From contig NZ_JAQNDL010000001.1 in assembly GCF_028368995.1 (NCBI RefSeq), positions 2,336,001 through 2,400,000 on the forward strand: 64,000 nucleotides of DNA, given 5' to 3'. The notes below the pieces were generated by a model. That model was not told the DNA's origin. It made no database searches and saw nothing but the letters and a program-made list of their open reading frames with translations. Both the position numbers and the translations under genes were made by a program. This DNA is from Nannocystis bainbridge. GTDB taxonomy: Bacteria > Myxococcota_A > Polyangia > Nannocystales > Nannocystaceae. Positions 1 to 64,000 of this stretch are shown in pieces (positions within the stretch are counted from its first letter, which is position 1; the number at the start of each line of letters is the position of its first letter).

Positions 1-1167
1 GGAAGTACATCACCGGCAGCGACAGGAAGATCGACAGCGGGATCGAGGCGGCGATCAGCAGCGTCAGGCGGACCCGGCGCAGGAAGAACAGCAGGACCAC
101 GATCGCCAGCGCCCCGCCCTGCAGGCCCGAGCTGGTGACCTGGTTGAGCGAGTAGCGGATCGCGTCGCCCTGCATGAAGAAGTCCTTGACGGCGAAGCCC
201 GTCAGCGCCGGCTCGTGCACCGCCGCCTCGACGGCGACGCGGATCTTGTCGCAGACCTCGACGGTGTTGGCCTGCGACTCCTTGAGCACGAACAGCACCA
301 TCGACGGGCGCCCGTTGAAGCGGTCGATGCGGTCGCTCTCGGGGTAGTCGTAGACGACGTCGGCGATGTCCTTGAGCCGCAGGCTCTTCTGGCCGACGAT
401 CGTGTCCTCGAGCTGCTGGACGGTCTGGTAGGTGGCGAGCGAGCGGACGACGAAGCGCCCGTCCGGATCGCGGATCTCGCCGCTGGCGAGGTTGAAGTTG
501 GCCTGCGACAGCTTCTGCGCCAGCGAGAAGATGTTGACCCCGGCGGCCTCGGCGAGCGGCCGGTTGAGCTCGATGCGGATCTCGCGATCCTCTTTGCCCC
601 AAAGGTTGACGAGGGCGACGCCGTCGATGCGCTCGATGGCGCGGACCAGGTGCTTCTGCACCTTGTCGCGCGGCAGCTCGATCGACTCGTCCCAGGTCAC
701 GCTGTAGAACGCGACCGGGATGCCCGCGCCCGACTGCTTTTGGATCCGCACCCGCTGGACGTCGGTCGGCAGCTCCGGCCGCGCGCGCGCGACCCGGTCG
801 CGGACCTCGCGGTAGGCGACGTCCATGTCGGTGTCGCCCTCGAACACCAGCGTCACGCTGGCGCGGTCGGCCCGCGAGGTGGCGCTGATCTCCTCGAGCC
901 CCGGCGTGGTCGCCAGCGACTGCTCGAGCGGCCGGGTGATCCGGTCCTCGATGTCCTGCGCGGTCGCGTTCGGGTACGGCACCTCGATCATCAAGAACGG
1001 CGCCGAGAAGCCCGACGGGATCAGCTCGAGCGGGATGCCGAAGAACGCGACGACCCCGATCACGACCGCGCTGAGCAGCGCCATCAGCATCGTCACCGGC
1101 CGCACCAGCGACAGGTGGACCATGCCGTTGTCGCGCAGCTCGGACCCCGGGACCGACGACGGCGCGC

Positions 1168-1171
<4 letters not shown>
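1..1171 (-). CDS. RND efflux transporter permease subunit (AcrB/AcrD/AcrF family), runs off the left edge
   Basis: Manual translation from ATG at 1171 (ATGA overlap with the upstream stop): MSAPSS...SLVRPVTMLMALLSAVVIGVVAFFGIPLELIP...YPNATAQDIEDRITRPLEQ...LVFEGDTDMDVAYREVRDRV, a typical AcrB N-terminus. Absent from the ORF track because it is truncated. Confidence 0.9.
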
Positions 1172-4779
<3,608 letters not shown>

Positions 4780-4782
4780 GGC

Positions 4783-6000
4783 TCAGCCCTCCTTGGCGGC
4801 AGTCTTCGGGGCGTCGGCCGCGGCCTCGGCGGGCTTGTCGTCGCCCGCGGGCTTGGCCTCCGCGGGCTTGTCGGCGGGCTTGTCGGCGGGCTTGGCCTCG
4901 CCTTCGGGGCGGCCTTGCATGTCGACGCGGGCGATCTTCGCCCCGTCCTTGAGGCCCGTCTGTCCGGCCACGATCACCGCCTCGCCGGGCCCGAGGCCCT
5001 TGAGGATCTCGACCCGCTCGGCGTCCTGCAGCCCGAGCTCGACGCGCACGCGGCGGGCCTGCTCGCCCTCGGGCACGAACACGTAGGTCTGCTCCTCGTC
5101 GTGGACGATCGCGCCCTTCGGCACCAGCGCGACGTCCTCGCGGTGGTCGACCGTCAGCGTGACCTCGGCGTACATGCCCGGGAGGAAGCCCTGGGCGCCG
5201 GCCAGCTCTTGCGGCAGCGCGACCGTCATTTTCACGGTGCCGGTGCCGGCGTCGACCGTCGGCGAGATCCGCAGGACCTTGCCGACGCCCTTGCGGCCCT
5301 TCGCCGCCTTGCCGAGCACCAGCGCCTCCTGCCCGACCTTGACGCGGTCGAGCTCCTTCTCCGGCACGAACACGCGGGCCACCAGCGTGTTGAAGTCGGT
5401 CACCTGCAGCAGTTCGGCGCCGTTGGTGACGAAGCCGCCCTCGGTCACCTTGCGCACGGTGACCGTGCCCGAGAACGGCGCCGTCACCTTGGTGTTCTTC
5501 ATCTCGCGGGTGCGGTCGCGCAGGTCGAGCTCGGCGATGTCGAGCTGGTTGCGGGCCTTCTGGAACTCTTCGTGGCCGAGCACGCGCTCGTTGTAGAGCT
5601 GCTCGATGCGCTGGAAGTCGGTCTGCGCCTTGGCCAGCGAGGTGTTGGCGCGCAGCAGCGAGTTGGCCTGGGCGTCGAAGCGGATCCTCGCCAGCACCTG
5701 GCCTTCCTTGACCTTGTCGCCCTCCTCGACCGTGAGGTCGACGAGCCGGCCGACCGACTCGGAGTGGACGGTGACCTGGCGTTCGGCCTCGATCGTGCTG
5801 GCGGCCGAGATCGTCGCCGTGATCGCGCCGCGCTCGACGGTGCCGACGACCACCGGGCTCGGTTGCTCGACCACTTCTGCGTCCGCGGCCTTCTTTTCGA
5901 CCCCGCCGGCGCTGGCCTGGCAACCGAGCGCGAGCGCGAGCGAGAGCGCCAACCAATGACGCGACGGACGGATCCTCGTGGGGGCGGGCGAACTCAGCAT
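4783..6000 (-). CDS. RND efflux periplasmic adaptor (membrane fusion lipoprotein)
   Basis: Lipobox LALGC; VEEGDKVKEGQVLA and APFSGTV lipoyl halves; ISPTVDAGTGT and PGMYAEV motifs; lies upstream of two AcrB genes. Confidence 0.93.
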   Translation of the reverse strand: MLSSPAPTRIRPSRHWLALSLALALGCQASAGGVEKKAADAEVVEQPSPVVVGTVERGAITATISAASTIEAERQVTVHSESVGRLVDLTVEEGDKVKEGQVLARIRFDAQANSLLRANTSLAKAQTDFQRIEQLYNERVLGHEEFQKARNQLDIAELDLRDRTREMKNTKVTAPFSGTVTVRKVTEGGFVTNGAELLQVTDFNTLVARVFVPEKELDRVKVGQEALVLGKAAKGRKGVGKVLRISPTVDAGTGTVKMTVALPQELAGAQGFLPGMYAEVTLTVDHREDVALVPKGAIVHDEEQTYVFVPEGEQARRVRVELGLQDAERVEILKGLGPGEAVIVAGQTGLKDGAKIARVDMQGRPEGEAKPADKPADKPAEAKPAGDDKPAEAAADAPKTAAKEG

Positions 6001-6156
6001 GTCCAGGCCTTACGCCTCGCGGCATAGCACGAAAGCGAAGAGATCGCCGCGGACTCCCGCAGCGCTCTCGCGGTCGATGCATCGCGCAGCGGAGGGCTGC
6101 GACCTCCGCAGCGCGCGCCTGGTTTCATCCGCCGACGAATTCTCGCGTAGGGGCCC

Positions 6157-6975
6157 TCACGCCCCGGCAGCCAGCGCCGCGAGCACGACCTCGGCCATCT
6201 CGACGAAGCCGGCGCCCTCGCGCGCCGCGGTGATGAATTGGGGGGCTTCGGGCAGGTACGGCAGTTGCTCGGCGATGTCGGCGGTCCCCACCGTCGCGCC
6301 GAAGCGGCCGCCGACGAACAGGCCCGCGTCGTTCGGCGCGTCGCCGATCGTCACGATCGCCCGCGGGTCGAGCCCGAGCTCGGTCGCCATCTGCAGCACC
6401 GCGGCGCCCTTGTCGGGCACCGACTCGGCCAGGTGCACATGCACGTTCGACCACACGAGGTGCACGCCCATCTCGGCGGCCAGGTCGCGCAGGCGGACCA
6501 GCTCGGGCTCCTCGCGGCCGTCGCGTTCGAAGGCGATGTCGCCCAGGCGGCAGAAGTCGTCGCCGGTGAGGCGCAGGCGGGCGTCGTGCTCGGCGTTGAG
6601 GCGCTCGCCGACCTGGCGCAGGCGCGGCTTGTCGGTCGGCCTGCCGAGCCAGCGCGGCGCGCGGTCCGGGATCACCTCGAGCAGGCCGTTCTCCGCCAGT
6701 CCACGCGTGACGCCGGGCAGGTAGCGGCACAGCCCCGTGACTTCACCCGCCGGCCGGCCCGACACCGGCATGACCGCGACCCCCGCGGCGACCAGGCGGG
6801 TGATCGCCGCCAGCGCCGCCGGATCCAGCTTCCCCGCCCGGGTCAACGTTCCGTCGACGTCGGTCGCAATCAGCGCAGGCCGCACGGACGGCCTCAGGCG
6901 CGAAATCGGCGTAATTTCCGGGGCTTTACCCGATGTGCCTTCGGGGGGGGGGTGGCTCGGCAGGTGTGTGTTCAT
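6157..6975 (-). CDS. HAD-superfamily (class II, Cof-like) hydrolase
   Basis: ATDVDGTLT motif I, SGR motif II, ENG, DKG and GDAPND motif IV. Confidence 0.88.
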   Translation of the reverse strand: MNTHLPSHPPPEGTSGKAPEITPISRLRPSVRPALIATDVDGTLTRAGKLDPAALAAITRLVAAGVAVMPVSGRPAGEVTGLCRYLPGVTRGLAENGLLEVIPDRAPRWLGRPTDKPRLRQVGERLNAEHDARLRLTGDDFCRLGDIAFERDGREEPELVRLRDLAAEMGVHLVWSNVHVHLAESVPDKGAAVLQMATELGLDPRAIVTIGDAPNDAGLFVGGRFGATVGTADIAEQLPYLPEAPQFITAAREGAGFVEMAEVVLAALAAGA

Positions 6976-7045
6976 GGGACCGGCGGCTCGTTCGCGGGCC
7001 CCCTTGCTGTCTCGCGGGGCCCTCGTGATAGTTTTCGTGCGGGCT

Positions 7046-8254
<1,209 letters not shown>

Positions 8255-8442
8255 GGGCGGGGCGCTCGCCGGCCCGGTTTTTACGGTGTTCGGCGCGCCC
8301 ACGAGCCGTCCTGGCGACGCGATCTCCCGCTCGCTGGCCCGCGATCGGCTGCTCCGGCGCGGCGGCCGTCGCGCTTGCCCCGATCCTCGCGTCTGAGCCC
8401 GTTTGGCCGCCGTAGCCGGCGCGTTTCATCACGTTTTTCCCT

Positions 8443-8472
8443 TTGACACGGACGCCTCGTTTCCGCTATCTA
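8443..8472 (+). promoter_or_regulatory. putative sigma70 promoter of tRNA-Pro
   Basis: Perfect TTGACA at 8443-8448 and a weak TATCTA 18 bp later, just upstream of the tRNA. Confidence 0.5.
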
Positions 8473-8486
8473 GCCGGCCTCCTCTT

Positions 8487-8560
8487 CGGGGTGTAGCGCA
8501 GCCTGGTAGCGCACCTGGTTCGGGACCAGGGAGTCGGAGGTTCAAATCCTCTCACCCCGA
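8487..8560 (+). tRNA. tRNA-Pro (anticodon CGG)
   Basis: CGGGGTG/CACCCCG acceptor stem, D arm GCGC-AGCCTGGTA-GCGC, anticodon arm CCTGG-TTCGGGA-CCAGG, T loop TTCAAAT. CCA is not encoded (CAA follows). Confidence 0.97.
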
Positions 8561-8574
8561 CAACAAAAGTGAGC

Positions 8575-8610
8575 AGGCCCGCGGTCGCAAGACCCGGGCC
8601 TTCTTGCTTT
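8575..8610 (+). terminator. intrinsic terminator after tRNA-Pro
   Basis: AGGCCCG(C)GGTC-GCAA-GACCCGGGCCT stem with GNRA loop, followed by TCTTGCTTT. Confidence 0.7.
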
Positions 8611-8740
8611 GGTCCGCGCGACGCGAGCCTCGCCGCGAGCGCGAGGACGGTGAGCTTGCGAGCGGGCGCGCTCGAGTCTGCGGAATTCGAAGCGAGCCTT
8701 GCGGCGACCGAGCGCGACATGTCGGCGCGCTTCGATCTGC

Positions 8741-8776
8741 GACCAGTCTCTTCGAACATGTCCCGACGGACATTTG
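8741..8776. repeat. 14-bp-period motif array (3 degenerate units; isolated GACATGTC at 8716)
   Basis: GACCAGTC 8741, AACATGTC 8755, GACATTTG 8769. Confidence 0.55.
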
Positions 8777-8844
8777 ATTCCCGCGCGCCCGCGCGCCCCG
8801 CCGGCCTGTAAGAGCCCGTCGCGGCCCGGCGTTGGGGCGGCTGC

Positions 8845-10416
8845 ATGACCCGCACGCGCCTCGTCCCCCTCGCCGTCCTGCTGCTCCTCACCCCCGCCTG
8901 CGCGAAGCGGGCCGGCTACCACAGCGACGCCGCCGGGGGCTACGGCGCGACCGCGACCGCCGCCATGGAGGCGCCGAACAGCGAGAGCTACGCGCACGTC
9001 GCCGAGAACGCGTTCAAGCGGGTCGCCGACGACCCGCTCTCGACCTTCTCGATCGACGTCGACACGGCCTCTTACAGCAACGTGCGTCGCTTCCTCGAGG
9101 ACGGCCAGCTGCCGCCGGCCGACGCCGTCCGCATCGAGGAGATGATCAACTACTTCTCGTACGCCTACCCCGAGCCCGCGGGCGCGCAGCCGTTCTCGGT
9201 GCGGACCGAGGTCGCGGCCTGTCCGTGGAACGACAAGGCGCGGCTGGTGCAGATCGGGATCAAGGGCAAGTCGCTGGCGCCGGCCGAGATCCCGCCGCGC
9301 AACCTGGTGTTCCTGCTCGACGTCTCGGGCAGCATGGCGAGCCCCGACAAGCTGCCGCTGCTGCAGCGCTCGCTGACGATGCTGGTCGCCGACCTCCGCC
9401 CGGTCGACAGCGTCGGCATCGTCGTCTACGCCGGCGCCGCGGGCGTCGTGCTCGAGCCGACCTCCGACCGCGACGCGATCGTCGCTGCCATCGATCGGCT
9501 CTACGCCGGCGGCGCGACCAACGGCGGCCAGGGCATCGAGGCCGCCTACGCCTTGGCCCAGCGGTCGTTCCGCAAGGGCGGCATCAACCGCGTGATCCTG
9601 GCGACCGACGGCGACTTCAACGTCGGCGTCAGCAGCGAGGGCGCGCTGCAGCAGCTCATCGAGCGCAAGCGCGACAGCGGCATCTTCCTGTCGGTCCTCG
9701 GCTTCGGCACCGGCAACGTCAAGGACAGCACGATGGAGCTGCTGGCCGACAAGGGCAACGGCAACTACGCCTACATCGACGGCCTGCAGGAGGCGCGCAA
9801 GGTCCTGGTCGAGCAGGCCGGCGCCACCCTCGTCACGATCGCCAAGGACGTGAAGATCCAGGTCGAGTTCAACCCGCTCGCGGTCGGCGCCTACCGCCTC
9901 GTCGGCTACGAGAACCGCATGCTCGCGCACCAGGACTTCAACGACGATCGCAAGGACGCCGGCGAGATCGGTGCCGGTCACACCGTCACCGCGCTCTACG
10001 AGGTCCTGCCGCCCGGGGCCGAGGGCGCGGTGCCCGGCGTCGATCCGCTGCGCTATCAACGGCCCGCGTCGGCGGCCGCGACCGGCAGCGGCGAGCTCAT
10101 GCACGTCAAGCTGCGCTTCAAGCCGCCCGAGGGCGACGACAGCCAGCTGCTCACCATGCCGGTCGCCGACCCCGGCAGCGCCCTCGACGCGGCCTCCGAC
10201 GACCTCAGGTTCGCCGCCGCGGTCGCCATGTTCGGCATGAAGCTGCGCAACTCCGAGCACGCGAAGGCCATCTCGTACCGGCAGATCCGCGGCCTCGCCG
10301 AGGGCGCTCTCGGCCCCGATCCGCGGGGCTATCGCCGCGGCATGCTGGCCCTGCTCGGCCTCGCCGCCGGCCGCCAGGGCGAGCCGCTCGAGGCGCCTGT
10401 CGGCGTGGCCCGCTGA
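8845..10416 (+). CDS. YfbK-like vWA-domain lipoprotein (vWF_A + VWA + DUF3520-like)
   Basis: Lipobox LTPAC; STFSIDVDTASYSNVRR, RIEEMINYF, MIDAS LLDVSGSM, ATDGDFNVG, YRLVGYENR and DAGEIGAGHTVTALYE. Confidence 0.92.
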   Translation: MTRTRLVPLAVLLLLTPACAKRAGYHSDAAGGYGATATAAMEAPNSESYAHVAENAFKRVADDPLSTFSIDVDTASYSNVRRFLEDGQLPPADAVRIEEMINYFSYAYPEPAGAQPFSVRTEVAACPWNDKARLVQIGIKGKSLAPAEIPPRNLVFLLDVSGSMASPDKLPLLQRSLTMLVADLRPVDSVGIVVYAGAAGVVLEPTSDRDAIVAAIDRLYAGGATNGGQGIEAAYALAQRSFRKGGINRVILATDGDFNVGVSSEGALQQLIERKRDSGIFLSVLGFGTGNVKDSTMELLADKGNGNYAYIDGLQEARKVLVEQAGATLVTIAKDVKIQVEFNPLAVGAYRLVGYENRMLAHQDFNDDRKDAGEIGAGHTVTALYEVLPPGAEGAVPGVDPLRYQRPASAAATGSGELMHVKLRFKPPEGDDSQLLTMPVADPGSALDAASDDLRFAAAVAMFGMKLRNSEHAKAISYRQIRGLAEGALGPDPRGYRRGMLALLGLAAGRQGEPLEAPVGVAR

Positions 10417-10475
10417 GCCCGCGAGCGCCCCGCGATTTGCGGCCGCCCGCCGCCCGGCCCGGGCATACTCGCCGC

Positions 10476-12752
10476 ATGCGCCGCTCCCCGCGCGCCCTCG
10501 GCCTCGCCGCGGGCCTCCTCGCCCTCGCCGCCTGCGCCACCGGGCCGCGCGGCTACCCGACCGCCCCGACCCCGACCGGCGCCAATCAACCTGGCCCTTC
10601 GAACACGTCCCCCGGGACAGGTCCTTCGCAACCCGCCCCCAGCAACAACCACACCGGCCCCGACCCCGCGGTCGCCGTGGCTGCCGGCGGCCTCCACACC
10701 TGCGCCGTGCTGCGCTCCGGCGCGGTCGACTGCTGGGGCCGCGGCGCCAGCGGCGAGCTCGGCGACGGCAACCTGCGCGACAGCCCGCGGCCGGTGCGGG
10801 TGGTCGGCCTCGGCGAAGTCATCCAGCTCGCGCTCGGCGACCAGCACAGCTGCGCCCTCGTGCGCGGCGGCCAGGTCCAGTGCTGGGGCAGCAACGGCGC
10901 CGGTCAGCTCGGCGACGGCGCCGGCCGGCCCGGGGCCCAGAGCGCCCGCCCCACCCCCGTGCGCGGGCTCGCCGACGCCGTCGCCATCGCCGCCGGCCCG
11001 AGCCACACCTGCGCCGCCCGCAAGACCGGCCAGATCGCCTGCTGGGGCGACAACCGCCACGCCCAGGTCGGCGACCTCAGCCGCCAGGTGTGGGTCTCGC
11101 CCGCGCTGGTCCCCGCGGTCACCAACGCCGCCGAGGTCGCCGCCGGCGCGCGTCACACCTGCGCCAGAGTACAGGGCGGAAAGGTCATGTGCTGGGGGAC
11201 AGGTTCTCACGGACAGCTCGGCGATCGCGGCAGCGCCCGCGCGCCCGGCCTGGTCCCCGGGGTCGAAGGCGTGCAGGCGCTGGCGGCCGGCCAGGGCCAC
11301 ACCTGCGCGCTCAAGGCCGGCGGCGGCGCGCTGTGCTGGGGCGCCGGCTTCGGCAAGCTGCCGGTCGACATCAGCGGCGTGTCCGGGGCCGTGGCTCTGA
11401 CCGCCGGCGAGGCCCACACCTGCGCCCGCACCAGCGACGGCGCTGTCCGCTGCTGGGGCGACAACGCCAACGGCCAGCTCGGCGACGGCACCAGCGAGGA
11501 CCGCAAGGCCGGGGCCGCGGTCGTCGGCCTCACGCAGGCCGTCAGCGTCGCCGCCGGGGCCGACCACACCTGCGCCGCCCTGCGCGGCGGCGGCGTGGTC
11601 TGCTGGGGCAGCAACGGCGCCGGCGCGCTCGGCAACGGCGTCGCCGGCGAGGAGACCGAGGGCGTCGCCGTCAGCGTCCGCAACCTCACCGGCGTCAGCG
11701 AGATCGCCAGCGGCGACGACTTCTCCTGCGCCCTGTCCGGCGGCGCCGTGCAGTGCTGGGGCGCCGGCAACATGGGCCAGCTCGGCGACGGCTCGCAGGG
11801 CGACCGCGGCGGCGCCGACGACGTCACCGGCATCGAAGACGCGGTCCAGATCGCCGCCGGTCGCAACCACGCCTGCGCCCGCCGCAAGTCCGGCGCGGTC
11901 GCGTGCTGGGGTCAGAACGGCCGCGGCCAGCTCGGCGACGGCAGCAAGCAGACCCGCAGCCGCCCGGTCGCGGTCGCCGGACTGAGCGACGCGGTCGAGA
12001 TCGGCGCCGGTCGCGACCACACCTGCGCCCAGCGCAAATCGGGCCAGGTCGTGTGCTGGGGCCGCGGCGCCGAGGGCCAGGTCGCGGTCGGCAAGATCGA
12101 GGACGCCGACCGACCGACGATCGTCGCCGGGTCGTTCGGACAGGTCACGCAATTCGCGATGGGCGAGGTCCACAGCTGCGCGCTGCAGTCGAACCGGATC
12201 CCGCTGTGCTGGGGGCAGAACCGCTGGGGCCAGCTCGGCAACCTCGTCGGCGTCGGCACCCAGACCGGCCAGGCGGTGGTCCCGGTGATGAAGCTGCTGC
12301 CGGCCGAGGAGGTCACCGCCGGGGCGCTTCACACCTGCGCCCGCATCACCAACGGCGAGGTCTATTGCTGGGGTAACACCGACGACGGCCAGCTCGGCGC
12401 CGGCCTCACGATCGCCTCGGTCGCGCGCGTGCGCGTCAAGGACGTGCGCGGCACGATGGCGATCGCCGGCGGCGAGGCGCACACCTGCGCGGCGGTGGCC
12501 GGCGGCCAGATCTACTGCTGGGGTCGCGACAACGCCGGCCAGCTCGGCGACCGCGGCACGCAGCTGCAGCGGTTCCCCGTGGCCGGCCCGCGCATCGACG
12601 GCACCATCCGCCTCAGCGCCGGCTCCGAACACACCTGCGCCCTGCGCCAGAACGGCCGCGTGCTGTGCTGGGGCAGCAACCAGCGTGGCCAACTCGGCGG
12701 CGGCACCGGCAGCCAGACGACCACCCCGACCGCCGTGGTCGACATCCCGTAA
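10476..12752 (+). CDS. RCC1-repeat beta-propeller lipoprotein
   Basis: Lipobox LALAAC; about 14 repeats of AG.HTCA...V.CWG.N..GQLG.G. Start at ATG 10476. Confidence 0.92.
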   Translation: MRRSPRALGLAAGLLALAACATGPRGYPTAPTPTGANQPGPSNTSPGTGPSQPAPSNNHTGPDPAVAVAAGGLHTCAVLRSGAVDCWGRGASGELGDGNLRDSPRPVRVVGLGEVIQLALGDQHSCALVRGGQVQCWGSNGAGQLGDGAGRPGAQSARPTPVRGLADAVAIAAGPSHTCAARKTGQIACWGDNRHAQVGDLSRQVWVSPALVPAVTNAAEVAAGARHTCARVQGGKVMCWGTGSHGQLGDRGSARAPGLVPGVEGVQALAAGQGHTCALKAGGGALCWGAGFGKLPVDISGVSGAVALTAGEAHTCARTSDGAVRCWGDNANGQLGDGTSEDRKAGAAVVGLTQAVSVAAGADHTCAALRGGGVVCWGSNGAGALGNGVAGEETEGVAVSVRNLTGVSEIASGDDFSCALSGGAVQCWGAGNMGQLGDGSQGDRGGADDVTGIEDAVQIAAGRNHACARRKSGAVACWGQNGRGQLGDGSKQTRSRPVAVAGLSDAVEIGAGRDHTCAQRKSGQVVCWGRGAEGQVAVGKIEDADRPTIVAGSFGQVTQFAMGEVHSCALQSNRIPLCWGQNRWGQLGNLVGVGTQTGQAVVPVMKLLPAEEVTAGALHTCARITNGEVYCWGNTDDGQLGAGLTIASVARVRVKDVRGTMAIAGGEAHTCAAVAGGQIYCWGRDNAGQLGDRGTQLQRFPVAGPRIDGTIRLSAGSEHTCALRQNGRVLCWGSNQRGQLGGGTGSQTTTPTAVVDIP

Positions 12753-12765
12753 ATCCGATTAAATG

Positions 12766-12843
12766 GACATGTCTCGAGAGACATGTCCTTTAGGACATTC
12801 TTGATGGGACATGTCGCCATGGACATGTCTTTATCGACATGTC
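12766..12843. repeat. 14-bp-period GACATGTC array (6 units), intergenic
   Basis: Octamer starts at 12766, 12780, 12794 (GACATTCT), 12808, 12822 and 12836, with variable 6-bp spacers. Confidence 0.9.
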
Positions 12844-13107
12844 CTTCATGTCCGGAGGTCACCGCCCCTGCAGTCACGCGCCGGCGCCTCACGACGCGGG
12901 CGTGCTCATCGCTCTATGCGCCGACTCGCGCGCGGCCGCGCTCGGCGGATCACGAGCGGCGACGGAGCCACGCTCGGCGGGCTCGCCGGAGGATCACGAG
13001 CGGCTACCGACGCAGCGCCGTGAGCGGCGGAACCCACGGTGGGCGAGCGGCCTGCGGGTCGCTGCGTCGGCATGGACACGCGGCCGGCCTGCGCGCATCC
13101 TCCCGAC

Positions 13108-13854
13108 ATGCGCATCACGCTGCTTACCTTACCTGTCCTTTCGACCATCCTCGCATGCGGCCCTGAAGCCCCGGGCGACAGCGAGACCGAGCCCGGCACC
13201 ACGGGCACAGGCACCGCGGGCACCACTGACTCGGGGACGGCCTCGAGCGACTCGGTGTCGGCCACCGAGCCGCCCGCGACCACCGACGCCCTGCCGACCA
13301 CCGGCCCCGAGACCTCCACCTCCGGGCCCGTCGAGACCACCACCTCCGGGCCCGTCGAGACCTCCACCTCCGGGCCCATCGAGACCACCTCCGGTCCGGT
13401 CGAGACCACCACCTCCACCACCGTCGATCCCTCGACCACCACCACCGGCGAGACCGACGGTGCGCCCGGCTTCGAATTCGCCGTTCAGTTCTGGGCCGGC
13501 GGCCTCGATCACCTCACCCTGCGCATGGCCGCCCTCAAGGACGACTACTGCGTCGAGATCCAGTTCGCCCGCCCCGGCGGCTCCGAGTTGCCCGGCCTGA
13601 CCCTCCCGACCGACTGGTGGTACCAGGGCGCCACCGTCTCGCCGGGCGTCGTCGACTGCCTCGACTTCATGGCTTCGCTGCCGCCCGGGGCCTTCGCCGA
13701 CAGCATCGCCGGCTCCGCCGCCTGGACCACCGACTCGTTCTGCCCGTCGACGCTCGACGCGTTCGAGCTCCTGCTCGAGTTCCCGCAGGATGAGCCATGG
13801 GTGCCCGCCGATGTCCAGGTCTTCGGTGGTCCCGTCGCCGTCTCCGGCTGCTGA
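13108..13854 (+). CDS. Thr/Ser-rich lipoprotein, hypothetical
   Basis: MRITLLTLPVLSTILAC lipobox; ETSTSGPV tandem linker (about 24-bp repeats at 13309-13410); Cys-containing C-terminal domain. Confidence 0.8.
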   Translation: MRITLLTLPVLSTILACGPEAPGDSETEPGTTGTGTAGTTDSGTASSDSVSATEPPATTDALPTTGPETSTSGPVETTTSGPVETSTSGPIETTSGPVETTTSTTVDPSTTTTGETDGAPGFEFAVQFWAGGLDHLTLRMAALKDDYCVEIQFARPGGSELPGLTLPTDWWYQGATVSPGVVDCLDFMASLPPGAFADSIAGSAAWTTDSFCPSTLDAFELLLEFPQDEPWVPADVQVFGGPVAVSGC

Positions 13855-13919
13855 GCCGACGACCGCCGTTCCGCGGCCCCGCTCCCTCCGCCCTGCGGCG
13901 GGCTGATAGCATCGCCGTC

Positions 13920-15383
<1,464 letters not shown>

Positions 15384-15604
15384 CGTCGCGCTCGACGCGT
15401 CCGCGTGCCATCGCTAGCCCCGCGAAGCGCTCCGCGCCGTGATGCCTTGCGAGCCGGTGGGTGCTCGCCTCGCGCGAGACAACCACGGTCGACGCGAGTA
15501 AACGCCGCCCGTCTCCGCGTGACCACGGGCTTCCGCGCGCCACGTGCCCGCTGCGCGCGGGCCTGCGCGCTCGACACCGCTGCGCCGTCTTCTATACTGC
15601 CCGC

Positions 15605-16318
15605 ATGCGAACTTACCTTTACGTGCTCCCGTTCACCTCGATGCTCGCGGCCTGCAGCAGCGGCGGCGGCGACTGCGGCTCGAGCTTCCGCTGCGACCAG
15701 CTCCCCGAGTCGGCCACCGCCACCGAGGGCACCGGCACCGCCACCGACGACTCGACCGGCACCGCCACCGAAGACCCCACCGGCACCGGCACCAGCACCT
15801 CGGAGACCGGCACCTCCGAGCCTGGCACCACCGCCGAGACCACCTCCGAGACCGGCACCACCGCCGAGCCCGGCACCACCGCCGAGACCTCCGAGTCCGG
15901 CACCAGCGAAGGTTCCTCGACCGGCGAGACCACCGGCGGTCCGCTCGTCGAGGGCCCCGCCAGCCACGGTGAGTCGTGCGCGCCCAACGACGGGGTCGCG
16001 GTCGAGTTCAAGATCGATCTGGCCGAGCGCGCCTGCGACAGCGACTGGCCCGAGGACGTCCCGCTGTTTCGCATCGTCCTGTTCAAGTCGATCGCGGAGC
16101 TCGAGCTCGGCCCGCACCAGCTCGCCGGTGAGGGCGGCTTCGCCTGGTACGACGACGGTGACGGCACGCCGGAGAACACCGACCAGGGCAACGTCCTCAT
16201 CCAGGAGATCACCGCCGACGGCCTGCGCGGCACCTACGAGGTCACGCTGCCCGACAACACCGTGCTGAGCGGCGCGTTCGACTCGATCTACTGCCCGCAA
16301 GACATCCTGTGCGGATGA
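15605..16318 (+). CDS. Thr/Ser/Glu-rich lipoprotein, hypothetical
   Basis: MRTYLYVLPFTSMLAAC lipobox, repetitive GTTAET linker, C-terminal domain with SCAPNDG. Confidence 0.78.
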   Translation: MRTYLYVLPFTSMLAACSSGGGDCGSSFRCDQLPESATATEGTGTATDDSTGTATEDPTGTGTSTSETGTSEPGTTAETTSETGTTAEPGTTAETSESGTSEGSSTGETTGGPLVEGPASHGESCAPNDGVAVEFKIDLAERACDSDWPEDVPLFRIVLFKSIAELELGPHQLAGEGGFAWYDDGDGTPENTDQGNVLIQEITADGLRGTYEVTLPDNTVLSGAFDSIYCPQDILCG

Positions 16319-16367
16319 ACATGCTCTGAAGGACATGTGCGAACGAACATGCCCGTTCGCACATGTC
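16318..16367. repeat. 14-bp-period motif array (4 units) between convergent genes
   Basis: AACATGCT 16318, GACATGTG 16332, AACATGCC 16346, CACATGTC 16360. Confidence 0.8.
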
Positions 16368-16460
16368 CCGGAGTGGCGCACTGCGGTGCGCCACCGTCAC
16401 GGCGTGGGGGCTTCCCCGCCGAACTGGCCCCGCGCGGCTACCCGCCCGCCGACCCCGGCC

Positions 16461-17441
16461 TCACAGCCGCTGGTCGATGTGCGTCTTGGCCCGCAGGCTC
16501 GAGCGCAGGTCTTTGACCGCGCGGGCGAACGACTCTTGCTCGAGCTGCATGCGGATGCGCTCCTTGGCCTGGTCGAACGGCAGCACGTTGCCGGTGTCGT
16601 GGCGGACCACCTTGACCACCAGGAACCCCTGGCCGGTCTCGAGCGGGCCCACCGTCTCGCCGACGCGGGCGGCGAAGATGGCGTCCTCGATGGTCGGGGC
16701 GACCTCGCCGCGCGACAGCGTCGCCTTCGGCTCGGTGATCTGGAACTCCTGCGCCAGCGCCAGCGGGTCCTCGCCCGAGCGCATGCGGCGGGCGACCGCC
16801 TGGGCGTTGGCGTAGGCCGCGTCGCGGGACTTGGCCGTCTGCTCCTCGGGCGTGAACACGAAGCGCAGCAGGTCGGCCTTGATGTCGACCCCGCGGACCA
16901 TCTTGCGGTACTGCTCGCGGATCTGGGCGTCCGTCACCGACGTGTTGGCCAGCGCGCGGGTGGTCTGGTACACGAGCAGCTGGTCCTTGGTGTCCTGCAG
17001 GTAGTCGTTCCAGTTGCCGTACTGGCCGCTCTGCTCGACCGCCTCGCGCAGCTGCTTGGTGTTGGAGAACCCGTTCTCCTGCGCGATCTGCTGCAGGTAG
17101 CGGTCGACGTCGGCGTCGGTGATGCTGATCTGGAAGCGCGAGGCCTCCTTCTTGATCAGCTGTTGGTCGATGAGCTCGTCGAGCGCCTGCGTCCGCGCCT
17201 CGCGGGTCGCCATCTCGATCTGCTGCTGGGTCGGGTTGCGCCCGTACTTCTGCAGCGCCTCCTGCATGAGCGGCGAGCTGGCGACCAGGGTGTCGAGCTG
17301 GCTCAGGAGGATGATCTCGTCGCCGACCACGGCGACGATCTTGTCGAGCACGAGCCCCTCCGCGCGCGCCGGCCCCGAGCCGACCGCCAGCGAGGCGAAC
17401 CCGGCGACCACGAGCGCTGCGACGCGTGCGACCCTGCGCAT
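16461..17441 (-). CDS. surA: SurA-like periplasmic chaperone / peptidyl-prolyl isomerase
   Basis: Signal peptide; LDKIVAVVGDEIILLSQL, ALDELIDQQLI, ISITDADVD and parvulin-like GETVGPLETGQGFLVVKV. Confidence 0.8.
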   Translation of the reverse strand: MRRVARVAALVVAGFASLAVGSGPARAEGLVLDKIVAVVGDEIILLSQLDTLVASSPLMQEALQKYGRNPTQQQIEMATREARTQALDELIDQQLIKKEASRFQISITDADVDRYLQQIAQENGFSNTKQLREAVEQSGQYGNWNDYLQDTKDQLLVYQTTRALANTSVTDAQIREQYRKMVRGVDIKADLLRFVFTPEEQTAKSRDAAYANAQAVARRMRSGEDPLALAQEFQITEPKATLSRGEVAPTIEDAIFAARVGETVGPLETGQGFLVVKVVRHDTGNVLPFDQAKERIRMQLEQESFARAVKDLRSSLRAKTHIDQRL

Positions 17442-17745
17442 GCGACCCTCGTAGCACCGCCCGCCCCCGGGCACAAGGCCGCGGCGACGGCGGCCCGCCC
17501 GCGGCCCACCGGCCCCGGCGGCCGAGCTGTCCTCAAAGCCAGGAATAACCGCGTCGAGCCCGCGACGGGCGCCCCCGGTGGCCGCGAGGCGCCGACCTGA
17601 TTCCGAGCTGTCCCCGCGGCCAGGTTCTCCCGCATATGGGCTCCGGCCCGGCGAGCCCGCGGAGAGCCCCTGCCGCGGGCGCCGCGACCCGCACCGGCCG
17701 GCAGCCCTTGCGGGCGGCGGTCGCGGGGGGTCATCCTGGACCGGC

Positions 17746-20403
17746 ATGAGCGTGGTCGAGCCCGAAGTGTGGGGCCCCGAGGGGCTGTGCGAGCAGTTCT
17801 GGGACGTCGACCGCAAGATGCACAACCGCCGCTTCGCCTTCATCCTCGGCGCCGGCGCGTCGGTGCAGTCGGGGATCCCCACGGCGGGCACGCTGGTGCG
17901 GCGCTGGCTCGGCGAGCTGCATCGCCGCCTCGCCCGCGCCGACGTGCCGCTCGAGCGCTGGGCCACCGCCGAGGCGCTCGAGATCGCCGGCTTCTCGTTC
18001 GCCGACCTGCCGGCGTCCTACAGCCAGGTGTTCGCCCGCCGCTTCCGCCAGCACCCCGACGAGGGCTACGCCGACCTCGAGGACATCATGCAGGGCAAGG
18101 ACCCGAGCTTCGGCTACTCGGTGCTGGCCCACATCCTGGCCGAGACCCGCCACAAGCTGGTGATCACCACCAACTTCGACAACCTCGTCGGCGACGCGCT
18201 GTCGATCTTCACCGGCACGACGCCGCTGGTGTGCGGCCACGAGTCGCTGGCCAACTTCGTGCACGTCGAGCCGCGCCGGCCGGTGGTCGTGAAGATCCAC
18301 CGCGACCTGCTGATGGCGCCGATGAACCAGGCCGCCGAGATCGCGGCGCTGCAGACGGCGTGGATCGATCCGCTCACCCGGGTGTTCCGCGCATACACGC
18401 CGATCGTGATCGGCTACGGCGGCAACGACGGCAGCCTCATGGGCTTTTTGAATAGCCTGCCGGAGGACGCGATCCCCGGCGGGATCTTCTGGTGCTACTA
18501 CGGCCCGTCAGGCCCGCCCAGCCCGGAGATCCGCCGCCTCGTGGCGCGCCACCGCGGGGTGCTGGTGCCGGTCGAGGGCTTCGACGAGCTCATGCTGCGG
18601 CTCAGCGCGCGCCTGCGGATCCCCCTGCTCGACCAGGTGATCGAGTCCAAGGCCCGCACGCGCGTCGACAACTACCGCCGCCGCGTCGAGGAGCTGCAGG
18701 CGCGCCTGTTCCCTTCGACGCCGGCCGAGGCCGAGGCGATCGAGCAGCGCACCGGCGGGCCGGCGTCGGCCGAGCCCGCGTCACCGCGATCTGTCCCTTC
18801 GGACAGCATCACACCGATCGTGGCGCCGCCCGAGGCCTCGCCGCAACCAGCCCCGGCCGAGCGGTCGGCAGCACCGCTCTCGGACGCAGGGGAGGCGCGG
18901 CGGCCGTCGTCTTCACCTATTCCTTCGGACAGCTCGCCGCCCCGGCGTTCGCCGTCCGGAGGCAACGCGGCGACGTCGCCATCCGGTTCGCCGGTCCGTT
19001 CGCACCAGGCCCCGCTCGCCAGGCCGTCGTCCCGTGATGCTTCGGCGCCGTCGCGTTCGGGCCTGCCTGTCCTTGCGGACAGCCCGTCGCCTGCCCCTTC
19101 GGACCTGTCTCCGACAGGAAAATCTGCCTCTTCCAGGAGTCCGTCGCCCGAGCTGCGGTCTGCCCCTTCCGACCTGTCGCCAGCAGAAGAACCTGGCCTT
19201 TCGGACATGCCACCGCTCGCCCCGCAGCATGTCTCTTCAGACATGTCACAGTCGCCCTCGGCCAGACCATCGCCGCCGCTGAACCGCGCGCCCGCGAGCC
19301 CCGAGTCGCCCACCGCCCGGTCCGGCCCGTCCGCAGCCGGTTCGGCCCCGACCCGCGGCCTCGAGGTCGCGCACTCGCGGCCGTCGCCGCTGCTCTCGAC
19401 GAGCGCCTTCGTCTTGCGCCTCGACGGCATCGATCGGCCGGCCGAGCCTCACGAGTCGGAGACCTCGCACGAGCGCGGGCTCGATTCTCTCGGTGCGATG
19501 TCCCCGCCGTCGCAGGTCGATGCTTCGCGCGAGGACGACCTGGGGCTGAACGCAGCGAGCGACGAAGAGGCCGAGAGCGAAGACCGCCAGCGGGACCCGA
19601 GCGATGACAGAGCCGCCTATCTGGAAGATGTGCTTTTGGACATGTCCTCGCGCCGGCACGAGTCCCTCGACGACGCCGATGAACCCGTGAGCTTCGCGGC
19701 TGCTCCCCGCTCGTGGACCGCAGGCCCGCTGCGGCGCCTGCCTGCCGCCGCCGGCTCGTTGCAGCGGGCGCTGCAGCAGGTCGCGGGGGAGGCCGCCGCT
19801 GCCGATCCGTGGACCATCTCGCTGCAGGCGCGCGCCGAGCCGGACCGCGAGCGCGCCATCGCCCTCCTGCGCGCGGGCTTGCAGCAGTTCCCGGCCGACC
19901 GCACCCTCTCGCTCGACCTCGTGGAGCGCCTCACCGAGCGGCCCACCACCGAAGCTGTGCAATCGGCCATGTCCACGATCGCCGCGCGGCTCGCCGCCGA
20001 CCCCGGCGACAAGCTCGCGCTGGCGCACCGCGTGCTGCTGCTGGCCTGGCTCGGGCTCTATCCCGCCGCTGGCGAGGCGCTGCGCCGCCTGGGCGACGCG
20101 GTCGCCGGCTCCGATGCGATCGCCGTGGAAATCGCAGGCCTCGCCTTCCTCGACGGCCTGCTCCTGCGCCTGCAAGGCGCCGACGACGACTCGGCGCTGG
20201 CCCCGTTCCAGGTCCACGTCCACGGCATGTCGCCCATCGTCGGCCTGCCGCACGCTCTCATCGTCGCCCTCGCGGGGCGCCTCGACCCGGCCTCGCGCCG
20301 CCTGTACCTCCACCTGTCGGACCGCCTCGCCGGCAGGCTGTCGGCCGAGGAGTTCGCCCGCCGCGAGCCCCGGCTCGCCGGCTCGCCCGTCGCCCGCGTC
20401 TGA
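17746..20403 (+). CDS. SIR2-like (SIR2_2-type) domain protein with long Pro/Ser-rich linker and helical (TPR-like) C-terminus
   Basis: FILGAGASVQSGIP, VITTNFDNL, VKIHRD and IVIGYGGND motifs; about 300-aa low-complexity linker. Confidence 0.82.
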   Translation: MSVVEPEVWGPEGLCEQFWDVDRKMHNRRFAFILGAGASVQSGIPTAGTLVRRWLGELHRRLARADVPLERWATAEALEIAGFSFADLPASYSQVFARRFRQHPDEGYADLEDIMQGKDPSFGYSVLAHILAETRHKLVITTNFDNLVGDALSIFTGTTPLVCGHESLANFVHVEPRRPVVVKIHRDLLMAPMNQAAEIAALQTAWIDPLTRVFRAYTPIVIGYGGNDGSLMGFLNSLPEDAIPGGIFWCYYGPSGPPSPEIRRLVARHRGVLVPVEGFDELMLRLSARLRIPLLDQVIESKARTRVDNYRRRVEELQARLFPSTPAEAEAIEQRTGGPASAEPASPRSVPSDSITPIVAPPEASPQPAPAERSAAPLSDAGEARRPSSSPIPSDSSPPRRSPSGGNAATSPSGSPVRSHQAPLARPSSRDASAPSRSGLPVLADSPSPAPSDLSPTGKSASSRSPSPELRSAPSDLSPAEEPGLSDMPPLAPQHVSSDMSQSPSARPSPPLNRAPASPESPTARSGPSAAGSAPTRGLEVAHSRPSPLLSTSAFVLRLDGIDRPAEPHESETSHERGLDSLGAMSPPSQVDASREDDLGLNAASDEEAESEDRQRDPSDDRAAYLEDVLLDMSSRRHESLDDADEPVSFAAAPRSWTAGPLRRLPAAAGSLQRALQQVAGEAAAADPWTISLQARAEPDRERAIALLRAGLQQFPADRTLSLDLVERLTERPTTEAVQSAMSTIAARLAADPGDKLALAHRVLLLAWLGLYPAAGEALRRLGDAVAGSDAIAVEIAGLAFLDGLLLRLQGADDDSALAPFQVHVHGMSPIVGLPHALIVALAGRLDPASRRLYLHLSDRLAGRLSAEEFARREPRLAGSPVARV

Positions 20404-20419
20404 GCTTCGCAGCGCGAAG

Positions 20420-20455
20420 GACATGTCTCGAAAGACATGTCTCGATGGACATCAA
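20420..20455. repeat. 14-bp-period motif array (3 units)
   Basis: GACATGTC 20420, GACATGTC 20434, GACATCAA 20448, starting 17 bp after the SIR2 gene stop. Confidence 0.8.
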
Positions 20456-20637
20456 GCTCGCCGCCGCAGACCCGTCCTGTGGATCCGTTTCGGGGTGAGA
20501 GTCCGCCGGGCCGTCGCGCATGACTTTCAAGACAGGATGCTGACATCCGAAATCCCGCCGGTGCCAGCCGTCCCGAGAGCCAGGCCGTTTCCGCGCATAG
20601 TCCCGCAACAGCGTCAATTGGCTCCTATTCTTCGTTC

Positions 20638-20663
20638 TATAACATCTTGAAAATGATATTCAA
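20638..20663 (+). promoter_or_regulatory. putative -10 element plus Fur-box-like operator
   Basis: AT-rich island. TATAAC at 20638; TTGAAAATGATATTCAA at 20647-20663 is a dyad matching the 7-1-7 TGATAAT-N-ATTATCA at 11 of 14 positions. Confidence 0.6.
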
Positions 20664-20692
20664 AACCCATATCAATTATCTGGAGAGCACCC

Positions 20693-20941
20693 ATGCACCC
20701 CACACGCCCCTGCCAGCGGACCCGCCTCGCCACCAGCCCCATGGTCACGATCGACTCGTGCAGCTGCACGATGATCCACCTCAACGTCGGCGCCACCACC
20801 TTGCGCTTCACCCCCGAGGCGTTCGAGGGCCTGTCGGGGCTGATCCTCGAGGCCGTCGCCGAGATGGCCTCGCGCCCGCCGAGCGACCACGACGGCGGGC
20901 TCCCGCTGCACGTCGGCCGGCGCGTGCGAGGTGAGGCGTGA
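20693..20941 (+). CDS. small hypothetical protein (CxC...HL..G..TLRF motif)
   Basis: GGAG RBS at about 20682; 82 aa; stop overlaps the next GTG. Confidence 0.7.
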   Translation: MHPTRPCQRTRLATSPMVTIDSCSCTMIHLNVGATTLRFTPEAFEGLSGLILEAVAEMASRPPSDHDGGLPLHVGRRVRGEA

Positions 20942-21165
20942 GCGGTCGCCCCGGCCCGCTGCTGCTGGCGAGCGCGCCGGGCTACCGCGTCGAGCTGGGC
21001 GAGGGCGGCGTCGTCCTCGTCCACGCCGGCCCGGTCAGTTTTCGCCTCGCGCGCGACGCTTGCGAGGCCCTGACCACCACGCTCGCGCGGGCGATGGTGC
21101 GGCTGGCCCGGGTCTGTCCCAAACGACCTGTGCTCGAGGTCCTGCCCGGCGGGGGCGAGGGGTGA
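20938..21165 (+). CDS. small hypothetical protein, apparent paralog of the preceding ORF
   Basis: GTGA overlap; VLVHAGPVSFRLARDACEAL aligns by eye with IHLNVGATTLRFTPEAFEGL. Confidence 0.65.
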   Translation: MSGRPGPLLLASAPGYRVELGEGGVVLVHAGPVSFRLARDACEALTTTLARAMVRLARVCPKRPVLEVLPGGGEG

Positions 21166-21614
21166 CCGCCGGCTTCCCTGCCAGCGAGCCGCCCGAGGCC
21201 GGCGCGCTGCGGCTGGTGTTGACGCTGGCGCTGACCCGGCGCGAAGCCGCGGGCCTGCTCGCGCGCGCCGGCGAGGTCGAAGGTCTGCGGCCCTCGGCCG
21301 TGGTCGCGGCCCTCGGCGACGCGCTCGCGGGCGACGAGCAGCTGTGGCGCGAGGTCGGAGCGACGCTCGACGACCGCCTGGCCCCGTGGCTGACGGAGCT
21401 CGGCGGCCGACCCCTGCGCGACCTGCTGGCCCGCGTCTCCGGCGACGGCGAGGTCGACGTCCCTGCCCTCGCGGCCCTGCTGTGGTCGCTGATCCGCCGC
21501 CGCCAGCGCGCGCTCGGGCCGCTGCTGGCTCACGTCGTCCGCGAGGTCGAGGGCCTCATCGTCGCCGACGCCGGCCAGCGCGCCCGCGATCTCCGCCGCG
21601 AAGCGATCCTCTGA
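21162..21614 (+). CDS. hypothetical helical protein
   Basis: GTG start overlaps the previous TGA; 150 aa with high-GC3 codon pattern. Confidence 0.6.
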   Translation: MTAGFPASEPPEAGALRLVLTLALTRREAAGLLARAGEVEGLRPSAVVAALGDALAGDEQLWREVGATLDDRLAPWLTELGGRPLRDLLARVSGDGEVDVPALAALLWSLIRRRQRALGPLLAHVVREVEGLIVADAGQRARDLRREAIL

Positions 21615-21625
21615 AGCGCGCCAAG

Positions 21626-21689
21626 AGCATGTCTTCGAGGACATGACCTTTCACGCATAAACATCCAGACATGTCGCGAGCGACATGCC
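21626..21689. repeat. 14-bp-period motif array (5 units) between convergent genes
   Basis: AGCATGTC 21626, GACATGAC 21640, CGCATAAA 21654, GACATGTC 21668, GACATGCC 21682. Confidence 0.8.
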
Positions 21690-21724
21690 CCTTCCGACAG
21701 GCGATGATCGACCGCTCCGGACCG

Positions 21725-22192
21725 CTAGTCCATGCCGGTGGTGGTCGTCGCCCCGGTGTCGGTGCCCGTGCTCGTGGTCCCGGTCTCGGGCTCGTCGGTC
21801 GTCGTGCCGGTCGTCGCGTCGGTCGTCGTGTCGGTCGTCGAGGTCGAAGTCGAGGTCCCGGTCGTCGGCGTCCCGGTGGTCGGCGTCTCGGTCGTCTCGC
21901 TGGTGGTGCCGGTGCTGGTGCTCGTGCCGGTCTCGGTCTCGCCGCCGGTGCTGGTGCTGAGCGGCGGCTGGAACGAGTCCGACTCGGTGGCGGGCACGCC
22001 GTAGACGGCGGTCACCAGGCAGCCGGACAGGGTCAAGCCGGAGACCAGCAGGGCGGCGGTGCACAGCAGGCCTGTCCCCTGGGACAGGCTCTCGCCGCAG
22101 TGCGGGCAGCTGCCGGCGCCGGCGCGCAAGAATTCGCGACAAGCAGGACAGGGGACGAGACGGGTATCGGGCAGCATGGTCATGGCGTTCAC
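21725..22192 (-). CDS. small Thr-rich putative lipoprotein with N-terminal CxxC/CxxC zinc ribbon
   Basis: CPAC...CPHC, then hydrophobic LTLSGC, AVYGVP and a Thr-rich tail; overlaps the gpsA stop. Confidence 0.7.
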   Translation of the reverse strand: MNAMTMLPDTRLVPCPACREFLRAGAGSCPHCGESLSQGTGLLCTAALLVSGLTLSGCLVTAVYGVPATESDSFQPPLSTSTGGETETGTSTSTGTTSETTETPTTGTPTTGTSTSTSTTDTTTDATTGTTTDEPETGTTSTGTDTGATTTTGMD

Positions 22193-23130
22193 TCCTCACC
22201 GACCTCGCGCGACATCAATGCGGCGACGGCCTCGCTGGCGGGGATCTCGCGGGCAAAGGCGCCCGCACACAGGGTGATGACGGGCGAGTGCAGCTTGACC
22301 CGGCGGGTGTACGCGGCGATCCGGCCGGCGCTCTCGAGGCCCTCGAAGTAGGTCCCGCCGATCGAGCCGATCGCCTCGAACGGCTGGTTCTCGGCGATCG
22401 CGCGCCCGATCGCCAGCTCGGGCCGCTCGTCGCCGGCGACCGCCGCCAGCAAGTCGCCGAAGCCGGCCAGGCCCATGAAGGTCTCGTGCTTGCCGCCGAG
22501 CACCACGCCGATCCGCGCCGCCTCGGCCATCGCCCGCGTCGCCAGCATCGCCTGCGCCGCCGGCCCGAGCCCGTGGCCCTGCGCGAACCCGATCGCGGTG
22601 GCGAACAGGCCCACCGCCGTCGACGCGAACTCGGCCCCGGTGACGTCGTCGGTGCTGTAGAGCCGCAGCAGCGGCCCGCCGATCGCCTCGCGCACCGCCG
22701 CCCGCACCTCGGGGAACCGGCTGGCGACCACGCCGCCGCTCGGCCCGCCGGTGATCAGCGCCTCGGCCACCAGCGGCCCCGCCAGCGCGCCGACGCGGCG
22801 GCACGGGGTCTCGCTGCGCAGCACCTGCGTCAATCCGTGCAGGTCGTCGCCGACGACGCCGCGCGAGATGTGGACCAGGAAGTGCCCGCCGTCGAGGTGC
22901 GCCCCGAGCTCGCGGGCGATGCTGGCGACGTACGGCGACGGCACGGCGAAGAAGATCAGCTCGCACGCGGCGAGCGCGGCTGGCCCGGAGACCAGGTCGA
23001 TGTGCTCGGTGCCCGTGCGCTGCGGCCGGCGGCTCCACAGCAGCGCCTCACGCCCGGCCCGCTCGACCGCGTGCGCGAGGCCCCAGCCGAAGTTTCCGCC
23101 TCCGACGATCCCGACCGGCGGCGCGCTCAT
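22189..23130 (-). CDS. gpsA: NAD(P)H-dependent glycerol-3-phosphate dehydrogenase family protein
   Basis: GIVGGGNFG Rossmann motif, FFAVPS, LAGP, YSTDDVTGAE and TFMGLAGFGDL; coupled to an acyltransferase gene. Some catalytic positions look divergent. Confidence 0.8.
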   Translation of the reverse strand: MSAPPVGIVGGGNFGWGLAHAVERAGREALLWSRRPQRTGTEHIDLVSGPAALAACELIFFAVPSPYVASIARELGAHLDGGHFLVHISRGVVGDDLHGLTQVLRSETPCRRVGALAGPLVAEALITGGPSGGVVASRFPEVRAAVREAIGGPLLRLYSTDDVTGAEFASTAVGLFATAIGFAQGHGLGPAAQAMLATRAMAEAARIGVVLGGKHETFMGLAGFGDLLAAVAGDERPELAIGRAIAENQPFEAIGSIGGTYFEGLESAGRIAAYTRRVKLHSPVITLCAGAFAREIPASEAVAALMSREVGEE

Positions 23131-24854
23131 GCCTTGCCTCCCTGATTGACGATGCTGCGCGCGGCCGCCAGCGTCTCTTCGGTCGCCAGCTCCTCGGCCC
23201 ACGGCAGCAGGCGGTTTTGATAGAACAGCAGCAGGTTCGGATCTTCGATCAGCACGTCGTCTCCGACCTCGGTGGCGACGACCTTGGTGTGGTAGTCGCG
23301 CCACGCCGACAGCGCCTCCGAGACGATCCGCTCGGGGGACTGCGAGCGCAGCACCGGCCCGACGTGGACCCGCCCCTCGGCCTCGGCCTGCAGCAGGCGG
23401 TCGCGCGCGTCGGCGACCTCGCGCACCAGCTGCTCGCGCGGCATCGCCACCTCGCCGCGGCGGCGCTGGCGGCTGAACAGGTCGAGCTCGGGCGTGGACC
23501 ACACGAGGTAGCGGTAGAGCACGTGGGCGACCAGCTGCGTCCAGATGATCACCGTCTCGCGCTGGTACACGCGGGCGATCGCGTCGCCGAGCTCGCGCGT
23601 GTAGCCGGCGTCGCGGGCCGGGTCGACGCTGGGCACGCCGCGGCGGCGGACGTAGGAGCCCGGATCGACCGGCTGGCCCGACGGCGCGATCGATCGGCCC
23701 TCGTCGTCGACGGGGTTGCAGAACGGGTCCATCGCGTCGCCGAAGCGGACCACCAGCGCCGAGCGCAGCGTGACCAGCTTGGTCATGAAGGCGTAGATCC
23801 GGTCGATGCGCGAGAACTCGTCGTCGTCGATGATGTAGCGGGCCTGGCCGGCGCCCTTGAGGTGATCCTCGATCAGCGTCTCGGCCTCGAGCACCAGCGC
23901 GTAGTTCAGCGTCGCCGGCACGAAGAACACCGGGCGGTGGAGCCCGTTGGTCTGGTTGCGCGAGAACGCCTCGACCGCGGTGCCGGCCAGCCCGAGCTTG
24001 AGCCGGCGCTCGATCGTGCCCGAGCGCGAGCGCGTGCCGCCGGGGAAGAACAGCGAGTGATAGCCGCGCTCGACCATCAGGCACGAATAGGTCTTCAGCG
24101 CCTCCTTGTAGACCGCGGCCGAGACCCGCCGGTCGACGCGGTAGGCGCCGAGGTTGTGCATGAAGAAGCTGATCAGCGGGTTCGAGAACAGGTTCCTGCC
24201 GGCGCCGTAGACCACCGGCGGCAGGTTGGCGCGCAGCAGCACGTAGCCGAGCGCGACCGAGTCGAGGTTCGACGAGTGGGTCGGGACCAGCACCAGCGTG
24301 CCGATCTGGGCCAGCCGGCGCAGCTTGTCGATCGGGCCCTCGGCCGAGATCAGGGCGTCGAGCTGGCTGAAGCCGCCGGCCAGCAGCTGGGTCGGCAGAC
24401 CCATCGGGTTCATCACCGCCGTCAGCACGCCGGGGATCAGCCGCGCCGACAAGTTGTAGACCCGCGGGTCGAAGTTGCCGGCGATGTCCTCGACCATGAC
24501 GCGGCTGATGGACCGCAGGCTGTCGCTGCGCTCCTCGTGCGACATCTTGCCGAGCCGCTTGACCAGCCGGCGCCACGAGCCCAGCGCCAGGTCGGCCTCG
24601 GCGTCGCCCTGCCCCGCGAGCCGGCGGATCTCGGCGTGGCCGGCCTCGTTGAGCGCGTACAGCAGCCGCTTCGGATCGGCCGCGAAGTGCTCCTCGGTGC
24701 GGCGCACCACCTCGGTGATGATCTCTTCGCGCTCGCTGTTGAAGCGGAAGATCTGCGGGTCACCCGGCTGCGGCTTGGGCCCGAACATGGCCGGCAGGCG
24801 CAACGGGCGGGACAGCAGGCGATGCACGATCGAGCGCATGGGCCGGGCGAGCAT
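23127..24854 (-). CDS. glycerol-3-phosphate acyltransferase (PlsB/PlsC family)
   Basis: PTHSSNLD (HxxxxD), GAYRVDRR and FFPGGTRSRSG acyltransferase blocks. Start may be 24839. Confidence 0.87.
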   Translation of the reverse strand: MLARPMRSIVHRLLSRPLRLPAMFGPKPQPGDPQIFRFNSEREEIITEVVRRTEEHFAADPKRLLYALNEAGHAEIRRLAGQGDAEADLALGSWRRLVKRLGKMSHEERSDSLRSISRVMVEDIAGNFDPRVYNLSARLIPGVLTAVMNPMGLPTQLLAGGFSQLDALISAEGPIDKLRRLAQIGTLVLVPTHSSNLDSVALGYVLLRANLPPVVYGAGRNLFSNPLISFFMHNLGAYRVDRRVSAAVYKEALKTYSCLMVERGYHSLFFPGGTRSRSGTIERRLKLGLAGTAVEAFSRNQTNGLHRPVFFVPATLNYALVLEAETLIEDHLKGAGQARYIIDDDEFSRIDRIYAFMTKLVTLRSALVVRFGDAMDPFCNPVDDEGRSIAPSGQPVDPGSYVRRRGVPSVDPARDAGYTRELGDAIARVYQRETVIIWTQLVAHVLYRYLVWSTPELDLFSRQRRRGEVAMPREQLVREVADARDRLLQAEAEGRVHVGPVLRSQSPERIVSEALSAWRDYHTKVVATEVGDDVLIEDPNLLLFYQNRLLPWAEELATEETLAAARSIVNQGGKA

Positions 24855-24910
24855 AGCCGGCTCGCGGCGCCGCCACTACTCCCCTGCGGCCCCCGATCGT
24901 GCGCCGGCGA

Positions 24911-25246
24911 TCACAGCGCGGTGATCGGCTCGCAGTAGAGCGAGTAGTTCTCGTTGGTGTAGCCGGGATCGCACACGCAGGTCGGCTTGATGTCGACGGG
25001 CACGCACTGGCCGGCCTCGCCGCAGAAGACCCCGCGGCACACGTTGAACTTGTCGTAGCAATAATCGCCGTCCGGGTCGCACACGCTGGTGGGCTCGTTG
25101 CAGAAGCCCCCCGGCGCGCAAAAGCCTCCGGGCGAGCCCGGCGGCGGCTCTTTCGGGCCCGGACCTTCGTAACACGCACCGCCCAGCAGCGCGCCCAGCA
25201 GCGCCACGCCCAACAGCTCGCGAACTCGGTGGCGGCCTCTGATCAC
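24911..25246 (-). CDS. small Cys-rich lipoprotein (EGF-like C-terminus)
   Basis: LLGGAC lipobox; 11 Cys including CVCDPGY. Confidence 0.7.
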   Translation of the reverse strand: MIRGRHRVRELLGVALLGALLGGACYEGPGPKEPPPGSPGGFCAPGGFCNEPTSVCDPDGDYCYDKFNVCRGVFCGEAGQCVPVDIKPTCVCDPGYTNENYSLYCEPITAL

Positions 25247-25446
25247 CCGATCACCGTAGCCGCAAAACCGCGCGCAAGGGAAGAGTGAGCCGGGCCCGCG
25301 GTCCCGGACGTCTGCGCCGGACCTCGGGACAGGCGCGAGGCTGCGGCACCCAGACCCCGCCGCGCCCGCACGCGCGCCCAGGGACCGGGGTTTCGCGCCC
25401 GGCAGCGCTGTTTTCCTCCGTGGCCGGCCCTGGTACCGTGCCCGGG

Positions 25447-26367
25447 ATGATCGCGCACTCGATCCCGGGACCGGCGAAGCGGCCCGCTTTGAAGCTCGCG
25501 GCGGCCCTCCTCGCCGTCACGCTCCCGATCACGACGCTCCCGCTGCCGGCCCTGGCCGCCGAGGACGTCACGCCGGCCCGCGCCGCGGGCGTGCGCAAGA
25601 CCGTGCAAGATCGCGCGAAGCCGATGCTGAGCCGCGATCCCGGCGGCGCCGCCTCCCTGCTCGCCGGCGAGGCCAAGAAGACCAGCGACCCGGTCCTCTT
25701 CATCGACGCCGGCGAGGCTTACCTCGCCGCGGGCGTCGCCGAGCGCGACAAGGCCGCGCTCGAGCAGGCCATCGAGCAGGCCTCGATCGGCCTCGACATC
25801 GCCGCCTTCCAGCAGGACCCGCGCTGCGACCCCGGCTGGCAGCACCTCGACGCCGGCGAGTTCGAGCGCGAGGTGAGCCGCGGCAAGCAGGTCATCGAGG
25901 ACAGCGAGAAGGCCATCGCCGACCTCGACAAGCCGGTCGAGGCAGAGCCGCCGGTCGAGGAGCCGAAGAAGGACAAGGGCACCACCCCGCGCGACGGTCG
26001 CGGCCTCATCGCCGGCGGCGCGCTGGCGACCGTGGTCGGCGTCGGCGGCCTGGCGATGATCGGCGCCGGCCTGGCGCTCAGCAGCAAGGCGCAGAAGGAC
26101 GTCGACGCGCTCGACCCGTCGGCGATCGACTACGACGCCCAGTTCAACGACATCGACAAGAAGGGCAAGACCGCCAACGTGGTCGCCTACGCCGGCATCG
26201 GCGTGGCGGCCGTCGGCCTCGGCGTCGGCATCGCCCTGCTCGCGCTCGGCGTCAAGAAGCGCAAGGCCTACCGCGCCGAGCACGGCGGCAGCGAGACGGC
26301 GCGCTGGAACGTCGCCCCCGCGCTGGGCTACGGCTACGGCGGCCTCACCCTCGGCGGTCGCTTCTGA
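25447..26367 (+). CDS. secreted hypothetical protein with C-terminal hydrophobic Gly-rich helices ending LGGRF
   Basis: Signal peptide, helical N-domain and the typical myxobacterial GLTLGGRF terminus. Confidence 0.75.
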   Translation: MIAHSIPGPAKRPALKLAAALLAVTLPITTLPLPALAAEDVTPARAAGVRKTVQDRAKPMLSRDPGGAASLLAGEAKKTSDPVLFIDAGEAYLAAGVAERDKAALEQAIEQASIGLDIAAFQQDPRCDPGWQHLDAGEFEREVSRGKQVIEDSEKAIADLDKPVEAEPPVEEPKKDKGTTPRDGRGLIAGGALATVVGVGGLAMIGAGLALSSKAQKDVDALDPSAIDYDAQFNDIDKKGKTANVVAYAGIGVAAVGLGVGIALLALGVKKRKAYRAEHGGSETARWNVAPALGYGYGGLTLGGRF

Positions 26368-26405
26368 CCCCGAGGACATTCCCCTTCGACCAGGAACTTT
26401 CGGCC

Positions 26406-26801
26406 ATGTCCCTTCGTACACCCGCCGTCCTGTCCGCCCTCGCCCTCGCCCTGACCCTCGGCGCCGCCGCCCCGGCCCGCGCCGCCGCCGCCTGCTCCGA
26501 CGCCAGCGGCGTGTGCCTGTCGGACGACAAGGCCAAGTGGGAGCCCGACACCTCGCTGTCGACCAAGCAGCTCAAGGCCAAGCGCAAGGGCCCCGCCTGC
26601 AAGGTCGCGTTCGAGATCGACGGCGGCCGCGGCAGCGTGTTCGTCAACGGCCGCTACGCCGGCACCGCCCCGGGCGCCAACCTGTCGCTGCTGCCCGGCA
26701 AGCACGACATCCAGGTCCGCGACGGCCAGAAGATCCTCGCCGAGGGCGTGCTCACGGTGCCCAAGGCCGGCAGCCTGCAGGTCACCGTGCGCCACGGGTG
26801 A
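26406..26801 (+). CDS. PEGA-domain secreted protein
   Basis: Signal peptide; SVFVNGRYAGTAP...LLPGKHDIQV PEGA-like pattern. Confidence 0.75.
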   Translation: MSLRTPAVLSALALALTLGAAAPARAAAACSDASGVCLSDDKAKWEPDTSLSTKQLKAKRKGPACKVAFEIDGGRGSVFVNGRYAGTAPGANLSLLPGKHDIQVRDGQKILAEGVLTVPKAGSLQVTVRHG

Positions 26802-26818
26802 GATCCCAGCTCCGCAGG

Positions 26819-26896
26819 GACATGTCCTCGCGAGCATGTCTCTGAGGGCCTGTCCTGCCGGGCATGTTTTGAAGAACATGCCCTGAAGTGCATCCC
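26819..26896. repeat. 14-bp-period motif array (6 units)
   Basis: GACATGTC 26819, AGCATGTC 26833, GGCCTGTC 26847, GGCATGTT 26861, AACATGCC 26875, TGCATCCC 26889. Confidence 0.85.
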
Positions 26897-27051
26897 CTGC
26901 GGGCTCGGCCGCTCACGTGAGCAGCTCGGCGACGGTGAGCGCTCGAGCCCCACGACGCGCGACGGGTTCATTGCCGATCCCGCCGGGCAGGTCGTCGTCG
27001 GGGTCGCCGCCCCGCCTGCGCCCTTGCAGCGCGGAGATCGGTGACCTCGAG

Positions 27052-27073
27052 GACATGTCCGATACGACATGTC
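27052..27073. repeat. 14-bp-period motif pair
   Basis: GACATGTC at 27052 and 27066, next to the stop of the PLC-like gene. Confidence 0.75.
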
Positions 27074-27087
27074 CTTGAATGCCGACC

Positions 27088-28110
27088 TCACACGCCGTTG
27101 AGCGCGTCGACGACCGCGAACAGATCGCCGCGCTCGTAGTAGTCGACCGCGACGAAGTTGGGGAAGTCGCCGCTCGCCTGCATGCACTCGACCACGCGCG
27201 CGTGCAGGACCTCGTAGGTGTTGACGGCGATCGCGTTCATCTCGAGCGGCAGGTCGAGCACGCTGTTGACCCAGTGGTTGACGAGGAACAGCGGGTTGTC
27301 GGCGCTGCCGCGGTTGAGCGCGCACGAGAACGCGTCGGGGCTCATGTACGAGTACGGCGTGTCCCAGGCGAGGTCCCACAGGTGGTGGTACCACGCGGGC
27401 GGCGGCCCGCCCTGCTCGGCGGTGACGACGAGGCGCGTGTCGGCGGCGATCATCTCCGCGAGCGTCGGGAACGGCCCGCCCTCGTACACGAAGAGCCGGT
27501 CCTCGAGCCCGAGCGCCGCGAAGTCGGCGAGGATGTCGGCGGTGTCGGCCGAGTCCTCGTAGAGGATCGTCACGACCTCGCGCGGGTGCTCGTCCAGGAA
27601 TGCGGCGATGTCGGCGAGCACCTCGACGTGCGGCGTCCTGCCGTAGGAGCAGACGCCGTGGCACAGCGCCGTCTCGCCCTCGTCGAGGTGGACGTCGAGC
27701 ATCAAGGCGCGCACGCCGTCGCCCAGCTGGGCCGCGACCGTGCGCCGCTGATTGGCCACCAGCGGCGTGAAGCCTGCCTCCTGCGCCGAATAGCTGTTGT
27801 GCGTGCACGGATAGGCGACCTCGTCGTAGCGGCGCGAGCACAGCGCGACGTGCCCGTTGCACGCCAGCGCCTCGTCCTCGGTGGTCGAGCCGCCGGTGAC
27901 CTCGGTCGTCGTCGCCTCGGTCGGCGAGCCGGTGGTCCCTGTCGCACTCGTCACCTCGTTCGACGATCCGCTCGCGCCGTCCCCGCTGGAGCCGGACACC
28001 GTCGCGCTCGCCGTCGAACCCTCACCCGTGTCGGCATCGGTGGCGGACGTCGCCGACCCACCGGGGCAGGCGACGAGCAGGAGGGCGACGAGCAGCGGAC
28101 GTGGGCTCAT
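27088..28110 (-). CDS. PI-PLC-like phosphodiesterase lipoprotein
   Basis: Lipobox LLVAC; CNGHVALCSRRYDEVAYPCTHNSY, QLGDGVRALMLDVH, LCHG, EVVTILYED and PNFVAVDYY. Confidence 0.85.
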   Translation of the reverse strand: MSPRPLLVALLLVACPGGSATSATDADTGEGSTASATVSGSSGDGASGSSNEVTSATGTTGSPTEATTTEVTGGSTTEDEALACNGHVALCSRRYDEVAYPCTHNSYSAQEAGFTPLVANQRRTVAAQLGDGVRALMLDVHLDEGETALCHGVCSYGRTPHVEVLADIAAFLDEHPREVVTILYEDSADTADILADFAALGLEDRLFVYEGGPFPTLAEMIAADTRLVVTAEQGGPPPAWYHHLWDLAWDTPYSYMSPDAFSCALNRGSADNPLFLVNHWVNSVLDLPLEMNAIAVNTYEVLHARVVECMQASGDFPNFVAVDYYERGDLFAVVDALNGV

Positions 28111-28199
28111 CTGCGCAGGATATCCGACGCTCGCCGGTCGCTGCACCGCGCGGGCTCGCCCGTCGCAGTCCCTCGCCGGAGTGATACGCTGGCGGCACG

Positions 28200-28847
28200 A
28201 TGATGAAAGCCTTCCCCTCGCCTACCGACCTCGCTCCCCGTCACGCCCTCGCTGCCGACCTGACGCTCGGCAGCGCCGTGGGGACGCTGTTCGGCCTGCT
28301 CGTGGGCCTGTCCGGCTCGACCGCGGTGGCCGCGATCGCGGCGGTGGCCACCGCCCTCGCCGGCTCCGTGGTGGTGCTCCGCGGCTCCGAGACCGCCATC
28401 CGCCCGGCCCGCGCCGGCGCGCTCGCCGTGGCCGCCGTGGCCTCCCTGGTCTTCGGGACATGGCTCCAACGCCATGACGCGCTCGGCCCGACGCCGGCCG
28501 AGGACGTGGCCGCGTGGCAAGCCGCGGGCCTCAGCAAGCGCGACGCGCTGACCGTCACCGCCGGCATGTGGACCGGCTCGCAGCTGCAGCTGGCTCCCGC
28601 CGCCAAGGCCCCCAAGGCGGTCGACCAGCGCAAGCTGACCCCGTCGAAGCGCATGGCCAAGCGCTCGGCCGAGCAGTACTGCGCCGACCTCGAGCGCCGC
28701 AAGTACACGCCGGTCGAGGAGCTCCGCTCGTGGAAGATGCGCGGCGACTCGTGGCGCCAGGCCGCCAAGTTCGTCGAGACCCTTCCGTGCGGCCTCCGCC
28801 TCAAGACGATGAACGAACTGCGCGCGGTCGCCTGCGGCCGCCACTGA
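28200..28847 (+). CDS. hypothetical membrane protein
   Basis: Three hydrophobic segments followed by a basic soluble domain; high-GC3 codon usage. Confidence 0.65.
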   Translation: MMKAFPSPTDLAPRHALAADLTLGSAVGTLFGLLVGLSGSTAVAAIAAVATALAGSVVVLRGSETAIRPARAGALAVAAVASLVFGTWLQRHDALGPTPAEDVAAWQAAGLSKRDALTVTAGMWTGSQLQLAPAAKAPKAVDQRKLTPSKRMAKRSAEQYCADLERRKYTPVEELRSWKMRGDSWRQAAKFVETLPCGLRLKTMNELRAVACGRH

Positions 28848-28933
28848 TTCTAAAAAGTCGCACGAGGACGCGGGCTGCACGAGATCGCCAGCGATCCGCG
28901 CAGCCTTGCCGCCAAGTGACAGGCCCCGCGAAC

Positions 28934-29330
28934 CTCGCCGACGATGGCCGCGAAGCAGCCCGCCCTTCGCACGGACTTCGCCAGCGATGACCGCCTCCCC
29001 GCTCGCCCGTCGCTCGTACCTTCGCCAGCGATGCCCGCGCCGCTCCCCGCTCGAGCGTCGCTCGTACCCTTCGCCAGCGATGCCCGCGCCGCTACCCGGT
29101 CGCACGTCGGTCGTACTTCGCCAGCGATGACAGCGATGACCGCGCCGCTCCCCGCTCGCCCGTCGCTCGTACCTTCGCCAGCGATGCCCGCGCCGCTACC
29201 CGCTCGCCCGTCGCTCGTACTTCGCCAGCGATGCCCGCGCCGCTCCCCGCTCGCCCGTCGCTCGTACTTCGCCAGCGATGCCCGCGCCGCTGTCCGCCGG
29301 CTCGTTTGCACCGATCTCGCCAGCGAGGGC
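28934..29330. repeat. non-coding ~47-bp tandem repeat (minisatellite), 7 conserved unit starts plus 2 degenerate
   Basis: CTTCGCCAGCGATG starts at 28976, 29020, 29069, 29116, 29173, 29220 and 29267 (periods 44, 49, 47, 57, 47, 47). Consensus CTTCGCCAGCGATGCCCGCGCCGCTCCCCGCTCGCCCGTCGCTCGTA. Confidence 0.92.
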
Positions 29331-29431
29331 CGCATCACACCCGCCGGCTCGTCGCGCGAACTTCGTGCCGATCCGCGCGAGCATGCGTCCCGTGAGCTGT
29401 ATGACCCACGGGACATGCCCTCAGAGACAGA

Positions 29432-30940
29432 TCAGAGTCGACGAGAGCGGCCGGCCCGCGGCTCGCTCGCCTGAACCGGCGGCGGTCCGCCGGTCCGCCA
29501 CGCCGCCGCGAGCGCCCCGAGGGTCCGGAACGCCTGGTCCTGGCGCAGGTCGAGCTGCTCCCGGCCACGCATGTCGGCGATGTACTCATCGAGCGTGCGC
29601 CCCCCGCCAGTGATGGCCAGCGCGCCGAGCATGACGTCGATGATCGCCTTCGGATCCTCGATGCGAAGGATGTGCGGCTGCGGCAAGACCTCGCCCCACT
29701 GCCGCAAAATGACATCATCGTTGTAGCTGGCATACACACCAGCATCGGCCGGATGCTCCGCAGGCCGCTCGGCAGGGTCATAGTCGAACTCGAGGATGGC
29801 AACCTCGCTGTCGGCGCCAGTCTCCCCCTTCCCGGAGATCGTCCGGCTGAAATGCTGAACCTGGCCGTTGATCTCGACCTCGACACGAAACTCCGTGGGC
29901 CGCCGGTCCGGCTCGTGGAACCGATAGTTGTGGACGAACACGCGGTAGCGGCCGGCGGGGGCGGTGCCGCGGATCCACTGGACGTTCTCGACCGGCTTGG
30001 TCGATTCGCCGCGGACGTTCATGTCGACGTCGAGCCAGCCGCCGCACTGCGAGCGCTTGTGGGCGTAGTAGATGTGTTCGCCGGAGGGCGCGACGACGTG
30101 GAGGTCGAGGTCGTTGCGGTTGTCCCAGATCAGCGACGCGCGGATGTCGACGCCCTCGTAGCGGCCGCCGGCCTGGATGACGCGCTGGCGGATCTCGGCG
30201 TCGATGTCGGCGCGGCGCTCGGACATCGATTTCTGCGGGTAGATGAGGAAGGTGTGGAACTTGTCCTGCAGCTCGCGGAAAATCGCGCGACTGTCGACGC
30301 CGGTCGCGCCGGGCTGCTCGTAGAAGCCTTCGCGCGCGTCGCCGGCCTGCACCGGCCGCGCCTCGGGCATGTCGTGGCCGAGCACGCGCTTGACCTGCTC
30401 GGCGCTGACTTCGGGGTAGAAGCCCTCGTCGCCGAGGAAGAAGAAGTAGCCCTTGGCGCCGCGCTCGAGGCACGCGAGCTTGGAGTGGCGCGCGTAGTAA
30501 TACGCCGCGAGCTCGTAGGACTCCTGGCCCGAGCCGCCGCCGCCCTCCTCGATCCAGCACTTGCTGAGCGCCTCGTCGAGGCGGTTGTCGGCCTCGAACT
30601 GGCCGATCTGGATCGGCGCCTTGTCGCCGGCGGTGGCGTCCCCGATCGCGCAGAAGCTGATCGCCGCGCCGGGTACGTAGCCCTTGAGCTCGATCTGGCC
30701 GATGAACAGCGGCAGCTTGGCGTAGATGATGCGGGTGTCGTCGCCGCGCGAGCGGGTCACGTCCATCGCCACCACGATCGGGGTCTGGTTCATGCACTCG
30801 CGCAGCTTGCCGCGCGCGTCGAGCAGCGGGTGTACGCCTCGCGCCCCGTGCGGGCTGGTCTCGCCGCGGTAGGTGAACACGTCGCCGCCGCGCGAGCGCG
30901 ACTCCCTCGCCACTTCGCCGTCGTAACTTCCGCCGCCCAT
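29432..30940 (-). CDS. vWA-like protein with an inserted YfaP/DUF2135-like domain
   Basis: MGGGSY N-terminus, IVVAMDVTRSRG, QIGQFEAD, EGGGG..ESYELAAYY and FFLGDE; insert SLIWDNRNDLDLHV..PSGEHIYY...GGWLDVD...VENVQW...GRYRVFVHNY. Confidence 0.75.
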   Translation of the reverse strand: MGGGSYDGEVARESRSRGGDVFTYRGETSPHGARGVHPLLDARGKLRECMNQTPIVVAMDVTRSRGDDTRIIYAKLPLFIGQIELKGYVPGAAISFCAIGDATAGDKAPIQIGQFEADNRLDEALSKCWIEEGGGGSGQESYELAAYYYARHSKLACLERGAKGYFFFLGDEGFYPEVSAEQVKRVLGHDMPEARPVQAGDAREGFYEQPGATGVDSRAIFRELQDKFHTFLIYPQKSMSERRADIDAEIRQRVIQAGGRYEGVDIRASLIWDNRNDLDLHVVAPSGEHIYYAHKRSQCGGWLDVDMNVRGESTKPVENVQWIRGTAPAGRYRVFVHNYRFHEPDRRPTEFRVEVEINGQVQHFSRTISGKGETGADSEVAILEFDYDPAERPAEHPADAGVYASYNDDVILRQWGEVLPQPHILRIEDPKAIIDVMLGALAITGGGRTLDEYIADMRGREQLDLRQDQAFRTLGALAAAWRTGGPPPVQASEPRAGRSRRL

Positions 30941-31132
30941 GCTCGCTCCGGGCGCGCGGAGGATGGTCTTCGGGACAGGTCATGCCCGGGCCGCGCGCCG
31001 GTCTGCACCGTAGCGCGGCCGGCCCGGTGGCTCAACGAGCGTGAACGCGCCCCCGCGGACGCGCTCGCCGCTCCGCGCATGGAGCACGCGAAGGATACGC
31101 TCGGCGATCGCCGAGCTCTGGCGCTCGCCTGC

Positions 31133-32518
31133 TCAGCGATCGCCGAGGTCGGAGAGCTTGCCGTTGAGGCGGTTCACGTCGAGCATGCGCGCCATGCCCT
31201 CGCCGCCGGCGGTCGCGTACGAGGCGTGGCGCGCGAAGTCGCCGTGGGCCAGGCGGTAGAGCTCGTGCGCGCCGGTCGGGTCGCCGTGCAGACGGGCGCG
31301 ATCGCCGAGGCGCTCGGCGACGGAGGCCCGACGCAGCAGGTGGACATCGTCGCAGACGTCGATCGCGCGCAGGGCCGCGAGCGCTGAGACATGGTCGCGC
31401 TCGCCGGCGAGCCGCTCGACGTCGGCCAGGGCCGCCGCCTCGGGGTCGGGCTCCTCACGCGCCAGCAGCTCGTCGTAAAGCTCGAGCCAGATCCGCCGCA
31501 CGTCCTCGGCCAGGCGGCGCAGCGCGTCGTGGCGCTCGCCGGTGAAGCAGGTCGCCAGCATCTCGATCGCCAGCGGCGGCGACTGATCGGCCCACCTGGG
31601 CTCGAGGACATGTCCCTCGCAACATGTCTCTGAGGCCATCAGACCCATGCGGCCCATGGTGCGGCGCGGGTCGTTCGGATCGTCGGGCGTGCGCGCCAGC
31701 TCGGCGCGCACGTCGAGCAACACCGCGGCGAGCGGCCGGGGCCGGCGCTCGTCGCGGTCGGTGGTGGCGAGGCGGACCTGCTCGTCGGCGTGGAGGAAGA
31801 AGACGCCGCGGTGGAGCAGCGCGTTGCCGCAGCGGACCACCCCACCGAGCGCGTCTTGCTGCGAGTCGGCGGCGCCGAGCTCGACGGCGCGGCGGAAGTG
31901 GCCCACGGCGCGCCGCAGGTGGCCGCGACGCTCGACGAGGCCGGCCAGGCGGAGGTGGGCCTCGGCGGGCCGGTAGCAGCCGCAGCGCAGCGCCAGGCGC
32001 AACGCCGACTCGGCCTCGGCGTGCTCGCCGAGCGCGAGGAAGATGCGTGCGCGGTTGAGGTAGGCGTCGCCGTACCATGCGCGTCGGGCCAGCGCCTGTT
32101 GCAAGTCCTCGAGGCCGCCGCGCGGGTCGCCGGCCTTGACCCCGCGCAGCCAGCCGCGCAGGTTCCACACCTCGGCCCAGTCGGGCCGCCGCTGCAGCGC
32201 CGCCTCGACCGGCACCAGCGCCTCGGCTGGCTGGCCGACGGCCACGCACGCGTCGGCGAAGTTGTAGAGCGCCGCGGTGGTGTCGGGTGCGGCGGCCACA
32301 GCGTCGCGCAGCAGGTCGAGGCCCTGTCCCATCGCTTCTGGCCGATGAGACAGGCTCGTCGTCAGCAGCCAGCCGGCGTAGTTGAGCGCCCCGGCGTGGC
32401 GCGGGTCGAGCTTGATCGCCGCCTCGAAGGCGGCCAGCGCCGCGTCGACCTCACCGGCCCGGGCCCGCCGCTCGCCCTCGGCGTACGCTTCGTCGGCTGT
32501 CTTGAAGGACATGTCCAA
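31133..32518 (-). CDS. tetratricopeptide repeat protein
   Basis: Multiple TPR consensus units (ALAAFEAAIKLDP..AGALNYAG; AEVWNLRG; AYLNRARI; AHLRLAG). Start TTG 32518 or ATG 32512. Confidence 0.8.
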   Translation of the reverse strand: MDMSFKTADEAYAEGERRARAGEVDAALAAFEAAIKLDPRHAGALNYAGWLLTTSLSHRPEAMGQGLDLLRDAVAAAPDTTAALYNFADACVAVGQPAEALVPVEAALQRRPDWAEVWNLRGWLRGVKAGDPRGGLEDLQQALARRAWYGDAYLNRARIFLALGEHAEAESALRLALRCGCYRPAEAHLRLAGLVERRGHLRRAVGHFRRAVELGAADSQQDALGGVVRCGNALLHRGVFFLHADEQVRLATTDRDERRPRPLAAVLLDVRAELARTPDDPNDPRRTMGRMGLMASETCCEGHVLEPRWADQSPPLAIEMLATCFTGERHDALRRLAEDVRRIWLELYDELLAREEPDPEAAALADVERLAGERDHVSALAALRAIDVCDDVHLLRRASVAERLGDRARLHGDPTGAHELYRLAHGDFARHASYATAGGEGMARMLDVNRLNGKLSDLGDR

Positions 32519-32522
32519 GCGC

Positions 32523-33233
32523 TCAGGAGAAGGGTAGGGCCGACGCGCCGATCACCAGCGGGTGGGCGGCGATGATCGCGGCGGCGATCAGGAGGGCCAC
32601 GCCGGCGCGCCACAAACCGATCTCGCCGGGCACGAAGCTGTTGCGGCCGGCGGCGATGGCGGCGAACGGGACGATCGAGGTGACGGCGGCGTAGCGCTGC
32701 CAGCCGATCGGGTCCCGGCGGGCCCGCTTGCGGTCGATGCTGAACATGCCGGCCAGCGCCGGCACGGCGATCGCTGCGAACAGCACCAGCGACGCCACGT
32801 CCCCGTTGGCGGCCGCGTGCGTCGCGGCCCACAGCACGAAGCCCCACAGCAGCGGGTGACGGGTGATTCGCAAGATCCCGCGGGCCGGCGTCGGGGCTTG
32901 CAGCACGCGCTCCATGCCCACCGACGTCGGGTTCGGCGTCGTCAGCGAGCCGACGATCAGCAGCAGCGCGACCGGCATGACGACCAGCGGCGTCCACAAC
33001 GCCGCCAGGCCCGGCACCCACAGGTCGAAGTTGACCCCCGGGGCGGCGGCGCTGCGGTAGGCCATCACCAGCGCGACCAGGCCGGCGAGCGACAGCAGGG
33101 AGAACATGCCCTGGAAGCCAGGTTCGCGGATCTCGGCGACGAGGACCCGCCGCAGCGGTGAACCGGCGACCACGAGGTGGAGCAGGATCCACGCCCCGGC
33201 GGTCACGATCAGCGCGGTGAGCTCCGGCGTCAT
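32523..33233 (-). CDS. NnrU family membrane protein
   Basis: GILRITRHPLLWGFVLWAATH..ANGD.AS and IDRKR...TSIVPFAAI.AGR NnrU signature. Confidence 0.88.
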   Translation of the reverse strand: MTPELTALIVTAGAWILLHLVVAGSPLRRVLVAEIREPGFQGMFSLLSLAGLVALVMAYRSAAAPGVNFDLWVPGLAALWTPLVVMPVALLLIVGSLTTPNPTSVGMERVLQAPTPARGILRITRHPLLWGFVLWAATHAAANGDVASLVLFAAIAVPALAGMFSIDRKRARRDPIGWQRYAAVTSIVPFAAIAAGRNSFVPGEIGLWRAGVALLIAAAIIAAHPLVIGASALPFS

Positions 33234-33263
33234 GCCGGGGACTGTCGCACGCCCCCGAGGGGC

Positions 33264-34817
33264 CTAGAAGAGCTTCCAGCCCTTCTTGGCGGGCGCTGCT
33301 GGCGGCGTGGGTGCGGCGGGCTTGGGCGCTTCGGGGGCCTTGGTGGTAGGCGCGATCGCAGCGTCCGGCGTCGGCGCGCGCGGGCTCGAGCCCGACGGCG
33401 GCTTGCCGGGCCCGCCATGCTTGGCGAGCAGCGCCCTCGCGCGGGCCAGCAGCGGCTGGCCGCGCGCCGGATCGACCATCGCCACGAAGCAGGCGTAGCC
33501 GTGCACGGCGGCCAGCACGTCGCCGCCCTTGCCCCAGCGCTTGCCCGCGGGCCCGTCCTTCTCGATCTGGAACAGCGTCGCCCGGAACTTGCGCAGCTCG
33601 TCGCGGGCCACGCTCGGCTTGTCGTTGACGACGATGCCGGTGACCTCTTGCCGGCGACCGCGACGCATTACCCGCGTCTTGTCCGGGTGCACCACGAAGC
33701 CCTCGTGCGCGACGATGTCGGCGACCCCGCGCAGCAGCTTGCCGACGCGCTTGCTCTCGGCCGCCTCGCCGCGGCCGCTGAACGTGAGGTCGTCGGCGTA
33801 GCGGGTGTAGACGAAGCCCAGCGCCTGCGCGAGCCCGTGCAGGCGGCTGTCGAGGCGGCGGCACAGCAGGTTGGTGATCGCCGGGCTGCACGGCGAGCCC
33901 TGCGGCAGGTAGCGCTGCCCGCGGGCGACGAACCAGGTCGTGCCGTCGAGCGCGACCTCGTCGACGTCCGGCTCGGTGCAGATCAGCGCCAGCGTCGTCG
34001 CCACCGACTCGCTGTAGCCGAGGTGGCGGATGGCGCCCTTGACCCGCGGGAACGACACCGTCGGGAAGAAGTCCTTGAGGTCGAGGTTGACGACCACGTC
34101 GGCGCCGACGTGGGGCTTGGCGTTGGAGACGATCGAGCGCCCGGCGACGAACCCATGAGCGTGCGGGTCGACGTTCAGCTTGGCGAAGATGTGCTCGAGC
34201 GCCCACGTCTGGGCCCGCTTGAGGCGGGGCATCGGCGCGGAGATCAGGCGGAAGCCGCCTGTCTTTTTGGGCAGGAGGAAGCGGCGGTAATGCGAGACGC
34301 GCGAGACCTTGCGGTCGTAGGCGAGGAAGCGCAGCGCCTTGACCTCGACGCCGATCGCCTTGGCCAGCTCCTCGGGCGTGGCGAGCAGCGGCAGGCCCGC
34401 TTGCTTCAGCGTCTCTGCGTCGGCTGTCCTGTGGGACATGCCCCCGGAGACATCCACGCCGAGGTGGAGGATCTCGCCGGCCTTGCGCGCGGCCCACTTC
34501 TGGGCCCGCTCCTGGCGCTCACGCTCGCGCCGGGCCTTCGTCTCCTTCTGCTTGCGCCGCGACTCGAGCAGCCGGGCCTTGCGCTGCTCGGCGATCAGGA
34601 CCTTCTCGTTGTAGAGCTTGCGCGACTTCTCGCGCAGCTCGGCGAGCTGGCGCTCGAGCTCGCCGCGGCGCCGAATCTCCTCGGCCGGGTCGTGCGGCAC
34701 CGTTCCTTGCGCCGGCCAGAACCCGAGGCGAACCATCTCCTCGAGGATCACTTCCTCCTTGGAGGTGCTGCGGATCCGCTCGTACAGGGCTTCGCGGGTT
34801 GTCGGTTGGCCGGCCAT
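33264..34817 (-). CDS. retron reverse transcriptase with N-terminal charged/coiled-coil extension
   Basis: PKKTGGFRLISAP, AHGF, region X NAKPH, DLKDFFP, LPQGSPCSP, YTRYADDLTFS and region Y RQEVTGIVVN. Confidence 0.96.
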   Translation of the reverse strand: MAGQPTTREALYERIRSTSKEEVILEEMVRLGFWPAQGTVPHDPAEEIRRRGELERQLAELREKSRKLYNEKVLIAEQRKARLLESRRKQKETKARRERERQERAQKWAARKAGEILHLGVDVSGGMSHRTADAETLKQAGLPLLATPEELAKAIGVEVKALRFLAYDRKVSRVSHYRRFLLPKKTGGFRLISAPMPRLKRAQTWALEHIFAKLNVDPHAHGFVAGRSIVSNAKPHVGADVVVNLDLKDFFPTVSFPRVKGAIRHLGYSESVATTLALICTEPDVDEVALDGTTWFVARGQRYLPQGSPCSPAITNLLCRRLDSRLHGLAQALGFVYTRYADDLTFSGRGEAAESKRVGKLLRGVADIVAHEGFVVHPDKTRVMRRGRRQEVTGIVVNDKPSVARDELRKFRATLFQIEKDGPAGKRWGKGGDVLAAVHGYACFVAMVDPARGQPLLARARALLAKHGGPGKPPSGSSPRAPTPDAAIAPTTKAPEAPKPAAPTPPAAPAKKGWKLF

Positions 34818-34914
34818 GAAACAAAGGACGGGGGAAACAAACGCAGGAGGACGGACGGAGGAGACGGACGAAGAAGAATCAGGCGAGGCCGCTCAGCGGC
34901 GCGCGGAATAGGGT

Positions 34915-35146
34915 GTCATGACAACGGCGAAGACCCGCTACGAAGGCTCTAAGGACTGGACCGCTCAACTCCAGCGGCCCCGGGTAGCTGTCGCTCAGTC
35001 GCTTCATGGAAGTCACACCGGAATAGCGACAGCTACCCGATGGGCCGCACAGTCAAGAGCGGGCCAGTGAAGCGTGAACGAGCATTTCGCAAGGACGGCG
35101 ATCCACCGCCCGGGTTGCTAGGCTCGGCCTTCGCCGTTGTCATGAC
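34915..35146 (-). ncRNA. retron msr-msd RNA
   Basis: Perfect 18-bp inverted repeat 35129-35146 / 34915-34932 (GTCATGACAACGGCGAAG). Long hairpin 34955-35068 with stems 34981-34995/35025-35039 (15 bp perfect), 34974-34980/35042-35048 and 34955-34966/35057-35068. Lies directly upstream of the RT. Confidence 0.9.
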
Positions 35147-35217
35147 GAAACTGGGTGGTGATGCGCCTCGTGGGAATGAGGGGAGCGACAGGGATTCGAG
35201 CTGGTCCGGAGGACAGG

Positions 35218-36870
35218 TCAGGCCAGCTGGCCCTGCGCTCGGCGGTGCTGGATCCGCAGGGCCAGTATATGCTCACACGGCCCCTTGTACAGTTTATTTT
35301 GCGTGTAGAAGTTGCACGTGCACGACGCGGAAGCGAGCCGCTCGTCGCGGTCGAGCGCGAGCTCGGGCTCGTAGTTGTGTGAGCCGTCGCGGACGCGTCC
35401 GCGCAGCACCAGCCCGCCCTCGCCCGAGGGCAACGCCTGCCGCACGGTCGCCATGTTCTGCTGGACCAGCGTCTGCGCCGCGGCCTCGCGGTCGTTGGCG
35501 AACCGCAGCTTGTCCATCGGCAGCGGGTCGCGGCTGAGCTCGCGGACGCGATAGACCTGCTTGTCGAGGTCGTACATCGCCCGGCCCGCCTGGGTGTACG
35601 CGGCCAGGGCCCCGTAGACCGCCGAGGTGTCGAGGTCGAGCTCGCGCGCGAGCGCCTCGGGGCGGTGGAACCAGTGCTTCTTGAGGCCGTCGAACACGCG
35701 CCGCTTGGTGAACTCGTCGACGGTGGCGCGCGGGGCCATGAGGTCGAAGTTGCCGGCGGTCGACCAGTCGTTGGCGGTCCAGCCGGACAGGCCGAGGGTG
35801 AAGTTCATGTCGCCGAGGTCGGCGATGTAGAACGACGGCAGGCCGGTGCCGAGCAGGTGGACGGTGAACTTCTTGGCCAGCTGGATGAGGCGCTCGAGGA
35901 TGAGGATCCGCCGGCGGCCCCACACGCGGACCTCGTGCTCCTTGTCGCCGCGGAAGATCGAGCGCGGGAACACGACCTCGCGGTTCCACGGCTCGAACAC
36001 GACCTTGACCGGCTGACCGGGCTTGAGGATGTACCGCAGGCTGCGCGGGCCGACCTTCTCCTTGTGACGGCGGAGGATGAAGCACAGGTTGTGCACGTCC
36101 ATCGGGTGGAGGTCGAACGAGATCGTCGGCAGCGTCATCGCCGAGCTGACCTGCAGGAACCCGCGCACCCACGAGTCGGGCAGGTCGATCTTCAGCTCCT
36201 TGAACTCGTCCTCGGCGGTGGTCTGGACCCCGAAGCCCGAAGGGTCGACCGTGAACATCGTCTGCTTGTAGCGGCGGATCTTCTGGAACTCGTCGTAGAG
36301 GGCCGCCGAATAGTCGATGTTGGTGGTCCCGCAGGCGAACTCCTGGACCTTGTTGAACACCTCGTAGCGGGCGCCGAGCCGGCCGTAGGTCGACTCGTCC
36401 TGCGAGAAGCACTCGAAGAAGACCTCGTCCGGGTGGACGGTGATCACCGGGTCGAGCACGAACCAGGCGTCGCGGTCCTTCTGGTACAGGTAATCGAAGT
36501 AGCGCCGCTTGGCGTTGTAGTAGCCCTGCATGCGCGCGCTGCTGGTGCGCTGCAGGGCCGAGAGCTCGTCCTGCATGCGCTTGAGGTCGGCGGCGTTGCG
36601 CGAGCGCTGCAGCGCGACCTGCTGCCAATTGACCTGCTCCTGCTTGGCCAGCCACTCCTTGTATTCGGTCCGGTCCTTGGGCTTGAAGCGCAGGTCGGAC
36701 ACGACGACGTCGTGCAGCGCCGAGATCGCCTCGCGGAACTCGAGGCACTTGCCGAGCTCGCCGACGAAGTAGGTCGGCTCGCGCCGGGTGTCCGGCGAGA
36801 ACGACATGCTGGTCGCCCGCGCCGACGAGTCGACGGCGGTGCTGCCGTGATAGCGGTACTCAAACTCCAC
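35218..36870 (-). CDS. SWIM zinc-finger domain protein (retron-associated)
   Basis: C-terminal ASCTCNFY...GPCEHILAL (CxC-xn-CxH); N-terminal LDPVITVHPDEVFFECFSQDESTY and LPDSWVRGFLQV; start overlaps the end of the WGR gene. Confidence 0.88.
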   Translation of the reverse strand: MEFEYRYHGSTAVDSSARATSMSFSPDTRREPTYFVGELGKCLEFREAISALHDVVVSDLRFKPKDRTEYKEWLAKQEQVNWQQVALQRSRNAADLKRMQDELSALQRTSSARMQGYYNAKRRYFDYLYQKDRDAWFVLDPVITVHPDEVFFECFSQDESTYGRLGARYEVFNKVQEFACGTTNIDYSAALYDEFQKIRRYKQTMFTVDPSGFGVQTTAEDEFKELKIDLPDSWVRGFLQVSSAMTLPTISFDLHPMDVHNLCFILRRHKEKVGPRSLRYILKPGQPVKVVFEPWNREVVFPRSIFRGDKEHEVRVWGRRRILILERLIQLAKKFTVHLLGTGLPSFYIADLGDMNFTLGLSGWTANDWSTAGNFDLMAPRATVDEFTKRRVFDGLKKHWFHRPEALARELDLDTSAVYGALAAYTQAGRAMYDLDKQVYRVRELSRDPLPMDKLRFANDREAAAQTLVQQNMATVRQALPSGEGGLVLRGRVRDGSHNYEPELALDRDERLASASCTCNFYTQNKLYKGPCEHILALRIQHRRAQGQLA

Positions 36871-39800
36871 GCTGCACCTGTCCCTTCGTCCGCACCGGCG
36901 GCTGACGGATCTCGATCGGCAACGGCACGTCGCCGAAGCGCTGGCGGACCCCGACCATGGCGATCACGCTGGCCGCCCGGTCGCCGATCGCCATCGTCAA
37001 GCTCTGGCGGGTCATCAGCGCGGCGACCAATTGCGCGGCCTCGGGGCTCTTCTCCGCCTCGGCCGTCAGGAACCGGAACACCCGCGCCTTGGCGATCCGG
37101 CCGCGGTTGACCCGCGACAGCACGCCGAGGAAGTACGGCTCGAGCTCGCGCAGGCGCTCGATCGAGCCGGCCGCGTATTGCTCGAGGTAGTTGGTGGCGA
37201 ACAGCTGCACGTCGGCCGACGGGTGCTCGCTGAGGCGGCGCAGGTAGTCGAGGCCGTGCTCCTCGCGGAAGCAGCGGGTGATCATCTCGCGCCCGAACGC
37301 CTGCACGTCGGCGCGCACCGAGTCGGCGATCGCCACCAGCACGTCGGGCGGGAAGTCGGCCGGCTGCAGGCGCTCGCGGAAGAACTCGAAGGCGAACGCG
37401 CGCGAGTCGTCCCACTTGGCGTCGAGGATCCGGATCGCGTGCGGCAGCTCGCGCCCGATCCGCGCGACGTTGCGGTCGAAGAAGCTCCACGCCGCCTGGC
37501 GCACCGAGAGGATCTCGTGGCTGGCCAGGCGCGCGACCTCGGCGACGTCGAGGCTGTCGGGGTCGACGTTGCGCGCCAGCAAGATCCCGCCGAGCTCCTG
37601 CGCCGCGGAGGCCTTGGCCCGCAGGAGGCGCATGACGAGCTCCTTGTCGACGGAACCGAGGCCCTGCTCGAGGTCGCTCTTGAGCAGGCGCAAGACGAAG
37701 CTGTGCACGCCCTCGTGGGTCTCCTTGACCAACAGCGTGCCGATCAGCGGGGCCACGATCGCGGCGGCGAACCGCGGGTCGCGGGCGGCCAGGCGCTGGA
37801 CCACCGGGCGGATCGCGTCGCGCTGGTCGACGTGGGCCGAGGTCAGGAAGGCCAGCATCAGCCCACCGCGGTCGACGAGCACGCTGTCGGGCAGCTCGCC
37901 GAACAATCTGATGCCGAGGCTGCGCACCGCGGCGTGCTTGCTCTCGACCGCGAGCGCGGCGATGAGCTGCTCGGGCAGGTCCTCGGGGCGCGTGTCGTGG
38001 TTGAGCAGGATGTTGGCCGCCAGCAGCTGCGCCCCCTCGAGCGGGTGGGCGACCAGGTCGACGACGACGTTGAGGCCGACGCCGCGCAGCGGCCGGGCGA
38101 ACGCCCGCATCAGCGTCTCGCCCACGTCGGCCGCGATCGCGTCGGCGTCCGGCGTGGCCGGTAGCGCCAGCACGCCGGCCACGGCCCGGGCGATCAGCGT
38201 CGACGCGGCCGCGGCCGCCAGCGGCACGCCCTGCAGCAGCACGCGGGCGTAGGCGCGGGTGTCGGCGTGGGCCGAGAACAGCAGCGCGAGCACCAGGTCG
38301 TGGGCCCCGGCGAAGCGGGCCCGGTCGGCGTCGATCCACCCGTGGGCCAGCTTGCGCGCGGCCGGGACGGCGCAGCTCGCCACCGCGGCGACGAGCGCGA
38401 GGTCGGGGTTGTCGGCGTCGTAGCGGGCCCGGGCCAGCTCGAAGCCGAGCTGCGCGGTGACCTCGAACGGCCGCTCGAGCAGCATGACGATGCCGTCGAC
38501 GTCGAGCTGGGTCAGGAAGTCCTTGTTGTCGCGGATCGCCCTGACCGCAAATTCATGTACCAAAGTACATGTGCTTTCGGACAGGAGGTGCATGAGGCCG
38601 AACGGGACCTGGTCCCAGACCTTCGGGAACGCCTCCTCGCGGCTGGCGGGGGCCGGGTCGCCGGGCTTGTAGTTGGCGCGGCAGCGCCAGGTGGCGCCGC
38701 GCACCCGCGGCTCGTAGCGCGGGCTGTTGCCGCCGTAGAGGATGGCGTTGAAGGCGTGGTAGGCGGCGAACCGGTCCCAGCGGGTGACCTTGTTCTTGCG
38801 CGTGCTGTAGCTGTAGCGCGTGGCCGTCTTGACCTCCTGGCCGTCGGCGTCGGAAAACGGCAGCAGCACGCCGACCGCCAGCTTGACGTAGCCCATCGCG
38901 TCGCCGGCCTCGGCCAGGCGCCGCAGCGAGCGGAAGGCCCGGCGGCGCAGGTAGTCGCGGGTCTTGCTCGAGTAGGCCAGGCGCGAGTCGGGCCGCTTCA
39001 GCTCCTTGCTGACGTCGGTCCAGCGGCCGCCGCCGAGGAAGATGGTGCGGCGCGCACCGAAGGCCGCCGGGGTCTTTTCGATGCGATAGGCGATGAGGCC
39101 GAACACCTCGGCGTCGCCGCGGACCTCGGCCATCTTGAGCAGGTGGCGGACGTGACGGAAGTTGCCGACCTGCAGGGGGATCGTGCGCAGGCCGGCGAGC
39201 AGGCCCGGGCGCACGGTGTCGTCGTCGATGCGATAGATGTCCTCGAGCGCGGCGCTGTCGCCGGCGGCCAGGGCGGCCAGCAGCACGGCGGTGAACGCCT
39301 CCGGATCGCCCCTGCCGGCGAACTCGCGCAGCGCGGGCGGCAGAGCGGCGCGCGCCCGCGCGGCCACGGCCTCGCGCAGCTCGTCGCTCCAGCCGCGCAG
39401 CATCTCGAGCTGCATGCGCATCACCATGTCGCTCTTGCTCGCCCGCGGGATGAACAGCTTCAGCGCCTCGTCGAGGCTGCTGGGCTGCAGGCCAGGTTCG
39501 TTGCGGGCCCGCGCGAGCGCGGTGAAGGTGTCGGCGCCGCCGCAGCGGGCCAGAGCCCAGGCGATGCAGTAGTCGAGCATTTGATCGCCGGAGCCGATCA
39601 GGCGGATGAGGTGCGGCACGGCCTCGCGCAGGCGGTACTCGCCGGCCCGCCAGACCACCCGCGCCGGCTTCCACGGCTTGCGCCCGCCGCCGCCCTGCAA
39701 ACGGGCGAGGATCGCCTCGGCCGGGGTGGTGTAGGCGGGGCTGGCCTTTCGGCCAGGTGCCGCCGCGGCCGTCTCGCTCGGCGCGCCGCCCAGCGTGCGC

Positions 39801-40057
39801 CCGACCGCCGCCGCCTCGTTCGACTCGGTGTAGCCCTTGCGCTGCTTCTCGTCGACGAGCTTGGCGAACACCGAGCGCGCGGTGGCCTCGGCGACGGGGG
39901 CTTCGGTCTTGGTGCCGTCCTTCAGCGGCGCGCCGCGGCGGCCGAACTGGAAGTTGACGACGAACTTGCCCTTGCTCACCTCGCACAGGTCGACGATGTA
40001 GACCTTGTCGGAGGAGCCTTCGCGCAGGCCGAGGGAGACGCGTCGGATCAACTTCAC
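36860..40057 (-). CDS. WGR-domain protein with long HEAT/ARM-like helical region (retron-associated), about 1065 aa
   Basis: GTG 40057 after GGGAG; EGSSDKVY...VNFQFGRRG...GTKT...FAKLVDEKQRKGY is a WGR domain; the rest is a helical repeat pattern. The ORF-track extension to 41137 overlaps an opposite-strand gene. Confidence 0.87.
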   Translation of the reverse strand: MKLIRRVSLGLREGSSDKVYIVDLCEVSKGKFVVNFQFGRRGAPLKDGTKTEAPVAEATARSVFAKLVDEKQRKGYTESNEAAAVGRTLGGAPSETAAAAPGRKASPAYTTPAEAILARLQGGGGRKPWKPARVVWRAGEYRLREAVPHLIRLIGSGDQMLDYCIAWALARCGGADTFTALARARNEPGLQPSSLDEALKLFIPRASKSDMVMRMQLEMLRGWSDELREAVAARARAALPPALREFAGRGDPEAFTAVLLAALAAGDSAALEDIYRIDDDTVRPGLLAGLRTIPLQVGNFRHVRHLLKMAEVRGDAEVFGLIAYRIEKTPAAFGARRTIFLGGGRWTDVSKELKRPDSRLAYSSKTRDYLRRRAFRSLRRLAEAGDAMGYVKLAVGVLLPFSDADGQEVKTATRYSYSTRKNKVTRWDRFAAYHAFNAILYGGNSPRYEPRVRGATWRCRANYKPGDPAPASREEAFPKVWDQVPFGLMHLLSESTCTLVHEFAVRAIRDNKDFLTQLDVDGIVMLLERPFEVTAQLGFELARARYDADNPDLALVAAVASCAVPAARKLAHGWIDADRARFAGAHDLVLALLFSAHADTRAYARVLLQGVPLAAAAASTLIARAVAGVLALPATPDADAIAADVGETLMRAFARPLRGVGLNVVVDLVAHPLEGAQLLAANILLNHDTRPEDLPEQLIAALAVESKHAAVRSLGIRLFGELPDSVLVDRGGLMLAFLTSAHVDQRDAIRPVVQRLAARDPRFAAAIVAPLIGTLLVKETHEGVHSFVLRLLKSDLEQGLGSVDKELVMRLLRAKASAAQELGGILLARNVDPDSLDVAEVARLASHEILSVRQAAWSFFDRNVARIGRELPHAIRILDAKWDDSRAFAFEFFRERLQPADFPPDVLVAIADSVRADVQAFGREMITRCFREEHGLDYLRRLSEHPSADVQLFATNYLEQYAAGSIERLRELEPYFLGVLSRVNRGRIAKARVFRFLTAEAEKSPEAAQLVAALMTRQSLTMAIGDRAASVIAMVGVRQRFGDVPLPIEIRQPPVRTKGQVQRGV

Positions 40058-40244
40058 GGCACTCCCGCTATAGCCCCGACCGGCTTGCACCTGCAAGCAG
40101 GTGCGAGCGCCGTCCGGGATCACGCGCCGGCCCGAGGCGCGGGGCCGCCCACCCGCGCGTGACCGCCGGCCCGGCCGCCCCGCGGTCCTCTTCGTGGTCC
40201 CGGACGGTACTCGCCGCCGCCCCGGCCTGATACAGTCGCAGGCG

Positions 40245-41855
40245 ATGTCGCGCCTCCGCCTCGCGTCCATCGTGGCGCTCGTCCTGCTGCCCGGGTGCGC
40301 CGACGACCCGGCCAGCGGCACCGAGTCCCTGCCCTCGTCGACCGGCACCAGCGGCGACCCCTCAAGCTCGACCACGACGGACACCGAGGCCGCGCCGACG
40401 ACCTCGACCGGCTCGTCGACGACCGGCGACGAGGAGCCCGCGCTCGCCCCCGCCCGGGGGATCCGCCTGACCCGCGCGACCCTCAACCAGGGCGTGCAGG
40501 TCGAGCTGGTGCGCGACGGCGTCGAGGTGCCGAGCAGCGAGCTCGGAGCGCGGCTGCTGGCCGGGCGCAAGGCGGTGATGCGCGCCGACTGGCTGCTGCA
40601 CGCCGGCTTCGCGCCGCGCGAGATCGTCGGCCGCCTGACCCTCTGGACCCCCGACGGCGAGACCCGCGTCGACGACTTCAAGGTGATGGTGAGCGGGCCG
40701 AGCAACGACGGCGACCTGTTCACGACCTTCTCGTGGGAGCTGCCGGCGGCGTTGGTCGGGCCGGGCCTGCAGTACCGCATCGAGGCGCTCGAGCCCGATC
40801 CGTCGCTGGCCACCGGCGAGGTCAGCGACCCGCCGCCGATCCTGCCGCTGGCCGGCCGCGGGACGCTGCAGATCGAGGACGCGGCGATGGAGATCAAGGT
40901 CGAGCTGGTGCCGCTGAAGCACGTCATCGACGGCATGACGTGCACGCCGACGATCACCGACGCGGACCTCGAGGCGATGCGGGTGTGGCTCGAGCAGCAC
41001 AACCCGATCCAGCGCGCGGTGCTGACGGTGCACGAGCCGTGGGAGTACACGGCGACGATCGGCGCCGAGCCCAACGGGTTCGTGCCGATCCTGAGCAAGC
41101 TGAGCGAGCTGCGAGCCGCCGACGCGCCGGCCGACAACGTCTATTACTACGGCCTGATCGAGAGCTGCGACGGCTACCCGCCGGGGCTGCTGGGCCAGGC
41201 GGCGGGCATCCCCGACCAGGCGACGCCCGGCTATGCGTATCAGCGATTGGCGGTCGGTCGCTATCAATCGTCAGGGGCCGGCGCGCGCGACACGTTCGTG
41301 CACGAGGTCGGCCACACGCAGGGCCTCTATCACATCCGCTGCAGCGGCGGCGAAGCCGGGGTCGACCTCGACTACCCCTACCCCAACGGACGCATCGGTC
41401 GCTGGGGCTATGGGATCCACGACACCGGCATGCGCTCGCCGACGAGCTTCCGCGATTACATGAGCTACTGCTCGCAATCGTGGGTGTCGGACTTCGGGTG
41501 GGAGAAGACTTTTAATAATATTCGCGAGCTGACCTCGTGGGACGCGGGCGGCGCTCCGATCGATCCGTCGGCGCAGCCGATCGTGGTCGGCACGCTGATG
41601 AAGGACGGCAAGTCCCGCTGGTACACGACCACGGGGACCGTGCCGCTGCGCGGGCGGGCCGAGGACACCTTCGTCGAGTTCGCGGTCGACGGCGAGACGG
41701 CGCGCGAGCCGGCGGCGGCGCTGGAGATCCCCGACAGCGAGGCGACGCTGGTGGTCGCGGCCCTGCCGGCGGGGACTTTGAGCGGCCTGTCCTTCAGGAC
41801 AGGCGGCAAGCTGCGCGCGGCGGTCGGCGCCAGCCAGGTCGTGCGTCTGCACTGA
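40245..41855 (+). CDS. zinc metallopeptidase lipoprotein (metzincin, M66-like)
   Basis: Lipobox LLPGC; HEVGHTQGLYH (HExxHxxGxxH); DYMSYC Met-turn. Confidence 0.85.
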   Translation: MSRLRLASIVALVLLPGCADDPASGTESLPSSTGTSGDPSSSTTTDTEAAPTTSTGSSTTGDEEPALAPARGIRLTRATLNQGVQVELVRDGVEVPSSELGARLLAGRKAVMRADWLLHAGFAPREIVGRLTLWTPDGETRVDDFKVMVSGPSNDGDLFTTFSWELPAALVGPGLQYRIEALEPDPSLATGEVSDPPPILPLAGRGTLQIEDAAMEIKVELVPLKHVIDGMTCTPTITDADLEAMRVWLEQHNPIQRAVLTVHEPWEYTATIGAEPNGFVPILSKLSELRAADAPADNVYYYGLIESCDGYPPGLLGQAAGIPDQATPGYAYQRLAVGRYQSSGAGARDTFVHEVGHTQGLYHIRCSGGEAGVDLDYPYPNGRIGRWGYGIHDTGMRSPTSFRDYMSYCSQSWVSDFGWEKTFNNIRELTSWDAGGAPIDPSAQPIVVGTLMKDGKSRWYTTTGTVPLRGRAEDTFVEFAVDGETAREPAAALEIPDSEATLVVAALPAGTLSGLSFRTGGKLRAAVGASQVVRLH

Positions 41856-42445
41856 GCGCGGCTCGGCGAGCGCGGCCACGCGACGGCGACGGCGAGACGA
41901 CGCCGACCGGCACGACGACGACGTCCGGCTCGGACGCGACGACCGATCCGGAGATCGAGCCGGAGACCGAGCCGACCCCGTGCGCGGGCGAGGCGACGCC
42001 GATCGACGCCGCGGCGATCGCCTTCCTCGTGGTGCCAACCTTCCCGGTGCCGTGCGAAGGCAACACCGGCACCGGCTGCTGGGAGGGTCCGCCGGCCGAT
42101 TCGCTGACGGTGCACCTCTCCAGCGAGCCCTACGTGTGCGGCGAGCCGTTCGAGCACCCGCCCTGCGGCAACTGGGACCTCGCCTTCTCGATCCCGCCCG
42201 AGCTCCAGTCCCCGGGCGTCTATCACCTCAGCGGCCCCGCGATCGTCGGCCAGGCCATCGAGGTCGACGCCGAGCCGGTCGACGGCGCGTGCGAGACCCG
42301 CTGGGAGACCTTCCACGCCACGCTCGAGATCCTGGCGGTCGACGAGACCGGCGTCACCGGTCGCCTGTGCCACGTCGACTCGCCGCTCTACGCCGACGAC
42401 GACATCGACCTCGAGGGCAGCTTCTTCGCCCCGCGCTGCGAGTAG
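41852..42445 (+). CDS. hypothetical Thr-rich, Cys-containing protein, apparently lacking start/signal peptide (possible 5'-truncated gene)
   Basis: Gene-like codon usage from about 41880 to TAG 42445, but no canonical in-frame start between the upstream stop and the Thr-rich linker. Confidence 0.45.
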   Translation: MSAARRARPRDGDGETTPTGTTTTSGSDATTDPEIEPETEPTPCAGEATPIDAAAIAFLVVPTFPVPCEGNTGTGCWEGPPADSLTVHLSSEPYVCGEPFEHPPCGNWDLAFSIPPELQSPGVYHLSGPAIVGQAIEVDAEPVDGACETRWETFHATLEILAVDETGVTGRLCHVDSPLYADDDIDLEGSFFAPRCE

Positions 42446-42462
42446 CCGCCGCTGTCTCTTCG

Positions 42463-42540
42463 GACATGGCTTTCAGGGCATGTTCGCAAGGACATGCTCT
42501 CGCGGGCATGTCCCGGGCGACATGCCCCGGGGGACATGCC
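42463..42540. repeat. 14-bp-period motif array (6 units) filling the gap between convergent genes
   Basis: GACATGGC 42463, GGCATGTT 42477, GACATGCT 42491, GGCATGTC 42505, GACATGCC 42519, GACATGCC 42533. Confidence 0.88.
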
Positions 42541-42542
42541 CG

Positions 42543-44042
42543 CTACGGCCGGAACAGGCCGACCCAGCTCTGCTGCTCGCCGGCGACCACCAGCACGCCG
42601 CCGACGTAGGCGGTCCCGTCGGCGCCGACGGCCGTGTCGTAGGTGACCACGTCGGGCGGCAGCAGGTCGGGGCTGGGGGCGCGGTGGCGGACCTGACAGC
42701 GGACCTCGGCGTCGCCGCCGAGGCGGGCGATCCATGCCTCGCGCCACTCGAGCTGGGCGACCTTGTCCTTGACGCGCATGCTGCCGGCCAGCACCGCCTC
42801 GCCGTCGGGCGTGAAGCCGGCGCCGTCGAGCTGCCACTGGTCGCCGTCAGTCTCGTAGTCGGCCCGCGAGCGCTCCCACAGCAGCTCGTTGTCGGGGCCG
42901 AGCTTGTAGACCCAAAAGTTGGACACCGCGCCCTGCAGGCGCACGGCGGTGTAGAGCACGTCGCCGGCGCCGTCGACCGCGACCCAGCCAGGACCGTGGT
43001 TGTGCACGCTGCCGTCGGCCAGCGGCGAGAACACCCACTCGGCCGGCCCGCCGTCGGCCGCGAACTTGAGCAGCACCGCCTCGCCGATGTTGTAGTCGAC
43101 GTACTCGCGGGCGCCGACGTAGATCGAGCCGTCGCCCGCGACGGCTATCCGCCCGGCGTCGTCGTTGGAGAACATGCCGTTGCCCGCGCCGCTCCACACG
43201 GTCGACCACACCTCGGCGCCGTCGCCCGCGGCCAGCTTGCCGACCCACACGTCAGCGCCGCCGGGCCCGTCGGTGACCTCGCCGGCGATCACCACGTCGC
43301 CGTCAGGCGCCAGCGCGATGCCGCTGGCGCTGTCGTCGCTCATCGGCTCGGCGCCGTCCTTGTCCATGGTCCAGAGCACGTGGCCGTCGGCGCCATCGAG
43401 CTTGATGGCGCGGATGTCGTCCTCGTCGGCGCCAGCGACCGTGGCGGCGACGTAGACGTGACCGTCGGCGTCGACCACCCCGTCGACCGGCGTGAGCCGG
43501 ACGTCGGCTGGGGCGAGCAGCACGTCCCACGCGAGCTGAGCGTCTGGCCCGTAGCGGAGCACCCGGGTGCGCGCGAGGCCGATCGTCTGCATGCCCTCCT
43601 CGTCGCTGGTGATCTCCCGCTGGCGAGCGATCGCCACGAAGCTGCCGTCAGGGGCCGGCGCGACCGCGACCACCCACAGCTCGGACTCGGCCGAGGGCGC
43701 GAGGGCGACGACCTCGCCGGCGCGCCCGCAGGGGATCCTGCAAGCGCTGTCGCAGCCGTCACCATCGTCAGTGTTGCCGTCGTCGCACTCTTCGCTGGCC
43801 TCGAGGTAGCCGTTGCCGCACACGGGCACGGGCGGGTCGAAGCCAGGATCGCCGCTGCTGGTGCTGCTGTCCGGCTCACCGGTGGTGGTCGGCGCGGTGG
43901 TGGCAGTCGACGTGCTCGTGCCCGCGCCCGTGCTGGTCGCGGTGGTGCTGCCGTCGTCGGTCGAACTCGCGGTGGTCGCCGCGGGATCGTTGCAGGCGCA
44001 GAACAGCGCGAGGAGGGCCCCGAAGCGGCGCGTATCGAGCAT
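42543..44042 (-). CDS. lipoprotein with myxobacterial Cys-rich repeat (DUF4215-like) and beta-propeller domain
   Basis: Lipobox LFCAC; CGNGYLEASEECDDGNTDDGDGCDSAC; repeated DG.V.W beta-blades. Confidence 0.82.
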   Translation of the reverse strand: MLDTRRFGALLALFCACNDPAATTASSTDDGSTTATSTGAGTSTSTATTAPTTTGEPDSSTSSGDPGFDPPVPVCGNGYLEASEECDDGNTDDGDGCDSACRIPCGRAGEVVALAPSAESELWVVAVAPAPDGSFVAIARQREITSDEEGMQTIGLARTRVLRYGPDAQLAWDVLLAPADVRLTPVDGVVDADGHVYVAATVAGADEDDIRAIKLDGADGHVLWTMDKDGAEPMSDDSASGIALAPDGDVVIAGEVTDGPGGADVWVGKLAAGDGAEVWSTVWSGAGNGMFSNDDAGRIAVAGDGSIYVGAREYVDYNIGEAVLLKFAADGGPAEWVFSPLADGSVHNHGPGWVAVDGAGDVLYTAVRLQGAVSNFWVYKLGPDNELLWERSRADYETDGDQWQLDGAGFTPDGEAVLAGSMRVKDKVAQLEWREAWIARLGGDAEVRCQVRHRAPSPDLLPPDVVTYDTAVGADGTAYVGGVLVVAGEQQSWVGLFRP

Positions 44043-44162
44043 CGCGGTCAGGATGCCGCAGCCCCGCGCTCCCGCGCAACCCGAGCGGCTGCCTCCGTGC
44101 GCGACCCGGCGCGTGGTGCCTCGCGGGGCGGCCGGCTATCGTCGACGCGAAAGGAGGGTCCC

Positions 44163-44216
44163 ATGAAGACGAAATCGAAGGTGAAGGCGGGCGGCCTGAA
44201 CGTCAGCGGGCTGTGA
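44163..44216 (+). CDS. 17-aa micro-peptide MKTKSKVKAGGLNVSGL
   Basis: Strong AAGGAGG RBS at 44151-44157, 5 nt before the ATG; isolated in intergenic space. Confidence 0.5.
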   Translation: MKTKSKVKAGGLNVSGL

Positions 44217-44306
44217 GCCGCGCGCGCCACGGCGGCGCAGCGAGGGCCCGACGCGCCGCGCCGGGCCCTTCGTGCGTCCGGGCTCCAGGCCCGGCCAGGG
44301 GCGCCG

Positions 44307-45539
44307 CTAGCACTCGTTCTTGTCGCACGGCTCGACCGGCGCGACCGCGTTGCCGACCCCGATCGCGCACCAGTCGGGCATGCCGGCGGGGACCCCAAAC
44401 TCCTGGTAGGGCGACTCGCCGGGCGCGAGCCAGTACGGGTGGTCGAGGAAGAAGTCCCACAGCGGGGCGAACGCGGTCTCGCCCGGCTGGACCGGGAACG
44501 GCGGCGTCGAGTGGTTGCAGTTGTGGATGCACTCGAGCACGAAGTGACCGCCGGCCTCGAGGTTCTGCTCGAGGTCCTTCGAGGTCTGCTCGAAGTCGAT
44601 GACGATGCAGAAATCGTCGGGGCCGCCCCACAGCACCATCGCCGGCATCTTGCGGGCGGGGGCCGTCCACGGCTTGATGGTGCCGCCGCCTGTCCCTCCG
44701 GACAGGGACATGAACGACGAAAGGACGTCGCCGCGGCCGCCGGCGAGCTGGCTGGTGAACAGGGCGCCGGCGCTGACGCCGGTCGAGGCGACGCAGTCCT
44801 GGTTGACGCTGAACTGCTCGGCCACGCACGACAGCATGTCGTCGAAGAACTGGAACTCGGCCTGGAGGTCGGCGTCGCTGTCGATGACGGTGAACGGCCA
44901 CTTGAAGAGCAGGCCCTCGCGCGCCTCGGGGATGACGGCGATGAAGCGCTTCTCATTGACCGCGTTCTGCACGTCGCCGCGGTCGTAGAAGTCCTGGGCG
45001 TCGCCGCCGAGCCAGTGCCACAGGAAGATCACCGGCAGGCGCTCGTCGGGCGCCGCGTCCTCGGGGGCGATGACGAGGAACTGACGCTCGACGGTGCCTC
45101 CGCCGAGCTGCTGCGGCAGGACGTTGTACGCCTGGCCCTCCATGTAGCCGACCTCGAGCGCGGGACAGGTGCCGCCGTACGCGGCGATATCGGGCGCGAG
45201 GGTGGCGCCGTCGGGCGGGGCGTCGTGGCAGCGCAGGAACTCGCCGCCGCTGCTGCCCATGTCGACCTTGGGAGGCTCGCCTGTGGTGCCGGTCTGTGGC
45301 TCCGAGGTGGTCGGTGGGCCGCTCGTGGTCGTCGTCTCGCCCTCGCTCGCGGTGCCGTCGTCGGTCGCCTGCGTGGTCGGCGTGGTGGTCGGCGCGCCCG
45401 TCGCCGCGGTGCTCGTGCTCGTGGTGGCGTCGGAGGTGCCGGCGCTGGTCGCCTCGGTGTCGCCCACGAGGTCGCCGCAGGCCAGGGTGGCGAGGACAGG
45501 AAGACAGAGGAGCCCACGACGCATGATGCCCGCCATCAT
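44307..45539 (-). CDS. alpha/beta-hydrolase (PHB depolymerase/esterase-like) lipoprotein
   Basis: Lipobox TLAC; PVIFLWHWLGG, STGVSAG nucleophile elbow, WGGPDD and a C-terminal His. Start may be 45524. Confidence 0.78.
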   Translation of the reverse strand: MMAGIMRRGLLCLPVLATLACGDLVGDTEATSAGTSDATTSTSTAATGAPTTTPTTQATDDGTASEGETTTTSGPPTTSEPQTGTTGEPPKVDMGSSGGEFLRCHDAPPDGATLAPDIAAYGGTCPALEVGYMEGQAYNVLPQQLGGGTVERQFLVIAPEDAAPDERLPVIFLWHWLGGDAQDFYDRGDVQNAVNEKRFIAVIPEAREGLLFKWPFTVIDSDADLQAEFQFFDDMLSCVAEQFSVNQDCVASTGVSAGALFTSQLAGGRGDVLSSFMSLSGGTGGGTIKPWTAPARKMPAMVLWGGPDDFCIVIDFEQTSKDLEQNLEAGGHFVLECIHNCNHSTPPFPVQPGETAFAPLWDFFLDHPYWLAPGESPYQEFGVPAGMPDWCAIGVGNAVAPVEPCDKNEC

Positions 45540-45740
45540 CGCATAGCCGGCGGCGCGGCCGCCAAGCCCGCGTTCGCTGATGCGAGGCCAGGCGCGCGAG
45601 TGGGCCGCTCCGTGGCGAGCCGTTCAGGCTTCGATCGCAGCGCTCGCGCGCCGCGTGCAGCCTGAACGCGCGGCTCCGGACGATCGACCCCGCGGATCGT
45701 CACGCGACGCGCGGTGAACGATCGCCCGAAAGCGGTTCGA

Positions 45741-45763
45741 CCCGCCTGTCGTGGACAGGCGGG
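45741..45763. terminator. GC-rich hairpin downstream of the TonB-dependent receptor gene
   Basis: CCCGCCTGTC-GTG-GACAGGCGGG perfect 10-bp stem; U-tract is weak. Confidence 0.45.
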
Positions 45764-45809
45764 CCGAGCTGAAACCTCGCAGCGGAGGTCCGGGTCTCAA
45801 AGTCCGGGA

Positions 45810-48800
45810 CTAGAAGCGGAGGCGGAGCTCGAACTGAGCGCCGATCGGCTGCTGGAACACGGTCTGGACCAGGAAGTTGCCCTGGGGCGGGAGCACGCCG
45901 CGCTGGAAGAAGCTGGTCGGGGCGTTCGGGCTCTGGACCTTGGCGTGCTTGAGGTCGTCGAGGTCGCCGCCGGCGATGGCGCGGCCCTGCGAGTACGAGT
46001 AGGTCTCGTCGACGCGGAGGACGGCCTTGTTGTTGGTGATGTTGACGAGGCGCGCAGAGACCTCGAGCTCGACCTCGCCGGGCAGCGGGTAGGCGTAGCT
46101 GATGCCCACGTTGGCGAAGTAGTTGGGCTCGAGCCGGCCGCCGGCGCCGCGCGGGATGGCGTAGACCAGGAACTGGCCGCTGTAGCGGTTGTTGTCGGCG
46201 AACACGCTGATCGGCGTGCCCGACTGGTAGCGGAAGTTGAGGCCGAGGGTCAGGCGGCCGGCCTTCTTGAGGTCGAACGAGTAGTAGCCGTCGAACTTGA
46301 CCTGGTGCGGCCGGTTGTCCCACAGCGGGCCGTAGCTGTTACGGACCAGCTCGGGGATGTCGTAGGTCGTCGTGGTGCCGAGGTCGATGGCGCCGGTGTT
46401 GCGGTTGACGAAGCCGTCGTAGTTACCGATCAGGCGGCTGTAGATGTAGCTGGCCTGGATGGTCCAGTTCTTGGCGAAGCGCTTGGTGATGTTGAACACC
46501 CACGCGTCGTAGTTGCGGACCGGCTTGTTGAAGAGCGTCCCGACCTTCGTGTACGCGTCGGCGAGGAAGGTGCAGCGGTTGAGCTCGCGGGCGAGCACGT
46601 CGCGCTGCGGGTCGTCGTCAGCGGCCTGGTCGAACTGATCCTGCAGCTTGGTACAGGCGTCCTGCTGGCGCTGGATGTCGGAGGCCGACACCGACTCGCC
46701 GGGGTTGGCGATGATGAAGTTGAGGCCGCCGTTGGTCGACACGTCCTCGACCGCGCGGCCGAGGCTCTCGTGCTGCCACTTGACGCCGACGAGCAGGTCT
46801 TCGATGACCTCCTGCTCGTAGCCGACGACGAACTTCTGCGTGTACATGCCGCGCAGCTTCGGCACGACGGAGCCCGCGGTGAGGCCGGTGGTCGACTGGT
46901 TGAAGTCGGTGCACCACTCGGTCGGGGCGCCGTTGATCGACCGCTCGCGCGACTCGCCGCCGATGAGCACCGGGGTGGAGCAGTCGGACGCGCGGTAGCT
47001 GCGGTTGACGTTGACGAGGCCGCCGAAGGCGCGGTTGTTCAACACGACCGGCAGCTGCTGGTAGAACCAGCCGTACGAGGCGTACAGGCGGCTCTTGCCC
47101 TCGTCCGTCCAGTCGTAGACGAGGCTGACGCGCGGGGCGACGTTGTCGTTGATGAAGATGTTGCGCTTGCCGAACACGTCCTTCATGTCCTGCATCTCCC
47201 AACGCACGCCGGCGTTGAGGTACAGGTTCGACATGATGGACCACTTGTCCTGGACGAACAGCGCGTAGTTCTGGGTGGTCAGCGTCGAGTTGTAGGCCGA
47301 GACGCGGACGCCGGCGCCGATCGGGCTGGCGATCGCGCGCAGGTCCTCTTGCTCATAGCGGACGCGGCCGAAGCCGAGAGTGCGGCGGTTGTCGGGGTTG
47401 TCGGCGTCGACGATGACGAGGCGGTTGTTGTTAACCCGGTTCGGGCTAACCTCGTTGCCGATCATGTAGTTGTTGGTCGACGGGTCGTAGCAGTACTCGC
47501 CGCCGCCGACCGTGCCAGCCGGACAGTTCTGGTAGAAGTCCGAGTCGTTCTGGCCCGAGTAGGCGGTGCCCTGCTTGAGGCGCACGCTGTCGATCTCGGT
47601 GCCGTACTTGAGCTGGTGCGCGCCGGCCCGCTTGCCGCTGAGGAAGTGGGTAAGGGCGACCTGGCCGCCGACGCGGTCGGACACCGACTGCGAGTAGGTG
47701 CCGATACCGCCCGACAGCCACACGCGCGTCGGACAGGTGAGACCCGGCAGGTTGGCGTTGTTACACGCCTCGTCGACGCCCTGGACCAGGCGCACGGCGC
47801 CATCGCGGTCGAGCAGGTCGTAGAGGTTGCGACCCTGACTGTCGGTCTCCTGCGTCAGCGGGGTGTTCCGCTGGATCTCGTTGTCGAGCTTCCACGCCTG
47901 CTTCTGCGAGAAGCGCGAGTAGTAGACGCCGGCGTCGATCTCGATCTTGTCGTTGGCGACGCGGCCCTCGTAGTCGAGGCCGACCTGGGTCTGGTTGCCG
48001 AGGTCGCTGCCGAAGCTGTTGTTGACGACGCCCGAGCCGACGCGCGAGGCGCCGCCGATGGTCGCGTTCGGGTTGGTGCCGAACGAGTTGGGCTCGGAGC
48101 CCGGGGGCTGGCGATAGCTGCGCCGCTGGGTGCCCGGGCCGCCGCCGCCCGACAGGCGCAGGCGGTGCTTGGGGTTGATCTGCCAGTCGATCGCGACCGT
48201 CCACCCCATGTTGAAGCGGCCGGTCTTGAACCGCTGCTCGGCGAACTTGACCGAGTCGATGTAGTTGCCGTTGGCCGCGCAGTCGTTGGTGCCGTTCTCG
48301 TAGGCACACTCCTCGTAGCCGCCCGAGCGGTCCTTGTCGCGGCGCTTGTAGAACGACTGGATCAGGGAGTTGTTGGTGCCGCCCGGCGCGACGCCGACGG
48401 CGAAGAACAACTTGTCCTTGATGATCGGACCGGACAGGGTGACGACGCCCTGGCCCTCGTAGTTGTTGATCTCGGCCACGCGCAGCGACTCGTCCGTCGC
48501 GCTGATGAAGCGCGGCAGGGCGATGCGCGGGGTCATGCGGAACAGCACCTGACCGCGAATCTTGTTGCTGCCGCCGATGCGGCGCGCCTTGACGAGGCCG
48601 CCAGAGGCGCCGCCGCTCTCGGCGTCGTACACGCCCTCGACGATCTCGACCTCGTCGATGAACTCCTGGACGATCGTCGCGCCGACGGTGCCGAACGCCG
48701 GGCTGGTGGCGTTCTGGCCGTCGACGACGTACTTGCTCTCGGCGCCCGTCGTGCCGCCGAGGCGGATGCCGGCGGCGTCGCGGCTGGCGGTCGGCGACAT

Positions 48801-49295
48801 GTCGACCACGGCCGTGAAGTCGCGGCTCGCCCCGCCGACCGGGATGTTGCGCGCCTGCTCCATCTTCACCTTGGTGACCTGGGCGGCGTCGTTGCGCGTC
48901 TTGGTCTGAACCTCGATGTCGACGCGGAACTTGAGCTTCGGATCGATCTGGAAGTTGGCGCGCATCTTGGCGCCGGGCAGGACGTCCATCGTCTTGTTGA
49001 CGTTGGCGTCCTGATACAGCACCTGCACCGTGTACTTGCCCTGCGGCAAGTTGCGGAAGGTGTAGAGGCCGTCCGCGTTGGTCATCACCTCGCGCGCGCC
49101 CTGGAGGCACGTACACTGAATGATGACGAGGGCGCCCGAGATCTTCTGACCGGAGTTTTGGTCAGTGACGACGCCGCTGATCGTGACGTCGGAGGCAGCC
49201 AGCGCGAGGTTAGGGGCCATCGCCGCGACCGCTGGCGGAATGACGACCAGCGGCAAGGACAACGAGTACTTGAGCAGAGAGCGGCTTGTCTTCAC
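45810..49295 (-). CDS. TonB-dependent receptor (Oar-like) with N-terminal carboxypeptidase-regulatory-like domain
   Basis: AAGGAG RBS plus GTG 49295; signal peptide; TNADGLYTFRNLPQGKYTV; plug ESKYVVDG; LFVQDKW...LNAGVRWE; C-terminal Phe (ELRLRF). Confidence 0.9.
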   Translation of the reverse strand: MKTSRSLLKYSLSLPLVVIPPAVAAMAPNLALAASDVTISGVVTDQNSGQKISGALVIIQCTCLQGAREVMTNADGLYTFRNLPQGKYTVQVLYQDANVNKTMDVLPGAKMRANFQIDPKLKFRVDIEVQTKTRNDAAQVTKVKMEQARNIPVGGASRDFTAVVDMSPTASRDAAGIRLGGTTGAESKYVVDGQNATSPAFGTVGATIVQEFIDEVEIVEGVYDAESGGASGGLVKARRIGGSNKIRGQVLFRMTPRIALPRFISATDESLRVAEINNYEGQGVVTLSGPIIKDKLFFAVGVAPGGTNNSLIQSFYKRRDKDRSGGYEECAYENGTNDCAANGNYIDSVKFAEQRFKTGRFNMGWTVAIDWQINPKHRLRLSGGGGPGTQRRSYRQPPGSEPNSFGTNPNATIGGASRVGSGVVNNSFGSDLGNQTQVGLDYEGRVANDKIEIDAGVYYSRFSQKQAWKLDNEIQRNTPLTQETDSQGRNLYDLLDRDGAVRLVQGVDEACNNANLPGLTCPTRVWLSGGIGTYSQSVSDRVGGQVALTHFLSGKRAGAHQLKYGTEIDSVRLKQGTAYSGQNDSDFYQNCPAGTVGGGEYCYDPSTNNYMIGNEVSPNRVNNNRLVIVDADNPDNRRTLGFGRVRYEQEDLRAIASPIGAGVRVSAYNSTLTTQNYALFVQDKWSIMSNLYLNAGVRWEMQDMKDVFGKRNIFINDNVAPRVSLVYDWTDEGKSRLYASYGWFYQQLPVVLNNRAFGGLVNVNRSYRASDCSTPVLIGGESRERSINGAPTEWCTDFNQSTTGLTAGSVVPKLRGMYTQKFVVGYEQEVIEDLLVGVKWQHESLGRAVEDVSTNGGLNFIIANPGESVSASDIQRQQDACTKLQDQFDQAADDDPQRDVLARELNRCTFLADAYTKVGTLFNKPVRNYDAWVFNITKRFAKNWTIQASYIYSRLIGNYDGFVNRNTGAIDLGTTTTYDIPELVRNSYGPLWDNRPHQVKFDGYYSFDLKKAGRLTLGLNFRYQSGTPISVFADNNRYSGQFLVYAIPRGAGGRLEPNYFANVGISYAYPLPGEVELEVSARLVNITNNKAVLRVDETYSYSQGRAIAGGDLDDLKHAKVQSPNAPTSFFQRGVLPPQGNFLVQTVFQQPIGAQFELRLRF

Positions 49296-49507
49296 AGGAG
49301 GGTGCTCCTTGCGGTCACGGCGAGCGCCTCGGGCATCGGCTTGGATACCAGCGGGGGGTATATCACAACGAAAGCAACACTGAATACGGGAATCTTGCCT
49401 TGAGTCCCGCCCCCCCGGGGCCGGACGGCGATCAGACTTCCCCCCCGCTGCCGCGAAAACCGCGGGCGTACGCGAAGGCGTAGCGCGGCCCGACCACGCG
49501 AGGTCCG

Positions 49508-50374
49508 TCAGAGGTCCACGAGCTCGACGTCCTCGGGCGCGATCGCCTCGCCGAGGAACACCGCACCGACCCGCGCGAACCGGGCCGGAGCATCCGTAGC
49601 GAGGAAGCGGACGCCCGCCTGCCCTGCCCCGCCCTGCCCGCGGGTCCGGGGGCCGGCGCGCAGGTCCGATCGCAGGAGGCAGTCCACCACGACCTCGGCG
49701 GTCGTCTCGGCCGAATCGACCAACCTTACGCGCGGGCCGACGGCGGTGGCGATCGCCTGGCGCAGGACCGGGAAGTGGGTGCAGCCGAGGACGAGGCAGT
49801 CGAGCGCCGGTCGCTCGCCGACCACGCCGGCGAGGTAGCGCTGCGCGACCGCCTCGGCGACAGGCCCGCTGACCCAACCTTCCTCGGCGAGCGCGACGAA
49901 CAGCTGGCACGCGATCGACTCGACCTCGGCGGCCGGACGCGCGGCCCGGATGGCCCGCTCGTAGGCGCCGCCGCGGACGGTGCCCTCGGTGGCGATGACG
50001 CCGATCTGCCCGCTGACCGAGGCCGCGCAGGCGGCCGCGGCCCCCGGCTCGATGACGCCGATCACCGGCAACGGGGCGAACACCGCCGCGAGGTGGCCGA
50101 GCGCGACCGAAGAAGCGGTGTTGCAGGCGACGACCAGCAGCTTGATCCCGCGGCCGACCAGGACCCGCGCGGCCTGCTCGGCGTAGCGCGTGACGGTCTC
50201 GCCGCTCTTGGTCCCGTACGGCAGCCGGGCCGTGTCGCCGAGATAGATGAATCGCTCGTCTGGTAACGCGGCCCGCAGCGACCGCAGCACCGTGAGTCCA
50301 CCGACGCCGGAGTCGAACACGCCGATCGGTAGATCGGCCACGGTCGCTTCGGCCTCGCCTCGCGACCCGGTCAC
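49508..50374 (-). CDS. murI: glutamate racemase
   Basis: IGVFDSGVGGLTV, DTARLPYG, VACNTAS and LGCTHFP. Confidence 0.96.
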   Translation of the reverse strand: MTGSRGEAEATVADLPIGVFDSGVGGLTVLRSLRAALPDERFIYLGDTARLPYGTKSGETVTRYAEQAARVLVGRGIKLLVVACNTASSVALGHLAAVFAPLPVIGVIEPGAAAACAASVSGQIGVIATEGTVRGGAYERAIRAARPAAEVESIACQLFVALAEEGWVSGPVAEAVAQRYLAGVVGERPALDCLVLGCTHFPVLRQAIATAVGPRVRLVDSAETTAEVVVDCLLRSDLRAGPRTRGQGGAGQAGVRFLATDAPARFARVGAVFLGEAIAPEDVELVDL

Positions 50375-50375
50375 G

Positions 50376-51521
50376 CTAGCCTCGAGCGAGGATGTTCTTG
50401 GCGATCACCATGCGCTGGACCTGCGAGGTGCCCTCGTAGATCTGCATGAGCTTGGCGTCGCGGTAGATCTTCTCGACCGGGTACTCGCGGGTGTAGCCGT
50501 AGCCGCCGAACACCTGCACGGCGTCCGAGGCGCACTTCACGACGTTGTCGGCCCCGATGCACTTGGCGATCGCGCTGGTGTTGGTGCGACGGATGCCCTT
50601 GTCGACCTCCCACGCCGCCTTGTTGTAGAGGAGGCGAGTGGTCTCGTAGGCCATCGCCATCTCGGCGATCATGAACTGGATCGCCTGGTGCTCGGAGATC
50701 GGCTTGCCGAAGGTCTTGCGCTCCTTGGCGTAGCGGGCCGACTCGTCGAGGCAGCGGCGGATCATGCCGGCGCACTGCGAGCCGATCATCGGCCGCGAGC
50801 GATCGAACACTTCCATGGCGACGTAGAAGCCCTTGCCGGGCTCGCCGAGGATGTCGGCGTCGGTCAGCGGGACGTCTTCGAAGATGACGTCGCAGGTCTC
50901 GGAGGCGCGCTGGCCGAGCTTCTTCTCTTTCTTGCCGATGCTGATGCCGGGCCGGTCGTTGTCGACGACGAAGGCCGTGATGCCGCGGTGGCCGAGCGCC
51001 GGGTCGAGGGTGGCGAAGCCGGTGAAGATGCTGGCGTGGCCGGCGTTGGTGATCCACCGCTTCTGCCCGCTGAGGCGCCAGCCGTTGCCGTCGCGCACGA
51101 GGCGGGTCTTCATCGCGGCGACGTCGGAGCCGGCCTCGGGCTCGCTGCAGGCGTAGCTGATGAAGATGAACTCCTCGGTCAGCCGGCGCAGGTGCTTCTG
51201 CTTCTGCTCCTCGGTGCCGGCGACCAGCAGCGGCAGCGCGCCGAGGTGGTTGCACATCACGCTGGTGGCGATCGCGGCGCAGCCGTAGGCGAGCTCCTCG
51301 GAGACGATGCAGCCGTCGAGGGTGTGGTAGCCGAGGCCGCCGTAGGCCTCGGGGATCTCGATGTTCATCAGGCCGAGGTCGAACGCGGCCTTGAACACGT
51401 CGACGGGGAACTTCTCGGCCTCGTCGTAATCGTGCGCGACCGGGATGATCGATTCGCGCGTGAATTTGCGCGCGGTCTGAATGAGGGCGTTCTGCTCGTC
51501 GGTGTACGTCGGGTCGAACAC
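50376..51521 (-). CDS. acyl-CoA dehydrogenase
   Basis: SEPEAGSD, GQKRWITN, KLGQRAS, RKTFGKPI, QVFGGYGY...IYEGTSQVQR. Start GTG 51521 or ATG 51539. Confidence 0.94.
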   Translation of the reverse strand: MFDPTYTDEQNALIQTARKFTRESIIPVAHDYDEAEKFPVDVFKAAFDLGLMNIEIPEAYGGLGYHTLDGCIVSEELAYGCAAIATSVMCNHLGALPLLVAGTEEQKQKHLRRLTEEFIFISYACSEPEAGSDVAAMKTRLVRDGNGWRLSGQKRWITNAGHASIFTGFATLDPALGHRGITAFVVDNDRPGISIGKKEKKLGQRASETCDVIFEDVPLTDADILGEPGKGFYVAMEVFDRSRPMIGSQCAGMIRRCLDESARYAKERKTFGKPISEHQAIQFMIAEMAMAYETTRLLYNKAAWEVDKGIRRTNTSAIAKCIGADNVVKCASDAVQVFGGYGYTREYPVEKIYRDAKLMQIYEGTSQVQRMVIAKNILARG

Positions 51522-51583
51522 GGCGACCCCGCATACCATGGCCGCCGGACCAGCGCCAGCATCCGAGCCGGCCCACGCCCGCG

Positions 51584-51775
51584 TCACGGGCGGGCGTCAG
51601 GACCGTGCTGCGGCTCGTGAGTCGGCTCCGACCTGGCCCTTCGGGCAGCCGCGCGTCGGGCCACGAGCTCGCGGTCGGCGGCGCTGCTGGCGACCGCTCG
51701 ACCGCCGAGGATGTAGCCGATCAAGATCCCCAGCAAGAACACGCCCGGGATGTACAGGAAGTGCCCGAGCGTCAC
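51584..51775 (-). CDS. small single-pass membrane protein at the end of the ccm cluster
   Basis: GTG overlaps the upstream stop; HFLYIPGVFLLGILIGYILGGR TM segment followed by a basic tail. Confidence 0.6.
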   Translation of the reverse strand: MTLGHFLYIPGVFLLGILIGYILGGRAVASSAADRELVARRAAARRARSEPTHEPQHGPDARP

Positions 51776-52092
51776 GCGCCCGGTCCTCCGCGGGCCGCCG
51801 GTCGATCCAGCTCGCGTCGCAGGGCGTCGACGTCGGCGCGCAGCCGCGCCGAGCGGCGCCACAAGAACAGGCCGTAGGCGGCGAACAGCGCCCACAGGAT
51901 GCCGTAGGCCCAGACGATGTGCTGGTAGTCGCTGGCGGTCTTGGCCGCGGCCTTGTCCTCGAGGCTGGCGAGGATCTCCTTCTCCTCGCGGCTGGTGCCG
52001 ACGGCGGGCTCGTAGTCACCGTTATCGGCCGGCGCGGGCGCAGCTTCGAAGGCGAGGCCGGTGATCAGGACGGGCAGAGCGATCGGTGTCAT
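51772..52092 (-). CDS. ccmD: CcmD-like heme exporter protein D
   Basis: AYGILWALFAAYGLFLWRR TM plus coiled charged tail, immediately after ccmC. Confidence 0.65.
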   Translation of the reverse strand: MTPIALPVLITGLAFEAAPAPADNGDYEPAVGTSREEKEILASLEDKAAAKTASDYQHIVWAYGILWALFAAYGLFLWRRSARLRADVDALRRELDRPAARGGPGA

Positions 52093-52769
52093 GCGCGAGA
52101 GTCCTCCAGGCGGACGTAGGCCTCGTCGAGCTCGCCGACGAGGACGAGCTGACGGGCGCGGATGGCGAACAGGCCGAAGCTGACCAGCAGCAGCGCGGAC
52201 AGGCCGGGCCAGAAGGTGGCCCACATCTCCGGCGGCAGCTTGGCGACCACGCCGGTGGTCGGGTGCGTGGTCTTCCACAGCTTGACCGCGTAGTAGATGA
52301 GCGGGACGTTGACGGCGCCGAAGATCGCCAGCGCCGCGGCCAGCCGCTCCGACGCGTGCTGGCCGAAGTGACGCAGCAGCAAGTAGGCGGCGATCACCAG
52401 CCAGAGCAGCGCGGTGGTGACCTGGCGGGCGTCGCCGGTCCACGGGGTGCCCCAGGTGGCGTGACCCCAGATCGGGCCGGTCAGCAGGACGCCGAGGCCG
52501 CCAAGGAACCCGATCTCCGCGGCCGCGAGGGCGACCGCGCCGGCCGTGCGCGAGCGCCGACGCAGCTGCACGCCCGCGGCCACGCCCGAGATGACGGCCA
52601 TGAGCATGCACAGCCAGCCCATCGGCACGTGGAAGAAGAAGATCTTGAAGGCGGTGCCCATGGTCCGCTCGTTGGGCGTCTGCAGGAACACCCGCTGCAC
52701 GCTGTAGACCACCAGCGGCGCGGCGGCGAGGAACAGCAAGGGGACCACGAGCTCGGACTTTCGCTTCAT
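52089..52769 (-). CDS. ccmC: heme exporter protein C
   Basis: IFFFHVP, TGPIWGHATWGTPWTGDAR (WWD-like domain) and LWKTTHP. Confidence 0.9.
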   Translation of the reverse strand: MKRKSELVVPLLFLAAAPLVVYSVQRVFLQTPNERTMGTAFKIFFFHVPMGWLCMLMAVISGVAAGVQLRRRSRTAGAVALAAAEIGFLGGLGVLLTGPIWGHATWGTPWTGDARQVTTALLWLVIAAYLLLRHFGQHASERLAAALAIFGAVNVPLIYYAVKLWKTTHPTTGVVAKLPPEMWATFWPGLSALLLVSFGLFAIRARQLVLVGELDEAYVRLEDSRA

Positions 52770-53605
52770 CGGGGCTCCTCTCGGCCGGCGGCGCGCAGGC
52801 TTTGGCGCGCGTGCTGCCGCGCGGCCTGGGCCGTGCGGGCCGGCGCGGCCCCCACGAGCACCGGCTCGAACAGCAGCGCGCCGAGGCCGAGCAAGATGAC
52901 GTCGAGCGCGGCCATCTGGCCGAGGTAGCTCGGGAGGTTGGGATTCTTGTCGAGCAGCGCGCGGGTGGTCACCAGCGCGAACATCAACACCGGGGTGGTG
53001 ACCGGGTAGAGGATCACCGCGAGCAGCATGTTCTTGCCGCCGCCGCCGGCCAGCCCGGCGGCGAACAGGGTGCCGATGGCGACGTAGCCGAGGCAGCCGA
53101 GGACCACGAGCGCGACTGTCTCGAGGGGCATGTCCCAAAAGACCTGTCCCGCGGGGAACATCGAGGCCAGCCCGGGCACCAGCAGGGCGCAGCAGACCAG
53201 CAGCACCAGCAGGGTCGAGCCGGCCTTGGCGACGTAGATCGCCAGGCGCTCGACCGGCGCGGCCAGCAGCGCCCGCAGGGTGTCGGCCTCGCGCTCGCGA
53301 TCAAAGGCGCGGGTCAAGGTGATGGTGCCGACGAACGCGACCGTGAGCCACAGCAGGCCCGGAACCGCGGGCAAGGTGTGCTTCTTCTCGAGCGCCGCGA
53401 ACGACAGGTAGAACATGCCGAGCACGACCAGGGTGAAGAAGGTCGAGGTCAGGACCAGCTCGAGGTCGCGCAGCTCTTGCCGCAGCTCGCTGCGGAGGAG
53501 GAGCAGGCTCTGGCGGAGCAGACGCACCGGCGCCAGGTGTAGCACAGGGTCGGCGCGCGGCGGAACCGGCCGATGCGAAGCCTGCGGCCAGCCGCCGCGG
53601 CTCAC
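52766..53605 (-). CDS. ccmB: heme exporter protein B
   Basis: PGLLW, RAFDREREADTLRALL and LLAVILYPV; located between ccmA and ccmC. Start uncertain (about 53544-53605). Confidence 0.87.
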   Translation of the reverse strand: MSRGGWPQASHRPVPPRADPVLHLAPVRLLRQSLLLLRSELRQELRDLELVLTSTFFTLVVLGMFYLSFAALEKKHTLPAVPGLLWLTVAFVGTITLTRAFDREREADTLRALLAAPVERLAIYVAKAGSTLLVLLVCCALLVPGLASMFPAGQVFWDMPLETVALVVLGCLGYVAIGTLFAAGLAGGGGKNMLLAVILYPVTTPVLMFALVTTRALLDKNPNLPSYLGQMAALDVILLGLGALLFEPVLVGAAPARTAQAARQHARQSLRAAGREEPR

Positions 53606-54360
53606 GCGGCGGCGTGATCGTCGGGGCCGACGGCGGCGAGGACCTCACTCGCGCGGGCGGCGAAGGCGGCCGGGTCGTCGCCGCCGCGCTCGACCTCGCG
53701 GACGATCACCCCGGCCTCGAGCAGCACCAGGCGATCGCACACGCGCAGCAGCGTGCCCTGGTCGTGGGAGCTGAGCAGGATCGCCGTTCCGCGGTCGCGC
53801 TCGGCCAGCAGCGCCCCCGCCAATTGCGAGCGCCCGCGGGCGTCGAGCGCCGTGAACGGCTCGTCGAGCAGCAGCAGCTCCGGATCACCGGCGACGGCCC
53901 GGGCCAGCGCGACCCGCTGGGCCATGCCGCGCGAGAAGGTCGAGACCGGGCGATCGAGGGCGTCGGCCGGCAGCCCCAGGTCGCGGAGGACGGCGTCGGC
54001 TGGCCGCGAGGACAGGCCGGCCGCGTGCCGCAATTCGGCGAACAGCTCGAGGTTGGCGCGCGCGCCGAGGCCGGGATAAAGCTGCGGCGCGTGGGCGACG
54101 TAGGCCAGGCGGGCGCGCAGCTCGAGGTCGATGTCGCCGACCACGCGCCCGCCGAATTGCCGCTCACCGCCGTCGGGCTGCAGGAGGCCGGCGAGGATCA
54201 AGAACAGCGTGGTCTTGCCGGCCCCGTTGGCGCCGACGAGGCCGGTGATGGTGCGAGGGCGCAGCTCGAGGTCGACGCTGCGCAGGACGACCTTGCGGCC
54301 GAACCGCTGGGAGATCGATCTCAGGACGATCGGGGTGATCGGCTCGCGGGGGCCGCTCAT
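53602..54360 (-). CDS. ccmA: heme ABC exporter ATP-binding protein
   Basis: GANGAGKTT Walker A, FSRGMAQR signature and LLLLDEPFTALD. Confidence 0.88.
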   Translation of the reverse strand: MSGPREPITPIVLRSISQRFGRKVVLRSVDLELRPRTITGLVGANGAGKTTLFLILAGLLQPDGGERQFGGRVVGDIDLELRARLAYVAHAPQLYPGLGARANLELFAELRHAAGLSSRPADAVLRDLGLPADALDRPVSTFSRGMAQRVALARAVAGDPELLLLDEPFTALDARGRSQLAGALLAERDRGTAILLSSHDQGTLLRVCDRLVLLEAGVIVREVERGGDDPAAFAARASEVLAAVGPDDHAAA

Positions 54361-56294
54361 GCCTTGTCCTGCCACGCGGCGCCCGGGTCGGCGTGGCGCG
54401 GCCGCGAGTCGAGGGCGTCGAGCTGGCAGTAGACCTGGTCGAGGGCGGCGACGATCGGCTCGCGCTCGCCGGGGCTGGCGGCCTCGAGCTTGCGCATCAG
54501 GGCCGCCTTGCGCTTCAGTAGCCGCTCGCGCAAGGAGGCGCGCGGGCGCAGAGCGAACGCGAGGCCGCAGGCGAACGCGACGAACAGACCGAAGCCGAGG
54601 CCGAGCCACTTGTAGGTGCGCGGGCGCGTGACGAGGCCGTCGATCACGAGGTCGTAGGCCTGGCCCTGCGGCATGGCGCCGATCTCGTAGACGTCGAGGT
54701 CGACGCGGCTCTCACCGTTCTCGTGCGGCGGCCGCACCGGGCCCTTCTTGGCGCCCTTGGTGAGCTTGAGGCCGTCGACCACGACGGTGCGGCCGTCGAC
54801 GATCGGGAACGGGGCGCTCCAGCGGATCTCGGCGGTGCCATCGTGCTCGAGCAGGTAGGCGGTCGAGAGGTCGATCAGCTCGCCCGGCGGCAGCGGCCCG
54901 CTGATGGTGGTGAACGGCGCGTCCGCGTCGTGGTCGAGCACCTGGTCGGCGCGGTCGCGCACGACCAGGCCGGTGGCCCCTTCGGCGCCGTTGAGCTTGT
55001 AGGGCTTGCCGGGCCAGTAGGCGGACTCGCCGTCGACGAACACCTGCAGCAGGTGGTCGACCCGCGCGAGGTCGTTCTCCATCGACTCGACGCCGAACTG
55101 CACCGCCGAGCGCACGCGCGTCAGGTCGGTGGTGACCGGGAAGACGCGCATCTCGACGGCGACGCCCATGCGCTCGTCGAGGGTGAAGAAGGCCGACTTC
55201 CACGGGGCCCCGGCGTACGAGGCCTCGACGTGGAACAGGCCCTCGCCGGTGAGCGGGATGTCGCCGATGCGGGCGACGCCGTCCTCGCCGGTGGCGTCCT
55301 CGAAGCGCTTGCTGAAGCCGGTCGTGTCCTGCTTGACGATCGCCACCGGGATGCCGTTGATCGGCCGATCGTCGGGGCCCACGACGGTGACGCGCACGCT
55401 GCCGGGCAAGATCGTCGGCACCGCGCGCGGGCCCATCATCTGCCGCTTCTGCGGGGCCTGCGGGCGCAGGACCGCCAGCACCAGGGCCATGCCGACGTCC
55501 TTGCCGGTCAGCGAGAACGGCTGGCTGCGCTCGGTGCCGGTCGGCAGGTCGGCCTCGGCCACCAGCGAGACGTCGGCCGCGAGGGCGTCGAGCTCGGGGA
55601 AGCGCGAGGTGCCGCGGGCGTCGCTGACGGCCTCGCGGGTCTCGGTCTTGCCGTCGGGCCCGGTCAGCAGGAGTCGAACCTTGACGCCCACGACCGGGGT
55701 GCCGCCGCGCAGGTCGAGGGTGCCGACCAGCAGCGTGCCCTTCGGCGTGCCCGGGTTGTCGAACGCGACGCCCGGCAGCGGCACGTCGGCCTGGCTCGGC
55801 GGCGGCGCGGCGGGGCCCGAGCCCGGGTCGGTCGCGGGGCCGGCGGCGGCGCCGGACGAACCTGCCCCTTTGACCAGGAGCACGCGGAAGCCCTGGGCCG
55901 GCGACACGGCGATCGGCTGCGAGGCCTGGCGCTCGCCGTCGAGGTCGGCGCGGGCGACCGCGGTGCCGCCGTGGAACGCGGAGAGATCGGTGAAGTTGGC
56001 GCGGCCGTCCTGGCCGGCCACGACGGTCCGCGTCTCGGTCTTGCTGCCGTCCTGCGACTTCAGCTCGAGCTCGACGGTGACGCCCACCGCGGGCTGGCTG
56101 AACGAGCCGAGCAGCGCGCGCACGGTGATCGTGCCCGGCTCGGTCTGCGGGTCGGCGCGCGGGATGCCGGACATCGCCCGCGGGTCGATCGGCGGCCCGC
56201 CGGCCGGCTGGGCCGAAGCATGTCCCGTAAGACATGTCCCAACGAACATGAACGAAAGGGCAGCCGCGCGCAGCGGCCGGCGTGACGCAGTCAT
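54357..56294 (-). CDS. secreted multi beta-sandwich protein with C-terminal TM anchor, in the ccm operon
   Basis: Signal peptide; three carboxypeptidase-regulatory-like repeats (GQDGRANF, DARGTSRF, GEDGVARI); C-terminal TM; ATGA coupling on both sides. Confidence 0.75.
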   Translation of the reverse strand: MTASRRPLRAAALSFMFVGTCLTGHASAQPAGGPPIDPRAMSGIPRADPQTEPGTITVRALLGSFSQPAVGVTVELELKSQDGSKTETRTVVAGQDGRANFTDLSAFHGGTAVARADLDGERQASQPIAVSPAQGFRVLLVKGAGSSGAAAGPATDPGSGPAAPPPSQADVPLPGVAFDNPGTPKGTLLVGTLDLRGGTPVVGVKVRLLLTGPDGKTETREAVSDARGTSRFPELDALAADVSLVAEADLPTGTERSQPFSLTGKDVGMALVLAVLRPQAPQKRQMMGPRAVPTILPGSVRVTVVGPDDRPINGIPVAIVKQDTTGFSKRFEDATGEDGVARIGDIPLTGEGLFHVEASYAGAPWKSAFFTLDERMGVAVEMRVFPVTTDLTRVRSAVQFGVESMENDLARVDHLLQVFVDGESAYWPGKPYKLNGAEGATGLVVRDRADQVLDHDADAPFTTISGPLPPGELIDLSTAYLLEHDGTAEIRWSAPFPIVDGRTVVVDGLKLTKGAKKGPVRPPHENGESRVDLDVYEIGAMPQGQAYDLVIDGLVTRPRTYKWLGLGFGLFVAFACGLAFALRPRASLRERLLKRKAALMRKLEAASPGEREPIVAALDQVYCQLDALDSRPRHADPGAAWQDKA

Positions 56295-57052
56295 GGGCCG
56301 ATCTCCCCCGAGCTCGCCGAGTTGCCGCGCTTCTCGCCGACGCTCACCTTGCTGCTGCGCGCGAGCGAGACGCCGCAGTGCTTGCAGAACTTGGCGTCGT
56401 TGTCGTTGTTGCCGACGCAGTTGGCGCAGATCCGCGAGGTGCGGTCGAGGTCCGGCGCCGAGATCTCGGTCATGTTGCGCACCGGCGCCGATGACTGCAG
56501 CGGCGGCGGCGTGGCGTCCTCGACCGGCGCGCGGGTCGGGGTCGCCGTCGTCGCGGCCTCCGGGCTGGCCTGGCGGTCGAGCTCGGACAGGACCTTCTGC
56601 AGCTCGGGGTGGAGGTCGCCGCCGCCGTCGAGGGCGCGCATGACCTCGATCGCGCGCACGCGGTAGGTGCCGATCACCGCCTCGAAGTCGGCGGTCGACA
56701 GCTTGCCCATGCCGTGGTCGAACTCGAGCTCCTTGATCGCGCGCAGCAGCCGGCGCTTCTCCTCGCGCAGCTCCGACTGGCTGAAGTGGCCGACGCCGCG
56801 GCCGACCTGGGCCAGCGAGTCGGGCCGGGCCAGCGCGCGCACCATCGCGAACATGCGGCCGAGCGCGTAGACCAGCATGGCGCCGGCGACCGCGAGGGCG
56901 ATCGTCGCCTCCTCGAGCGGGCCGGCGGCGCGGGCGGCGAACAGCACCAGCGCGAACGCGAGGAGCGCGAGGCCGGCGGTCCACAGGGCGGTGCGCGGGG
57001 GCTTCGGCGCAGCCGCGGCGCGAGCTTCCTTGCTCTGCGGCGCTTCGGTCAC
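56291..57052 (-). CDS. CcmI-like membrane protein with C-terminal zinc ribbon
   Basis: Two TM helices; LLRAIKELEFDHGMGKLSTADF; CANC...FCKHCG. Confidence 0.72.
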   Translation of the reverse strand: MTEAPQSKEARAAAAPKPPRTALWTAGLALLAFALVLFAARAAGPLEEATIALAVAGAMLVYALGRMFAMVRALARPDSLAQVGRGVGHFSQSELREEKRRLLRAIKELEFDHGMGKLSTADFEAVIGTYRVRAIEVMRALDGGGDLHPELQKVLSELDRQASPEAATTATPTRAPVEDATPPPLQSSAPVRNMTEISAPDLDRTSRICANCVGNNDNDAKFCKHCGVSLARSSKVSVGEKRGNSASSGEIGP

Positions 57053-57054
57053 GC

Positions 57055-59070
57055 TCAGGCGTCCTCTCCCGGCCCGTCGCTCTTGCGCGTGCCGACGCAG
57101 ATCAGCGAACCCGCGAGCATGACGGCGAAGCCGAACCAGATCCAGTTGACGAGCGGGTTGATGTAGAGGCTCATCTGCGTCCAGCCGGTGGTCATGTCGA
57201 CCTCCTGGATCGAGACGTACACGTCCTCGCCGAAGGTCATGTAGCGCGAGACCTCGGTGGTCGGCTGCTCGGGCAGCTGGAAGTACCACCAGCGGGCCGG
57301 CAGCAGGGTGGTCTTGTGGTCGCCGCCCTTGAGCACGGCGATGTGGGCCGTGATCATCTCTTTCTGCCAGTCCTCGGTCGCGCGCAGGCCGTCGTGGCGG
57401 ATCACGTACTCACCGAGCTCGGTGGTGTCGCCGGGGCGCAGCGTGGTCTTGCGCTCGATCTTGTAGGCGTTGCCGGCCCAGCCGAAGAACATCAGCACGA
57501 TGCCGAGGTGGACGATGTAGCCGCCGTAGCGCCGGCGCGCGCGCAGGACCAGGCCGATCATCGCGTCGAGGAGGCTCTGCGGGCGCTGGCGCCGGCGCAG
57601 GGCCACGCCGCGGTAGAACTCCTGGACGATGGTCCAGAAGGTGAAGGCGCACAGGCCGAAGCAGGCCAGGCCCCACGGCGAGCCGAGGCCGATCGCCAAC
57701 AGGGCGATCACCGTGACCACGCCGGCGATCAGCGGGCCCATGAACTGCTTGATGAGGTTGACCTGCGAGGTCTTGCGCCACGCCAGCAGCGGACCGACGC
57801 CGGTCAGCAGCAGCAGCGCCAGGCCGAGCGGGCGCATGTAGCGGTTGAAGAACGGGGCGCCGATGGTGACGCGCTCGCCCGGGTCCTGCCAGGCGAGCAG
57901 GTCGGGGTAGCGCTCGGCGAGGACCATCCGCCACTCGGTGAAGGTCGGCCACATGGTCGCGCCGAGCACGAACAGCGCGGCGACCAGGAACAGCCAGTTG
58001 TTGACCAGGAACGCGAACTCGCGCGACAGCACGCTCTCGAGCTCGCCGCGCGAGCGCAGCAGCGGCAGGCGCCAGATCACCAGGCCGAAGCTGAACAGCA
58101 CGATCACCAGCATGAAGGCGCCGAAGGTCCACGCCAGCACCGGGTCGGCGCCGAAGGCGTGCACGCTCTGGACCACGCCGCTGCGGGTCATGAACGTGCC
58201 GACGATCGTCAGCAGGAAGCTGACGACCACCAGCGACACGTTCCACACCTTCATCATGCCGCGGCGCTCCTGGATCATGATCGAGTGCAGGAACGCGGTG
58301 ACGGTGAACCACGGCAGCAGGCCCGCGTTCTCGACCGGGTCCCAGGCCCAGTAACCGCCCCACCCCAGCTCCTCGTAGGCCCACAGGCCGCCGAGGATGA
58401 GGCCGAAGGTCAGGAACATCCACGAGAACAGGGTCCAGCGGCGGACGCTGCGCTGCCACGCGGCGTCGACCTGGCCGGTGATCAGCGCCGCCATGCCGAA
58501 CGCGTACGGCACCGCCAGCGAGACGTAGCCGAGGTACAGGCTCGGCGGGTGCACGATCATGTAAAGGTTCTGCAGCAGCGGGTTCAGGCCCTTGCCCTGG
58601 GTCGGGATGTCCAGCATGTAGACGCCGAACGGGTCCTTGATGAACAGCAGCAGCCCGGCGAAGAACGCGGTGATGACCGAAAGGACAGCCGCGGCGTGCG
58701 GGATCAGCTCGCGGTGGCGGTTGCGGTTGGCGTGCAGCGCCAGCGAGGCGAACAGGGTGTGCAGCAGGACCCAGAACAGCATGCTGCCGTCGAGCCCGCC
58801 CCAGAACGACGTGATCTTGTAGAACAGCGGCATCGCGGCGTCGCTGGTCTTCTGCACGTACTGGATCGAGTAGTCGCCGGCGATGAACCCGTAGATGATG
58901 AGCGACGAGGCGAACGCCGCCAGGGCGAAGCTGGCGTACACGCCCTGCAGGCCGGCCTCGATCAGCCGCTCGGACCGACGCGCGGCGCCGAGGGCGGAGA
59001 AGCCGGTGCTGGCCAGGCTGAGCACGAAAAGCAGGAGGATCGAGGCTGTACCGAGGGTAGCGATGGACAT
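57055..59070 (-). CDS. ccmF: cytochrome c heme lyase
   Basis: WGGLDGSMLFW, GLNPLLQ...HPP.LYLGY, WAYEELGWGGYWAWDPVEN and RSGVVQSVHAF. Confidence 0.96.
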   Translation of the reverse strand: MSIATLGTASILLLFVLSLASTGFSALGAARRSERLIEAGLQGVYASFALAAFASSLIIYGFIAGDYSIQYVQKTSDAAMPLFYKITSFWGGLDGSMLFWVLLHTLFASLALHANRNRHRELIPHAAAVLSVITAFFAGLLLFIKDPFGVYMLDIPTQGKGLNPLLQNLYMIVHPPSLYLGYVSLAVPYAFGMAALITGQVDAAWQRSVRRWTLFSWMFLTFGLILGGLWAYEELGWGGYWAWDPVENAGLLPWFTVTAFLHSIMIQERRGMMKVWNVSLVVVSFLLTIVGTFMTRSGVVQSVHAFGADPVLAWTFGAFMLVIVLFSFGLVIWRLPLLRSRGELESVLSREFAFLVNNWLFLVAALFVLGATMWPTFTEWRMVLAERYPDLLAWQDPGERVTIGAPFFNRYMRPLGLALLLLTGVGPLLAWRKTSQVNLIKQFMGPLIAGVVTVIALLAIGLGSPWGLACFGLCAFTFWTIVQEFYRGVALRRRQRPQSLLDAMIGLVLRARRRYGGYIVHLGIVLMFFGWAGNAYKIERKTTLRPGDTTELGEYVIRHDGLRATEDWQKEMITAHIAVLKGGDHKTTLLPARWWYFQLPEQPTTEVSRYMTFGEDVYVSIQEVDMTTGWTQMSLYINPLVNWIWFGFAVMLAGSLICVGTRKSDGPGEDA

Positions 59071-59090
59071 GAGAGCTTCCTTGGGACAGG

Positions 59091-59510
59091 TCAGCGACCG
59101 TTCTTGCTGGGATCGGCGGAGGGCCGCTCCTCGTACTTCGAGGGGCACTTGGCGGCCATCTCCTCCGACTCGAAGCGGCCGCCCTGCAGCTCGCCGGTGA
59201 GGATGACCTCGCCGCCCTCGGCGAAGGTGTCGGGCACCATGCTGGTGAAGTGCACGGGCATGCGCCGACCCTCGCGCTCGATGTCGAAGGTGTAGTCGCC
59301 GGCCTCGCCCTTCTTCTGCTTGACGGTGCCGGGCACCACGGTGCCGTGGACCTTGATCATGCGGCCGCTGTACATGGCCGGGTTGTCGACGACCTTGTCG
59401 ACGAAGATGTAGTCGAGCACGCCCTCGCCACTGCTGGTGCTGACGAGGTAGAACACCGCGCCGCCGACGAAGAGACCGATGAAGACCTTGGACGAGACGG
59501 GCAGCGCCAT
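59091..59510 (-). CDS. ccmE: heme chaperone CcmE, CxxxY variant
   Basis: N-terminal TM, GTVVPGTV, PDTFAEG and AKCPSKYE. Confidence 0.92.
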   Translation of the reverse strand: MALPVSSKVFIGLFVGGAVFYLVSTSSGEGVLDYIFVDKVVDNPAMYSGRMIKVHGTVVPGTVKQKKGEAGDYTFDIEREGRRMPVHFTSMVPDTFAEGGEVILTGELQGGRFESEEMAAKCPSKYEERPSADPSKNGR

Positions 59511-59516
59511 GATGGA

Positions 59517-60581
59517 TTAGCCTCCGATGCTGATCATCGCCTTGTCCGGGCCTCCGTGGCCATCCAGGGCGAAAGTGTGACCCGCCTGCTTGAACCCGAG
59601 GACCGCGCGTACGCGCGCCGCGAGGGCGACCGGGCCGGCGGATCGCAGGACCGAGCGTAGATCGCCGGCGTCGTCGCGGGCGAGACAATTATGCAGCGAT
59701 CCTGCGGCAGACAGCCGCAGCCGATTGCAAGAGGCGCAGAAGTTCTCGGTCATGGGGGCGATGACGCCGACGCGGCGGCCTGCGTGAGGGCCGGAGGCGA
59801 CGCGCCAGTACGTCGCAGGGCCGAGGCCGCGCACGCCCTCGCCGCTGTCGCTCACGAGCGGCGCAGCGGCCGCGTCGGCGATGCGTTCGCGGATCTCCGC
59901 AGCCGGCATCAGCTCACCCGGGACATAGAGGCGGCCGGCAGACATCGGCATGACCTCGATGAAGCGCGGCACGTGGCCGCGCTGCCACGCCCACAGCGCG
60001 AGCTCGCCGAGCTCGCCGTCGTTGAAGCCGCGGATCGCCACGGTGTTGATCTTGATGTTCTCGAAGCCGACGTCGCCGGCAGCGTCGAGGCCGGCCAGCA
60101 CCTCCGACAGCACGCCCCGGCGGGTGATCGCGGCGAAGCGCGCGGGGTCGAGGCTGTCGAGGCTGACGGTGAGGCCGCGCAGGCCGGCGCGACGCAGCGG
60201 CCCGGCCAGCTCGGCGAGCCGGGCGCCGTTGGTGGTCAGGGCGACATCGATCGGGATCGCCGCCAGCGCCTCGACCAGCTCGACCAGGCCGCGGCGCACC
60301 ATCGGCTCACCGCCGGTGAGGCGCACGCGCTCGACGCCGAGGCCCGCGAACACCTGGACGATCGTGGCGACCTCCTCGAGCGTGAGCAGGTCGGCGCGCG
60401 CGAGCCGGTCGATGCCCTCCTCGGGCATGCAGTAGGTGCAGCGGTAGTTGCAGCGGTCGGTCAGCGAGACGCGCAAGTAGCGGATCCGCCGCGCCTGCGG
60501 GTCGACCAGAGTCCCCGGCAGGGAGGGCTCTCCGACCACCCCGGACGGCGGCCGCGCGGTGCGGAGTTGAACCAGGGTCAT
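59517..60581 (-). CDS. moaA: GTP 3',8-cyclase (molybdenum cofactor biosynthesis)
   Basis: YLRVSLTDRCNYRCTYCMP, LTGGEP, FCASCNRLRLS...C and terminal IGG. Confidence 0.95.
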   Translation of the reverse strand: MTLVQLRTARPPSGVVGEPSLPGTLVDPQARRIRYLRVSLTDRCNYRCTYCMPEEGIDRLARADLLTLEEVATIVQVFAGLGVERVRLTGGEPMVRRGLVELVEALAAIPIDVALTTNGARLAELAGPLRRAGLRGLTVSLDSLDPARFAAITRRGVLSEVLAGLDAAGDVGFENIKINTVAIRGFNDGELGELALWAWQRGHVPRFIEVMPMSAGRLYVPGELMPAAEIRERIADAAAAPLVSDSGEGVRGLGPATYWRVASGPHAGRRVGVIAPMTENFCASCNRLRLSAAGSLHNCLARDDAGDLRSVLRSAGPVALAARVRAVLGFKQAGHTFALDGHGGPDKAMISIGG

Positions 60582-60741
60582 GCGCCGACAACCTGCTGCG
60601 ACACCTTCATGTTACCACAGGTGCGGGCAGCGCCCGCCGGGGCCGAAAGCGGGCTCGGCCACGTGGCGGCCCCTGTAGCGGGCGGCCCGTGGCCGAGTTC
60701 GTCGGCCTCGCGCGCGGCGCGGGCCGAACTCGTGATCCGGC

Positions 60742-61290
60742 TCAGTGCGCTGCGGCCTTGTGCTCGGCCTTGGCCTCGGCCTTGTGCTCGCCGCCACCGT
60801 GACCAGCGCTGTGCTCGCCGCCACCATGACCGCCGCCGTGGGCTTCGATCTCGGCGAGGATCTTGGCGCGCCGCTCGGGCACGTTGTCGACGCCGACCGG
60901 GAGGCCCTTGCCCTCGTTCGTCTGCTCCTTCCAACGGACGAACGTCTCCTGCTCGTCGTTGAGGGCGTCACGGCTCTTGAGGTCGAACATCGTGAAGCCG
61001 AAGAAGATGCCGACGAAGATGATGGTGCCGAGGAAGACGAACAGGTGGAACTTGTCGTCGTACTTCAGGTGCATGAAGTAGGCGACCACCAGCGTCGCCT
61101 TCACGAAGGCGACGACCATCGCCACCGTGAGGCTGGCGGGGCCGAGGTCGGCGAACGAGACCGCGAAGGTCAGGCCGGTGAGGACGAACAGGGCGCCGAT
61201 GACGCCGTTGTACGTGCTCATCGGCGAGATGTGCTCGTGGACCTCGTGCGGGTGCTCGACCGGCTGACCGTTGAGAAAGACCTTTGCCAT
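60742..61290 (-). CDS. ctaF: cytochrome c oxidase subunit IV
   Basis: KATLVVAYFMHLKYD motif; His-rich tail. Confidence 0.88.
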   Translation of the reverse strand: MAKVFLNGQPVEHPHEVHEHISPMSTYNGVIGALFVLTGLTFAVSFADLGPASLTVAMVVAFVKATLVVAYFMHLKYDDKFHLFVFLGTIIFVGIFFGFTMFDLKSRDALNDEQETFVRWKEQTNEGKGLPVGVDNVPERRAKILAEIEAHGGGHGGGEHSAGHGGGEHKAEAKAEHKAAAH

Positions 61291-61312
61291 GACAATCAAC
61301 TCCGGGCGAGGG

Positions 61313-61999
61313 TCACTTGACCAGGTAGAGGAGCGGGAAGAGGAAGATCCAGACCAGGTCGACGAGGTGCCAGTAAAGGCCGGTGTTCTCGATCGCCACG
61401 TAGTTCTTGGCGCTGAACTCGCCGCGTCCGGCGCGGATGAACATCCACAACATGATGGCGAGGCCGATCACGACGTGCACGCCGTGGAGGCCGGTCATCA
61501 GGAAGTAGACGCCGAAGAAGATGTGCGGCAGGCCCTCGATCTCGTAGCCGTGGAGGTGCGCCGAGTAGAACTTGCCCGGCAGCATGCCGTGCTCGAACTT
61601 GGCGCTGTACTCGAAGTACTTGACCACCATGAAGATGCAGCCGCACAGCATGGTCAGCACGAGCATCAGGCGCAGCTTCTTGGCGTCGCCGAGCTGGATC
61701 GAGCGGACACCGAGGGCCATCGTGTACGACGAGGACAGCAGGACCACGGTGTTGATGCCGCCGGCCCACTTGCTGAGGTGCTCGTGCGCCTCGAGCACCA
61801 TCTCCGGGTAGAACATCCGGAGGATGAAGTAGGCGAGGAACAGGCCCGAGAACATCAGGATCTCGGTGGCCAGGAAGAGCCACATCCCGAGCTTCGCCGA
61901 GGCCGTCTGCTGGCCCATCGTGTCGAAGTGGTGGGCCAGGTGCGGGTTGTGCTCGTCGTCGTCGACGTGGGCGGGCGCGTGGGCGTGATCGTTGCTCAT
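61313..61999 (-). CDS. ctaE: cytochrome c oxidase subunit III
   Basis: [22 protein letters not shown] and [19 protein letters not shown]. Confidence 0.95.
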
Positions 62000-62038
62000 G
62001 GCTTCGTACCCCGGTGAAAACTCAGCGTGGAGAGGCTC

Positions 62039-63682
<1,644 letters not shown>

Positions 63683-63714
63683 GGGAAACTCCGTGGAGTG
63701 CCGCGGGCGACGCG

Positions 63715-64000
63715 TTACTTCTGGGCCTTGATGTAGGCGATGAGCGCGGCGATCTGCTTGTCGTCGAAGCGCCCGGCGAAGCTGGGCATCTGCGGGCTGA
63801 AGCCGGACACGATCTTGGCGTTGGGCTCGAGGATCGACTCGCGGATGTAGTTCTCGTCGACGGTGATCGTGCTGCCGTCGGCCAGGGTCTCGGTCTTGCC
63901 GAACAGACCCTTGAAGCTCGGGCCGGTCTTGACCGTGCCGTCGGTGGTGTGGCAGCTCGCGCAGCCGCCACGGGTGACGACGCGGGCGCCGAAGTCCTCG
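63715..64000 (-). CDS. ctaC: C-terminal cytochrome c domain of caa3 oxidase subunit II (partial)
   Basis: Manual translation [11 protein letters not shown]...GPSFKGLFG...[20 protein letters not shown]...IAYIKAQK*, directly upstream of subunit I. Confidence 0.88.

Follow-up and report, generated by a model that had tools for sequence, protein, structure and literature searches.

The gene for the RCC1-repeat protein (Table 1) carries four phased 14-bp units over one of its repeats, and further 14-bp arrays lie in its N-terminal linker and directly behind its stop codon, all within the window, by which the whole 64-kb stretch of DNA analysed is meant. The letters quoted for 11160-11215 in the preliminary description matched the sequence exactly, the patch lies in frame within ORF 10476-12752 (+) and the four units named there were recovered as TGCGCCAGAGTACA, GGGCGGAAAGGTCA, TGTGCTGGGGGACA and GGTTCTCACGGACA, scoring 7.7, 3.9, 9.4 and 9.9 bits, respectively, against a genome-wide 99th percentile of 1.6 bits. 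The gene indeed consists almost entirely of G/C-ending codons (A/T-ending, 40/759), with 7 A/T-ending codons falling within the 19-codon patch and 8 more within the array at 10578-10647. When the gene was shuffled synonymously 2000 times, no 14-bp chain scored above 17.6 bits, compared with 31.0 bits observed. Small shares (0.10-0.17) of the region 10400-13400 were present in contigs of six metagenome runs, with no RNA data set listed.

Table 1. Coordinates of the RCC1 gene and of 14-bp units and arrays in the window
Position	Strand	Feature	Bits	Host or location	Remarks
2456..2525		five-unit coding array	41	AcrB/RND transporter gene (1168-4779, minus strand)	A/T-ending codons 12/23
10476..12752	+	RCC1-repeat (RLD) protein gene			758 aa; 10 RCC1_2 stretches; 5.3% A/T-ending codons
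10578..10647		coding array of 5 units, weaker than that at 11160..11215	23.2	RCC1 gene	low-complexity N-terminal linker
11160..11215		four phased 14-bp units (CARVQGGKVMCWGTGSHGQ)	31.0 (total)	RCC1 gene	over one RCC1 repeat
12756..12853		canonical array, 7 units	86	intergenic	begins 4 bp past RCC1 stop codon
14875..14888		single exact unit TGTCCAAAGAGACA	16.7	NCS1 permease CDS	codons AAA, ACA, then GGT
28447..28474		coding match	18.5	in CDS	just below 20-bit cut
31597..31638		three-unit coding array	31.5	TPR gene (31133-32518, minus strand)
34425..34452		two-unit coding array	24.7	reverse-transcriptase (RVT_1) gene (33264-34817, minus strand)
38542..38583		three-unit coding array	31.6	1425-aa ORF without Pfam family	A/T-ending codons 8/14
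53117..53158		three-unit coding array	31.2	CcmB/ABC-2 (CcmB-like) gene	identical in G003
56221..56262		three-unit array	40.3	intergenic	28 bp behind stop of gene 56291-57052 (minus strand)

Similar overlays on genes had been listed elsewhere in the window, and those at 14875, 28447-28474, 31597-31638, 34425-34452 and 53117-53158 do lie in coding sequence; the one at 56221-56262 is intergenic by GC3-based gene calls and therefore non-coding, and the starts given as 34421, 53113, 56217 and 31607 were each 4 bases out of true register. A unit matrix was built from 93 unbiased in-array units and yielded the consensus TGYCC-N4-GGRCA, which is dyad-symmetric and strand-symmetric with a free 4-bp centre, and in which the junction CA/TG between units is approximately 90% conserved; since units stand head to tail, a 10-bp palindrome GGRCA/TGYCC recurs every 14 bp. 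The window contains the word TGTC-N6-GACA 22 times (0.65 expected) and the whole genome 3663 times; distances between copies peak at 14, 28, 42 and 56 bp. When arrays were defined by a cut-off of at least 20 bits of 14-bp-phased chain, the genome yielded 2695 at period 14, against 34 at period 15, 78 at period 16 and 39 at period 17; of the 2695, 1535 are intergenic and 837 lie within ORFs according to our own GC3-based gene calls (83% coding), which are not an annotation. Arrays begin most often between -10 and +15 bp relative to the stop codon, the number of arrays per gap is 0.53 for convergent, 0.20 for tandem and 0.10 for divergent gene pairs and array density in coding DNA is about one tenth of that in intergenic DNA. 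The main habitat of the element is thus gene ends, above all between convergent genes. The density of roughly one locus per 3 kb initially given does not correspond to a regular spacing, inter-array distances being over-dispersed (CV 1.70) with array-free deserts of up to 200 kb and a single array in 122 kb of genes of at least 7 kb. The nearest non-coding array lay at a median distance of 2217 bp from coding arrays and 2418 bp from random coding positions; coding arrays are therefore not unusually far from non-coding ones, no need for gap filling explains their positions and this candidate was rejected.

Against the 837 arrays observed in ORFs, three rounds of shuffling synonymous codons in all genes gave 34, 36 and 43, and at a threshold of at least 30 bits the counts were 274 versus 4, 5 and 4. 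Arrays further than 150 bp inside genes, with GC3 of at least 0.85 in both flanks, number 610 and are evenly distributed over gene length. Low-GC3 patches coincide with arrays, the check that had been fixed in advance for the proposal of a second code within genes: 398/1727 patches overlap an array at period 14, against 2, 4 and 1 at control periods. Codons ending in A/T make up 36.7% within arrays and 5.4% outside, which upholds the enrichment of rare synonymous codons noted earlier; synonymous choice is only part of the pattern, as amino-acid choices are also involved, for example Met (ATG) supplying the CATG junction. Strong coding arrays encode a 14-residue periodic peptide, GHVxxDMSxxTGPx, and the tripeptide DMS is found 420 times (154 expected), 194 of the 420 occurrences being in arrays. 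Amino-acid identity to a species of ~75% identity (G009) was ~0.2-0.4 inside most arrays and 0.5-0.7 in their flanks (55 arrays).

Nine genomes bear arrays. Related genomes were compared by contig-against-genome BLAST, and constraint was measured against a ~89%-identical species (G003; 623 kb aligned). Third positions carrying A/T were identical in G003 at 284/348 sites in arrays (82%) versus 1808/6090 outside (30%). Third-position identity was 0.90 in the arms (n=462), 0.70 in unit centres (n=165) and 0.82 as the host-gene baseline, and it rose to 0.92-0.98 at the junction positions 0, 1, 12 and 13; 40/46 indel-free interior arrays still scored at least 20 bits in G003. The constraint at the DNA level that had been postulated for coding arrays is borne out by this conservation of arm third positions and retention of A/T. 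Because related species keep arrays letter for letter at fast-changing codon positions, something appears to read the DNA itself. The conservation fits either purifying selection or continuing biased repair or conversion, between which it cannot separate. The RCC1 patch aligns without an internal indel in ten orthologs: it is nearly identical in five genomes at 90-94% identity, two units are present in one ortholog and in three distant orthologs (~70-74% identity) the patch is absent without an indel, with GC-ending codons only at that position. Among six close genomes, A/T third positions of the RCC1 gene varied at 1/7 sites in the patch versus 22/31 elsewhere (p=0.0096).

The preliminary description had held that the sites arose by substitution rather than insertion. 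This stands for the RCC1 and NCS1 sites, where distant orthologs have the same length and carry GC-ending codons (in a Nannocystis MAG the NCS1 ortholog reads ACC GGC at the unit position, with no indel), and fails as a general route: compared with G009 homologs, some of which have flank identities of 0.5-0.6 and may be paralogs, 28/55 coding arrays show no indel and 27/55 differ in length, 15 of the latter being longer in the genome analysed here (G000). The array at 10578-10647 is likewise length-variable, with gaps relative to G003 and both gaps and insertions relative to G009. Identical centres within CDS arrays are found mainly at lag 3, that is 42 bp (17/305, versus 5/843 at lag 1, 5/574 at lag 2 and 1/152 at lag 4). 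Among 1469 arrays, only 67 pairs of loci have three consecutive centres in common, compared with 1.5 in shuffles, and on this ground a copy-paste origin was rejected for the bulk of the arrays.

The joint explanation that we favour, with a probability of roughly 0.6, is that of a genus-restricted array family whose coding copies formed in place, are held by DNA-sequence constraint and are read by a dimeric binder of double-stranded DNA. The RCC1 patch is a genuine member of this family, with unit TGYCC-N4-GGRCA, whose main home is the first few bases behind stop codons and which has several hundred further copies inside genes. Coding copies may have formed by two routes. In the first, point substitutions would improve a chance proto-site, as at the RCC1 and NCS1 sites, by synonymous changes wherever possible and by amino-acid replacements at residues that tolerate them; in the second, length changes and in-frame 42-bp (three-unit) duplications would build arrays in weakly constrained protein segments, to be translated as the 14-residue periodic peptide. 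Once formed, the arms, and most of all the CATG junction, are held by constraint on the DNA sequence and not on the protein. The putative reader would be a dyad-symmetric protein binding cooperatively along the array with one dimer per unit, and coding copies would be retained because of local effects of that binding, such as a transcription roadblock, a boundary function or a part in the handling of topology.

It is unlikely that the arrays are instead an RNA-level element, in which each unit would form a small hairpin in the transcript and arrays would serve as bidirectional terminators or mRNA 3'-end protectors, the coding copies being by-products or conditional attenuators unwound by translating ribosomes. 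The palindromic form of the units, the position of array starts around stop codons and the convergent over divergent bias (0.53 versus 0.10 per gap) all fit such an element, and a slight sense-strand excess of G-U over A-C in tandem gene-end arrays (829 versus 658, three arm pairs summed) could reflect some RNA-level selection. However, arm positions vary independently, with no compensatory covariation and with Watson-Crick counts close to the independence expectation at all five arm pairs (pair 2-11, 2979 observed versus 2948 expected), so that the stem kept by complementarity which marks an intrinsic or TRIT-like hairpin terminator was not found; at pairs 2-11, 3-10 and 4-9 the arms form a Watson-Crick pair in just 42%, 57% and 55% of units, respectively. 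Furthermore, the best-kept part, the CA/TG junction between units, lies outside stem-loop logic, coding arrays are conserved yet show no G-U/A-C asymmetry (184/204, 227/201 and 194/184), and an Rfam gathering search of the window returned no RNA family at the arrays, its sole match being a tRNA at 8487-8560. Arm independence and strand symmetry point to double-stranded-DNA reading.

A molecular drive without local function carries the same low weight. A sequence-biased process, such as transformation bias of the uptake-sequence type, motif-specific mismatch repair or short-patch gene conversion, would here accumulate the motif by substitution wherever protein constraint permits. The low amino-acid identity of arrays, inflated DMS counts, deserts and array-poor long genes match the uptake-sequence pattern as given in an excerpt of PMC2817400, but a bias towards a single word leaves both the strict 14-bp phasing and the concentration at stop codons unexplained. 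Centres are not copied together with the arms, and simple conversion from other arrays is therefore unlikely. Distinctly improbable, in our estimate, is a guided process that takes the place of ordinary per-site selection in writing and keeping arrays: a protein polymerising along DNA in steps of 14 bp would tilt repair or short-patch conversion towards the arms that it recognises, such that proto-sites adjoining an existing unit would be converted unit by unit with their centres left free. Were this so, a genus-specific DNA 'script' would be spreading through intergenic and coding DNA and reshaping the proteome (DMS, GHV and TGP peptides). Very little probability is given to a mobile REP/MITE-like element that inserts in frame, with coding copies as tolerated and then decaying insertions; such an element would account for the length differences from G009 homologs in 27/55 coding arrays, for the 42-bp duplications and for the periodic peptide that strong arrays encode as their own, but no Y1 (RAYT) transposase was found in the genome, the arrays are not mutual copies, neither the RCC1 nor the NCS1 site shows an indel and the A/T third positions do not decay. 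Chance, a low-GC3 patch resembling the motif by accident, gains something from the consensus RCC1 coding sequence GGC CCC GAG GGC CAG, a near-unit already in distant orthologs, but was rejected as next to impossible by synonymous shuffles of the RCC1 gene (none of 2000 above 17.6 bits) and of all genes (4-5 arrays of at least 30 bits versus 274), and the patch is kept in six genomes.

Taken as a DNA-constrained array family, these elements are a clear example from bacteria of competition between a DNA signal and the protein code: conservation follows the 14-bp register of the DNA and not the 3-bp register of codons at several hundred sites within genes, and the signal has measurably altered the peptides made by the organism. 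In a little-studied genus rich in natural products, comparing native with synonymously recoded fragments offers a handle on the putative DNA reader, and annotators should take neither the low-GC3 patches nor the odd periodic peptides of these genomes for errors or for foreign DNA. No account of the 14-bp element was found in literature on Nannocystis palindromes and intergenic repeats or on myxobacterial repetitive extragenic palindromes, and among the matches listed for TGTCC/GGACA palindromes nothing was related.

Several known systems share features with the arrays. REP/BIME elements, which are associated with RAYT transposases, are palindromic repeats lying just behind genes, are commonest between convergent genes and are often clustered. 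The arrays share their extragenic location behind genes, although 837/2695 lie in ORFs, and differ in the 14-bp unit, the free 4-bp centre, the exact head-to-tail register and the hundreds of conserved coding copies; unlike in REP/REPIN-RAYT systems, arms do not covary and copies are not related by descent. A six-frame search of the genome (90.5% complete) with PF01797 gave no match (control positive in 6/14 known genomes), and assignment to REP/RAYT was rejected as no Y1 transposase was found. HIP1 (GCGATCGC) of cyanobacteria, for which a methyltransferase link has been proposed, is a single 8-mer palindrome without phased arrays or gene-end bias; like HIP1, with which the preliminary description had compared the sites, the arrays consist of short palindromes strongly over-represented genome-wide including coding sequence and kept between related genomes beyond codon expectation, and unlike HIP1 they are phased in 14-bp units and biased to gene ends. 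Uptake sequences (USS/DUS) of Pasteurellaceae and Neisseria accumulate, according to an excerpt of Findlay and Redfield (2009; PMC2817400), at poorly conserved positions, where they roughly double tripeptide frequencies, and are absent from genes without homologs. As far as that excerpt goes, both they and the arrays are words specific to a genus or family that number in the thousands, with many copies within genes, fall preferentially on poorly conserved amino acids, inflate tripeptides and are missing from seemingly recently acquired genes. The arrays are nevertheless palindromes in strict 14-bp register at stop codons and not single, asymmetric, unphased 9-12-mers, and nothing ties them to DNA uptake. 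In the PadR-family operator of Bacillus subtilis padC, CATGT-N8-ACATG, one dimer makes two CNTG contacts 14 bp apart, and the PadR crystal also shows dimers bound at a 'bridge' site of the pseudo-continuous DNA (PMC5728393, in excerpt). Judged by that excerpt, the unit shares the geometry of this operator, a dyad of two CNTG contact sites at a distance of 14 bp, and the best-kept array bases C12 A13 / T0 G1 match those most needed by PadR (C6, T8, G9). A six-frame search with PF03551 gave no match in the genome (control positive in 14/14) and matches in just 4/10 other genomes of the genus; PadR was thus rejected as the array reader, and since no PadR domain was found in the genome, the resemblance indicates how such a site can be read and not who reads it. 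MetJ met boxes and omega heptad arrays are tandem operator boxes of 8 and 7 bp bound cooperatively by ribbon-helix-helix dimers, with a single dimer reading each box in contact with the neighbouring dimers. The arrays resemble them in that short symmetric boxes follow one another directly, head to tail, 2-10 to a run, and differ from them in scale, with thousands at gene ends and inside genes where those systems have only a few regulatory sites in a genome or plasmid.

The 14-bp motif belongs to an array family that is genus-restricted, strictly phased and dyad-symmetric, and its large excess within coding sequence is dependent on codon choice. In the 11.05-Mb genome (71.5% GC), TGTC-N6-GACA occurs in 3663 copies whose neighbour spacings peak at 14, 28, 42 and 56 bp (144, 88, 61 and 36 cases), and 22 copies lie in the window against 0.65 expected. 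An unbiased unit matrix was built from 93 units, each flanked on both sides by exact units, and gave the consensus TG-Y-C-C-N4-G-G-R-CA; the outer TG and CA are its most conserved letters (about 90%), and the junction palindrome GGRCA/TGYCC therefore repeats every 14 bp. Arrays, i.e. head-to-tail runs of this unit, were detected by chaining unit scores in register with a threshold of at least 20 bits, yielding 2695 arrays genome-wide at period 14 and 34, 78 and 39 at periods 15, 16 and 17. Using our own GC3-based calls (8028 genes, 83% coding), 1535 arrays were placed in intergenic DNA and 837 inside ORFs, while 323 extend across an ORF end. Searches recovered the double-junction pattern from nine of 11 genomes of the genus (completeness of the other two, 88% and 64%) and from none of 30 genomes examined outside it; literature searches on palindromic and intergenic repeats of Nannocystis and myxobacteria returned no description of the array element.

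The coding overlay is real across the genome. Permutation of synonymous codons inside every gene, in three shuffles, gave 34, 36 and 43 coding arrays against the 837 observed, and 4, 5 and 4 against 274 at 30 bits or above; wrong periods gave 4-21. For 610 arrays the location is more than 150 bp within a gene and each 150-bp flank, in the same frame, has a GC3 of at least 0.85; these arrays are distributed evenly over gene length. Across 6012 genes, the share of A/T-ending codons rises from 5.4% outside arrays to 36.7% (4755/12963) within them. The preliminary description had proposed that the motif is written into genes with rare synonymous codons, low-GC3 patches coinciding with it. Among 1727 local patches with at least 6 of 19 codons ending in A/T, 398 overlap an array at period 14 against 2, 4 and 1 at periods 15-17, so the coincidence exceeds chance.

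The sequence originally quoted for the patch in the RCC1-repeat gene matches the window DNA exactly. It is read in frame and translates as CARVQGGKVMCWGTGSHGQ, a normal RCC1 blade, with seven of its 19 codons ending in A/T (AGA, GTA, GGA, ACA, GGT, TCT, GGA) against only 40 of 759 in the whole gene. Its four units score 7.7 + 3.9 + 9.4 + 9.9 = 31 bits, the best chain among 2000 synonymous shuffles of the gene being 17.6 bits. Among six close genomes, 1/7 A/T third positions inside the patch were variable, versus 22/31 in the rest of the gene (Fisher p=0.0096); for all third positions (2/18 versus 201/735) the difference was not significant.

Constraint was measured against a collinear 956-kb contig of a species with approximately 89% identity (G003; 623 kb aligned). 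Third positions with A/T in N. bainbridge were identical in 284 of 348 cases inside arrays (81.6%) and in 1808 of 6090 outside (29.7%), and those with G/C in 82.3% and 85.4%, respectively. Third-position conservation was 0.90 in the arms (n=462) and 0.70 in the free centres (n=165), with a host-gene baseline of 0.82, and junction positions 0, 1, 12 and 13 were conserved at 0.92-0.98, third positions included; conservation therefore tracks the 14-bp register rather than that of the codons. The alignment covered 58 interior coding arrays: 46 were indel-free, and 40 of these retained at least 20 bits. The array DNA itself is constrained, in its arms, and the A/T third positions agree with the earlier claim that selection or a directed mutational process acts at the DNA level.

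An origin by substitution, as also claimed, holds at the RCC1 and NCS1 sites but is not a general rule. Ten RCC1 orthologs align without an indel inside the patch, which is almost letter-for-letter the same in five genomes at 90-94% identity, and three orthologs at approximately 70-74% identity have the same length with GC-ending codons only (e.g. CGC ACC CGG CCC GGC AAG GTC GTC TGC TGG GGC ACC GGC CCC GAG GGC CAG). The ancestral coding sequence already came close to a unit (GGCCCCGAGGGCCA), and a small number of changes was enough; they include a non-synonymous Met (ATG), creating the CATG junction. The ortholog in G009, a species with approximately 75% identity, has two good units and TTC as the conserved Trp codon; in this sequence (L008, on G009:C8), CFG replaces the conserved CWG (TGG to TTC) within the well-formed unit TGTGCTTCGGGACA, orthologous to window 11188-11215. 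The NCS1 unit reads CGC ATG TCC AAA GAG ACA GGT in N. bainbridge and CGC ATG TCC CAC GAG ACC GGC in a Nannocystis MAG, with no indel; the nearest named relative of the permease is from an uncultured Nannocystis sp. (81% amino-acid identity). For 55 interior coding arrays spanned by tblastn alignments to approximately 1 Mb of G009 (flank identity at least 0.5), 28 showed no indel (5 kept, 5 partial, 18 absent), 15 were longer in N. bainbridge, 11 were longer in G009 and one was balanced. Amino-acid identity was approximately 0.2-0.4 inside most arrays and 0.5-0.7 in flanks, and some "orthologs" may be paralogs. The origin is thus mixed overall. Identical unit centres recur at a three-unit lag in 17 of 305 cases in coding arrays (lags 1, 2 and 4 each below 1%), indicating growth also by frame-preserving 42-bp duplications; intergenic arrays showed no preference for this lag.

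The strongest coding arrays encode the 14-residue periodic peptide GHVxxDMSxxTGPx, which results from translating the junction in each of the three frames, GGT (Gly) often standing in for TGT (Cys); arrays of up to 11 units encode it, e.g. as repeated PVAAAMSSGTGPFE. Composition predicts 154 occurrences of the tripeptide DMS; 420 are observed, 194 of them in arrays. Genome-wide, the frequency of G instead of T at unit position 0 is 21% for the sense strand of coding units and 8% for the mirror side, which fits avoidance of the Cys codon.

Intergenic arrays are a gene-end feature: they number 0.53 per convergent, 0.20 per tandem and 0.10 per divergent gap, and their starts peak from -10 to +15 bp relative to the stop codon. 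Where an array starts ahead of the stop, its first unit includes the final codons together with the stop (e.g. TGA within GGATGAACA). Distances between arrays are over-dispersed (CV 1.70) and include deserts reaching 200 kb; nothing points to a regularly spaced chromosomal ruler. Genes of at least 7 kb carry a single array in 122 kb. The deserts are slightly lower in GC (0.689-0.697 versus 0.715), possibly reflecting recent acquisition or large biosynthetic clusters.

Coordinates of arrays, host genes and array deserts (window positions unless an N. bainbridge contig, C1-C5, is named; the window is C1:2336001-2400000; the deserts span 62-200 kb)
Feature	Position	Strand	Remark
Coding array	2456-2525		long, periodic peptide
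tRNA gene	8487-8560		sole Rfam match in window
Two-unit array	8745-8772		after tRNA
RCC1-repeat gene	10476-12752	+	758 residues
RCC1 patch	11160-11215		four units
Seven-unit array	12756-12853		86 bits; begins 4 bp past RCC1 gene stop
NCS1 unit	14875		
Gene-end array	16308-16363		starts ahead of stop codon
Gene-end array	26365-26420		starts ahead of stop codon
RVT_1 reverse-transcriptase gene	33264-34817	-	517 aa; two-unit array, conserved in G003
Coding array	C3:1347890-1348044		long, periodic peptide; outside window
Coding array	C1:2998879-2998991		long, periodic peptide; outside window
Array desert	C1:1098867-1299344		
Array desert	C2:742488-837412		
Array desert	C5:429818-493832		
Array desert	C1:533335-595784		

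We infer that a dyad-symmetric protein would bind the arrays as double-stranded DNA, cooperatively and with one dimer per unit, and that its occupancy would matter at gene ends and also at certain sites within genes. Of the two main rivals, molecular drive of the uptake-sequence kind agrees in several respects with published uptake-sequence findings (PMC2817400), but leaves the phasing and the stop-codon preference unexplained. The other is a role as RNA hairpins: tandem gene-end arrays show a small excess of G-U over A-C on the sense strand (829 versus 658), and coding arrays show none. The motif is strand-symmetric, and C2 faces A11 in more units than it faces G11. Covariation between the arms is absent (pair 2-11 Watson-Crick in 2979 units, 2948 expected) and the three inner arm pairs are complementary in only 42-57% of units; hairpin formation is therefore not the selected trait. 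Only 67 locus pairs among 1469 arrays share three centres (1.5 in shuffles), so the bulk of the arrays are not copies of one another, and a six-frame search of the genome found no Y1/RAYT transposase, which argues against a REP-like mobile family.

As to candidate readers, a search found no PadR domain in N. bainbridge, and one is present in only four of ten other genomes of the genus. In the B. subtilis PadR operator (PMC5728393), two CNTG contacts lie 14 bp apart, a geometry that is exactly that of the unit plus its flanks, CATGT-N8-ACATG.
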